Below are positions 1 through 64,000 of a stretch of 64,000 bases of DNA, piece by piece. Source of the DNA: Macrostomum hystrix. Taxonomy: Eukaryota; Animalia; Platyhelminthes. Positions within the stretch are counted from its first letter, which is position 1. Every line of letters begins with the position of its first letter. The DNA lies in NCBI GenBank assembly GCA_950097015.1, contig CATNEN010000007.1, forward strand, positions 9,858,001 to 9,922,000, read 5' to 3'. The notes below the pieces were generated by a model that saw only the letters and a list, made by a program, of their open reading frames with translations, was not told the DNA's origin and did no database searches. Both the position numbers and the translations under genes were made by a program.

Positions 1-850
1 TCTTAATGTGTTTACCAGTATTCTAAATGTGCTCACCAGTTTTCTAAATGTGTTTACCAGTATTCTAAATGTGTTTACCAGTATTCTAAATGTGTTTAAC
101 CGTTTTCTAAATGTGTTTACCAGTATTCTAAGTGTGTTTAACAGTTTTCTAAATGTCTTTAACAGTTTTCTAAATGTCTTTACCAGTATTCTAAATGTGT
201 TTACCAGTATTCTAAATATGTTTAACAGTATTCTAAATGTGTTTAACAGTTTTCTAAATGTGGTTAACAGTATTCTAAATGTGTTTACCATACCAGTATT
301 CTAAATGTGTTACCAGTATTCTAAATGTGTTTAACAGTTTTCTAAATGTCTTTAACCGTTTTCTTAATGTGTTTACCAGTATTCTAAATGTGCTCACCAG
401 TTTTCTAAATGTGTTTACCAGTATTCTAAATGTGTTTACCAGTATTCTAAATGTGTTTAACCGTTTTCTAAATGTGTTTACCAGTATTCTAAGTGTGTTT
501 ACCAGTTTTCTAAATGTCTTTAACAGTTTTCTAAATGTCTTTACCAGTATTCTAAATGTCTTTACCAGTATTCTAAATATGTTTAACAGTATTCTAAATG
601 TGTTTACCAGTATTCTAAATGTGTTTACCAGTATTCTAAATGTGTTTAACAGTTTTCTAAATGTGGTTAACAGTATTCTAAAAGTGTTTAACCGTTTTCT
701 AAATGTGTTTATCAGTTCTCTAAATGTGTGTACCAGTATTCTAAATGTGTTGAATAGTTTTCTAAAAGTGTTTATCAGTTGTTCAATTGTGCTTTCCAGT
801 TTTTTAAATGTTTTTACAGTTTTCTTAACGTGTTTATCAGTTTTCTAAAT
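1..850. repeat. 21-bp minisatellite (TTCTAAATGTGTTTACCAGTA)n
   Basis: Direct tandem repeat, degenerating toward ~850. A short remnant of the same unit occurs at ~20030-20105. Confidence 0.95.
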
Positions 851-959
851 GTGTTTAGCATTTTTCAAATGTTTCCAAAATGTTTCTAAAAATTTCCAAT
901 AATTACCAACTTTGTTAATGCGTTTTAAAGTTTTTAAATATGTTGAACGGTTAATAATG

Positions 960-1550
960 GTTATTTGCTGCTGGGGGGGAATTAGTTCTTTGATGCTAGG
1001 GGGGAATTGGTTCTTTGCTGCTGGGGGGGAATTGGTTCTTTGCTGCTGGGGGTAATTAGTTCTCTGCTGCTGGGGGGAATTAGTTCTCTGCTGCTGGTTG
1101 GGGAATTAGTTCTCTGCTGCTAGGGGGGGAATTAGTTCTCTGCTGCTGGGGGGAAATTAGTTCTCTGCTGCTGGGGGTAATTAGTTCTCTGCTGCTGGTT
1201 GGGGAATTAGTTCTCTGCTGCTGGGGGGGGGGAATTAGTTCTCTGCTGCTGGGGGGGAATTAGTTCTCTGCTGCTGGGGGGAATTAGTTCTCTGCTGCTG
1301 GGGGGGGATTTAGTTCTCTGCTGCTGGGGGGAAATTTGTTCTCTGTTGCTGGGGGGAATTAGTTCTCTGCTGCTGGGGGGGGAATTAGTTCTCTGCTGCT
1401 GGGGGGGAATTAGTTCTCTGCTGCTGGGGGGGAATTAGTTCTTTGCTGCTGGGGGGAATTAGTTCTCTGCTGCTGGAGGGAAATTAGTTATTTGCTACTG
1501 AGGGGACATTAGTTCTCTGCTGCTTGGGGGACATTGGTTTTTTACTGCTG
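960..1550. repeat. ~23-bp minisatellite (GGGGGAATTAGTTCTCTGCTGCT)n with variable G run
   Basis: Direct tandem repeat; same unit as 20315-21478. Confidence 0.95.
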
Positions 1551-1941
1551 AGGGGATAGTTTTCACATGTACCTCAGTAGCATTAAGCTGAGTTGTATCA
1601 AACGTAAGCTACTTGTGTAATTTTGCCCCAATGGGGCTCTTGGTGTACAGACCGGATGTCTCAGAATGTATTCAAGCTCAGACTGACTGTTTTTGTATTT
1701 AGTGAGAATTCAAATTCTCTTTGATTCGCAATCACGTATATTCGCAATCAGGGAAATTATTACTGACGAAATAGGTTTTCGTTTTTGTTTGCTTTCAGGT
1801 GTGTTTTTTCCTTCTGCATTGCACAAGATTTTTTGTCTGACCAGTAGTGCTCCCCGAAGTCTGTAAATTCAGCTGCTAAAAAGTATATACTAGACGAATT
1901 AAAAGTATTTCTGCTCCCCGAAGGGGGGCAAAACTTGCTAG

Positions 1942-4900
1942 TCTTATATACTAAAAATGAAAATCTTGCTTGCTTGTTTGCAATCGACTAGCTCCCGAAC
2001 GGCTTAACCGATTTTCACAATTCCTTCGCCAAAAGATCACAATTGGGCCGGAATCGGTACACGTAATTTTATTAAGCTTAATTCCATTGCCAAGGGGATT
2101 AAATATTCGAAAAACAGTTTTAAATAGGCTTTTCTAATGCATTCTTGTTTACAGCTTGTGCACAGTGAGGCTCCAGTGCCAATTTTAATGATTGCATCAG
2201 AGCCAGTTTTGATAACGCACGCGCGTACTGATAAGAACTCACAGGGAGGCTACCCAGAGGGTAGCGAAGGCAGCTAGTAATATACTAAAAATGAAAATCT
2301 TGTTTGTATGTTTGTTTGCAATCGACTAGCTCCCGAACGGCTCAACCGATTTTCAAAATTCCTTCGCCAAAAGATCACAAATGGGCCGGAATCGGTACAC
2401 GTAATTTTATTAAGCTTAATTCCATTGCCAAGGGGATTAAATATTCGAAAACCAGTTTTAAATAGGCTTTTCTAATGCATTCTTGTTTTCAGCTTGTGCA
2501 CAGTGAGGCCTCCAGTGCCAATTTTAATGATTGCATCAGAGCCAGTTTTGATAACGCACGCGCGTACTGATAAGAACTCACAGGGAGGCTACCCAGAGGG
2601 TAGCGAAGGCAGCTAGTCTAATATACTAAAAATGAAAATCTTGCTTGCTTGCTTGTATGTTTGCAATCGACTAGCTCCCGAACGGCTCAACCGATTTTCG
2701 CAATTCCTTCGCCAAAAGATCACAAATGGGCCGGAATCGGTACACGTATTTTTATTAAGCTTAATTTCATTGCCAATGGGATTAAATATTCGAAAAACTG
2801 TTTTAAATAGGCTTTTCTAATGCATTCTTGTTTTCAGCTTGTGCGCAGTGAGGCTCCAGTGCCAATTTTAATGATTGCATCGGAGCCAGTTTTGATAACG
2901 CACTGATAAGAACTCCAGTGAGGCTACCCAGAGGGTAGCGAAGGGCAGCTAGTCTAATATACTAAAAATGAAAATCTTGCTTGCTTGTTTGCAATCGACT
3001 AGCTCCCGAACGGCTCAACCGATTTTCACAATTCCTTCGCCAAAAGATCACAAATGGGCCGGAATCGGTACACGTATTTTTATTAAGCTTAATTCCATTG
3101 GCAAGGGGATTAAATATTCGAAAAACAGTTTTAAATAGGCTTTTCTAATGCATTCTTGTTTTCAGCTTGTGCACAGTGAGGCTCCAGTGCCAATTTTAAT
3201 GATTGCATCAGAGCCAATTTTGATAAGGCACTGATAAGAACTCAAGGGAGGCTACCCAGAGGGTAGCGAAGGCAGCTAGTCTTATATACTAAAAATGAAA
3301 ATCTTGCTTGTATGTTTGTTTGCAATCGACTAGCTCCCGAACGGCTCAACCGATTTTCAAAATTCCTTCGCCAAAAGATCACAAATGGGCCGGAATCGGT
3401 ACACGTAATTTTATTAAGCTTAATTCCATTGGCAAGGGGATTAAATATTCGAAAAACAGTTTTAAATAGGCTTTTATAATGCATTCTTGTTTTCAGCTTG
3501 TGCACAGTGAGGCCTCCAGTGCCAAATTTAATGATTGCATCAGAGCCAGTTTTGATAACGCACGCGCGTACTGATAAGAACTCACAGGGGGCTAGGCTAC
3601 CCAGAGGGTAGCGAAGGCAGCTAGTCTAATATACTAAAAATGAAAATCTTGCTTGCTTGCTTGCTTGCTTGTATGTTTGCAATCGACTAGCTCCCGAACG
3701 GCTCAACCGATTTTCGCAATTCCTTCGCCAAAAGATCACAAATGGGCCCGAATCGGTACACGTATTTTTATTAAGCTTAATTCCATTGCCAAGGGGATTA
3801 AATATTCGAAAAACTGTTTTAAATAGGCTTTTCTAATGCATTCTTGTTTTTAGCTTGTGCACAGTGAGGCTCCAGTGCCAATTTTAATGATTGCATCAGA
3901 GCCAATTTTGATAAGGCACTGATAAGAACTCAATGGAGGCTACCCAGAGGGTAGCGAAGGCAGCTAGTCTTAATATACTAAAAATGAAAATCTTGCTTGC
4001 TTGCTTGCTTGTTTGCAATCGACTAGCTCCCGAACGGCTCAACCGATTTTCGCAATTCCTTCGCCAAAAGATCACAAATGGGCCGGAATCGGTACACGTA
4101 ATTTTATTAAGCTTAATTCCATTGCCAAGGGGATTAAATATTCGAAAAACAGTTTTAAATAGGCTTTTCTAATGCATTCTTGTTTTCAGCTTGTGCACAG
4201 TGAGGCCTCCAGTGCCAATTTTAATGATTGCATCAGAGCCAGTTTTGATAACGCACGCGCGTACTGATAAGAACTCACAGGGAGGCTACCCAGAGGGTAG
4301 CGAAGACAGCTAGTCTTCTTCTAATATACTAAAAATGAAAATCTTTCTTCTAATATACTAAAAATAAAAATCTTGTTTGTATGTTTGTATGTTTGCAATC
4401 GACTAGCTCCCGAACGGCTCAACCGATTTTCGCAATTCCTTCGCCAAAAGATCACAAATGGGCCGGAATCGGTACACGTATTTTTATTAAGCTTAATTCC
4501 ATTGCCAATGGGATTAAATATTCGAAAAACAGTTTTAAATAGGCTTTTCTAATGCATTCTTGTTTTCAGCTTGTGCACAGTGAGGCCTCCAGTGCCAATT
4601 TTAATGATTGCATCAGAGCCAGTTTTGATAACGCACGCGCGTACTGATAAGAACTCACAGGGAGGCTACCCAGAGGGTAGCGAAGGCAGCTAGTCTTCTT
4701 CTAATATACTAAAAATGAAAATCTTGTATGTTTGTTTGCAATCGACTAGCTCCCGAACGGCTCAACCGATTTTCACAATTCCTTCGCCAAAAGATCACAA
4801 TTGGGCCGGAATCGGTACACGTAATTTTATTAAGCTTAATTCCATTGCCAAGGGGATTAAATATTAGAAAAACTGTTTTAAATAGGCTTTTCTAATGCAT

Positions 4901-5036
4901 TCTTGTTTTCAGCTTGTGCACAGTGAGGCCTCCAGTGCCAATTTTAATGATTGCATCAGAGCCAGTTTTGATAACGCACGCGCGTACTGATAAGAACTCA
5001 CAGGGAGGCTACCCAGAGGGTAGCGAAGGCAGCTAG
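1942..5036 (+). mobile_element. Nine head-to-tail copies of a ~330-380 bp non-autonomous Helitron (DINE-1/Lep1-like architecture)
   Basis: Each unit has a T(C)..TATACTAAAAATGAAAATC start, a short (TTGC/TTTG)n microsatellite, an AACGGCTCAACCGATTTT core, and a 3' hairpin CTACCC-AGA-GGGTAG followed by CGAAGGCAG-CTAG. Unit ends at 2277, 2616, 2952, 3279, 3624, 3967, 4313, 4693, 5036. Confidence 0.85.
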
Positions 5037-5634
5037 TAATATACTAAAAATGAACTGTTTACTTACTTGGTTGTAATTGATTTTCTCCCGAACGGCTCAA
5101 CCGATTTTCACCATTTCTTCACCAAAATATGCGAAATATGGGCAGAATTTTACACGTATTTTTATTAAGCTTAACTCCATTGCTAAGGGGATTAAATATT
5201 CGAAAAACATGATTTTGTCAAAGGTCAAACCATCTTGGCCTATTGAGAATTTTAACTCACTGCCACTGAATTAGAATTGCATCGTCAAATTGCGCAACAA
5301 CCCCTAGCTGATTGAATTTGAAGCCTGCACTCTGGAGACAAATTGGAAATAAATGTACACAACCAACCGTGAGACTGAGTGTACTCTATTTTCTCACTTC
5401 ATTGTACAAAGCCAGAACTTTGATAATTCATTTTATAAGGCTGATTTTTGCACCCACTAACCAACAGTCGGAATAGCCGATGTGTAGGCACTAGGAATAG
5501 GTTATAGGCCAGGCTAGGGTTCGATTCTGCACTGCGTCAAATCATTTAAACTAATTTTCAGCCAGTAGTGATTGAAGATTATTTTGATTTATTTTTTTCA
5601 TTTCGTAAATAAAATATCATAAATCATAGCAAAT

Positions 5635-7608
5635 CTGAGTTTGAATCATTGCAACAATAGAGTCTAAATCATGGCAAAACCAGAGTCTGAATCATGGCTA
5701 CACCAGCGTTTGAATCATGGCTAAACCAGAGTCTGAATCATGGCTACACCAGAGTTTGAATCATGGCTACACCAGCGTTTGAATCATGGCTAAACCAGAG
5801 TCTGAATCATGGCTACACCAGAGTTTGAATCATGGCTAAACCAGAGTCTGAATCATGGCTACACCAGAGTTTGAATCATGGCTAAACCAGAGTCTGAATC
5901 ATGGCTAAACCAGAGTTTGAATCATGGCTAAACCAGAGTCTGAATCATGGCTAAACCAGAGTCTGAATCATGGCTACACCAGAGTTTGAATCATGGCTAA
6001 ACCAGAGTCTGAATCATGGCTAAACCAGAGTTTGAATCATGGCTAAACCAGAGCTTGAATCATGGCTAAACCAGCGTCTGAATCATGGCTAAACCAGAGC
6101 TTGAATCATGGCTAAACCAGAGTCTGAATCATGGCAAAACCAGAGTCTGAATCATGGCTAAACCAGAGTTTGAATCATGGCTAAACCAGGGTCTGAATCA
6201 TGGCTAAACCAGAGTTTGAATCATGGCTAAACCAGGGTCTGAATCATGGCTAAAACAGAGTTTGAATCATGGCTAAACCAGGGTCTGAATCATGGCTAAA
6301 ACAGAGTTTGAATCATGGCTAAACCAGGGTCTGAATCATGGCTAAACCAGAGTCTGAATCATGGCTAAACCAGGGTCTGAATCATGGCTAAACCAGAGTT
6401 TGCATCATGGCTAAACCAGAGTCTGAATCATGGCTAAACCAGAGTCTGAATCATGGCTAAACCAGAGTTTGAATCATGGCTAAACCAGAGTCTGAATCAT
6501 GGCTAAACCAGAGTCTGAATCATGGCAAAAATAGAGCTTGAATCATGGCTAAACCAGCGTCTGAATCATGGCTAAACCAGAGCTTGAATCATGGCTAAAC
6601 CAGAGTTTGAATCATGGCTAAACCAGAGTCTGAATCATGGCTAAACCAGAGTCTGAATCATGGCTAAACCAGAGTCTGAATCATGGCAAAACCAGAGTCT
6701 GAATCATGGCTAAACCAGAGTTTGAATCATGGCTAAACCAGGGTCTGAATCATGGCTAAAACAGAGTTTAAATCATGGCAAAACCAGAGTCTGAATCATG
6801 GCTAAACCAGAGTTTGAATCATGGCTAAACCAGGGTCTGAATCATGGCTAAACCAGAGTCTGAATCATGGCTAAACCAGAGCCTGAATCATGGCTAAACC
6901 AGAGTCTGAATCATGGCAAAACCAGAGTCTGAATCATGGCTAAAACAGAGTTTAAATCATAGCTAAACCAGCGTCTGAATCATGGCTAAACCAGAGTTTG
7001 AATCATGGCTAAACCAGAGTTAAAATCAGGGCTAAACCAGAGTTAAAATCATGGCTAAACCAGAGTCTGAATCATGGCTAAACCAGAGTCTGAATCATGG
7101 CTAAACCAGAGTCCGAATCATGGCTAAACCAGAGTTTGAATCATGGCTAAACCAGGGTCTGAATCATGGCTAAACCAGAGTCTGAATCATGGCTAAACCA
7201 GAGTCTGAATCATGGCTAAACCAGAGTCTGAATCATGGCAAAACCAGAGTCTGAATCATGGCTAAAACAGAGTTTAAATCATAGCTAAACCAGCGTCTGA
7301 ATCATGGCTAAACCAGAGTTTGAATCATGGCTAAACCAGAGTTAAAATCAGGGCTAAACCAGAGTTAAAATCATGGCTAAACCAGAGTCTGAATCATGGC
7401 TAAACCAGAGTCTGAATCATGGCTAAACCAGAGTCCGAATCATGGCTAAACCAGAGTTTGAATCATGGCTAAACCAGGGTCTGAATCATGGCTAAACCAG
7501 AGTCTGAATCATGGCTAAACCAGAGTTTGAATCATGGCTAAACCAGAGTCTGAATCATGGCTAAACCAGAGTCTGAATCGTAGCCAACTAGAGTTTGAAT
7601 CATGGCAA
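5635..7608. repeat. 23-bp minisatellite (TGAATCATGGCTAAACCAGAGTC)n
   Basis: Direct tandem repeat inside the long Helitron. Confidence 0.95.
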
Positions 7609-7754
7609 AATTTTTCTTTTGTCATTGAATTGAATTTTGAGTTTGTTATCTCATAACGTCATAATGATATATATTTGTATGGTAAATATTTTGCCTAATA
7701 ATCATTTAATTGTTGTTCTTCTCAATTTTCTACAAAAGAAGCTAATATAAAAAT

Positions 7755-9200
7755 TAACTGGGCAACATTGTCAACTGGGCATCATCATCAATAAGGAGTC
7801 CTCATCAAATGGGGGATCATTGTCAACTGGGGGATCATTGTCAACTGGGGGATCATTGTCAACTGGGTGATCATTGTCAACTGGGGGATCATTGTCAACT
7901 GGGGATCATTGTCAACTGGGGGATCATTGTCAACTGTGAGATCATTGTCAACTGGGGGATCATTGTCAACTGGGGGATCATTGTCAACTGGGGGATCATT
8001 GTCAACTGGGGGATCATCATCAACTGGGGGATCATTGTAAACTGGGGGATCATTGTCAACTGTGGGATCATTGTCAACTGGGGGATCATTGTCAACAAGG
8101 GGATCATTGTGAACTGGGGGATCATTGTCAACTGGGGATCATTGTCAACTGGGGGAACATTGTCAACTGGGGGATCATTGTCAACTGGGGGATCATTGTC
8201 AACTGGGTGATCATTGTCAACTGGGGGATCATTGTCAACTGAGGGATCATTGTCAACTGGGGTATCATTATCAACTGGGGGATCATTGTCAACTTGGGAA
8301 TGATTGTCAAATGGGTGTTCATTGTCAACTGGGGGATCATTGTCAACTGGGAGATCATTGTCAACTGGGGGATCATTGTCAACTGGGGGATCATTGTCAA
8401 CTGGGGTATCATTATCAACTGGGGGATCATTGTCAACTTGGGAATGATTGTCAACTGGGGGATCATTGTCAACTGGGGGGATCATTGTCAACTGGGGGAT
8501 CATTGTCAACTGGGTGATCATTGTCAACTTGGGGATCATTGTCATCTGAGGGATCATTGTCAACTGGGGTATCATTATCAACTGGGGATCATTGTCAACT
8601 GGGGGATCATTGTCAACTGGGGGATCATTGTCAACTGGGGGATCATTGTCAACTGGGTGATCATTGTCAACTGGGGGATCATTGTCAACTGGGGGATCAT
8701 GGTCAACTTGGGGATCATTGTCAACTGTGAGATCATTGTCAACTGGGTGATCATTGTCAACTGGGGAATCATTGTCAACTGGGGGATCATTGTAAACTGG
8801 GGGATCATTGTCAACTGTGAGATCATTGTCAACTGGGGGATCATTGTCAACTGGGGGATCATTGTCAACTGGGGGATCATTGTCAACTGGGGGATCATCA
8901 TCAACTGGGGGATCATTGTCAACTGTGGGATCATTGTCATCTGGGGGATCATTGTCAACAAGGGGATCATTGTGAACTGGGGGATCATTGTCAACTGGGG
9001 ATCATTGTCAACTGGGGGTTCATTGTCAACTGGGGGATCATTGTCAACTGGGGGATCATCATCAACTGGGGGATCATTGTCAACTGGGGATCATTGTCAA
9101 CTGGGGGTTCATTGTCAACTGGGGGATCATTGTCAACTGGGGGATCATCATCAACTGGGGGATCATTGTCAACTGGGGGATCATTGTCAACTGGGGGTTT
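7755..9200. repeat. 18-bp minisatellite (GGGGGATCATTGTCAACT)n
   Basis: Direct tandem repeat; source of the GDHCQL/WGIIVN artefact ORFs. Confidence 0.95.
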
Positions 9201-9300
9201 ATTTTAGCTTTAAAAAGCTGTAAATTCAGCTGCTAAACAGTATATACAAGACGAATTAAAAATATTTCTGCTCCCCGAAGGGGGGCAAAACATGCTAGCA

Positions 9301-9323
9301 TCTAATATACTAAAAATGAAAAT

Positions 9324-9360
<37 letters not shown>

Positions 9361-9653
9361 TTGCAATCGACTAGCTCCCGAACGGCTCAACCGATTTTCG
9401 CAATTCCTTCGCCAAAAGATCACAAATGGGCCGGAATCGGTACACGTAATTTTATTAAGCTTAATTCCATTGGCAAGGGGATTAAATATTCGAAAAACAG
9501 TTTTAAATAGGCTTTTCTAATGCATTCTTGTTTTCAGCTTGTGCACAGTGAGGCTCCAGTGCCAATTTTAATGATTGCATCAGAGCCAGTTTTGATAACG
9601 AACTGATTAAGAACTCACAGGGAGGCTACCCAGAGGGTAGCGAAGGCAGCTAG
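9301..9653 (+). mobile_element. Tenth copy of the short non-autonomous Helitron
   Basis: TCTAATATACTAAAAATG start; CTACCCAGAGGGTAG hairpin; CTAG at 9650-9653. Confidence 0.85.
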
Positions 9654-10249
9654 TCCACTATACTAAAAATGAAATGGTTGGTTGGTTGTAATTGATTTTC
9701 TTCCGAACGGCTGAACCGATTTTCACCATTTCTTCACCAAAAGATGCCAAATATGGGGACAATTTTACACGTATTTTTATTAAGCTTAACTACATTGCTA
9801 AAGGGATTAAATATTCGAAAAACATGATTTTTCAAAGGTCAAACCATCTTGGCCTATTGAGAATTTTACTCACTGCCGCTGAATTGGAATTGCATCGTCA
9901 AATTGCGCAACACCCCCTCGCTGACTGAGTTAGAAGCCTGCACTCTGGAGACAAATTTGAAATAAATGTACACAACACAACCAACCGCGAGACTGAGTGT
10001 ACTCTATTTTCTCACTTCATTGTACAAAGCCAGAACTTTGAGAATTCATTTTATAAGGCTGATTTTTGCACCCACTAACCAACAGTCGGAATAGCCGATG
10101 TGTAGGCACTAGGAATAGGTTATAGGCTAGGCTAGGGTTCGATTCTGCACTGCGTCAAATCATTTAGACTAATTTTCAGCCAGTAGTGATTGAAGATTAT
10201 TTTGATTTTTTTTTTCATTTCGTAAATAAAATATCATAAATCATAGCAA

Positions 10250-11330
10250 ACCTGAGTTTGAATCATGGCAAAAATAGAGCTTGAATCATGGCTAAACCAG
10301 CGTCTGAATCATGGCTAAACCAGAGCTTGAATCATGGCTAAACCAGAGTCTGAATCATGGCTAAACTGGAGTCTGAATCATGGCTAAACCAGGGTCTGAA
10401 TCATGGCTAAACCAGAGTTTGAATCATGGCTAAACCAGGGTCTGAATCATGGCTAAACCAGAGTTTGAATCATGGCTAAACCAGAGTCTGAATCATGGCT
10501 AAACCAGAGTCTGAATCATGGCTAAACCAGAGTTTGAATCATGGCTAACCCAGAGTTTGAATCATGGCTAACCCAGACTTTGAATCATGGCTAAACCAGA
10601 GTCTGAATCATGGCTAAACCAGCGTCTGAATCATGGCTAAACCAGAGTTTGAATCATGGCTAAACCAGAGTCTGAATCATGGCTAAACCAGCGTCTGAAT
10701 CATGGCTAAACCAGAGTCTGAATCATGGCAAAACCAGAGTCTGAATCATGGCTAAACCAGAGTTTGAATCATGGCTAAACCAGGGTCTGAATCATGGCTA
10801 AAACAGAGTTTAAATCATGGCTAAACCAGAGTCTGAATCATGGCTAAACCAGAGTTTGAATCATGGCTAAACCAGGGTCTGAATCATGGCTAAACCAGAG
10901 TCTGAATCATGGCTAAACCAGAGTCTGAATCATGGCTAAACCAGAGTCTGAATCATGGCAAAACCAGAGTCTGAATGATGGCTAAAACAGAGTTTAAATC
11001 ATAGCTAAACCAGCGTCTGAATCATGGCTAAACCAGAGTTTGAATCATGGCTAAACAAGAGTTAAAATCATGGCTAAACCAGAGTTAAAATCATGGCTAA
11101 ACCAGAGTCTGAATCATGGCTAAACCAGAGTCTGAATCATGGCTAAACCAGAGTCTGAATCATGGCTAAACCAGAGTCTGAATCATGGCTAAACCAGAGT
11201 CTGAATCATGGCTAAACCAGAGTCCGAATCATGGCTAAACCAGAGTTTGAATCATGGCTAAACCAGAGTCTGAATCATGGCTAAACCAGAGTCTGAATCA
11301 TGGCTAAACCAGCGTTTGAATCATGGCAAA
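10250..11330. repeat. 23-bp minisatellite (TGAATCATGGCTAAACCAGAGTC)n
   Basis: Direct tandem repeat. Confidence 0.95.
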
Positions 11331-11512
11331 ATTTTTCTTTTGTCATTGAATTGAATTTTGAGTTTGTTATCTCATAACGTCATAATGATATATATTTGTA
11401 TGATAAATATTTTGCCTAATAATCATTTCATTGTTGTTCTTCTCAATTTTCTACAAAAGAAGCTAATATAAAAATTAACTGGGCATCATCATCAATAAGG
11501 AGTCCTCATCAA

Positions 11513-12034
11513 ATGGGGGATCATTGTCAACTGGGGGATCATTGTCAACTGGGGGATCATTGTCAACTGGGTGATCATTGTCAACTGGGGGATCATTGTC
11601 AACTGGAGATCATTGTCAACTGGGGGATCATTGTCAACTGTGAGATCATTGTCAACTGGGGGATCATTGTCAACTGGGTGATCATTGTCAACTGGGGGAT
11701 CATTGTCATCTGAGGGATCATTGTCAACTGGGGTATCATTATCAACTGGGGGATCATTGTCAACTGGGGAATGATTGTCAACTGGGGTATCATTGTCAAC
11801 TGGGGGATCATTGTCAACTGGGGGATCATTGTCAACTGGGTGATCATTGTCAACTGGGGGATCATTGTCATCTGAGGGATCATTGTCAACTGGGGTATCA
11901 TTATCAACTGGGGGATCATTGTCAACTGGGGAATGATTGTCAACTGGGGTATCATTGTCAACTGGGGGATCATTGTCAACTGGGGGATCATTGTCAACTG
12001 TGGGATCATTGTCAACTGGGGGATCATTGTCAAC
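11513..12034. repeat. 18-bp minisatellite (GGGGGATCATTGTCAACT)n
   Basis: Direct tandem repeat. Confidence 0.95.
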
Positions 12035-12076
12035 AATCCTCTCTCTCGTCGTCTAAATATACTAATTTTCACGTGT

Positions 12077-12111
<35 letters not shown>

Positions 12112-13186
12112 TGGTTATCTCCTCCTAGAATACTGACAAGTCAACTTTGAAACTTATATGGGAAAATGGGAAATTTTCCTGGTCAGGCTATAGGCTATTT
12201 TAATTCTGAAATTTCGAATTCTATGATCCTGAAAAAAGCAGAAAGGCTATTAAGTAGTATATAGTAGGCAAATGTCCTTCCCGCTGTGATGAAATTGGCC
12301 TCGGTTAAATGAGTTGCGTCAACATTTTGTGCCTATCTGTTTAGTGTATTTTCTCTCCAGTGGAGGGTTGGCAGTCGGTTTGAAAAAAAATACGGCGGAG
12401 AGGTGGCCGTACGCACAGTCTAACTGCCTCTGTGTATTGGCGGAGAGAGGGTGCCGTTAGTCAGTTCTATTGAGGGGTCTGATTTGTTCAATATTGAAGT
12501 GCGTACAATGGGCAGGGCAGAGTTGGCTGAGTTAAAATTCAATTTATAAAATTGCGGGCCTCTCAGTGTAGGCGGAGAAGAATGTGCTTACTAAACTGGC
12601 TGCCCTTTGCAGAAATTTCAACTGAGAATTATTATTTTGCTTTTTTTAGATTTGTGGATAAAATTTGTACTGCTGGAGAGAACTTGAAGTTCTAAATCCA
12701 GAGATATAAATTTCATTGCTGAATTCCGAAAATTGGGGATGCCAAGGGCAAATAAAGTTTTTATAATTTTGCAATGCTTTCAGCTGAGTGTACAGTGTCT
12801 CGGCGAGATTGCTAAGGAGAGAGAATTCGCCACAATACAGTTTCACACATTCCTATTCTCGAAGGCGGGCTGTTGAATTTTATTTATTGAAATTCGCACC
12901 TCTGACTGAGCGGGGCCCGGAGAACTGGCTGTCGTCAATATTAATGGCTCGGACTTCACCTGTTTTAACGGGTGGGGTTTAATTTAAAGTTGATGGAGTT
13001 CGCGCGATATGATTTCTAGCCCCATCTTATCCGAAAGTTGTCGTCTATTTTAATTCTGAAGATTCTGGGCATGGTAGCTAAAGAAAAATTGGTCAATTTT
13101 GAATTGTTTTCAACAGTTTAGTCGGACAAAAGGCGGTTTACGCACATTGCTACTTTCAGACATCATTGGGTGAGGAGTTTTTGGTT

Positions 13187-14515
13187 AGATGAGGCGATGG
13201 GAGATGTGGCGACGGGAGATGAGGCAATGGGAGTTTAGGCGATGAGAGATAAGGCGATGGGAGATGAGGCGATGGGAGATGAGGCGATGGGAGATGAGGC
13301 GATGAAAGATGAGGCGATGGGAGATCAGGCGACGGGAGATGAGGGGATAGGAGATCAGGCGATGGGAGATGAGGCGATGGGAGATCAGGCGACGGGAGAT
13401 AAGGGGATGGGAGATCAGGCGATGGGAGATTAGGCGACGGGAGATGAGGGGATGGGAGATCAAGCGATGGGAGATCAGGCAATGGTAGATGAGGCGATGA
13501 AAGATGAGGCGATGGGAGATCAGGCGACGGGAGATGAGGGGATGGGAGATCAGGCGATGGGAGATCAGGTGATGGGAGATCAGGCGATGGGAGATGTGGC
13601 GACGGGAGATGAGGTGATGGGTGATCAGGTGAAGGGAGATTAGGCGACGGGAGATGAGGGGATGGGAGATCAGGCGATGGGAGATCAGGCGATAGGAGAT
13701 TAGGCGATGGGAGATCAGGCGATAGGAGATGAGGCGATGGGAGATGAGGCGATGGGAGATCAGGCAATGGGAGATGAGGCGATGCGAAATCAGGCGATGG
13801 CGATGGGAGATGTGGCGATGGGAGATGAGGCGATGGGAGATGAGGCGATGGGAGACGAGGCGATGGGAGATGAGGCGATGGGAGATGAGGCGATGGGAGA
13901 TCAGGCGATAGGAGATGAGGCGATGGGAGATGAGGCGATGGGAGATCAGGCGATGAGAGATCAGGCGATGGGAGATGAGGCGATGGGAGATGAGGCAATG
14001 GGAGATGAGGCGATGGGAGATGAGGCGATGGGAGATTAGGCGATGGGAGATCAGGCGACGGGAGATGAGGCGATGGGAGATCAGGCGATGGGAGATCAGG
14101 CGATGGGAGATGAGGCGATGGGAGATGTGGCGACGGGAGATGAGGTGATGGGTGATCAGGTGAAGGGAGATGAGGCGATGGGAGATGAGGCGATGGGAGA
14201 TGAGGCGATGGGAGATCAGGCGATGGGAGATGAGGCGATGGGAGATGAGGCGATGGGAGATTAGGCGATGGGAGATCAGGCGACGGGAGATGAGGCGATG
14301 GGAGATTAGGCGATGGGAGATCAGGCGACGGGAGATGAGGCGATGGGAGATCAGGCGATGGGAGATCAGGCGATGGGAGATGAGGCGATGGGAGATGAGG
14401 CAATGAGAGATGAGGCGATGGGAGATGAGGCGATGGGAGATGAGGCGACGGGAGATGAGGCGATGGGAGATCAGGCGATGCGAGATTTGGCGACGGGAGA
14501 TGAGGCAATGGGAGT
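13187..14515. repeat. 15-bp minisatellite (GGGAGATGAGGCGAT)n
   Basis: Direct tandem repeat; source of the MGDEA/PSPHL/RLISH artefact ORFs. Confidence 0.95.
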
Positions 14516-15677
14516 TCTCTCCCCTAACTTCCTCCGGAGGAGGAATTCCGCTCGTAAATATACTAAAATTCACGTGTTGTTTGTCTGTCTGTCTGTCTGT
14601 CTGTTGGTTATCTCCTCCTAGAATACTGACAAGTCAACTTTGAAACTTATATGGGAAAATTGGAAATTTTCCTGGTCAGGCTATAGGCTGTTTTAATTCT
14701 GAAATTTCAAATTCTAAGATCCTCAAAAAAGCAGAAAAATGATTTCGTAACCTTCTCTGGACACTTTTTTCTTTTGAGCTGAGAAAACTGGAGTCGGTAA
14801 AAGTGGTTGCGCTATCATTTCGGCCTATCTGTTCAGTGTATTTTCTCTCCAGTGGAGGGTTGGCAGTCGGTTTGAAAATGGGGCGGAGAGGAGGCCGTAC
14901 GCACATTCTAACTGCCTCTGTGTATTGGCGGAGAGAGGGTGCCGCGAGTTATTTCTATTGAGGGGTCTGATTTGTTCAATATTGAAGTGCGTACAATGGG
15001 CAGGGCAGAGTTGGCTGGGTTAAAATTCAATTTATAAAATTAGCGGGCCTCTCAGTGTAGGCGGAGAAGAATGTGCTTACTAAACTGGCTGCCCTTTGCA
15101 GAAATTTCAACTGAGAATTATTATTTTGCTTTTTTAAGATTTGTGGATAAAATTTGTACTGCTGGAGAGAACTTGAAGTTCTAAATCCAGAGATATAAAT
15201 TTCATTGCTGAATTCCGAAAATTGGGGATGCCAAGGGCAAATAAAGTTTTTATACTTTTGCAATGCTTTCAGCTGAGTGTACAGTGTCTCGGCGAGATTG
15301 CTAAGGAGAGAGAATTCGCCACAATACAGTTTCACACATTCCTATTCTCGAAGGCGGGCTGTTGAATTTTATTTATTGAAATTCGCACCTCTGACTGAGC
15401 GGGGCCCGGAGAACTGGCTGTCGTCAATATTAATGGCTCGGACTTCATCTGTTTTAACGGGTGGGGTTTAATTTAAAGTTGATGGAGTTCGCGCGATATG
15501 ATTTCTAGCCCCTCAATCTTATCCGAAAGTTGTCGTCTATTTTAATTCTGAAGATTCTGGGCATGGTAGCTAAAGAAAAATGGGTCAATTTTGAATTGTT
15601 TTCAACAGTTTAGTCGGACAAAAGGCGGTTTACGCACATTGCTACTTCCAGACATCATTGGGTGAGGAGTTTTTGGT

Positions 15678-17375
15678 TAGATGAGGCGATGGGAGATGTG
15701 GCGACGGGAGATGAGGCAATGGGAGTTTAGGCGACGGGAGATGAGGGGATGGGAGATGAGGGGATAGGAGATCAGGCGATGGGAGATGAGGCGATGGGAG
15801 ATCAGGCGACGGGAGATGAGGGGATGGGAGATCAGGCGACGGGAGATGAGGGGATGGGAGATCAGGCGATGGGAGATTAGGCGACGGGAGATGAGGGGAT
15901 GGGAGATCAGGCGATGGGAGATCAGGCGATGGGAGATCAGGCGATGGGAGATCAGGCGATGGGAGATCAGGCGATGGGAGATGTGGCGACGGGAGATGAG
16001 GTGATGGGTGATCAGGTGAAGGGAGATGAGGCGATGGGAGATAAGGCGATGGGAGATGAGGCGATGGGAGATGAGGCAATAGGAGATGAGGCGATGGGAC
16101 ATCAGGCGATAGGAGATGAGGCGATGGGAGATGAGGCGATGGGAGATGAGACGGTGGGAGATCAGGCGGGGGAAGATCAGGCGATGGGAGATCAGGCGAT
16201 GGGAGATCAGGCGATGGGAGATCGGGCGATGGGAGATGAGGCGATGGGAGATCAGGCGATGGGAGATGAGGGGATGGGAGATCAGGCGATAGGAGATGAG
16301 GCGATGGGAGATGAGGTGATGGGAGATGAGACGGTGGGAGATCAGGCGGGGGAAGATCAGGCGATGGGAGATCAGGCGATGGGAGATGAGGCGATGGGAG
16401 ATTAGGCGATGGGAGATCAGGCGATAGGAGATGAGGCGATGGGAGATGAGACGATGGGAGATGATGCGATGGGAGATTAGGCGATGGGAGATGAGGTGAT
16501 GGGTGATCAGGTGATGGGAGATGAGGCGATGGGAGATGAGGCGATGGGAGATGAAGCGATGGGAGATGAGGCGATGGGAGATCAGGCGATGGGAGATCAG
16601 GCGATAGGAGATGAGGCGATGGGAGATGAGACGATGGGAGATGATGCGATGGGAGATTAGGCGATGGGAGATGAGGGGATGGGAGATCAGGCGATGGGAG
16701 ATCAGGCGATGGGAGATCAGGCGATGGGAGATCAGGCGATGGGAGATGTGGCGACGGGAGATGAGGTGATGGGTGATCAGGTGAAGGGAGATGAGGCGAT
16801 GGGAGATAAGGCGATGGGAGATGAGGCGATGGGAGATGAGGCAATAGGAGATGAGGCGATGGGACATCAGGCGATAGGAGATGAGGCGATGGGAGATGAG
16901 GCGATGGGAGATGAGACGGTGGGAGATCAGGCGGGGGAAGATCAGGCGATGGGAGATCAGGCGATGGGAGATCAGGCGATGGGAGATCGGGCGATGGGAG
17001 ATGAGGCGATGGGAGATCAGGCGATAGGAGATGACGCGATGGGAGATCAGGCGACGGGAGATGAGGGGATGGGAGATCAGGCGATGGGAGATTAGGCGAT
17101 GGGAGATGAGGCGATGGGAGATTAGGCGATGGGAGATCAGGCGATTGGAGATGAGGCGATGGGAGATCAGGCGATGGGAGATGAGGCGATGGGAGATCAG
17201 GCGATAGGAGATCAGGCGATGGGAGATCAGGCGATGGGAGATTAAGCGATGGGAGATGAGGCGATGGGAGATTAGGCGATAGGAGATTAGGCGATGGGAG
17301 ATGAGGCGATTGGAGATGAGACGGTGGGAGATCAGGCGGGGGAAGATCAGGCGATTGGAGATCAGGCGATGGGAG
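15678..17375. repeat. 15-bp minisatellite (GGGAGATGAGGCGAT)n
   Basis: Direct tandem repeat with higher-order duplicated variant blocks. Confidence 0.95.
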
Positions 17376-17441
17376 TTCTCTCCCCTCAACCTCCTCCGGA
17401 GGAGGAGTTTAGCTCGTCTAAATATACTAAAATTCACGTGT

Positions 17442-17472
<31 letters not shown>

Positions 17473-18051
17473 TGGTTATCTCCTCCTAGAATACTGGCAA
17501 GTCAACTTTGAAACTTATATGGGAAAATGGGAAATTTTCCTGGTCAGGCTATAGGCTATTTTAATTCTGAAATTTCAAATTCTAAGATCCTCAAAAAAGC
17601 AGAAAAATGATTTCGTAACCTTCTCTGGACACTTTTTTCTTTTGAGCTGAGAAAACTGGAGTCGGTTAAAGTGGTTGCGCAATCATTTCGGCCTATCTGT
17701 TTAGTGTATTTTCTCTCCAGTGGAGGGTTGGCAGTCGGTTTGAAAATGGGGCGGAGAGGTGGCCGTACGCACATTCTAACTGTCCCTGTGTATTGGCGGA
17801 GAGAGGGTGCCGCGAGTTATTTCTATTGAGGGGTCTGATTTGTTCAATATTGAAGTGCGTACAATGGGCTGGGGCGGAGTTGGTGGGGTTAAAATTCTAT
17901 TAATAAACTTGGCGGGCCTCTCACTGTAGGCGGAGAAGAATGTGCTTGCTAAACTGGCTGCCCTATGCGCTAAAGGCAATGAAATTTCAACTGTGAATTG
18001 TCCTTTTGCTTTTTAACATTTGTGGATAAAATTTGTACTGCTAGAAAGAAC

Positions 18052-18785
18052 TGAGGCGATCAGAGATCAGGGGATGGGAGATGAGGCGATGGGAAATTAG
18101 GCGATAGGAGATCAGGCAGCAGGAGCTCTGGCGATGGGAGATGAGGCGATGGGAGATGAGGCGATGGGAGATGAGGGGATGGGAGATGAGGGGATGGGAG
18201 ATGAGGGGATGGGAGATGAGGCGATGGGAGATGAGGCGATGGGAGATGAGGGGATGGGAGATGAGGGGATGGGAGATGAGGGGATGGGAGATGAGGGGAT
18301 GGGAGATCAGGCGATGGGAGATCTGGCGATGGGAGATGAGGCGATGGGAGATGAGGCGATGGGAGATGAGGGGATGGGAGATGAGGGGATGGGAGATGAG
18401 GGGATGGGAGATGAGGCGATGGGAGATGAGGCGATGGGAGATGAGGGGATGGGAGATGAGGGGATGGGAGATGAGGCGATGGGAGATGAGGCGATGGGAG
18501 ATCAGGCGATGGGAGATTAGGCGATGGGAGATGAGGGGATGGGAGATGAGGCGATGGGAGATGAGGCGATGGGAGATGAGGCGATGGGAGATCAGGCGAT
18601 GGGAGATGTGGCGACGGGAGATGAGGCAATGGGAGATTAGGCGATGGGAGATCAGTCAATGGGAGATCTGGCGATGGGAGATCAGGCGATAGGAGATGAG
18701 GCGATGGGAGATGAGGCGATGGGAGATGAGACGGTGGGAGATCAGGCGGGGGAAGATCAGGCGATTGGAGATCAGGCGATGGGAG
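18052..18785. repeat. 15-bp minisatellite (GGGAGATGAGGCGAT)n
   Basis: Direct tandem repeat. Confidence 0.95.
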
Positions 18786-20314
18786 TTCTCTCCCCTCAAC
18801 CTCCTCCGGAGGAGGAGTTTAGCTCGTACTATACTAAATGTCTAAGATCTGTCCATCTGAAATGCTCTAGCGATTGAATGGCTAGACCATTTTTTTTCCT
18901 GTTTTCACCAAAAAGTGCCAATTCATCCAAGGATTAGACTGATCAAATTTCATCATTCTGTCTCAATTTCAAGGGTATTATCCAACTATACTAAATCTCT
19001 AAAGTCTGTCTGTCTGTCTGTCTGTCTGTCTGTGGAATTTCGATACACAGGCTAAATGCCTCAACCAAATTTGATCGCGTTTTTTGCTAAACATGCCAAA
19101 TTTTACTGGCATGAGACCTTGAAAATTTCGTTAGTCTGCTTCAATGCTAAAAATATTAAATATTCGAAATACGAGTTTTCCTTTTGCTTTTAATAGGAGG
19201 CCAAACAAGGTTAAATTAGAATAGGGCCGGACACTGTCAGTTTTATTAGATTGCATCGGTGCTTTTTCTCGCCCGCGCGTGCATTGGTATAGCACAGAAC
19301 AGGGCCCGATACTCTCAATTGAATAGGATTGCGTCACTGCTTTTCGACCCCTACGTACGTTTATAAATTTGTCTCTTGGCTGATCGAGTGATTTGATTTG
19401 AATACGCAAAACGTACATAGCAGATTTCATGATTGGGCTTTTATGATGCTCAATGCTAGCGAGACCTCTCCTCCTCCTTTCTATCCATAAAACTGCAGCC
19501 TTTCTATTGTCAAACCTTGTCTCGACTTCGATCATTGTGCCGCTTTCTTTTCATCTAGCTCCGAAGTAAAGTACTTTAATGCTTTTGTAGAATGCAGGTA
19601 GAATTTCAGCATCGGTTTTGTTACTGCTTCTTTTTCTTCTAATCTTCTAAACATCAGCAGTTAAAAACGTAAGTTCCTATTTATTAGTACTTTTTGGGCA
19701 TTTTTGGTTCGAGTATAAATAGTAAGCGATTTTGGTTAGCTACTGTCGAAGCAGATATTTGTTAGCTTTATTATTCCTGTACTTCCTTTCAGAAAATAGT
19801 ATAAGTTTTTTCGAGTATCGGGAATTCGATAATAAAACTAAGGAAATATTTTTGTGCATAGCTGCAGGCGATATCATAATTGAGAACTGCAAGAAAAAAA
19901 TATTGAGCGCAGCTAAGAGCGTAAATTATTTCAAATTTTTTTAGCATTGTTTTAAGCGTTATTCGATAAAAAAAAGCTTATTTAATAATAATAATTATAA
20001 AACTTTATTCGACGAACACTGATCGAAACCGTTTTCTAAAGTGCTCAACGATTTTCTAAATGTGTCCAACGATTTTCTAAATGTGTTTAACAGTTTTCTA
20101 AATGTATCTACCGTGCCACATGTAACAGGAGATGTAACAGGAGATATTTGTTGCCTTCTGGGCTGAGTAAAACGATGGACACATCGTTTCTATGCTATTT
20201 GGGGGCAATGGTTTCCTGTCAAAGAAAAGGGCAAACATTTCTTGCTGCGAGTTTGGTAGCCTGCAAGTAGCCTCCATTCTGGTATTATGGAGGTTCTCTT
20301 CTGTTTGGAGAACA

Positions 20315-21478
20315 TTAGTTCTCTGCTGCTGGGGGAATTAGTTCTCTGCTGCTGGGGGAATTAGTTCTCTGCTGCTGGGGGAATTAGTTCTCTGCTGCTG
20401 GGGGAATTAGTTCTCTGCTGCTGGGGGAATTAGTTCTCTGCTGCTGGGGGAATTAGTTCTCTGCTGCTGGGGGAATTAGTTCTCTGCTGCTGGGGGAATT
20501 AGTTCTCTGCTGCTGGGGGAATTAGTTCTCTGCTGCTGGGGGAATTAGTTCTCTGCTGCTGGGGGAATTAGTTCTCTGCTGCTGGGGGGAATTAGTTCTC
20601 TGCTGCTGAGGGGAATTAGTTCTCTGCTGCTGGGGGGAATTAGTTCTCTGCTGCTGAGGGGAATTAGTTCTCTGCTGCTGGGGGGAATTAGTTCTCTGCT
20701 GCTGGGGGAATTAGTTCTCTGCTGCTGGGGGAATTAGTTCTCTGCTGCTGGGGGAATTAGTTCTCTGCTGCTGGGGGAATTAGTTCTCTGCTGCTGGGGG
20801 GAATTAGTTCTCTGCTGCTGAGGGGAATTAGTTCTCTGCTGCTGGGGGGAATTAGTTCTCTGCTGCTGAGGGGAATTAGTTCTCTGCTGCTGGGGGGAAT
20901 TAGTTCTCTGCTGCTGAGGGGAATTAGTTCTCTGCTGCTGGGGGGAATTAGTTCTCTGCTGCTGGGGGGAATTAGTTCTCTGCTGCTGAGGGGAATTAGT
21001 TCTCTGCTGCTGGGGGGAATTAGTTCTCTGCTGCTGGGGGGAATTAGTTCTCTGCTGCTGAGGGGAATTAGTTCTCTGCTGCTGGGGGGAATTAGTTCTC
21101 TGCTGCTGGGGGAATTAGTTCTCTGCTGCTAGGGGGAATTAGTTCTCTGCTGCTGAGGGGAATTAGTTCTCTGCTGCAGGGGGGAATTAGTTCTCTGCTG
21201 CTGGGGGAATTAGTTCTCTGCTGCTGTGGGAATTAGTTCTCTGCTGCTGGGGGGAATTAGTTCTCTGCTGCTGGGGGAATTAGTTCTCTGCTGCTAGGGG
21301 GAATTAGTTCTCTGCTGCTGAGGGGAATTAGTTCTCTGCTGCAGGGGGGAATTAGTTCTCTGCTGCTGGGGGAATTAGTTCTCTGCTGCTGTGGGAATTA
21401 GTTCTCTGCTGCTGGGGGGAATTAGTTCTCTGCTGCTGGGGGGAATTAGTTCTCTGCTGCTGGGGGAATTAGTTCTCA
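20315..21478. repeat. 23-24 bp minisatellite (GGGGGAATTAGTTCTCTGCTGCT)n
   Basis: Direct tandem repeat. Confidence 0.95.
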
Positions 21479-21479
21479 T

Positions 21480-22705
21480 AGCAAAACCAGCGTTTGAATC
21501 ATGGCTAAACCAGCGTTTGAATCATGGCCAACCAGCGTCTGAATCATGGCTAAACCAGAGTTTGAATCATGGCTAAACCAGCGTTTGAATCATGGCCAAC
21601 CAGCGTCTGAATCATGGCTAAAGCAGAGTTTGAATCATGGCAAAATCAGACTTTAAATCATGGCAAAACCAGAGTTTGAATCATAGCTAAATCGGAACTG
21701 GGGGATAATCATCAACTGTGGGATAATTGTAAACTGGGGAATCATCATCAAATGGGGGATCATGGTCAACTGGGGATCATTGTCAAATGCGGATCATCAT
21801 CATTTGGGAGTCAACTGGGGATCATTGTCAAATGCGGATCATCATCATTTGGGAGTCATCATCAAATGGGGGATCATGGTCAACTGGGAGATCATTGTCA
21901 ACTGGGTGATCATCATCAACTGGGGGATCATTGTCAACTAGGGGGTAATGGCCAACTGGGGTAACATTGTCAACTGGGGATCATCATCAATGGGGGATCA
22001 TAGTCAACTGGGAGATAATTGTCAACTGGGTGATCATCATCAACTGGGGGATCATTGTCAACTGGGGGATCGTTGTCAATTGGAGGTTCATTGTCAACTG
22101 TGGGATCATTGTAAACTGGGGGATCAATGTCAACTGGGGGATCATTGTCAACTGGGTGATCATCATCAACTGGGGGATCATCATCATGTGGGGGATCATT
22201 GTGAACTAGGGGATCATTGTCAACTGGGGGATCATTGTCAACTGTGGGATCATTGTCAACTGGTTGATCATCATCAACTGGGGGATCATTGTCAACTGGG
22301 GGATCGTTGTCAATTGGAGGTTAATTGTCAACTGTGGGATCATTGTCAACTGTGGGATCATTGTCAACTGTGGGATCATTGTCAACTGGGGGATCATTGT
22401 CAACTGGGGGATAATTGTCAACTGGGGGATGATTGTCAACTGGGGGATCATTGTCAACTGAGGGGATCATTGTCAACTGGGGGATCATTGTCAACTGGGG
22501 ATCATCATCAATGGGGAGTCATCATCAACTGGGGGATCCTTGTCAACTGGGGGTTCATTGTCAACTAGGGGATCTTTGTCAACTGGGGGATCATTGTCAA
22601 CTGGGTGATCATCATCAATTAGGGATCATTGTCAACTGGGGAATCATTGTCAACTGGGGGATCATTGTCAACTGGTTGATCATTGTCAACTGGGGGATCA
22701 TTGTA
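21480..22705. repeat. Short 23-bp (GAATCATGGCTAAACCAG..) array followed by a degenerate 18-bp (GGGGGATCATTGTCAACT) array
   Basis: Same units as in the 5037-9298 element, but more diverged. Confidence 0.9.
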
Positions 22706-22984
22706 GCTTTAAAAAGATGTAAATTCAGCTGCTAAAAAGTATATACAAGACGAATTAAAAATATTTCTGCTCCCCGAAGGGGGGCAAAACTTGCTAGTTA
22801 TCAGTCTATTGCCAGCACTGTTCGCTGAGTGCTGGCAATTTGAGAAAGTGAATGCTGAGTCTACCTGCTCGTAGAGGCCGCGAGGCAAAGCCAGCAGGTC
22901 CTTCTCGGAACACAAAATTTTACTGTAGAAAAACTACCAGTTCATTATGAAGTGTATATTTACTATCAACGACAGAACGACAGA

Positions 22985-23260
22985 ACAATAATCTCTAACC
23001 CAGAACAAAGGCGCACAATGTCCGATTTCGTCTAGGAAACCACAAATTGGCCTGTGAGACATTGCGCACTGTAAGGCCGAAAATCGCTTATGAAAACAGA
23101 ACATGTCCAAAATGTAGAGTCGAGCTAGAGAACGAAACTTATATGCTGTTTAGATGCGATTGGTCTGTTTATGTTCCAATTAGAAATAAATTCATAGAGA
23201 AAGTGAATTTCAAAGAAACTGAGAGAATTTCAGTTTCGCTCCAGAAAGTAGCGAAGTGAT
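22985..23260 (+). mobile_element. Degenerate 3' fragment of a non-LTR retrotransposon ORF2
   Basis: Translates to RFRLGNHKLACETLR...RTCPKCRVELENETYMLFRC, the RFRxxNHxL..CxxC..E.E(H)..C motif typical of LINE RT C-termini. Confidence 0.6.
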
Positions 23261-23613
23261 TTCAGTGATTTCAGTCACAGTTTTGATTTTCTCTTTAAAT
23301 TTAAACATTTCATTTTTTGTTTTGTTGCCTTCGTCTATTTTAAATATTTGCTTATTTAAAAAAATTTCATCTAAAATTAATCTTATGCATGCCGCTGTTT
23401 TTCTATCGCCTCGAACATCAAATAAACAAAAAAATCAGCACCCAATCTGCGTGCACACCTCAATAAATAAAAAAATATAAATAATAATAATAATAATAAT
23501 AAAATAATAATAATAATATCAACGACGCAGCTTCGATTAAATAATGCTCTGGTGTTCAACATTTATTTAATATGATATTCCCTGTGTTTCTGCGTTCGTA
23601 TTCAAAAAAGTTT

Positions 23614-26600
23614 TTAGTAGCAAATCCCGCTCAGTACTGCACAACCAGTTCGTCTGCAGCCTCCGACATCCGGTGTGGTCTCGCAAGGTCGTCCACGCAG
23701 CCAAAGTTGACGCGATGTTCGCTCGTTACGGGGGGTTGTGCAGCTATCGTCTGCGGTGCGTGCAGCTTCGTCTGGGATGTGGCACCTGGCGATTCTCCTG
23801 TAAAAGTTGGATTGGCAGAGTGTGAGCGTCCCCATGGCTCCCAGCCACTCCGCATCCCGGACCAACTCACTGGTGTGAATTCTGGCGTGCGTGCGCAGGT
23901 TGCACAGCAGCGAAAATTTCTTCGTACAGTCCGGGCACTGAAAGCGCCGCTCACCTGAAATTCGGACAAGCAAAAGCTGAGCAATGGAACCGATTGATTG
24001 ATTTGGTAAAAATTTGACTCAATAAAATCGAAACCACTACAGAAGCAGCTAGCACGCATTAGCCTGAATTGAAGGCCGAGTTTTCCAATGGACAAGAAGA
24101 TTCAGACAGTAAATCGCTATGAATCCTCACCCCGGTGCAACTGCTCGTGGTTGCGCAGGTTTGTCTGCTTGCTGAAGCCGCGGCCGCAGTGCGCGCACTT
24201 GAACGGCCATCGGCCGCTGTGCACATAGGCGTGGCTGCGCAGGTCACCTGGCGTCGGGAAGCCCTTGCCGCACTGGCCACAGCGGTGCGGCTTCTCCTGG
24301 CTGTGCGTCATGCGGTGATAGTACAGGTTGGAGCTGGCCGTAAACCGCTTGCCGCAGACGCTGCATGCGTGCGGCCGCTCCCCAGAGTGAATGCGCCGAT
24401 GCGTGTTCAGCGAGGACGACGTGCTAAAAGCCTTGCCGCAGGTGTCGCAGGAGAACGGCTTCTCACCTGGTTAATGTTGTACGAGTTCGTAGTTCGATTG
24501 GACTGAAGCACTGAGGATTTAGCTCATTCATTTATGGCGTTTGTTAAACACCCCACAGCTCGTCCGGTTCCTACGGGCGGGCGATCCTCGTCCCAGAGGA
24601 AGCACGCTGCAACCGGCAATGACCGGCTCCCTTGACGGCCGCTACTTATACTTTTGATAGGCTATACAAGGGTCTCAGGGGTTGCTAGCGGATCTGGTGG
24701 CCGTCCCTCTGTTGAGAGCTCCATCACAGCATGACCTTAATCACTCAGCATTACCCTGCCAGACAAAAGTAGGGATTGGAGACTCACATAGTCCCTCTGT
24801 TGAGAGCTCCATCACAGCATGACCTTAATCACTCAGCATTACCCTGCCAGACAAAAGTAGGGATTGGAGACTCACATAGTCCCGTTGTTTTGGACATGAG
24901 ACAGTCCAAGAGCTGTTGAGCTTGTCGAAATTTTGTCTTGCGGCGAGTTTTAAGAAGGAACTTCTACGCTAACCATATTGCTTTCAGTAGTGATCTAATT
25001 GTTTGTCCTTATATCAAATATAACATTTTGGAAGGATCTGACACGGTCAGCACCAACGCGCACAGCTGCAACATCGCCTGCGCCGGTCGCTGATTCAGCA
25101 AGCTGTTCGGCTAGCAAAATTGGATTTCATTTTGAGGAATTTAACCCATTTCAGATAGGCAATGGATAGCGAACGCTTGCTACAGAAGAATACAGAATAC
25201 AGAAGACAGAGAAACACTGGCGAGGGCGCTGCGGCAAGCTGCACCATACCGTGCCAGCGACCCACCCGGCCCGTGCGATGCAGTCCGCTACGTGGCGCGG
25301 CACTTGTTGTTGCAAAGCCATGTGTTCAACAGGTGACGGTCGCTCAGTTCTGTCCCGCTCCTAACGCACCCTGTTCCTCTTCTTCCCACTCGTTGGGGAG
25401 ATCGCCAGCCAGTTCAGCCACTTCACGCGCCCACTGAGAGGACCCTTGAGACTCGGTGGCCCCTGACATCGCTGGTTTGCTCTGCGCTGCAGCTCTGAGC
25501 TTTACGGGACTTCCAGAGCTCATTCTGAGTACCACCGTTGCCACTGCAGATCCCGCGGGCTGTGCGTGCGCGCCAAGGCTCACCGTGGAACAATTGCTGC
25601 CCCTGAAGCCACACTCCGGCCTCCCATGGGTGCGAGTTTGGAAAGGAATCTTGTAGGTTGTAAATTTTGTTAGGCGAAGACCCAAGTAAGTTTTTCTTTC
25701 TGACACATTCAAGACATGAAACTCGCGCGACATCCTAAATTTCCATGCAGTTTCAATGTGATGGTGCCTTAAACTGGGAATGTTTTCAGGAAAAAGCAGC
25801 TACCATGGAAATAGTATGAGATACCATGGGGATAGCGGAAGCTGTCGAGGGAGAACATGAGATATCGAGGGAATGGCAGCACATATTTTATCTTCTCCAT
25901 TTTCGAGCGTGCTCGAGCTGTCGCCCATGGCACCGGGCATCAGGGGACGCCCGTCTCACCGAGAAGGCCCAGCACAGCAACACCGCCGCGGGCTCCGGGC
26001 TAGGGCCCCCAAAAGGCGGCAGCGGTGAAGAGTAAGGACGTGGCAGTCGATGAGTCAGGTGGGTCAGTTGAGTCAGGTGGGTCAGTTGAGTCAGGTGGGT
26101 CAGTTGAGTCAGGTGGGTCAGTTGAGTCAGTTGAGTCAGGTGGGTCAGTTGAGTCAGGTGAGTCAGGTGGGTCAGTTGAGTCAGGTGGGTCAGTTGAGTC
26201 AGTTGAGTCAGGTGGGTCAGTTGAGTCAGGTGGGTCAGTTGAGTCAGTTGAGTCAGGTGGGTCAGTTGAGTCAGGTGAGTCAGGTGGGTCAGTTGAGTCA
26301 GGTGGGTCAGTTGAGTCAGGTGGGTCAGTTAAGTCAGTTGAGTCAGGTGGGTCAGTTAAGTCAGGTGAGTCAGGTGGGTCAGTTGAGTCAGGTGGGTCAG
26401 TTAAGTCAGTTGAGTCAGGTGGGTCAGTTAAGTCAGTTGAGTCAGGTGGGTCAGTTAAGTCAGTTGAGTCAGGTGGGTCAGTTGAGTCAGGTGAGTCAAG
26501 TGAACAGTCAGGACGGATAGCATGATTAATCGAGAGAATAGCGCTAGAATGTAGGGAATGGCATAAGATGGCGAGATGATAAACTCATATTTAATGGGTA

Positions 26601-28985
26601 TTGTAGGGTGGATACCAGGGCACGCCGGTTTCCCTGGTAACGAGCTTGCTGACCACCTGGCCAAGCAGGGAGGAGCCAGCTCTGCGCCGGGCCCCTCCCC
26701 CCCGGCTCCGATTCCGAGCACCGTCATTTATCGTCAGATTAATGATTGGACCGCCAACCTCCATCTTACCCGGTGGAGAAGCACCACTAACTGCCGCCAA
26801 TCCAAAGCGGCAGTTCCAGTGCCATCCGCTCGGCTCCGGAAGGTCCTTCTGAACCAGACCCGGAAGGACATCCGGGCCCTCACCATGACCCTCACGGGCC
26901 ATGGCTGCTACGCCAGACACTGTTTCCTCCGTGGAGACCTCCGGAGTGAGCTGTGCCCTTTCTGCAACCTTGAGGACGAGGATGCCCTGCACTTCGTCTG
27001 CCACTGCCCTTTCTTCACCAGAGAGAGGCTCAATCACCTCGGACCAAACCCATCAATGGACGATGTTTGCAGATCCGAGAACATCCCGCGGCTCGTCCGG
27101 TTCCTAAGGGCTACCAGACGAGCCTCTTTCTTCCCCAGCGAGGAACAAGCTGCAGGAAGGACCGAACACGGACCTCCCTGACTGGCCCCGCGCCATCGGT
27201 CGATTGCGGGTCTTTCAGGGATTAGCGGAATGGGCGACTCCCGCCTCCCCGCTGCGTCCGTCGGACCGCCCTGCAGATAAGTCAAGTAAGTCAAGGGTAT
27301 TGTAGGGAGGGTGAGTGACAGAGCGGTCTAACGCGTTTGCCTCTCGCACCAAGGTCCCTGAGTTCGATTCCGTGCCGATACCACATTCATTTGGGGCGCA
27401 GCCGCGGAGAGAAGGCTTGGGGGCTTGTCGTGAGCCTTTACGCCCTTGAGGGCCAACCTCCAAGGCACAGTGAGTGTGTACACCGGCTGACGATGAGAAA
27501 GTCAGGGCAGGTGTACACACCTATTTGAGCGTGTGCCTGCGTGCGGTATCTGTGTGCGTATGTGCTCAAGAGTAAGCGAAATGGACAGAATTGCCTCCTC
27601 GCTGGCTGCGGGTCTAGTGTCACCAAACGATGTGCCATTGCCCGCAGCCCTCGTGCAATTATAATAATAATATAATGATGGGTCTTGTATAAGACATAGG
27701 AGTATTTTTTGCTATTTCATCATGCTTATACGTCAGTTATTTCCTCCACATTCGAGACTTGTAAATATCAATAGTCATTAATCCACAATACTTAATGCAT
27801 TGCATGCTGCTTTTAGTTGTAGGATTGTTTTCAATGCCTTTGATGCTAGACACCCCGAAATCGTCATTACGGAATGATCAAATGACCAGTTCTGATTTCT
27901 ACGAGCTTTAGTATTTACCTGTGTGCGTCCGCATGTGCCGACCAAGCAGAGACGGCCGGTCGAAGGCCTTCGCACAGACACCACACGGCAGCATCTGTCT
28001 TCGCTTTCCTGACGTGGGCGGAGAATCCGGTGGCTGATCATCTCCGGGCCTGCGATAGATTGTCAGAGCTTCTTTATCACTGGGCTCCCGAATCGGAGAG
28101 GCCGCGTCAATCAGCAGGCAGAGCGGCTCGCCTGGCACCAGCGGACGTAGGACCTCGTAGACCACGGAATCGCCAGTGCCACGCGGCGCCAGATTCGCCT
28201 CGGTGGGGATGGCCGACAGGCAGCAGAGGCGCGGCCAGGTGCAATGCCAGACCAGGTGGCCGTCGGTGTCCGCCCGCTCCCAGCGCTGCTCGCTGTTCTG
28301 ACTCACTGGTTGCTTCTGGGAACAGCAACCAGTGGAATCCTGCGGATGCCATTGTTTTGAGCAGCTGCTACACATTGGAACTGCAGCTGTTCTCCTCACT
28401 TGCTACTGTTGTTGTTGTCGCCGGCCATAACCAGATCCCCCCCAGACAATGGGCCAAGCGAACATCCCGGAAGCAACGAGGCACAGCCGGGTGTTACTCT
28501 CCCTCCCAACTTAGCAGAAGCCCCCGGGACTGCCGCATCAGCGCCAGAAAAAGGCACACCAGAAGCGGCAGCGATAAAGACTGTTATACATGAAGATCGC
28601 TTGTAAATAGAAAAATGTGTCACATTTCATATAAGCACAAGATTATGACCAGAGTTACAGAAAGATTGGAAAATGTGTCAGTTACTACATCGTGCAAATA
28701 TGACTATTAATATAGTAATATTACTAGTGCTATTAGTATAATTACTGTTATTAAGGTTAGAGAAAGGGCCCTCACAGCAGAGTTGGTCTCGGCTTCTCCC
28801 CAGCAGGGCTGCGGCGCTTGTCCCGGTGCCAGCAATGTCGAACACGTCGATCCCTGGCGAGGCAGGAATCGAGCCCCGGCCTCCAGCCTACGGCGGGCCA
28901 GCACCAGCGGCGGCGCTCCCGACCTGCTGGCGTTCAGGCAGAAGGCGTGCGGCAGCACTACCCGGAGTTCGCACATGTCGCACAA
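23614..28985 (-). CDS. PRDM-like transcription factor: degenerate PR/SET domain plus six C2H2 zinc fingers (model exons 28985-28776, 28315-27919, 24466-24131, 23954-23614)
   Basis: Phase-compatible GT-AG junctions join [23 protein letters not shown]|[28 protein letters not shown]...NHEQLHRG|[27 protein letters not shown]-terminal [25 protein letters not shown] and [22 protein letters not shown] resemble PR-domain motifs. The 5' exon boundaries are less certain than the finger exons. Confidence 0.8.
24703..24878. repeat. Perfect 88-bp tandem duplication (intronic)
   Basis: GTCCCTCTGTTGAGAGC...GAGACTCACATA occurs twice. Confidence 0.9.
26051..26498. repeat. Minisatellite of 9-bp units (TGAGTCAGG/TGGGTCAGT/TGAGTCAGT)
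   Basis: Direct tandem repeat; roughly 25 TGAGTCA heptamers by eye count. Confidence 0.95.
26609..27294 (+). mobile_element. 5'-truncated non-LTR retrotransposon (RNase H C-terminus plus CCHC knuckle; R1/LOA-like) with 13-bp TSD
   Basis: [19 protein letters not shown] (RNase H) and [19 protein letters not shown]; (TAAGTCAAG)2 tail; TSD GGGTATTGTAGGG at 26596-26608 and 27295-27307. Confidence 0.9.
27308..27680 (+). mobile_element. tRNA-derived SINE
   Basis: A-box-like TGACAGAGCGG, B-box GAGTTCGATTCC, internal hairpin GTGTGTACACC..GGTGTACACAC, (ATA)n tail. Confidence 0.65.
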
Positions 28986-29847
28986 GGTTTCGGCCCCTCT
29001 AATTTCCGTCTGGACTGCGTCCCATGTGAGCCGTTTATAAACCCTGTACGAAGAGCGCTGTGGGCGACAGCATTTTCAAGTGTAAAAAAGTTTCTTCAAG
29101 GGTTCCACTTGCAGTATGGCGGGCTGAAGGAGAAGCAGGCTAAATAGATCACGCGGCACTTCAATTCCCATTGGCTGTAACTGAGATACCTGCAGTTTTT
29201 TTCTGCAGAATATTGTCGGCTCATTTTGCTTCACATATTCAACAAAGAAAACTTGTCTAATAGCGCTTTGAAAAAGCCCCGACGCGTGGGTCTTGGAGCC
29301 AATTTGCTGGTCGGCGCGAATTTGCGCGCGAAAAGGCAGTTTTTGCAAGCTGCTTCTGCGGCACTCGGGAGGCGATCTGAATTGGAATCATTTTCTCTTG
29401 GTTAAGGCTCCCCAGAGTCGATGGGTAAATTACGGCTGACTTATCATTCTATGAAGACATAGTGAGACCGGAGCCCGGAAATACAAAAGCCAAGTTGCGC
29501 AGCAGGACTAAATTAGTGCCAGAGGCATGAAAACGATTCGATCCTTCACTGCGCGCCTCCGAGGCAGCCGCAGTTTCTTTTGCTGCATTCAACGGGTCTC
29601 AGGAGCCGTTGCCGTTGTCTGGACAAAGATCGAATCTAGTCCTGCAGAGGCTGCGCCAGAGAGCTTTCTCAGATTGCATCATTTGCGTACGTTACAAGGC
29701 GTACTCGTTTGTTCAGGCGCAATATGCAAGGCGCAAATTTAACTAACCCAGGTGTGCATATCAAAATAAATGAAAAAAATAAACGCTTCAAAAGTTCTTC
29801 CCAATGTCCTCACCTATCCTCTGCGATTTTGAATATTTTTATTTAGA

Positions 29848-30910
29848 CGGGGTATAGGCTAGTCATTAGAGCGTCGGACTCACGACTTAAAGGCCGACTC
29901 TACTGAAACGATTTATAACAAGACACTTACTTAACTCTGCATGCATTGCTTGAGTTCACCCAGCTGTTAATTGGGTACCAGCATCAGCTGGGGTAATTCA
30001 GGGTAGGTGTGGCGCCGCCCAAGTCCATGGAATGAACAGCCATACGCAGCCTTTAGATTCGCCACACAAAAGCTGCGGCTGTGCTGTGGCGCGGTTGCAC
30101 ATCTGGCCCAATTGGCGTACGAGCTAGCTGTATAATCAAATTTTAATTATCATTTAAAGATCAAATTTTCCGTAGATGCATAAGTCTTCTAGCCTCAGAA
30201 TCCAACAGTCAGCCAAACTTTTCGGTAAGTGTCCCTTAATTTTAACCGATCGTAAATTAACCATAATTTTAATTTTATAGCCATAACCATAACCATAACC
30301 ATAATTATACATAATAATTCTAAAATATTATTTTGTTCAACATATGGCACTTGTAGGTATACTACAGTGGTCCTTGGTTCGAATCCCAGCCTTAGGAAAT
30401 CAATTTGCGTCCTTGGACAAGACGCTTAATTCCGTTTGATCAATTTGCTTCGCAGTTCACATCTGTAAATTGTGTACACATGTACCATCTGGGGTAGAAA
30501 TCCCCAGTCAACAGACCAAACAGCTGTCTGCGAAGCCTTGGAAACGCCACGCATAGCTGTGGCTGTGCCACTAATAATAAGGCGAATTCAATCTGAGAGT
30601 TTTTATATCATTTGTGAAATTATGCTGTATATGTAGCATGCAACACAATACACGAATGGTGGTTGTGCTCTTTTAGAGCACAGAGAAAATCACAGAGCAC
30701 AGGTAAGTTCTGTGGAGAGAAAAGTGAGCATTGCATTATGTCCTTGAGCAAGACACTTTATTTCACACATTGCTCAGTTCAGATGGATCCCAGCATTAGC
30801 TGGGTCATCATAAATTTTGTGGGTGTGTCACCTCAGTCCTTGGACTGGGCAGTTGTATTCAGCCTTGGATTCGCCAACGCAATGGCTGCGGCAGCTATAC
30901 ATTTGGCCGA
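29848..30910 (+). mobile_element. Cluster of three decayed copies of one SINE family (~29848-30150, ~30365-30580, ~30735-30910)
   Basis: Shared CAAGAC(A/G)CTT core, CAGCTG/CTGGGGTA segment and CCTTGGATTCGCCA..GCTGCGGC 3' segment; B-box GGTTCGAATCCC in copy 2. Confidence 0.55.
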
Positions 30911-31728
30911 AATAAGTTACGTACAATTTTTACTTATATTTTTTATTTAACTATCACAAATAATATCAAGTAAAAGTTGGCAATAAATTACAGTATTACA
31001 AGTATTTTGACAGATTTTTTGTTTTAATTTGATGTTATTTGCTCTTTCCTTTTTCTCATTGCACGTGGTGGTTGGCGCACGTATCTTTCAAACTCTTTTC
31101 AGCCGTATAGGGCCTAATCTACGCACAAGATGCAACGGTTGTTCGAAAAGTTAGGCCCCTATATGTTTAGCTAGGACTAGTTTAAACCAAAAGTATATAT
31201 AAGAGTCGACTTATTGCTTGAAGTAGTATTTTTTTCATTCTCTGTTGCTCTGTTACATTTTTTATTTCCAGATAGCTATGCAGCTATAACGTATTAGACA
31301 GTATTTATTACGCCGCTAGGTTCCTAATACATGAATTGATATATTAATAGGATCATGTTATTACTTAATAAGTCATGCATCTCTTGACCTAAGGACAAGC
31401 TGTATTTGTTTAAGCATTAGCTAAAGCAATTCAAGCCACTCATTTTTATCAACAAGGACAATCGCTTTTAAATTCAGATAAGGCATTTAATTTTCTTCTA
31501 AACGTTGCTTGTAATTTAAGACACTACACTTGCCTTGCCCCTAGACCTATAATTTCATGTTGGTTATAGGGGTCTAGTTAAGTCAAGATAGCCTTTTCTA
31601 TAGTTCTACTAGGCAGCTAGTGACAAAATTCTGAAAAAATCAATTTATTACATAAAAATCCAGTGATTCGTTTTCTTATAGTAGGCCTACTTCTATTAAT
31701 AACATTTACTCATAAAAGCTGAGTACTG

Positions 31729-34700
31729 ATGGATGTCCAAGGGCCATACAAGGCAACAAAGCTGGTAAGTTAGCCATTTTTTTTACTTTTTTAACATTTT
31801 AGCTTCAACTATCCAGAATTATTTAGCTAATCTTATATCATACATGTGCAACCTCCCAAATCTTAGCCGGCTGTGTGACTTATTTTTTGTTCTATTTACC
31901 ACTTAGTTTGCTCTCATTTGCTCTCTTTTTCTCTCCCCTTTTTCCTTTTCTTCACGCCTTCCTTTTTTGTCCCTTGGTGCCCCCTTTGATTTTTTGCGCT
32001 TGGTCAATTGGTTTTTGTGACTTACCTTGCTTGGCCCTCGTTTCACCTGGCTGGGTCGGCCGGGTGTTGCGCATGTATGATCTTATATTATAATTTTTTA
32101 CAGTATAGCTTAGACAAAAACTCTTTATTTAAATGAATTAAATAAGCTTTGTTGTAAAATATGAAGTTAAAGTATTTTTAGCTAACTAGCTATTGCTAGC
32201 TATAAAAAATAACTAAGCACTGGGATTTTTACCTTAAGGATGCTGTGATTGTGGCATCCAGATATTTAGACGCAACATAATATCATAACTTTAGAAAAAC
32301 AGTGTTTGTGTAATACTAAACCATTATAATTGTCATATAAACAAATATATAATTTTAATTGTCATATAAGAAAATTATATGAATATGATGTATATTTTAA
32401 TTATTAATTATGTTGACTTAACTTTTAACAAAAGTTTTTATTAATCAAATGCTAATTTATTTACATAAAAATTGGTTATTGTAATTTCTGAATTTTCAGA
32501 AAGCTACCTAGACTTTGTGGCATAGGCTTTGTTTACTATTATATTTTCACAATTACTTGGGTACCAACAATAGACATTAAATTAATTCTCTTATAAATAA
32601 ATATCATCATGGGGCTTCCATTCTTTCAACTAAAAAACAAGTTTTAGAATTCTGATACTATGAGGCCTTAAAATGTTGCTGACTTTAAAGCATTAATTTT
32701 CAATTGAATAAGCCACAATCCAACCTTAGGACTGGCAGTGGTCTAGAAATTGCCGGAATATTGCAGTAGCTTTCTGGTAATTAGTAGCCATTATTTTAAG
32801 TTCTATCTTAGTACTATTTTTTGTTTTTTAGTGTGTTTTTTTTCTGTTAACCCATGTGTCATTTGGGGGAAATAAACTAATTTTGTTCTATAAAACATGT
32901 TATGACAAAGTACACAATAATATTAAAACAATAAAACTGAAAATGGGAAGTCCTTAAGTAAAAAGAAAATTCTAGACTTACAATCCAAATTTAATTGCTG
33001 TCCGGGCTGAAATTGAGAAGTGAAGTAATAACTGCTGCAGGCCCAAATCCTGTTGGATTTCTTTTAACCTGTAAAACCCAGTCATTTATTTTCTCGGCCT
33101 GACAACCCTTAACCAATTCGCAGTGGAATGACATCATTCGCACCTTCCGAACGTCGATGCCAGTCGGCCGTCACCGCAAGGGCGTCCGTATCTATGACAA
33201 CTGCTTCCAGGCCTCGGACGCTGTGGACTGGCTGCAGCTGCACCTGAGCAAGAACCCCAGCTTCGGCAGCGACGTCGGCCGGCACCAGGTTGTGCAGCTG
33301 CTGGGCAAGTTTCACAAGAGCGGCGTGTTTCATGATGTGCGCAGCGGAGGTGCAGGAGATTGTGGCAGCGCGGCCAGCAAGTACGACGCCGAGCCGTTCG
33401 AGGATAGCTCCAGCCGGCTTTTCAAGTTCAGCCTGGTGGAGACCACATTGTCACCTCTGAGCGCACACCAGCCAATCACTGCTATGGGTGAGTCTGCGGC
33501 ATATTGGCCCAGATTCAAGCAGAATTTCAGAGGAAAATCTAAATATAATTGAAAGGAATTATATTGAAATCGAAGTGATTGGTTGACTTTTTCGATGGCA
33601 CTATGGCTACATAAATGAATTTTGTGGATCCATCATTAAGATATAATTTATATTATATATAAGCCTACCGAAATTCCAAAAATGGTTTAGTTGCAATAAA
33701 TTTTGAAAACATGTTCTCACATTCAGGCTCATTTTCACAACTTTTTGACAAAAAAGGAATTCTAATTTTCAAAGCAAGAACCTTTCGAGAATTTTAATTC
33801 TCGCGTAGGAAAGTTTACAGCCCATACCAAGTGGCAACACTGTTCCAATCCCTCCGCTCTCCATCACTAACTAGAGCGATCTGTCGGTCGACGCAGCCTC
33901 CGTGCTGGTCCCAGCTGGTCCGGCAGAAAGTCCTCCAGCCTCTCGGCTTCATCGTCTGGCGCCATGTGCGCCACTCCGGTTAGGCGGATGCCGCAGCCAC
34001 GGGAATCTTCGCACCAGCAGCAGAAGCAGCCTCAGCTGAGATCCACTGATCGCCGCAGCGAAAAGGCGTTAGCCGAGGACGACCTGACCTACATCTGGCT
34101 GGACTCTGCGCTGACTCGAATCCGCGAGCTGCTGGAGCTGCGCTCGGTGGACGCTCTCACCGACACCCGGCTGCTCCGCGCCGAGTTCGTCCGGGACAAC
34201 CTGACCGCCGCCGGCCTAGCCGAGCCGGCCGACACCCTGCCGGCCTGGGTGGCCAACGCCGTGCGCTGCCTGGCCCGCTGGCCGGATAGCGGTCTACCCA
34301 GCCTGCCCAGCTACGACGGCTTCGAGCTGGACATCTTCGCCGCCCTGTGCGAGTTTTTTGAAGGTGAAGCCCCAGCTGCTTCTGAATTTGTTGAGTGCTT
34401 TCCCGCCAATTCCTCCCCTCTTCCATATCCTCAGCCAATGCCTCCACTCTTCCATATCCTCAGCCAATTCCTCCAATCTTCCATATCCTCAGCCAATGCC
34501 TCCACTCTTCCATATCCTCAGCCAATGCCTCCACTCTTCCATATCCTCAGCCAATTCCTCCACTCTTCCATATCCTCAGCCAATGCCTCCACTCTTCCAT
34601 ATCCTCAGCCAATTCCTCCACTCTTCCATATCCTCAGCCAATTCCTCCACTTTTCCAGATCCTCAGCCAATTCCTCCACTCTTCCATATCCTCAGCCAAT

Positions 34701-36312
34701 TCCTCCACTCTTCCATATCCTCAGCCAATGCCTCTGCTCTCTCAGATTTATATTCCAGGTGATTACTCCCTGAACCGCCCACCTCCTCCATGAGCAGGCC
34801 GTGACCCGGATCCACTGGTGCCGTGCGAGCTGCGCGACCTTTTCGTCAACGTGCTCGCCCTGGCAGACAATCTGGCCGGTGAGCGAGCTGCCCGCGACGC
34901 CGCCGCTCGTCGCAGGCAGCGAAGGCGACTTCGCCGGCATCAGCAGCGTGACTGTCGCCTCGGAGGCCGCGGCCTGGACAGCCTGGGCAGCCTGGCAATG
35001 ACCAGCAGCTGCGCTGAGATCATGCGTCAGCTTGCTGCACCTCCGGCTGCCGCAGAAGCAGACGGAAGCATTATGGGAGCTGGCTGCAGCGCCGACACGG
35101 AGCTGTCACTTCTGCACCAGCCTCGCTGTCGCCGACCGCGAGTCTGCCACAGCGACTGTGAGTTTGACGATATCGACGACGAAGACGATGTAGACGATCC
35201 GGCGGCTGCTGAAGATGCCAACGTCGGCGGTAGCCGCCTTCGCCGCCTCCGACGCTCGCCGCTTCGTCGCAGTGCGGCCTCCGAAGCGGATGGATTAGGC
35301 GACGACTTTCTGCGCGACGATTTCGGCGCCGCTGCCGCTTCCGACGGCTTCTGTGGCGACATTCACCCCATTGACGGCGACAGCCTGCTGGCTTCCGGCC
35401 TCCAGCTCGCTACGCTGTTCCTGCCGCCTAACCGGCGCCGCCGCCTGCACCAGCTTCTGCGGGCCATGCACAAACTGAGCGCCAATCAGCGCCTGCGGCT
35501 GGACCCCCTGCTGCCCACCCCGCATGTGGTGAGTGAACCCCGTGGCATTGACAACCTTCATACTGTTCAGCAAAAATTGCCAGATTCGATAAATAACAAT
35601 TTCATCATCCTCTTATCCACAGGTACTGCACTCTCTGGCTGCATGCGTCCTGCGCCGTCCAGATGAAGGTCGTCAGTCCCAGCAGCCGCCGGACGTGTTT
35701 GCGCTGCAGCTGGTGTCCTTTATGACCGATCATTATTCGGTGATCTTCCGGCCGCCTGCGGATCTGCGCGACTGCGTGGAGGCCCGGCTGGCTGCGGTGC
35801 GGGACCTGCAGCTGGTAAATATGGTCATGCGGGCTAATTCAGATTTGTTTGAATGATCTCTGATGACCACACTTATCCAAGTGAGCACACACAGCTCATC
35901 CCGCATCGTATCTACCGCGCAGTCTCGCCAGGCCAGCTCAGCGGCTGCTGCATCGGCTTCCGCCAGCTCCGCTGACCCGTCTCCCCCAGCTGCGCCGACC
36001 TGGCGCCAGCAGCAGCAGCAGCAGCAGTACTGCAGCCGCATCCCAGCCGAGCAGTTCTCCCTGTCCGGCCGGCTGGCCTCAGACCAGGCGCTGCTGGACC
36101 TGTTGGAGGGCCTGATGTCAGACGAGAACCTGCCGGCCAGGGAGAAGCGCCGCAAGCTGCGTCTGTTCAAGGAGTCGCACCCGCACGTGTACGCGGCCCG
36201 CTTCCCCGACCCTGAAGTTGAGCGTTCGGTGCTGGACAGCCTCCGCGGCCCGCCAGCGGCGCCGGGCCTTCTGAGCCGTACCCTCGCTGCGCTGAAGAAC
36301 TGGCGCCTCTAG
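31729..36312 (+). CDS. DEPDC1: DEP domain-containing protein 1 (DEP plus RhoGAP-like); exons 31729-31764, 33124-33487, 33875-34363, 34798-35528, 35623-35814, ~35923-36312
   Basis: MDVQGPYKATKL|WNDIIRTFRTSMPVGRHR..NCFQASDAVDWL matches the DEPDC1 N-terminus. PLVPCELRDLFVNVL, LFLPPNRRRRLHQLLRAM, LVSFMTDHY and EKRRKLRLFKESHPHVYAARFP match its C-terminal part. All junctions are GT-AG and phase-consistent. Confidence 0.9.
34410..34735. repeat. 29-bp intronic minisatellite (CCTCCACTCTTCCATATCCTCAGCCAATG)n
   Basis: Direct tandem repeat within DEPDC1 intron 3. Confidence 0.95.
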
Positions 36313-37904
36313 CGGATTCGAATTCGCGCTAAATTTACATTTTTTCTCGAACGACTAAAACCACAAATATTGGTTGTCAATGGTAACGCTTAGAATGGCA
36401 CGAATTCTAATTTCTTATTTACTAATTAGACGCGTGTCTGAATATTTTCAATTTTCTATTTTTTATGCTACTTTAAGTAGGCAGCTGTTTTAGTGCTATT
36501 CGTTGTGCTCACGCCGGCTAGCCTGGTGCTGCTCCTCATTCTCGCACTGTCGCACTGCACCCGAGCTCGGCACCGTGGCACACCTAGTCCTCAGCTGTGA
36601 AGCTCTGATCTCTGCCGACTTCTCTGGCCAATATTTATTCAATTGAATTCATTAAAGGTGCTCGCCACTCACTGCTCAGCGCAACATTTTTGCCGTTTGC
36701 TTATTTACAATTCATTTTTCTAGGCACTTTTTGTTATGCATTTTGTCCTTAGCTAACATAAAACGTAAGGTTGTTCGTGTTTTTGTACATACATGTTGAC
36801 CTGCGCATGCGAGAGGTCTACAATACAGTCGGTGCGCTGGTCTTGCAATTACTTTCACTGCCGCTGCTTTGCATGATGTCAAGGAAAATACTTGCTGTGA
36901 ATCATAGTTTTTGGATTGTTATTTGCTTCGCAAACGTCAGTCACGTGATAGACTGGGTAACCTTACAAACTGAAAGAAAATTCACAATGTGATGGGCTGG
37001 CACACTGTACACCACAGCAAGCTGGGGAGAATTGGTGGATCATCAGTCACGTGATCTACTGGGACACTGTACACCACAGCAAGCAAGGGAGGATTGCGGG
37101 GATCACCAGTCACGTGATCTACTGATGCTCTGTTCGTCACAACCAGCTGGGATTGGGAAAGAACGACCGTCAGTTGATATGCTGTCACAAAATGTGTCTT
37201 GCATGTTTGGAGAAAGGTTTTCTGTCACGTGACTGGTCATGCTGGGCATCGGCCACTGGAGCGCGGACTCCACGGGAAATCCATATTGATAAGCAGTTGG
37301 ATAGCTGAGGCTGCTGTAATGTGCAGTTTATAAAAATGTCTGTCGATAAACTCTGCAGCAGCGGCCCAACGCCGTATCGAGCGGCTCGGCTCTCGGAGAC
37401 CCGGCGGGGCCAGCCACTAACGAGGTTGGGGCTGCTGGCCGTCCACTGTCGTCTCACTGCGATAGTCAGCAGCAGCTGGGGATGTGAGCTGAAGAGGCTC
37501 AGGCACTTTGGAGTAATTGGTTTGGATTCAGTCCTCTCGCTCTCGCATTCTGAGCATTTTTCACACTCCCAGTTTGACAGGCCCAGCTGCCCTACCCGCA
37601 GATCCCACCTGCAGAGTCCCCTGCGGTGAAGCCTCCAATCGCAAAATTGATTACGCGAAGAGGCAGGGGTTGAAACAATGCGGACCCAGCTGCTCTGCAG
37701 TCTGCATTGCCGGATATGGAGATAAGGGCTGTCGATGTGCCAGAACCTCTTCACGCTGCTCCGTATCGGTTCGAGATGTACACCCTCGAGTATTTTCTTT
37801 GGAAAGCCGCAGAAAAACTTGCACTAAGTACGGACTTCCTGGTTAACACGCAAGATTTGATTTATGAACCTAGTACAAGCCACGAGTAATTGGAGATTCT
37901 CAAA

Positions 37905-39545
37905 AGAGCGATCCCATTGTTCTGAAGAGAGTGATCCTGTTTTCCTTCTGAGAGTGATCCTATTGTTCTCGTGGAAGTGATCCCATTGTCCTCGTGAGAA
38001 TGATCCCATTGTCCTCATGAGAGTGATCCTATTGTTCTCATGAGAGTGATCCTATATTGTTCTCGTGAGTGTGATCCTATTGTTCTTGTGAGAGTGATCC
38101 TATTGTTCTCGTGAGTGTGATCCTATTGTCCTCATGAGAGTGATCCTATATTGTTCTCGTGAGTGTGATCCTATTGTTCTTGTGAGAGTGATCCTATTGT
38201 TCTTGTGAGAGTGATCCTATTGTTCTCGTGAGAGTGATCCTATTGTTCTTGTGAGAGTGATCTTACTGTCCTCGTGAGAGTTATCCCTTTGTCCTCATAA
38301 GAGTGATCCTATATTGTTCTCGTGAGTGTGATCCTATTGTTCTTGTGAGTGTGATCCTATTGTTCTCGTGAGTGTGATCCTATTGTTCTTGTGAGAGTGA
38401 TCCTATTGTTCTCGTGAGTGTGATCCTATTGTTCTTGTGAGTGTGATCCTATTGTTCTCGTGAGTGTGATCCTATTGTTCTTGTGAGAGTGATCCTATTG
38501 TTCTTGTGAGAGTGATCTTATTGTTCTTGTGAGAGTGATCCTATTGTTCTCATGAGAGTGATCCTATTGTTCTTGTGAGAGTGATCCTATTGTTCTCATG
38601 AGAGTGATCCTATTGTTCTCGTGAGTGTGATCCTATTGTTCTCGTGAGTGTGATCCTATTGTTCTTGTGAGAGTGATCTTATTGTTCTCGTGAGTGTGAT
38701 CCTATTGTTCTCGTGAGTGTGATCCTATTGTTCTTGTGAGAGTGATCTTATTGTTCTTGTGAGAGTGATCCTATTGTTCTCATGAGAGTGATCCTATTGT
38801 TCTTGTGAGAGTGATCCTATTGTTCTCATGAGAGTGATCCTATTGTTCTTGTGAGAGTGATCCTATTGTTCTCATGAGAGTGATCCTATTGTTCTTGTGA
38901 GAGTGATCCTATTGTTCTCATGAGAGTGATCCTATTGTTCTCATGAGAGTGATCCCATTGTCCTCATGAGAATGATCCTATTGTCCTCATGAGAGTGATA
39001 CTATATTGTTCTCGTGGAAGTGATCCCATTGTCCTCGTGAGAATGATCCCATTGTCCTCATGAGAGTGATCCTATTGTTCTCATGAGAGTGATCCTATAT
39101 TGTCCTCGTGAGAGTGATCTTATTGTTCTCGTGAGAGTGATCTTATTGTTCTCGTGAGAGTGATCCTATTTTCCCCATGAGAGTGATCCTATTGTCCTCG
39201 TGAGAGTGATCCTATTGTTCTCATGAGAGTGATCCTATTGTTCTCATGAGAGTGATCCTATTGTTCTCGTGAGAGTGATCCTATTGTTCTCGTGAGAGTG
39301 ATCTTACTGTCCTCGTGAGATTGATCCCATTGTCCTCATGAGAGTGATCCTATTGTTCTCATGAGAGTGATCCTATTGTTCTCGTGAGAGTGATCCTATT
39401 GTTCTCGTGAGAGTGATCTTACTGTCCTCGTGAGATTGATCCCATTGTCCTCATGAGAATGATCCTATTGTCCTCATGAGAGTGATCCCATTGTCCTCGT
39501 GAGAGTGATCCCATTGTCCTCGTGAGAGTGATCCCATTGTAATCG
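37905..39545. repeat. 23-bp minisatellite (GAGAGTGATCCTATTGTTCTCGT)n
   Basis: Direct tandem repeat. Confidence 0.95.
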
Positions 39546-40878
39546 TGAAAGCGATTCTATAGCTTTGCTATGTGATTCCCATTGTAGTGATTATTCTTCC
39601 TTTCATAAGCAAGGATTCTTCAAGTGAGCTCAGCTGCTCAAGTGCCTCTCAGCCAATCCTGGCCTCTCTGCTGCAGCAGCCAACTGTCGCCCTCGATTCC
39701 TATAGCTTCAAATCCTCCCTAAATTCTCTGCTTGGGAGAAATTCCCGTGACAAGCCCTATGCCACATCACCGCTCACTAATCGGACTTGGTCGCAGTACA
39801 TTTCTCTCCTACAGGTGAGTCTGTTTCGTGTTGCTGTAAGCGGACAGCTCAGTGGCTGTTTCGGAGGAGAAAATGAGGCTCAAATTGTCATTCATCATCC
39901 GTTGATCCATTCTCACCGAGTCAGTCTTGAATCAGCTCCTGCAGAACAGTGTGCCATTATTGGCAGCTGGGGTATTTGCTCCTGGTTCCGTGTCTCTCCA
40001 ATCGATCCAGCTCCATCCGCATCAGAAGCCAAACAGACACGACAGCCGTTGACACGGCAGGAGCAGCCGAGGAGGGACAAAGCCGGGCCGAAACTCCTTC
40101 CTTCCGGTGTCGGGGGTGAGGTCGGGGCAGCAGTGATTTGAGCCGGGAACAGATCCCTTGCGGCGGTGTCCCAGGATATCAGAAGCCGGGGCTCGATATG
40201 CCCAGAAATCCGGCAGCGGCTCCAGGCTGTAGCCCCCCCCCCCGAGAGCATTCAGCGCCGCAAATGACCGAGCCGCTTGCCCTGCGCGACTCGAATTCCC
40301 GAGCGGAGCACAGAGCGCACAATTACGACCCAGCAGCGGACGATTTGCTCAGCTGCGGCCTCGGTTGTCCCCGGTCGACTGTGTAATCAAATGTCCCCGA
40401 ATAGCTTTTCTGCATTTTTAATTCGGCTGAGGGTAGCCCTCACGCACTGTCTGCTCATGCGTGTGCTCCGTCGGTTTTTGAGAACCCAAAACAGCTTGGC
40501 TCGGTTTATAGCAGAGCACATTAAAACAGGATCGGAGGAATGTTTGGAACTGAGACTGGCTGGTTGCTGGGAAGAATTTGCCTCTTATCAGTCCTATTAC
40601 CCTCCAATGAGCTTCTCATGTTTGACAGCTGATTGAGCTCAAATAATTGTAAATGCTTAGAATGCACATGCGATACGAAACTATTCACACATAGAAAGGC
40701 AGCGAATTCATTCATCGGAAAATTTGAGACTGCGCGTTTTTTATGACTAATCTCCGGCAATTCTATGGACTATTTGGGTACACTGGTTCTGACACCAGAC
40801 TCACCGGCCATGACACCAGACTCACCACCCCTGGCACCAGACTCACCGGGTCTAATCCCAAATCCTTGTAGACACGCC

Positions 40879-41280
40879 ATGAGCCTTCGCGATCTGTTCA
40901 ATGCCTTCGACACGGACGGTAACGGCACCCTGGACCGGGCGGAGTTCGGCGCCCTGCTCCGCGCGTTCAGCACCGACCTGGACGAGGCCAGCGTCCTGGC
41001 CATCATGGCTGAGGTCGACCGCGACCGCAACGGCTGCGTGGACTTTGCCGAGTTCGAGACGGTAGCCGCCAAGCACATCGGAGGCGAGCTGCCCGACCTT
41101 CGCTACCTCGCCGACTTTCGCGCCCTCGACGCCGACCAGAACGGCCTGCTGAGCCGGTCGGAGGCCGCTGAGCTGGCCTCGCGCCTCGGCCACGCGGTGG
41201 ACCCGGGCCGGCTGGCCGAGGCAGACAAGAACGGGGACGGAAACCTCAACTACCCGGAGTTCGTGCAGCTCATGCAGTGA
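40879..41280 (+). CDS. Calmodulin-like 4-EF-hand calcium-binding protein (133 aa, single coding exon)
   Basis: EF loops DTDGNGTLDRAE, DRDRNGCVDFAE, DADQNGLLSRSE and DKNGDGNLNYPE; ATG in GCCATG context just after an acceptor-like CCTTGTAG. Confidence 0.9.
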   Translation: MSLRDLFNAFDTDGNGTLDRAEFGALLRAFSTDLDEASVLAIMAEVDRDRNGCVDFAEFETVAAKHIGGELPDLRYLADFRALDADQNGLLSRSEAAELASRLGHAVDPGRLAEADKNGDGNLNYPEFVQLMQ

Positions 41281-41989
41281 CGCGCGGCAGGGATTCCAGC
41301 TTAGCGGGACTGCTAGCAGAGTGGCCCTAAAGCTATGACTTCAATTGTGTGACTCAACGCTTAAAGCGCATTGCTAATCTTGAATAGCTATTTCAAGAGC
41401 AAATAGGATTAAACGACTTGAAAGCCAGAAATTATGATCCTAAATCAGCAGCATTCACCCAATCCTCCGCAGCACCGCTTCTCCCTTTTTTCTCCTTTTC
41501 CTCGCAACGCGCGCACAATGCCCCCCATCAACATTAGTTCGCAGCTGACTCATAAATCTCATAGTACTCGTTTTTTTGAGAGAATTCTTTCCAGCACACT
41601 TCAGTTAGCTTAAATATATAGCTTTTCTGCCTCCGTTCCTTATTTAATTTATTGTTTTCAACTGATCGGCACTGTGAGAACTCAACCCTAAAGCGCTCCC
41701 GTTGAGCTCATTTTGAGTGGCTTATTGAATCAGACGTTCGCGTGGGTAATGCGCTAATTCCATGCACACCTGAAGCGTTCCTTGCTAGAAAGTTGCTTTG
41801 ACGTCTATGAGTTGAACAAATCACTCGGTGGAACGGACTGGAAAGTTTTTGAGTCTGTGTGCCAGCTGCTGCAGCGTCTTCTGTTTTCCCTGCTACTCTC
41901 AGCGCCGACGAAGCTGCTTCTGTGGTTGCTTGTTCCGCTTCCGCTGAGAGCTTCGCTACATCTGCTGCTACCTTTACTGCTTGCGCCGG

Positions 41990-42230
41990 TGCTTCTGCTG
42001 GCGCTTCTGCTGTTGCATTTTCTGTTGCAACTGCTGTTGTTTCTGCTGGTGCTTTTGCTGGTGCTTCTACTGGCGCTTCTGCTGTTGCATTTTCTGTTGC
42101 AACTGCTGTTGTTTCTGCTGGTGCTTTTGCTGGTGCTTCTACTGGCGCTTCTGCTGTTGCATTTTCTGTTGCAACTGTTGTTGTTTCTGCTGGTGCTTCC
42201 GCTGGTGCTTCTACTGGCGCTTCTGCTGCT
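41990..42230. repeat. 72-bp tandem repeat (~3 copies), possibly exonic
   Basis: Open in two minus-strand frames (AEAPVEAPAKAPAETTAVATENAT and SRSASRSTSKSTSRNNSSCNRKCN). Confidence 0.85.
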
Positions 42231-42454
42231 TTCGCTGCTGCAGCTGCTTCGAGTGCAGCTTTCACTGCCGTTCAGCTGGTCATCTGACTCATCCGTCTGC
42301 AGCATCAAGCCGTCTGCGTAAGAGGCGGTGGCCACCTCCTGACTGACCAAGCTGCCACTGCTGCCGCCGACACCACCGATGTCAACGAAATGCGGGTTTT
42401 TTAAGGAGATTACTAGCGGATACCTGCTGAACTCCTGGCCGGGACTCTGGGATT

Positions 42455-42897
42455 TTGGATTCTGTTGTAATCGCTGGTTGGGATTCTGCGGAATCGGTGG
42501 TTGGGATTCTGAGAAATCGGTGGTTGGGATTCTGTGGAATCGGTGGTTGGGATTCTGCGGAATCGGTGGTTGGGATTCTGTGGAATCGTTGGTTGGGATT
42601 CTGCGGAATCGGTGGTTGGGATTCTGAGAAATCGGTGGTTGGGATTCTGTGGAATCGGTGGTTGGGATTCTGCGGAATCGGTGGTTGGGATTCTGCGGAA
42701 TCTGTGGTTGGGATTCTGTGGAATCGGTGGTTGGGATTCTGCGGAATCTGTGGTTGGGATTCTGAGAAATCGGTGGTTGGGATTCTGTGGAATCGTTGGT
42801 TGGGATTCTGCGGAATCGGTGGTTGGGATTCTGTGGAATCGGTGGTTGGGATTCTGTGGAATCAGTGGTTGGGATTCTGTGGAATATGTGGATTCTG
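42455..42897. repeat. 23-bp minisatellite (GGTGGTTGGGATTCTGTGGAATC)n
   Basis: Direct tandem repeat. Confidence 0.95.
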
Positions 42898-43166
42898 ACG
42901 AATCTTATTAAAAAGGCTGTTCGAGTCTCACCAGTCGGTGCGCGTGTTCCAGTCGGGCATGCAGTTGCTGCAGGTGTACCAGGTGCCGGCGTCGGCACTG
43001 AAATCGTTAATAATTAATCTAAGCTAATCTAATCTAAGTACAAAATAGCTGGCTGCTGAGGTAGCGGCATGCAGTCATCGCTGAGCCGATTGCATATGGA
43101 GTAACGCACCTGGCACATTTCTAAGTTTTCATTTGTTTGTCTCGCTATAATGAACGTTTTAATGAG

Positions 43167-43622
43167 CCCCTCCCTGGACTTTCCTCTGGCTCCCAAAGGC
43201 TCCTGTGTCATAAGAATCCCTGGTACACAACCTTGGCTTGTAGGCCCTCCCTGGACTTTCATATGGCTCCCAAAGGCTCCTGTGTCATAAGAATCCCTGG
43301 TACACAACCTTGGCTTGTAGGCCCTCCCTGGACTTTCATATGGCTCCCAAAGGCTCATGTGTCATAAGAATCCCTGGTACACAACCTTGGCTTGTTGGCC
43401 CTCCCTGGACTTTCCTCTGGCTCCCAAAGGCTCCTGTGTCATAAGAATCCCTGGTACACAACCTTGGCTTGTTGGCCCTCCCTGGACTTTCCTCTGGCTC
43501 CCAAAGGCTCCTGTGTCATAAGAATCCCTGGTACACAACCTTGGCTTGTTGGCCCTCCCTGGACTTTCCTCTGGCTCCCAAAGGCTCCTGTGTCATAAGA
43601 ATCCCTGGTACACAACCTTGGC
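43167..43622. repeat. 77-bp minisatellite (~6 copies)
   Basis: GGCCCTCCCTGGACTTTC...CACAACCTTGGCTTG repeated with a 77-bp period. Confidence 0.95.
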
Positions 43623-43711
43623 TTCAACTGAGCACAACCTTGGCTTTGTCTGGGTTGTGTGCCACACAAACAATAAACAATGACTGAATAACAGAAGATC
43701 GGCAGCTGAAT

Positions 43712-46167
43712 TCACCTGTTCAGCATCTGCCGGCTGCCGTCACTGCAGTTCATGCCGACAATCCGGCGCCTGGGTCGGCGACGTCGAATCAGACGCTTCC
43801 GTTGCCGGATTTGCCGCTTCAGAAGCTTTCGGCGCAGCCGGGTCGGGCGCTCAGATTCCTCGATTCGCTCGAAGTCGAGGCTCATGTCGATGTGCCCGCT
43901 GCACATCGGCCTGCCGAACTGGTCGATGATGTACTCCCAGCCCAGCAGGCACCCGCACAGGCTGCACATGAAGCATTCCGGGTGGCGCAGCGTCGTATGG
44001 CAGCGGTCCGTCAGCTGAATGGCCTCGCCAATGAGCTGGCAGCCGCAGACGGCGCAGAAGGCAGCCTGTGGATGATGCGCCGGGCACAGCGGCTGTTTAT
44101 TCTCGTCCAGGACCAGGCCGGGCTCGAATCTGAGCACGGTGCCGCAGGAGGGCACGCTGCAGAACAGGTGGTGCGGGTGAAATGCCCGGCCGTTCAACTC
44201 CACCTGCGGTGTCATTTGAGAGGCCGAGTTCAGGCAAAAACCTTCTTAAACAGTCTGCTAAGACTTTAGCATCTTGAAAACATTAATTTCATGAGTGCGC
44301 CGAATCTTCAATACCACATTATTTTCACATTCTCAGGCTTTGACTAATGCAAAGATTTTCACTAGCTCCCACCAATTCCCTTCATTTGCACAAACTCTTC
44401 AACGCTCAGGCTCAGTCACGAATGACTCACAGACAGGAAAACCGCCCAGATTTTTCAACCATGCGACTCATTTACAGTACAATAGATTTCTGCTCAAACT
44501 TGTGAAAGGCGTCTCAACTGAGTCGCGTGCTAGTTGAGCTGAAAGAAGGCTGAGCAGCACTTTCGTCTGAAAACATACGTGCTCCAAATAGCCCTGGTGG
44601 CGCCGCTGCTGCTGCTCACTCAGAAATTCATAAGCAGTATAGTGAACACAGGTAGTGATTGGCACTAGACCAGAGCAGAATTTACATTTTCGACATGCTG
44701 GGCGGTTTCAGGGCTCCAGCTCAATCCTAAATTGCCTGGTCCCCAGCCCGGAACAAGAAGACGCGGGACTGCCTGCGCGGTCAGGAATGTCGGTGGCTAC
44801 AGAGCTGGCAGCTCGTGCAGAGAAAGGGAGTCGGGTGCAGGAAACCGAGCCATTAACTGCGTTTTTTGATTTGTCAACTAAATCTCAAATTATGATGAGT
44901 TTCTGAATTTCACACTCCGACTCACAGTTCCACCCTCCCATAGACCACGCCATCCCACAGTCCCCGCCTTTCCACAGCCACAGTCCCCGCCCTTCCACAG
45001 TCCCCGCCCTCCCACAGTCCCCGCCTTTCCACAGTCCGCGCCCTCTACAGTCCCCGCCCTCCCACAGTCCCCGCCCTCCCACAGTCCCCGCCTTTCCACA
45101 GTCCCCGCCCTCCCACAGTCCCCGCCCTCCCACAGTCCCCGCCCTCCCACAGTCCCCGCCTTTCCACAGTCCCCGCCCTCCCACAGTCCCCGCCCTCCCA
45201 CAGTCCCCGCCCTCCTACAGTCCCCGCCCTCCCACAGTCCCCGCCCTCCCACAGTCCCCGCCTTTCCACAGTCCCCGCCTTTCCACAGTCCCCGCCTTTC
45301 CACAGTCCCCGCCTTTCCACAGTCCCCGCCTTTCCACAGTCCCCGCCCTCCCACAGTCCCCGCCTTTCCACAGTCCCCGCCCTCCCACAGTCCCCGCCCT
45401 CCCACAGTCCCCGCCCTCCCACAGTCCCCGCCCTCCCACAGTCCCCGCCATCCCACAGTCCCCGCCCTCCCACAGTCCCCGCCCTCCCACAGTCCCCGCC
45501 TTTCCACAGTCCCCGCCTTTCCACAGTCCCCGCCTTTCCACAGTCCCCGCCTTTCCACAGTCCCCGCCTTTCCACAGTCCCCGCCTTTCCACAGTCCCCG
45601 CCTTTCAACAGTCCCCGCCCTTCCACAGTCCCCGCCCTCCCACAGTCCCCGCCCTCCCACAATTCCGACGATCCCACAGTTTCCGCCATCCCACAGTTCC
45701 GCCCTCTGACAGTTCCGCCATCCCACAGTCCCGCCATCCCACAGTCCCCGCCATCCCACAGTTTCGCCGTCCAACAGTCCCCTGGATATGTGCTCAAAGC
45801 TCACCCAGCTCTTTCCGTTGTCGATGGGGCTGCCGCAGTAGGCGCACATGGTCAGCAGGCGGAAGCAGTGCTGGCAGCAGATCCGGTTGCCGATTCGGAA
45901 GACGCGCATGCCAAGCATCATAACGCAGCATGTGCAACACCGGAAGCACTCGATGTGACATGCCATGAGGTCGGTGCGGATGAACTGGTCACCGGTTATC
46001 ACTTCCTTGCAGAAGTTACAGCGGCTGCCGCCGTTAACACTCGAACCCAAGCCGACAGAGGGTCCTATGGCCCAAACTGACCCAGGCTGCGGTGAATTCA
46101 TTATAAAATGCTGCTGCTGCTGAGGCGGCATAGCCACGAGTTGGGACGTTTGCTGCCCATCAAGCAT
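43712..46167 (-). CDS. LIM-domain protein with three LIM domains (exons 46167-45805 and 44203-43716/43712; further 3' exons possible)
   Basis: CNFC..HIECFRCCTC..CCQHC; CAYC..W|VELNGRAFHPHHLFCSVPSC..LCPAH (split by a phase-0 GT-AG intron); CAVC..HPECFMCSLC..MCSGH. Confidence 0.8.
44950..45770. repeat. 17-bp GC-rich intronic minisatellite (CAGTCCCCGCCCTCCCA)n
   Basis: Direct tandem repeat just downstream of the LIM exon-1 donor. Confidence 0.95.
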
Positions 46168-46334
46168 ATTGCCGCATTACACTTATTTTTAACCCTTTGC
46201 TTTGCTCTATAAGCTTCAAGTACTTTAGTCTATGGCTCGAAGTTATTTTGGTAGCAGTCAGGAGGAAATGATGGGAGAAAAATTCCTTATTATGGTACCG
46301 TTATTCAGGCACGCATGTAGCAAAAGAGGGCTTT

Positions 46335-46775
46335 ACCACTGAGGGAGAGTTTCGAATAATTCTGAAGGAACTCTGAGTTGAGTGAAAGAACACTGTAGGA
46401 GAGTTTCGAATAATTCTGAAGGAACTCTGAGTTGAGTGAAAGAACACTGTAGGAGAGTTTCGAATAATTCTGAAGGAACTCTGAGTTGAGTGAAAGAACA
46501 CTGTAGGAGAGTTTCGAATAATTCTGAAGGAACTCTGAGGGAGAGTTTCGCGTAATCCTGAAGGAACACTGAGGGAGAGTTTCCACACTAGCCTGAAGGA
46601 ACACTGAAAGAGAGTTTTGCATTATTCTGAAGGAACACTGAGGGAGAGTTTCGCGTAATCCTGAAGGAACACTGAGGGAGAGTTTCCACACTAGCCTGAA
46701 GGAACACTGAAAGAGGGTTTTGCATTATCCTGAGGGAACACTGAGGGAGAGTTTCGCACAAGCCGGAAGGACCAG
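46335..46775. repeat. 54-bp / ~33-bp composite tandem repeat (GAGAGTTTC...CTGAAGGAAC)
   Basis: Direct tandem repeat. Confidence 0.85.
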
Positions 46776-47855
46776 TTAGACTGCTGGAAAGGCATGTTCA
46801 GATTCCTTTTGGCACCTGGGTAGTCTAAAGCAGCTTTTCCGCATATTTAATCGAACAACTCTTCTTATTGAACTTGATGATAAAAACCGCTCAACTTCCT
46901 GGCAAACAATCGATCCACTTCTCAACCTCCCAGGAAGACAGCCGAGGAGCCGACCAACATTGAATGTTAAATAACAGATATTTGCCTTCCAGTTAGCTAG
47001 TATGACTTCAGGCTGACAGAAGGAACTGAGAATGGAAAGCAACTGTTGATCAGTTCATTGCGGGACTGGCGGCACTTCAAACAATAATTATCGATGCACC
47101 ATCGATTCGCTCGGAGACGAGTTGTTGGAGCATCGAGAGGCTGAACCCGGCATGCGACGCTGGCAGCGTTGCTCTTCACTTCTCTAGAACTATTGAATAG
47201 ATATCTGCTAGGTCAGCACAAAATTAAGGCACCACACACTCAAGGAGGCGAGTTGCCTTGACCTGAGCATGTGGGGTCAATAGACTCGGCCTTAGCCCTC
47301 AGAGGATGTAGAGGATTTGCGGCGTTGAAAATTCCTAAAACTCTATTAGAGTAAACATATCACCTTCAATCATTTATCTTGAGCCCATGTTAAAGTAAGG
47401 GAATGTTTAATTGGCTAAAGAAGTTGAAGACCATAATTGAAGCAAGATGATTAATTATTCGTAAATTGGACTAACAAATAAAAAATCACATTCCTGAAGC
47501 CGCGAAAATTTCACAGGCTGTTTTTTGTCTTAGGCTTCAACTTCTACTTATATATTTTACATGGTGCACACTTCAGAACTAACTGCAAGCGCCACAAAAA
47601 GTTACTAAATCGCTAAAGGATCCACAAATACAGGCCAACCAGAGCTACATACGCAACTGGTTCTCACAATCTCACTCTTCAATAAGACAAGGCAAGCATT
47701 GAAATCATATGAAAAAAACTCTATCAGCCGTTAAAAACTAGCGATAGAAGCACAGAAGCACTTTAATTTCAGTTAGGATTCCTCCCATTGCGAAATACAC
47801 TACTAGCTGACAGTAGTATTAGCATAACTGAAATTCCTTTGTGTGTAAACAGTGA

Positions 47856-49387
47856 TCAGTGTTGCCTGTTGAGCAGTCGGTCAATGAGGCCATGCAGGGC
47901 TTCACTGGCGGGCACAGCGGGCAGCTGGCTGAGCTGCCAGTGCGCCTCGCGGCAGTGCAGCTGGGCCAGCATGCGGGTCTGACCGACGCCGTCAGCGCGG
48001 GCCACGCTGTCCAGGGCCAGCTGAAGGTCGCCCGGTCGGGAGAGCCGGCGGCCAACAGCTTCTCTGAGCTGCGGGCAGGTCTGCATGGCGAACAGTACCG
48101 GGCCAGTCAGGACACCGCGGCGCAGGTCGGCGGCACCAGCGGGTTTGCCCAGCTGACTGTCGGAGGCTTCAAAATCAAGGAGATCGTCTACCTGGGCATG
48201 GGAGAACAGTTTGGCAAAAGTTTTAATTGGTAAAAGTTTGAGAAAGGCAGGACATTGCTGAAGATTATGAGCAACTGCAAAAAATCAGCCTGGTAGGTGG
48301 TTGGTAAATAGAGAGTCTTCATCTGGACTCAAGAGTGGTGCATGAAATCATCACGAAGTTGGCCCCAGTAACTAATTTGCAATACCCCCCGAAAGGCTTG
48401 TCAGGCAACCCACCAGCTGAAATGCCATCCCAATGCTGCGGCCCAGCTCAAATGCAGCGGCCGCCATGGCCGGGCCGGAGGCCGGGGCGAGCACAGCGGC
48501 GCACTTTGCCGAGTGGGCCAGCAGGGCGGCGGTCTTGCGGTAGGTCCTGGCCAAGTAGCGGCCGAGGTCGCCAGTCTCGCCCAGCTGGTCCAGCTCGCCA
48601 CGCACCAGGTCGCTGATGGCGGTGGCCATGCCGCGGATGACGAGCGGGTGGCCGGTGCCGGCCAGCAGTTGGGAGGCCACGCCTATCATGTGATCACCGG
48701 CTAGGACGGCGTCCCGATGGCCGAAGCGGCTCTGCACAGAGGCGGCGCCGCGGCGCAGGTCGGAGCCGTCAATCAGGTCGTCGTGCACCAGTGATGCCGA
48801 GTGGATCATTTCTGTTACCATAGCGACTGTGCGCTGACGCTGACAGGCTGGCCGGCCGGCGTTGCACACGTGCGACACCAGGAGGACGAGCAGTGGCCGG
48901 ACTAGCTTGCCTGGAGCGTCCAAGTGATGCCGCATCATGAGGCCGAGTCGGTCAGGAACATTGGCCGGCGCGAGTCGGACGCGTATGTCGCTTGCTAATG
49001 CTGCGGTCTCGGCCTGAAGATCGGCTAGCAGGCGCTCGGACGCTGTAGCCGCCGTTGGGGGATTCGCAGAAGACGTGGATGCATCTCGCATTATGCTGAC
49101 TTGGGCGCGGCCTGGGATACCCGTGCAGAGGCGGCGGGCGCAGTTAGCACAGATGCCAAGCCTGTAGAAATGAGCAATAGAAGCGACACGCATAATATAA
49201 AAAGAAGGCGACAACATTTCTAAATCCAGATTAATGTTTTCGCAACACGGACAGTCAGTGTAATTGAAGCTTGACCTCACGTTTGGTCGGAATAGCGTAT
49301 ATGTCTAAGCATCATTTTACCCGTTTAAAAAAAGTTACACTATATCTCAAGTAGGACTTAGGAGCTATTCACTCACCTTGAGTACAT
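47856..49387 (-). CDS. PDSS1: Trans-prenyl (decaprenyl) diphosphate synthase subunit 1; exons 49387-49377, 49161-48414, 48191-47856
   Basis: GKLVRP, EMIHSASLVHDDLIDGSDLRRG (FARM), KTAALL, GMAFQL|VDDLLDF (SARM), LGKP. An 11-nt first coding exon gives MYSRLGICANCARRLC, a mitochondrial-presequence-like start. Confidence 0.88.
48285..48354 (-). ncRNA. C/D box snoRNA, copy 1 (18S guide CATGCACCAC; SNORD32/snR40-like target)
   Basis: Box C GTGATGA, C'-like ATGAAGA, box D CTGA; lies in the last PDSS1 intron; guide complementary to conserved 18S GUGGUGCAUG. Confidence 0.8.
49255..49315 (-). ncRNA. C/D box snoRNA with a SNORD54-like guide (ATATACGCTATT)
   Basis: C-like ATGATGC; guide ATATACGCTATT followed by D'-like CCGA (complement of conserved 18S AAUAGCGUAUAU); C'-like GTGAGGT; D box CTGA; intronic. 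Confidence 0.7.
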
Positions 49388-49573
49388 AATGAAGCTTAAT
49401 AAGGTAGCTTAGTACATGAAGTACTAGTATCGCTTTTTGAAATCGCTGAACTCAGGTGGCGGAGGCAGTTGGCACCGATGACCCTGGGTCTCAGCTGAAA
49501 GTTAATGTGCGATACGATTAAGCATGGCCAGTATTTAATTAAAATAATTACTAAGTTATCGACAAAGGTCTTT

Positions 49574-49642
49574 TCAGACTGGTAGGTGGTAGATAAACCT
49601 GTCCTCATTATTCAATAGGAGTGGTGCATGTTTTATCATCAT
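49574..49642 (-). ncRNA. C/D box snoRNA, copy 2 (paralog of 48285-48354)
   Basis: ATGATGA ... CATGCACCACT ... ATGAGGA ... ACCACCTACCAG-T-CTGA; short terminal stem. Confidence 0.8.
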
Positions 49643-49871
49643 AAAAGGTAAAAACTAGGTGAGGCCTAGTGACACCGATAGAAGTCAAGGATTGTCAGAT
49701 GATAAAGCTTTAATCAACTTACGAGTACATCAATTCGATCCAACGCCGAGAGGCATCGACCCAAACAATAGCATGGGCACCGGCTGCTGAAAGCAAAAAA
49801 GTAGTTTAGGTGATTTCCGCACTATTTGATTAGGTTAGCAAGTTATTTCTACAAGTAATTAAATCAATAGT

Positions 49872-49941
49872 TCAGCCTGGTAGGTGGTTGGTAAATAAAG
49901 AGTCTTCATGTTAACTCAAGAGTGGTGCATGAAATCATCAT
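49872..49941 (-). ncRNA. C/D box snoRNA, copy 3 (paralog of 48285-48354)
   Basis: ATGATGA ... CATGCACCACT ... ATGAAGA ... ACCACCTACCAGG-CTGA. Confidence 0.8.
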
Positions 49942-52900
49942 AGTAGAATCGACAAAGATTGAATGTATGATCTGACCTACTGAATTATCACGGACTAATC
50001 GAACATTATAATTAAGCTCTACGTCAGGGAAAAGCTAACTTTTGTGAAGAAGAAATAAGACAAAACGTTTGATTAGCAAACTTACAACAAGCAACAGGCA
50101 ACTCGCTGTTGATACATAGCTTTTTTTAGTCTTGTTCAATGACAAAGCAGGGCAACTTAACTTTGGGGCAGGCAGCGCAGACGAAAAACAGTGAGGAGCC
50201 CACTTAAAAGCTCTGTCCACACAGGGTTGAAGCGGGGTTTTGGGCACGAGAGGGTAGAAAGGAGTGGCTTGGGAGACTTGGCGTACAGTGGGTTGAAAGA
50301 TAAGAGAAAAAATCGATAATGAGTCAGAGAAGCGTAGAGCGTAGGACTGTCGGTAACCAGTGTACAGTAAAAGCGAAAAATCGATAAGATTCTAGGCAGG
50401 GGAAGGTGGCCTAGGCCTAGAGGGTTCGGGGTGTGGGCCAACCAAAACGCAAGGTGGCTTGTGCAAATTAAAAATCCAGACAAGTAATTGAGACTATTTT
50501 TACTTGTGACTAAGCGTTCCGTTGTCTGGCCTGGGGTGAGCGCGTCAAAGCCAGACTGCTGTGGTCAAAGCAGGCTGAGGCTCGGGCAAAACTTGTGACG
50601 AGGAATTAACAGCACAAAGCAACTCTCAGGCTCCAGAGTTAGCACTTCATGTTGCCAACTGAAAATGATGTGCTGGGGTCAGGAGCTATGTGTTATGGGT
50701 AATGGGTCTATTCTACACTCTAGATAAACTCAGGAAACTCACTTGTAATGTGGTAAACTACATGTTTACCACCTGAGCGTCAGTTAAAAACCTTGATAAT
50801 ATCGGAATGCACTCTGTTAACGAAAACGTGATGTATTTTTGCTGAGCACAAGGCAAGGCCAGGCCGCCACAGTAAATTCCATGCCAGCTTTACGCAGACT
50901 CAAAATAAGTCATGGACAAAGCTAAAAAGTCTCGTCACTCATCTTTGTAGTGTATTAATATTAATGCAAGCAAGCAGTAGGCAGTAGGATGGAAAAATCG
51001 TAGTCTACTGTCAACCCAGGGATTATCGAGATTGGGATATCTCAGCCTAAGATAACCCAGGTAAATCCGAGTATTTTTAATGGGTTTCGAATACGAATCG
51101 AATATGATCGCAAGTAAGATCTAACAATTACCAGCTGCCAGAAAATACGAAATCACTAGCAAATGAGTTAATTGCACTTGTTGAAATTGTAACTTGTAAT
51201 GGTCTAAAGAAACGTTTTTATGTACTTTTTAGCAAAGTGTACTTAGTTAATTTATTAGGTTATTTTTCATAAGAATTTTGATGGCAACATTACTTAAGTA
51301 CTATTGTTCATAATTGTACTGCCACAATTAGGCAGAATAGGTGACAGGCATTCCTATCAATAATTCTGGGACTGCTAACCCTAGAAGGCAGTAGCCATTA
51401 GGCACTGCTGGAAATGAGAAAAATATATACGAGTACAATTATAAGATTATATCAATCGATATGTTTTCCTTGTCTTGCCATCGTGTGTGACAGGGCTTAT
51501 TACTCTATCTTTCTCTCTTGGTAGCGTAATACTCAGGCCCATCTTATTCGTTCTTCCTTTCTTAGTTCTGCACGTATTTCGCTATGCTTTAAGCTGGAGG
51601 CCCTGAAAAGGGCCGTTTTAACTTTACGAATTTTACTTTGTGGGACTGCTAAAGGTAGCGCTTGCACTTGGCACGAGCGATTTATCCTTCAAAGGCACTG
51701 GTCTCTTATTCTCCCATCTTTATTAGACATTTATCCAGTATAAGAGGGTCACAAACTTATTCTCTGCTATTCTCAATGCAATGAACACAGCTCCTTCTTA
51801 CAATGACTAACACAAGTTTACTACTTAAAGATTTTCTTTAGTTTTTGCCTTTATTCTTAGGCTCATTGGCGAGTTCAATTTTATTGTAGAACAGGCTCTC
51901 CTTTAATGCTGTTGTGGACTAACATTTGTTTTAAAGGAAACATTCTCACAGAATATAAAATATTTCAAATATACTGTAAACTTTGAAGATAGGTTTGAGT
52001 GCAAATTTGATTTCTTTAGGCTACTAAAATGCTTGGGTATAAAATTGAGCACTAGGCTGCTACACTTGCCATACATAATTGCATTATACCCAATAAATAA
52101 GCCAGAAGTCTTCTGTTTATCTAGCTATTTAGCATACAGAATCAATTTAGCACAGAAATTTGAAATTTGAAATCTCAGAAATTAATGCAGAATCAAGGAA
52201 GATCAACCTGTAGTGTGTGTAGTTCATGCACTCAAATAAAAATGTTCATTGTTTATTTACAAACATACAGAGACAATTACTAAAATAATTCTTCGAGATA
52301 TAGAGATAATATAGAAAGCATTGCTAGGCTTAAAGTGCTTTGAGCCTGGATGGGACCAATTAACATTGTTTCTGACATACAATTAGAGGCCTGTCCATTA
52401 CTGTCTGCAAAAGTATTAGTGCTGCCAATGGACTATTGGAGCAACAGGCAAAGGGAACTTTGGCTACATATCTGAAGGTCTACCAGACATATCGAAAATA
52501 TGCTACCAGACATGTCTAAACTACACTACCAGATATCTAAATTAGGCTACCAGACAATATTATTAAAGTAGGGAGTTCTCAGAAGGGGGTATGTAGAAAG
52601 TCACTGCCTATAGAGCTTTTTGAAGGTTTAGAGTTTAGACTTTAGTTTATTAAAATGTCTTACATGGTGGAAGCTAAATAGGCATATCTATAGGCAGCTA
52701 ATCGGCATAGCCAGTAAGAGAGAATTATTCTTGCAACTTACAAAATTATTTTTTTATGTAGTAAAAATAATAAAAAAAGTGCATATAGGCCCCTATAATA
52801 TTTTGCATAGCAAAATTAATCATACAGGAATTTCTGCATAGTATTTTGACACTTACAAAGAAAATGATTGGGGTTGACTTATTACCAACTAGATTTTGGC

Positions 52901-53540
52901 TTTACAAACTCGTGCAAATCTAATTCGGTTCTTTGGATTTGTAAAGAAACAGAGAGCTTGCAGGCTGCAGGCATTCAGCCATTCACCAAGATTTTTTGTG
53001 CGCACAGCAGCCTTTACCCAGTTTTTTATTACATGCATGGCGTAGTTAAGAACTCTAAACTCTTTTGTTTATTGTTAAATGTAAACAAAACTTTATCAAG
53101 GACCTTCTAACTACAGGTAGTAGAATATCTATTTTACTACTACTATGAATCAGCTGCTAGAATTAATTGGTAGGGGCCTACCTATCGGGCATTTAGCTAC
53201 ATGTTATATACTAGCATATAATATGTACTAACATAATATGTCATTCTAATTCTAGCTCAGAGATATTATTTTATTATGTTTCCCGATTGACATTCACATT
53301 CAAACAAGAGCATTGTAACTTAAAAAATAACAATTTAATTACATCGAAACTGATGCAACTAAGATGACGTTCCAAAAATAGAAGTTATTTTTAATATAAA
53401 ATATAAATAAAATATAAATATAAATATAAAATATAAAATAACTTCTATTTTTGTGAATGCGTAAATTAATTACACACCTTTAAGTTTGCTCCTATCTCCG
53501 CAGTGTACTTTCTTGTACTTTCAAAAATAAACTTCTAGCA

Positions 53541-53830
53541 TCAATCGCAATGAAAATTGGCAAAACCTCTGATGCAATCTATTTGATCAGATGTGTAAAA
53601 TTTCAGACTGATTCATCAAAGCGTCTGCGATTCATTCAAGGCTAAAGTGTTTTTCGTATATCTCCGTAGAGTATTTTAGAGAGCCAGCTTGACATCGCAG
53701 GCAGACACTTCTACTGAATCAATCGCAATGAAAATTGGCAAAACCTCTGATGCAATCGAGTTGATCAGATGTGTAAAATTTCAGACTGATTCATCAAAGC
53801 GTCTGCGATTCATTCAAGGTTAAAGTGTTC
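53541..53830. repeat. ~110-bp direct duplication, probably within a small DNA-transposon remnant
   Basis: TCAATCGCAATGAAAATTGGC...CATTCAAGG.TAAAGTGTT at ~53541-53651 and ~53719-53829. Confidence 0.8.
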
Positions 53831-54144
53831 GCGTCAAAAAAACTGGCATATATTGCAGATGGGGCGCTTTAAAGTTAATAAAGAATCTTGCTCGTGGCAC
53901 CAATGCATGATCAAGGACTAATAATATAAGCTAATAAACTAAAAGCTGACGACTAGTGGTCCTTGTGCATGATGTATCAGTTTTTTATCTAGGGTTTTGT
54001 ACAGCAAAAACGAACAGATTTTTATGAACAGGGTTATGAACAAGTCATTATAAAGAGTAGAGTAAGTCTTTGTCACTTTAGCGGCGAAATTCGTAATATC
54101 TGCATAGAAACCATAAAATCTGGTATATTTTCACGAGGGCTTTT

Positions 54145-54517
54145 TTCCAAAAACATCCCGAATATAACATGCAAAAGTTTCGCATTTTATCCTGCGATAA
54201 CATGCATGTTACCGTGTTACAGAATTCGAGCTTCTATGAAAGTAAATCGTGAAAGCAAACGTATAAATTGTAACTAGCTTATTGTTACTACATGTAAGTG
54301 TTACTTTGCAGGTCCTGTGATGTATGTCTAATTGTTATAGTTTTGCATTTCTATAGTATTTGGACTTATATTTCAAGCCGCTGAAAGTATTCATTAATAT
54401 AAGATGACATAATTAATAAGTTATAATAAATTATAATGTAACTGTAACACGGTAACATGTTATCGCAGGAAAAATATGCGAAACTTTTGCATGTTTCATT
54501 CGGGATGTTTTTGGAAA
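54145..54517. mobile_element. MITE-like element with ~75-bp inverted repeats
   Basis: TTCCAAAAACATCCCGAA..GTTACCGTGTTACAG (54145-54222) is the near reverse complement of 54442-54517. Confidence 0.6.
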
Positions 54518-55591
54518 ACAGAGGCGATTTTCACAGACAGCACGTTATTTATCGCGATCGAACTTTTTAGGCACCATGACAACAAAAATATATGTAAGTA
54601 TAAAATATAACCGACTCAATTACTCAAATATCTACCAAAATTTTACATTAGGAGTGCTTTCTTTGGAATAAAATCTGCATTTTAAATAAATTTAAGCTGC
54701 TGTCATGGCTAGTCGAAGACATTGCAAAAGAACTAAAAGAATTGCTAATACGCAATTAGCAAAAATGCGCAATGATAAATTTTAGTGCTGCTCAGCACCG
54801 CACCAGCATGTATATCATGATTTATAAATTAGACGATTCGTCAAAATTTGTGCCAAAAGAACGATGGCAGCAGGTTTTCTCACTTAAAACTTATCCGTAT
54901 AACCCAGGAAAATAGTAATTGTACATTGCGTACTGGCTGCATGGCAACTCGCCATCATTGCGGATTTGAGTACTGCTCACTTACTCAGAGCTGCTGTCAT
55001 CAGCTTTGCCTGTGCAGGAACAAGTACAAAAACTAAAGATCTGAAAGGCAACCGATCTAATTTACGGCACAATGAGCAAATGGGTATGGAATGCATCCTA
55101 AACTTTTACTTTTACTTTTCATGTTGACGAATGTATAAAAAGCCAAAATGTAACAAAAAAACTGACTACAGAAAAGTCTATAATGCGTTGCGAACACCAA
55201 AAAGAGAAAGTCGCAGAAAAATCAATAAAGAGATAGAATAGAAAGTGATTCCTACATTAATTACTAGGCAGAAAATGCTAAAGCCTCTAACAGGCTTGCT
55301 ACTTTACTGGGATAAATATATAGCAAGTTTAAAGTCGTCAGTGATACAGATCAGGCGATCAAAAACTGAATAACGTTCAACACGGGCTCCCTTAATTCCA
55401 GCACAGCTGCTGCTTAACAAATCTGCTAATCAACGCCAAGTCACTGGGAGCCAAAGATAAATGTATCCGACAAGAGATTAAGAAAGGATCAAATTGAACA
55501 GTGGTGACAGACGGAAGGTAGTGAGAACAGAAGTGCCAAGCAGCGGAGACAAGTGAGGCTGGGATCCAGTGGGACGATCGCAGAGAAGCTG

Positions 55592-58021
55592 CTAGCTGCT
55601 GCAGTCTTGAACCTCCTCGGTCTTGCAGTCGTCAGTCGGCACTGGCAGCAGGGCCTCCTGCGGCTTCTCCTGGTAGTCCCCAGCAGCAGTGACAGTCTTC
55701 TGCTGCTCCTCGAGGAACAGGGAGCGCGATGGCGCGGCCTCCAGCTCCTCCTGGGTGAGCACGCGCACAGCGTACTCGCCATCGATGTCAGCCAGTCCGT
55801 GTACCTCCACCGGCTTGTTGCCCTTCAGCAGGCGGGCCAGGTAGGACGTGATTGGCGGTGTAATCACCTGGCCAGGAACCAGCACCGGGATGCCGGGCGG
55901 GTAGGCCAGCACCTGGTCGCAGCAGACGCGGCCGTTCAGCGCTGTGTTCGGTCTGAGGGGGAGAGGGCGGATGCCGGGCTGCATGAAGTGCCGGATGCAG
56001 GAGTTGCTGAGGCAGCATCAAGGTTCCGTTCCGTTGCTGAAGCAGCAAGTTATTGATCAGCGAGTTATTAATAAAATCAGTCAACCCACCGTCCGTCATC
56101 GTCCAGCAGGTAGAGGAGCTCGCCAGACTCATAGAAGGCGTTTCGCGGCAGGCAGGCCAGCCGGCTGAAGTGTGGCACCTCGGCCATGCGGTAGGACTGC
56201 TTGGGCGCGCGGCGTCGGTCCTTGGCCAGGCGCAGCATGGCGTCGCATAGGCGAGACACTTTGCTGCGCGTGGTGCCAACGCCTAGCAGCAGCGTCAGCG
56301 TACTGAATGTCGACTTCTCGCCCTGGATGTTGAACCGATCGAACAGAATCTGCAGTGCGGATAGTTTCGAAGAATTTTTTAAATCAGTTCACGCTACATG
56401 AAGCCATGGTCTATTCGCACTCTGCAGTTCTTTAACTGTACGAGTACCTGCTGCAGTTCGTCAGCGCTGTAGCCCGACTTGGAAATGTCCACGGTTAGCT
56501 TGGTCGGATCCAAACGAACGCTGTCGTTGCGGACCTCGTCTGGCAGCAGGTCGTCAATGTCCAGCACTCGGAACACGCCTGTGGAGTTGATCTTCTGGCG
56601 CAGCTCGGTGGCCAGCTTGAGCGTGCGGTCAAGCAGCTTGTAGCCCTCCATCACGGCCTGCTTCCGGCCGACGTCCAGGCTGGCGATGAGAGCGTACTGC
56701 GGACTTGTTGATGCGTACATGTTAAAGTTCTCACGGAAGAGGTGCTCGTCAAAGTCCGGATCATTGACGTGGACCATGCTGGCCTGGGAGAAGGACGTCA
56801 GCGTCTTATGGATGCTCTGTGTGACGTAGTCGGCTCCGCACTCCAGGGCTGTAGGCCGAAAGGCCGGGTGAAAGCGAGCAAATGCGTACCAGGCCTCGTC
56901 TATGATCACCTGCGAAAATTTTTATTGATGAACTCTATGTGAGTCAATGTTAAGCCCATCTATTCAACGGAGCGAGAAGACCAGAAGAGAACAAAGATTG
57001 GGAGTACCAAAGATCTCACCTTAATTCCCGCCTTGTGAGCAGCCTCTATGATAGGCTTGAGGTCGTACAGCATGCCATCGTAGGTGCAGCAGGTGAGAAT
57101 GAGCGCCTTAGCATCCGGGTTCTCCTCGATAGCGCGAAAAATGGTGGCCTTTGGCACTGGGCCGAAGATACCGAACTCACGGCAGACGGAGGAGTCAAGG
57201 TACACGGGCCGGGCGTCTGCCAGGATGACGCCGTGATGGACGGACTTGTGGCAGTTGCGGTCCAGAAGCAGCTTGTCACCCGGAGTAAGCAAAGTTTGGA
57301 AGATGATCTTGTTGGTGGTGGAGGTGCCGTTGGTGGCGAGGTAGGTCTTGCGAGCGCCAAAGGCCTTGGCGGCCAGAGCCTGCGCGGTGGCGATGACACC
57401 AGTTGGGTGCAGCAGCGAGTCCAGCATGGGCACGGACACGGACAGGTCGGCGCGGAGAAGGTTCTCGCCGACAAACTCATAAAAGTCGCTGACCCAGGGC
57501 GAGTTCTTCAGCGAGTCGCCGCCAGAGTGGCCGGGCGAATGCCAGGAGTCCTTGGCCATGCGCACGTAGGACTGCAGAGCGTCGTAGAATGGCGTGGCCG
57601 ATTTCTCGGCAAGCTCGGCGGACAAAATGCGGAACCAGCCGTGGTAGTCGGGCTCGTCCCGGTCAAAGTAGCCGTCAACGGCGTGACTCACGAGCTCCTC
57701 CACCATGGCTCGCTCGTCATCGCTAAGCACAACGTAAAGCGACAGCTCTGGCCGCCAGGTATTGATTCGGTTGGCGAGGTTCAAGGCCGCCTGGCAATCG
57801 CCGGCACTGGCCAGCGACTTGTCGATCACCACAAGCTGCAGGTCGCCGTCGGCCTTGACCGTCAGCATTGCTTCGTCAGCGGTATGCGCGGACACGAAGG
57901 AGATGCCAAACGGGTTGTCAAGGCGGTCGATGGCCGAGGCCAGGCCAGTCAGCGTCGGCTCCAGCCAACTGGCGTCGCTACTTACCATCAGGACGCGGCT
58001 CACCGGTTTCAGCGAAGGCAT
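55592..58021 (-). CDS. Bacterial-type Orn/Lys/Arg decarboxylase (PLP fold type I with N-terminal receiver-like wing domain), 694 aa; exons 58021-57020, 56909-56448, 56349-56090, 55952-55592
   Basis: Motifs HSPGHSGG, TNGTSTTN, DRNCHKS, CTYDG, DEAW, TQSIHK (PLP lysine), STSPQY, LDPTKLT and YPPGIPVLVPG. Three GT-AG introns (110, 98 and 137 bp) restore one continuous frame. Confidence 0.93.
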
Positions 58022-58114
58022 CAGGATCGCAGTCTCTGCTGTGGGACCGGGGCAGGTTGAAAAACGATTTCATTTCCAAGCTGCTTATTGGCACAGGTTC
58101 TCAAGGTAGTATGT

Positions 58115-60975
58115 ATCAGGGTAGCTACTGTTTCTGCTAACATCAGAGTGGCTACTGTTTCTGCTAACATCAGGGTGGCTACTGTTTCTGTTAACATCAG
58201 GGTGGCTACTGTTTCTGCTAACGTCAGGGTGGCTACTGTTTCTGCTAACATCAGGGTGGCTACTGTTTCTGCTAACATCAGGGTGGCTACTGTTTCTGCT
58301 AACGTCAGGGTGGCTACTGTTTCTGCTAACATCAGAGTGGCTACTGTTTCTGCTAACATCAGGGTGGCTACTGTTTCTGCTAACATCAGGGTGGCTACTG
58401 TTTCTGCTAACGTCAGGGTGGCTACTGTTTCTGCTAACATCAGCGTGGCTACTGTTTCTGCTAACATCAGGGTAGCTACTGTTTCTGCTAACATCAGGGT
58501 GGCTACTGTTTCTGCTAACATCAGGGTGGCTACTGTTTCTGCTAACATCAGGGTAGCTACTGTTTCTGCTGACATCAGGGTGGCTACTGTTTCTGCTAAC
58601 ATCAGGGTAGCTACTGTTTCTGCTAACATCAGGGTGGCTACTGTTTCTGCTAACATCAGGGTGGCTACTGTTTCTGCTAACGTCAGGGTGGCTACTGTTT
58701 CTGCTAACATCAGCGTGGCTACTGTTTCTGCTAACATCAGGGTAGCTACTGTTTCTGCTAACATCAGGGTGGCTACTGTTTCTGCTAACATCAGAGTGGC
58801 TACTGTTTCTGCTAACATCAGGGTGGCTACTGTTTCTGTTAACATCAGGGTGGCTACTGTTTCTGCTAACATCAGGGTGGCTACTGTTTCTGCTAACGTC
58901 AGGGTGGCTACTGTTTCTGCTAACATCAGCGTGGCTACTGTTTCTGCTGACATCAGGGTGGCTACTGTTTCTGCTAACATCAGGGTGGCTACTGTTTCTG
59001 CTAACATCAGCGTGGCTACTGTTTCTGCTGACATCAGGGTGGCTACTGTTTCTGCTAACATCAGAGTGGCTACTGTTTCTGCTAACATCAGAGTGGCTAC
59101 TGTTTCTGCTAACATCAGGGTGGCTACTGTTTCTGCTAACATCAGGGTGGCTACTGTTTCTGTTAACATCAGGGTGGCTACTGTTTCTGCTAACGTCAGG
59201 GTGGCTACTGTTTCTGCTAACATCAGGGTGGCTACTGTTTCTGCTAACATCAGGGTGGCTACTGTTTCTGCTAACATCAGGGTGGCTACTGTTTCTGCTG
59301 ACATCAGGGTGGCTACTGTTTCTGCTAACATCAGGGTGGCTACTGTTTCTGCTAACATCAGGGTGGCTACTGTTTCTGCTAACATCAGGGTGGCTACTGT
59401 TTCTGCTAACGTCAGGGTGGCTACTGTTTCTGCTAACATCAGGGTGGCTACTGTTTCTGCTAACATCAGGGTGGCTACTGTTTCTGCTAACATCAGAGTG
59501 GCTACTGTTTCTGCTGACATCAGGGTGGCTACTGTTTCTGCTAACATCAGGGTGGCTACTGTTTCTGCTAACATCAGGGTGGCTACTGTTTCTGCTAACA
59601 TCAGGGTGGCTACTGTTTCTGCTAACGTCAGGGTGGCTACTGTTTCTGCTAACATCAGGGTGGCTACTGTTTCTGCTAACATCAGGGTGGCTACTGTTTC
59701 TGCTAACATCAGGGTGGCTACTGTTTCTGCTAACATCAGGGTGGCTACTGTTTCTGCTAACGTCAGGGTGGCTACTGTTTCTGCTGACATCAGGGTGGCT
59801 ACTGTTTCTGCTAACGTCAGGGTGGCTACTGTTTCTGCTAACATCAGGGTGGCTACTGTTTCTGCTAACATCAGAGTGGCTACTGTTTCTGCTAACATCA
59901 GGGTGGCTACTGTTTCTGCTAACATCAGGGTGGCTACTGTTTCTGCTAACATCAGGGTAGCTACTGTTTCTGCTGACATCAGGGTGGCTACTGTTTCTGC
60001 TAACATCAGAGTGGCTACTGTTTCTGCTAACATCAGGGTGGCTACTGTTTCTGTTAACATCAGGGTGGCTACTGTTTCTGCTAACATCAGGGTGGCTACT
60101 GTTTCTGCTAACATCAGCGTGGCTACTGTTTCTGCTAACGTCAGGGTGGCTACTGTTTCTGCTAACATCAGAGTGGCTACTGTTTCTGCTAACATCAGGG
60201 TGGCTACTGTTTCTGCTAACGTCAGGGTGGCTACTGTTTCTGCTAACATCAGCGTGGCTACTGTTTCTGCTAACATCAGGGTGGCTACTGTTTCTGCTAA
60301 CATCAGGGTGGCTACTGTTTCTGCTAACATCAGGGTGGCTACTGTTTCTGCTAACATCAGAGTGGCTACTGTTTCTGCTAACATCAGAGTGGCTACTGTT
60401 TCTGCTAACATCAGGGTGGCTACTGTTTCTGCTAACATCAGAGTGGCTACTGTTTCTGCTAACATCAGGGTAGCTACTGTTTCTGCTAACATCAGGGTGG
60501 CTACTGTTTCTGCTAACATCAGGGTGGCTACTGTTTCTGCTAACATCAGGGTAGCTACTGTTTCTACTAACATCAGAGTGGCTACTGTTTCTGCTAACAT
60601 CAGGGTAGCTACTGTTTCTGCTAACATCAGGGTGGCTACTGTTTCTGCTAACATCAGGGTGGCTACTGTTTCTGCTAACATCAGGGTAGCTACTGTTTCT
60701 GCTAACATCAGGGTGGCTACTGTTTCTGCTAACATCAGGGTGGCTACTGTTTCTGCTAACATCAGGGTGGCTACTGTTTCTGCTAACATCAGGGTGGCTA
60801 CTGTTTCTGCTAACATCAGGGTGGCTACTGTTTCTGCTAACATCAGGGTGGCTACTGTTTCTGCTAACATCAGGGTAGCTACTGTTTCTGCTAACATCAG
60901 GGTAGCTACTGTTTCTGCTAACATCAGGGTAGCTACTGTTTCTACTAACATCAGGGTGGCTACTGTTTCTACTAG
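58115..60975. repeat. 27-bp satellite (CAGGGTGGCTACTGTTTCTGCTAACAT)n, ~105 copies
   Basis: Highly homogeneous direct tandem repeat. Confidence 0.97.
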
Positions 60976-61774
60976 CAGGAACATGCTGGTTTTTCTTACA
61001 ATTGCAGTTATTCAGAACGCATGAATGAACGAAGCGCGAATTACTACAATTCCTCAATCATGAATAGGCCATAATTCAAAGGATGACATTTTTAAATCTA
61101 TTTCTTATAACAAAAGAGAACAGTGAATAAGGTAAAACAGTGAATAAGGTGGAATACTAGAGCGAGATGGGTATGGAACATTTTTAGGAAGTAGGCACAT
61201 GAACAAAATAAAACGCTCTAGGCTACAAATGGAATCCTTTTCGCATAAAAAAGAATAATTTTCACATCATCCTACTGTTAGTAGTTTAAAATAAAAAGTG
61301 GCACATAAAACATAAATAAAATAGGCCGAGACCAGTATCAGCCAACCAAAGCAAAGGAAGACGGGGCCGATTCAAATTCGGAATGAGCGGCTCAGGTGCA
61401 CAGTTGAGGCTGCGGTGTGGGGCAACGGAATAGTAATGATTGAGTAAAAAAGACTGCGCACAGATAAAAACAGGTTTCGTTGGTCAGCGCAATGGAAAGC
61501 AGCAACAGGATGAGAACATTGTACCCTTTAGTCTACGGCCGAATACAGAGAGCGCATACTCTAGCCGTGTTTTATTTGAGTGAATAATACATATAAGAAC
61601 GAGCAAGACTAGCGAGCGATTAAAACAATAAATATACAAAATACAAACAATTACCCAACTCGACTAATTTCTAAATCAGTTAAAGATGCACAGAATACTT
61701 GGGACTGCCAACAGTGGGGTTCTGTCCCGAGCCAAAAAATATAAATTTTACCTTTGCTGCCAGTAAGTCCCGAG

Positions 61775-62404
61775 GAAACCCCATTTGAACCATCAGTGTT
61801 GATCACGTGACTAAACCCCATTTGAACCATCAGTGTTGGTCACGTGACTAAACCCCATTTGAACCATCAGTGTTGATCACGTGACTAAACCCCATTTGAA
61901 CCATCAGTGTTGTTCACGTGACTAAACCCCATTTGAACCATCAGTGTTGATCACGTGACTAAACCCCATTTGAACCATCAGTGTTGGTCACGTGACTAAA
62001 CCCCATTTGAACCATCAGTGTTGGTCACGTGACTAAACCCCATTTGCACCATCAGTGTTGGTCACGTGACTAAACCCGATCTGAACCATCAGTGTTGGTC
62101 ACGTGACTAAACCCCATTTGAACCATCAGTGTTGGTCACGTGACTAAATCCCATTTGAATCATCAGTGTTGGTCACGTGACTAAACCCCATTTGCACCAT
62201 CAGTGTTGGTCACGTGACTAAACCCGATCTGAACCATCAGTGTTGGTCACGTGACTAAACCTCATTTGAACCATCAGTGTTGGTCACGTGACTAAACCCG
62301 ATCTGAACCATCAGTGTTGGTCACGTGACTAAACCTCATTTGAACCATCAGTGTTGGTCACGTGACTAAACCCCATTTGAACCATCAGTGTTGGTCACGT
62401 GACT
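61775..62404. repeat. 37-bp minisatellite (~17 copies), each unit containing TCACGTGAC
   Basis: Unit CCCCATTTGAACCATCAGTGTTGGTCACGTGACTAAA. Confidence 0.95.
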
Positions 62405-63289
62405 GTCTAAAACCTAGCCTGAAATTTCGATTAACTTTAGGTATAATTAAAAAAATTATGAATAATGTATAATATAAAGCAAAAAATATCATTAAAAACT
62501 AATCATTAACTCAGTGGCGAAGTCCAACTAGGACAAAAGTAGGTTCCGTAGAGTTTGCTTGACAAAACTAGGTTGGTAAGACAAATAGTCATTTGCTTCC
62601 AGCCGAGTTTCTGTATAAAGAATAAACAAACAGCTGGAAGCCCGACAGCGCGCATTGTCAGCGGCCGAGCTCAGGCGTCAGTCTCATTTTCAGAGCTGCT
62701 CGGGCTGCTAGAGTGTTGTGGAGCCAAAGAGGACCCTGTCCTGTGGGCAATGGGCGGTGTTTTGGTTGAAGGCAAAACTTGTCAACTGAGCGGCAGCCAA
62801 GTAAAGGGGGCTCAACTTTTTTCTGGGGCTTATGAGACCAAAGGGGTTAACGTGGATTTTATATTAATTGAAATGTGCGACACAAGGATATAAAATGTAA
62901 TGCAATGTACAATTTCAGAGACAATTAGCGGTCGATAGGAGGTGTCGGTGAGAAAGCTGGTGAATACAAAAAAAACAAAGGTTTATCTGATTAATTATTT
63001 GTGTGAGTTTGAGAAAGAGATAATGCAATCGCTAATATATGCTCAGGTAGGCTGTGAAAAGGACTCCGAAACATATTTGGAAAGACCTGTGGTCGCTGAG
63101 TTCGCTTCAAACCTATTTAAGATGGGTCGCGAGTTCGAATCCCGGACATTGCCAGCTGCGGCGGGATGAGAAAGGTCAGGTCAGACCACATCCCGCCCAG
63201 CGGCCGTTCGCAGGATCAGGAATCGAGGAAATCGGCGACGCGATGGCACGGGCGCCGGCGCGGAGACGGAGGCGTCGGCGTCAACAGGG

Positions 63290-63970
63290 CTTGACAGCTG
63301 CTACATTCACAGTTGGGGGAGGAGAGCACCAATTGATTGATTGACAGCTGCTACATTCATAGTTGGGGGGAGAGCACCAATTGATTGATTGACAGCTGCT
63401 ACATTCACAGTTGGGGGAGAGCACCAATTGATTGATTGACAGCTGCTACATTCACAGTTGGGGGAGGAGAGCACCTATTGATTGATTGACAGCTGCTACA
63501 TTCACAGTTGGGGGGAGAGCACCTATTGATTGATTGACAGCTGCTACATTCACAGTTGGGGAGGAGAGCACCTATGATTGATTGACAGCTGCTACATTCA
63601 CAGTTGGGGGAGGAGAGCACCAATTGATTGATTGACAGCTGCTACATTCACAGTTGGGGGGAGAGCACCAATTGATTGATTGACAGCTGCTACATTCACA
63701 GTTGGGGGAGGAGAGCACCAATTGATTGATTGACAGCTGCTACATTCACAGTTGGGGGAGGAGAGCACCAATTGATTGATTGACAGCTGCTACATTCATA
63801 GTTGGGGGGAGAGCACCTATTGATTGATTGACAGCTGCTACATTCACAGTTGGGGGAGGAGAGCACCAATTGATTGATTGACAGCTGCTACATTCACAGT
63901 TGGGGGAGAGCACCAATTGATTGATTGACAGCTGCTACATTCACAGTTGGGGGAGAGCACCTATGATTGA
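63290..63970. repeat. 47-50 bp minisatellite (~14 copies) containing TGATTGACAGCTG
   Basis: Unit TTGACAGCTGCTACATTCACAGTTGGGGGA(GGA)GAGCACCAATTGATTGA. Confidence 0.95.
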
Positions 63971-64000
63971 CTGACCGTCAGACTTCACAGCATCAGCACC

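What the first reader, a model, noticed from the sequence alone, without database searches (positions are those of the whole stretch)
55592..58021. Intron-containing bacterial-type Lys/Arg/Orn decarboxylase in an animal genome: probable domesticated horizontal transfer adding a polyamine route
Seen: an intact 694-aa frame split by three phase-consistent GT-AG introns, with the catalytic motifs (DEAW, TQSIHK, DRNCHKS, YPPGIP) and an N-terminal ~140-aa receiver-like segment (RVLMVSSD...DLQLVVID...LSLYVVL). It lies among clearly eukaryotic genes (PDSS1 with intronic snoRNAs, LIM, DEPDC1). Known: animal ODC is a fold-type-III enzyme controlled by antizyme, whereas wing-domain fold-type-I LAO decarboxylases (CadA/LdcI, AdiA, SpeC/SpeF family) are characteristically bacterial. 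Inference: a bacterium-to-animal transfer that gained introns, so it is not contamination. It may provide cadaverine, agmatine or antizyme-independent putrescine synthesis, or acid-stress buffering.
Basis: partly seen in the sequence, partly recalled or inferred. Interest (0 to 1): 0.9.

Follow-up and report, generated by a model that had tools for sequence, protein, structure and literature searches.

The report
Bacterial amino-acid decarboxylase gene in flatworm
A Macrostomum flatworm carries, splices and expresses a gene for a vitamin-B6-dependent amino-acid decarboxylase that it took from freshwater Betaproteobacteria, so it has a bacterial-type enzyme alongside the usual animal route to polyamines.

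Summary
A minus-strand, four-exon gene (58021-55592) encodes a 694-aa Orn/Lys/Arg-type (OKR_DC_1) PLP decarboxylase. Assembled contigs from three runs in two studies remove exactly the three predicted GT-AG introns. They also carry the flatworm spliced leader 18 nt upstream of the ATG.

The host is a Macrostomum flatworm: the M. lignano ortholog is 92% identical. Exon 1 is 72-76% identical, without gaps, to 652-aa proteins of Chromobacterium and Aquitalea. In an ML tree, the window gene, a paralog on contig C41 and two M. lignano proteins form one clade (100/96) nested among Betaproteobacteria. The two paralogs share no intron position, show dN/dS of 0.03-0.19, and keep 47/47 and 46/47 family-invariant residues.

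The best reading is one old bacterium-to-Macrostomum transfer, then duplication, separate intron gain and retention as an active enzyme. The substrate is unknown. No named subfamily (LdcI/C, AdiA, SpeC/F) threshold is met, and the glutamate-specific arginine of Rv2531c is replaced by serine. In the bacteria the gene sits next to argF-argG, which hints at ornithine or arginine.

The scan already noted this family on another piece of this genome (s1-291355). I found no paper describing the transfer.

The parts
58040..58041 (-). AG acceptor for spliced-leader trans-splicing
   Evidence: Contigs of X2, X3 and X4 match the genome up to 58039 and then carry 23-24 nt (CTGCGAAGACTCAATTTATTGCAT) that are not in the locus. 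That 24-mer occurs 52 times in the genome at up to 1 mismatch, including about 11.7-kb tandem arrays. In those copies it lies just before GGTAAG (leader gene ...TTGCATG|GTAAG) in SL-RNA-like genes.
58022..58039 (-). 5' UTR (18 nt) between the SL junction and the ATG
57020..58021 (-). Exon 1 CDS, 334 aa: REC-like wing domain, linker and first half of the PLP domain
   Evidence: Pfam OKR_DC_1, E 7e-66. 72-76% identical over 332 aa without gaps to Chromobacterium/Aquitalea proteins. 91.6% identical to M. lignano P0410.
56910..57019 (-). Intron 1 (110 nt, GT..AG, phase 0, 40% GC)
   Evidence: Skipped in contigs of three runs; sequence
56448..56909 (-). Exon 2 CDS, 154 aa, with DEAW and the PLP-lysine motif TQSIHK
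   Evidence: Pfam OKR_DC_1, E 3e-26; K369-equivalent kept
56350..56447 (-). Intron 2 (98 nt, GT..AG, phase 0)
56090..56349 (-). Exon 3 CDS (86 codons + 2 nt)
   Evidence: 90.7% identical to P0410 residues 489-574
55953..56089 (-). Intron 3 (137 nt, GT..AG, phase 2)
55592..55952 (-). Exon 4 CDS (1 nt + 119 codons + stop at 55592-55594): OKR_DC_1_C domain with YPPGIP, then a roughly 40-aa tail that the bacterial proteins and the C41 paralog lack
   Evidence: Pfam PF03711, E 1.5e-7. The tail has pLDDT <50 in the ortholog model. The paralog ends at ...GLFE*.
55074..55591 (-). 3' UTR, approximate; the contigs end at 55074, 55182 and 55210
   Evidence: table 8

Best explanation
This is a nuclear, expressed flatworm gene of bacterial origin. 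An intronless gene for a roughly 650-aa wing-domain, aspartate-aminotransferase-fold PLP decarboxylase passed from a betaproteobacterium into an ancestor of Macrostomum. The donor was nearest to today's Chromobacteriaceae (Aquitalea, Chromobacterium, Gulbenkiania). The transfer predates the split of this species from M. lignano. The gene then duplicated, and each copy gained its own spliceosomal introns. The window copy acquired SL trans-splicing and a short disordered C-terminal tail. Both copies stayed under purifying selection with every catalytic residue intact. Inferred, not shown: the protein works as its bacterial relatives do, decarboxylating an amino acid bound as a Schiff base to PLP on the lysine of TQSIHK. 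The substrate is most likely a basic amino acid (ornithine or arginine rather than lysine), which would yield a diamine. That would give the worm a decarboxylase with no structural relation to the antizyme-controlled animal ODC.
For: Gene structure and expression: contigs from X2 (study P1) and X3/X4 (study P2) skip the three introns exactly and carry the leader at an AG acceptor. SL genes. SL trans-splicing is documented in Macrostomum (PMC10468722).

Host context: the window lies at 9.86-9.92 Mb of contig C7, among polyprenyl-synthetase, LIM, DEP and EF-hand genes.

Origin: apart from M. lignano, the listed top matches that carry a name are all bacterial. Exon 1 is 72-76% identical without gaps to 652-aa Chromobacteriaceae proteins. 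In the careful ML tree the four Macrostomum rows form one clade at 100/96, sister at 96/96 to two unnamed 652-aa proteins, and all are nested among Betaproteobacteria (quick trees).

Age: each paralog pairs with an M. lignano protein at 100/99. M. lignano carries three copies on contigs of 197-369 kb.

Intron gain after transfer: the window introns lie at aa 334/335, 488/489 and 575. The C41 paralog introns lie at aa 67, 330, 418 and 518/519. None is shared.

Selection and integrity: dN/dS between the paralogs is 0.19 and 0.03. The window gene keeps 47/47 and the paralog 46/47 family-invariant residues.

Fold: the model of ortholog P0410 has pLDDT 88.5, with a five-strand alpha/beta wing at residues 8-120. 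It aligns full-length to LdcI, AdiA, LdcA, LdcF and Rv2531c.

Substrate hints: the residue equivalent to Rv2531c R576 (glutamate gamma-carboxylate contact, PMC13506015) is Ser, as in LdcI, LdcC and LdcA. In about 30 of 54 bacterial loci the gene sits directly upstream of argF (OTCase) and argG.
Against: No enzymatic data exist for this subfamily in any organism, so the substrate is open. The closest solved relative, Rv2531c, was annotated as a Lys/Orn/Arg decarboxylase but turned out to use glutamate (PMC13506015), so family names predict function poorly.

The runs with spliced contigs are not recorded as RNA (kind '?' or 'DNA?'). I infer that they are transcript assemblies from the intron-less contigs.

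The nearest sister proteins (P0411, P0412) come from unnamed Logan assemblies. Their contigs could not be fetched, so their bacterial origin is assumed from their length (652 aa) and contig sizes of 16-24 kb.

Absence from other animals was judged only from the top 120 hits of two protein searches, not from a survey of eukaryotic genomes.

The tree uses the exon-1 region only.
Confidence: 0.85

Rival explanations
1. The gene is bacterial contamination or an assembly chimera rather than part of the worm genome.
For: The protein is very similar to Chromobacteriaceae proteins, and its GC3 (0.79) falls within the bacterial range of 0.71-0.86.
Against: It has three spliceosomal introns that are removed in assembled contigs, plus a flatworm spliced leader. 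It lies on contig C7 among eukaryotic-type genes. A paralog with four other introns exists on C41. Orthologs at 92% identity occur in an independent M. lignano assembly. Its GC3 equals that of the host neighbours.
Confidence: 0.01
2. The gene was inherited vertically from an early eukaryote or animal ancestor and lost almost everywhere else.
For: The IPR000310/OKR_DC_1 family does occur in some eukaryotes such as Plasmodium and Toxoplasma (PMC13506015).
Against: It is 72-76% identical to one shallow betaproteobacterial subclade and nested inside it with support. The paralogs share no introns, as expected if the ancestor had none. Only M. lignano appears among named eukaryotes in the top hits.
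Confidence: 0.03
3. The C7 and C41 copies come from two separate transfers from related bacteria rather than one transfer followed by duplication.
For: They share no intron positions and are only about 82% identical in the exon-1 region.
Against: All four Macrostomum rows are monophyletic at UFboot 100 / SH-aLRT 96, and in 100% of 200 bootstrap trees.
Confidence: 0.05
4. The enzyme is active but does not act on Lys, Arg or Orn. It might use glutamate, as in the Rv2531c-type 'cloaked' GAD, or another amino acid.
For: The best PDB match by sequence and fold is Rv2531c, which is a glutamate decarboxylase (PMC13506015). No Lys/Arg/Orn subfamily model reaches its cut-off.
Against: The Rv2531c residues proposed to bind the gamma-carboxylate are not conserved: R576 aligns to Ser375 (as in LdcI, LdcC and LdcA), R718 to Met and N731 to Glu. 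The extra N-terminal domain of the Rv2531c form is absent (692 vs 947 aa). The bacterial synteny with argF-argG points to ornithine or arginine.
Confidence: 0.13
5. The gene is a transcribed relic with no enzymatic role.
For: No functional data exist.
Against: The frame is intact across four exons. dN/dS is 0.03-0.19. All 47 invariant residues are kept. The gene is retained in two species and as two paralogs.
Confidence: 0.03

Closest known systems
Uncharacterised 645-667-aa OKR_DC_1 proteins of Betaproteobacteria (Chromobacterium, Aquitalea, Vogesella, Gulbenkiania, Ideonella and Burkholderiales MAGs), variously annotated as 'aminotransferase class I/II-fold PLP-dependent enzyme', 'ornithine decarboxylase' or 'arginine decarboxylase'
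   Same: Same length class and domain order. Collinear from residue 4 of the worm protein to residue 1 of the bacterial one. 72-76% identity in exon 1. All invariant residues are shared. The worm genes nest inside this group.
   Different: The worm genes have introns, an SL acceptor and eukaryotic flanks. The window copy also has a disordered tail of about 40 aa. The bacterial genes sit next to argF-argG; the worm gene does not.
Wing-domain AAT-fold Lys/Arg/Orn decarboxylases: E. coli LdcI/LdcC, AdiA, SpeC/SpeF and P. aeruginosa LdcA (PMC6257575)
   Same: Same three-part architecture (REC-like wing, PLP domain, C-terminal domain), S-x-H-K PLP lysine and FSQASM segment. Full-length structural alignment with TM 0.6-0.65.
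   Different: Only about 22-26% identity over the structural alignment. NCBIfam scores are 200-250 bits against cut-offs of 794-1310. The bacterial donors carry a separate 783-aa LdcA/Adc-like paralog. Oligomeric state and substrate are unknown.
Mycobacterium tuberculosis Rv2531c, a glutamate decarboxylase of the same superfamily (PDB 9N0O; PMC13506015)
   Same: Best PDB match by sequence (276 bits) and by fold (TM 0.72-0.74).
   Different: Rv2531c has an extra N-terminal domain (947 aa). Its glutamate-contacting R576 is Ser in the worm protein, and R718 and N731 are not conserved.
Animal ornithine decarboxylase (fold type III, alanine-racemase fold, antizyme-regulated)
   Same: Possibly the same chemistry, if the substrate is ornithine.
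   Different: An unrelated fold and family. This genome has weak above-cut-off hits to that family and to antizyme at other loci. An antizyme is described for M. lignano (PMC1874602).

Membership tests
OKR_DC_1 superfamily, long (wing-containing) AAT-fold form | Major PLP domain (PF01276) above the curated cut-off | tested here: met
   Exon 1 scores 223 bits and exon 2 scores 92.5 bits against a cut-off of 27
OKR_DC_1 superfamily, long (wing-containing) AAT-fold form | C-terminal domain PF03711 | tested here: met
   Exon 4 scores 32.2 bits against a cut-off of 24.2
OKR_DC_1 superfamily, long (wing-containing) AAT-fold form | PLP-binding lysine in the S-x-H-K motif and the other family-invariant residues | tested here: met
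   TQSIHK aligns with the HK of Rv2531c, LdcA, LdcC and LdcI. 47/47 invariant columns are kept.
OKR_DC_1 superfamily, long (wing-containing) AAT-fold form | N-terminal REC/flavodoxin-like wing domain | tested here: met
   The model of ortholog P0410 (91.6% identical in exon 1) has five beta-alpha units at residues 8-120 with pLDDT mostly >90. It aligns full-length to wing-containing structures. Pfam PF03709 itself was not detected in exon 1.
OKR_DC_1 superfamily, long (wing-containing) AAT-fold form | Dimer-based oligomer (decamer in LdcI and AdiA) | not tested
   No complex prediction was run
Named subfamilies LdcI/LdcC, AdiA, SpeC/SpeF | NCBIfam whole-protein score above the curated cut-off | tested here: not met
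   P0410 scores 200-244 bits against cut-offs of 794-1310, and the bacterial relative P0413 behaves the same.
LdcA subfamily (P. aeruginosa type) | Orthology to the roughly 750-aa LdcA lineage of Betaproteobacteria and Pseudomonadaceae | tested here: inconclusive
   Four donor-type genomes each hold a second, longer OKR_DC_1 gene. The Chromobacterium one (783 aa) scores 590-650 bits on the Ldc/Adc models, against about 250 for the 652-aa family. The 652-aa family therefore looks like a different lineage. No tree containing LdcA itself was built.
Rv2531c-type glutamate decarboxylase | Extra N-terminal domain and an Arg at the R576 position contacting the gamma-carboxylate | tested here: not met
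   692-694 aa with no extra domain. R576 aligns to Ser375.
Horizontally acquired, domesticated animal gene | Nested within a donor clade with support | tested here: met
   (100/96 and 96/96); searches agree
Horizontally acquired, domesticated animal gene | Integrated in host chromatin, with spliceosomal introns removed in transcripts | tested here: met
Horizontally acquired, domesticated animal gene | Present in more than one host species and under purifying selection | tested here: met
   M. lignano orthologs; dN/dS 0.03-0.19
Horizontally acquired, domesticated animal gene | Absent from other animals | tested here: inconclusive
   Only M. lignano appears among named eukaryotes in the top 120. 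No tool here searches eukaryotic genomes.

The most novel reading that the evidence does not exclude
Macrostomum flatworms make a diamine (putrescine, agmatine or cadaverine) with a bacterial enzyme that escapes antizyme control. The two anciently duplicated copies have taken on different roles, for example in the highly proliferative stem-cell and germline system or in handling dietary or microbial amino acids. That would be a working case of a transferred gene rewiring polyamine metabolism in an animal.
Probability: 0.3. Interest if true: 0.75.

Novelty: new member of a known kind. Interest (0 to 1): 0.6.

Why it matters
Well-documented bacterium-to-animal transfers of metabolic enzymes are still few. 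This one is unusually clean on several counts:
- A donor group can be named.
- Identity to the bacterial relatives is high.
- Two paralogs have non-overlapping intron sets, which shows intron gain after arrival.
- The transcript shows cis- and trans-splicing.
- The gene is conserved in a laboratory model, M. lignano, where RNAi and transgenesis are available.

The gene also puts an AAT-fold decarboxylase of a completely uncharacterised betaproteobacterial subfamily into an animal. Assaying the worm or the bacterial protein would therefore assign a function to thousands of bacterial genes. It would also test whether an animal can run an antizyme-independent diamine route.

Tried and rejected
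- **Spliced protein not joined.** All searches used single exons by reference. The M. lignano ortholog P0410 (692 aa) stood in for the full length, and the tree covers the exon-1 region only.
- **The look-up of encoding contigs was closed.** The contigs behind P0002, P0411 and P0412 could not be inspected.
- **One protein search was partly wasted.** The search with P0002 returned only near-identical Burkholderiales MAG proteins.
- **The first careful tree did not finish.** The 77-row run stopped unfinished after two attempts. I cut it to 55 rows by dropping 22 long-branch distant representatives, and that run finished.
- **Rfam found nothing.** No RNA family was found in the window.
- **Literature searches found no report.** Searches for Macrostomum with HGT or decarboxylase, and for Mlig029890, returned no description of this gene.
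- **Base composition cannot separate host from donor.** Their GC3 ranges overlap.
- **SL junction not explained.** An SL gene variant that would account for the one-base offset at the junction does not exist in the genome.
- **Not run.** No complex prediction was made, and no reads were laid on the C41 paralog.
Full report
**What is in the sequence**

On the minus strand between 58021 and 55592 there is an intact reading frame in four pieces.
- Exon 1 is 58021-57020 (334 codons).
- Exon 2 is 56909-56448 (154 codons).
- Exon 3 is 56349-56090 (86 codons plus two bases).
- Exon 4 is 55952-55592 (one base, 119 codons and the stop).

The three gaps are 110, 98 and 137 nt long. Each begins with GT and ends with AG, and their phases are 0, 0 and 2.

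Pfam gives OKR_DC_1 for exons 1 and 2 (E 7e-66 and 3e-26) and OKR_DC_1_C for exon 4. NCBIfam gives only sub-threshold matches to the LdcC, CadA, AdiA and SpeC/SpeF models.

**Is it expressed and spliced**

Ten public runs hold the stretch. Runs X2-X8 hold about 0.70-0.78 of its sampled words, which is roughly the exonic share of the query.

I laid contigs of X2 (study P1) and of X3 and X4 (study P2) on 55000-58080. In each run one contig of 1.9-2.0 kb jumps 55952>56090, 56349>56448 and 56909>57020. These are exactly the predicted introns, and all read CT..AC on the plus strand.

A second contig in each run runs from 57422 to 58039 and then continues with 23-24 letters that are not in the locus. 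In mRNA sense these read CTGCGAAGACTCAATTTATTGCAT. The genome has an AG at 58041-58040.

That 24-mer occurs 52 times in the assembly at up to one mismatch, against 0 for the reversed control. It occurs in arrays with an 11.6-11.7 kb period on small contigs. In those copies it lies just before GGTAAG (leader gene ...TTGCATG|GTAAG) and is followed by an Sm-like site and a stem-loop. [quoted passage not shown] The runs are not recorded as RNA. That they are transcript assemblies is my inference from the intron-less contigs.

**Which organism and what context**

The window lies at 9.86-9.92 Mb of contig C7 in a 220-Mb, 42-contig assembly. The neighbouring frames carry polyprenyl-synthetase, LIM, DEP and EF-hand domains.

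The nearest named proteins are from Macrostomum lignano. UniRef A0A1I8HZQ0 (P0410, 692 aa) is 91.6, 94.8, 90.7 and 83.0% identical to exons 1-4. In M. lignano it has three near-identical copies annotated 'hypothetical protein Mlig029890', on contigs of 197-369 kb. The host is therefore a Macrostomum flatworm other than M. lignano.

**A paralog**

The genome has a second copy on contig C41. It has five exons, with GT-AG introns after aa 67 (phase 2), inside K330 (phase 2), after aa 418 (phase 0) and after aa 518 (phase 0). Two of these introns are filled with minisatellites.

None of these positions coincides with the window gene's introns at aa 334/335, 488/489 and 575. The closest pair is 13 nt apart and in a different phase.

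The M. lignano protein A0A1I8HG80 (P0298) is the ortholog of this second copy, at 96% identity.

**Where the gene came from**

A profile-free HMMER scan of 1.84 billion representatives with exon 1 found 4943 relatives. Those of the best ones that carry a name are Burkholderiales or Pseudomonadota, and the rest are unnamed metagenome or Logan sequences. The finer searches gave the same picture:
- With exon 1, the top hits are Ideonella and Burkholderiales proteins at 57-66% over the whole exon. M. lignano is the only named eukaryote.
- With the M. lignano paralog protein P0298, the top hits are M. lignano and then Chromobacterium, Aquitalea, Gulbenkiania, Vogesella and Pseudogulbenkiania proteins. 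All of these are 652 aa long and 77-83% identical.

Measured directly, window exon 1 is 72-76% identical to these proteins over 332 residues without a single gap. The alignment starts at bacterial residue 1.

I built an ML tree of the exon-1 region (55 rows, 332 columns, LG+C20+F+G4, 1000 ultrafast bootstraps). It gives (window, P0410) at 100/99 and (C41 copy, P0298) at 100/99. All four together score 100/96. This clade is sister at 96/96 to two unnamed 652-aa proteins from Logan assemblies. The whole group is embedded among Chromobacteriaceae and Burkholderiales sequences. Quick trees with 77 and 55 rows agree.

The simplest history is therefore one transfer from a betaproteobacterium, a duplication before this species and M. 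lignano diverged, and separate intron gains afterwards.

**Is it still an enzyme**

- Between the two paralogs, dN/dS is 0.19 over 261 codons and 0.03 over 84 codons.
- In a 45-sequence alignment of the family, 47 columns are invariant. The window gene keeps all 47, including the PLP lysine K369 in TQSIHK. The C41 copy keeps 46.
- GC3 is 0.79, like the neighbouring host genes (0.70-0.83). The bacterial homologs overlap that range, so composition is uninformative.
- The AlphaFold model of ortholog P0410, built with that alignment, is confident (pLDDT 88.5, pTM 0.88). It shows five beta-alpha units at residues 8-120, which is the REC-like wing. The PLP and C-terminal domains follow, and the tail from about residue 662 is disordered.
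- Foldseek aligns the model over its whole length to Rv2531c, LdcI, AdiA, LdcF, LdcC, LdcA and Lactobacillus ODC.

**What it probably does**

The subfamily has no characterised member. P0410 and a Chromobacterium relative score 200-250 bits on the NCBIfam models for LdcC, CadA, AdiA and SpeC/SpeF, whose cut-offs are 794-1310.

Chromobacterium, Aquitalea, Vogesella and Ideonella genomes each carry this 652-aa gene plus a second, longer OKR_DC_1 gene. The Chromobacterium one (783 aa) scores 590-650 bits on the Ldc/Adc models. That fits the LdcA lineage described as ancestral in Betaproteobacteria (PMC6257575). The transferred gene is therefore not that one.

The best solved relative is M. tuberculosis Rv2531c. 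It was recently shown to be a glutamate decarboxylase despite its Lys/Orn/Arg annotation (PMC13506015). I checked the residues that paper proposes for glutamate recognition:
- R576 aligns with Ser375 of the worm protein. The same FSQASM segment is found in LdcI, LdcC and LdcA.
- R718 aligns with Met.
- N731 aligns with Glu.
- The extra N-terminal domain of Rv2531c is absent.

In about 30 of 54 bacterial loci with full flanks, the gene lies directly upstream of argF (ornithine carbamoyltransferase) and argG, on the same strand.

Taken together, I favour a basic amino-acid substrate. My estimates, which are not measurements, are roughly 45% ornithine, 25% arginine, 20% lysine and 10% something else.

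The host genome also has above-cut-off matches to the fold-III decarboxylase family at two loci and to ODC antizyme at two loci. An antizyme is described for M. lignano (PMC1874602). The bacterial-type enzyme would thus sit beside the canonical system rather than replace it, but I did not verify that those loci encode a true ODC.

**Rivals**

- Contamination or chimerism is excluded by the introns, the spliced leader, the paralog and the second species.
- Ancient vertical descent is contradicted by the shallow, well-supported position inside one betaproteobacterial group and by the lack of shared introns.
- Two separate transfers are unlikely given the 100/96 monophyly.
- A non-basic substrate remains possible, at about 13%.

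**Novelty**

The M. lignano proteins are in public databases as uncharacterised. Full-text searches found no paper that describes the gene or its origin. This scan had already flagged the same family on another piece of this genome, which I take to be the C41 paralog, with a similar conclusion (s1-291355). It is a new, clean member of a known kind of event.

**Limits**

- The source of the sister sequences P0411 and P0412 is unknown.
- No eukaryotic genome collection could be searched.

Noticed in passing
window 58039-58041; L005:1501-1530; L012: At the SL junction the contigs read ...TTGCAT|CAGAGAC. The SL genes read ...TTGCATG|GTAAG, and the literature says the leader probably ends in ATG, so the final G is missing here. 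No SL gene variant with TTGCAT|GTAAG exists in the genome. The one-base offset is unexplained.
   Followed up: partly
window 58115-60974: A 27-nt minisatellite of about 106 copies, 96% matching (unit ATCAGGGTGGCTACTGTTTCTGCTAAC), starts 75 nt upstream of the SL acceptor. It gives long spurious ORFs in several frames.
   Followed up: partly
G000 contigs C15, C17, C42: The spliced-leader sequence recurs every 11.6-11.7 kb on these small contigs. This suggests SL RNA genes embedded in a long tandem repeat unit, possibly an rDNA-type array.
   Followed up: no
L013 (G000:C41:2996000-3005999), about 4943-9602: The paralog has five exons and four introns at positions different from the window gene. 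Two of the introns are filled with minisatellites, and the paralog lacks the C-terminal tail.
   Followed up: yes
window 44885-45800, 41800-42900, 34350-34800, 46300-46700: Several other coding-looking frames in the window are built of tandem peptide repeats, for example GGRGLWEGGDCGRAGTV next to the LIM frame. Minisatellites are very frequent in this genome.
   Followed up: no
Rfam at gathering thresholds finds no RNA family anywhere in the window.
   Followed up: partly
L014-L093 (bacterial loci), e.g. L018:5001-9399: In Chromobacteriaceae, Chitinimonas and several Burkholderiales MAGs, the 652-aa decarboxylase gene lies directly upstream of argF and argG, with a DUF3579 gene upstream on the other strand. 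This conserved neighbourhood could guide functional assignment of the bacterial subfamily.
   Followed up: partly
run X9 (organism B) on window 55000-55460 and 56543-56809: A run labelled as a different organism holds three short low-depth contigs that are at least 99% identical to parts of the locus, including 267 nt of exon 2. It may be a close relative, a mislabelled sample or carry-over.
   Followed up: no
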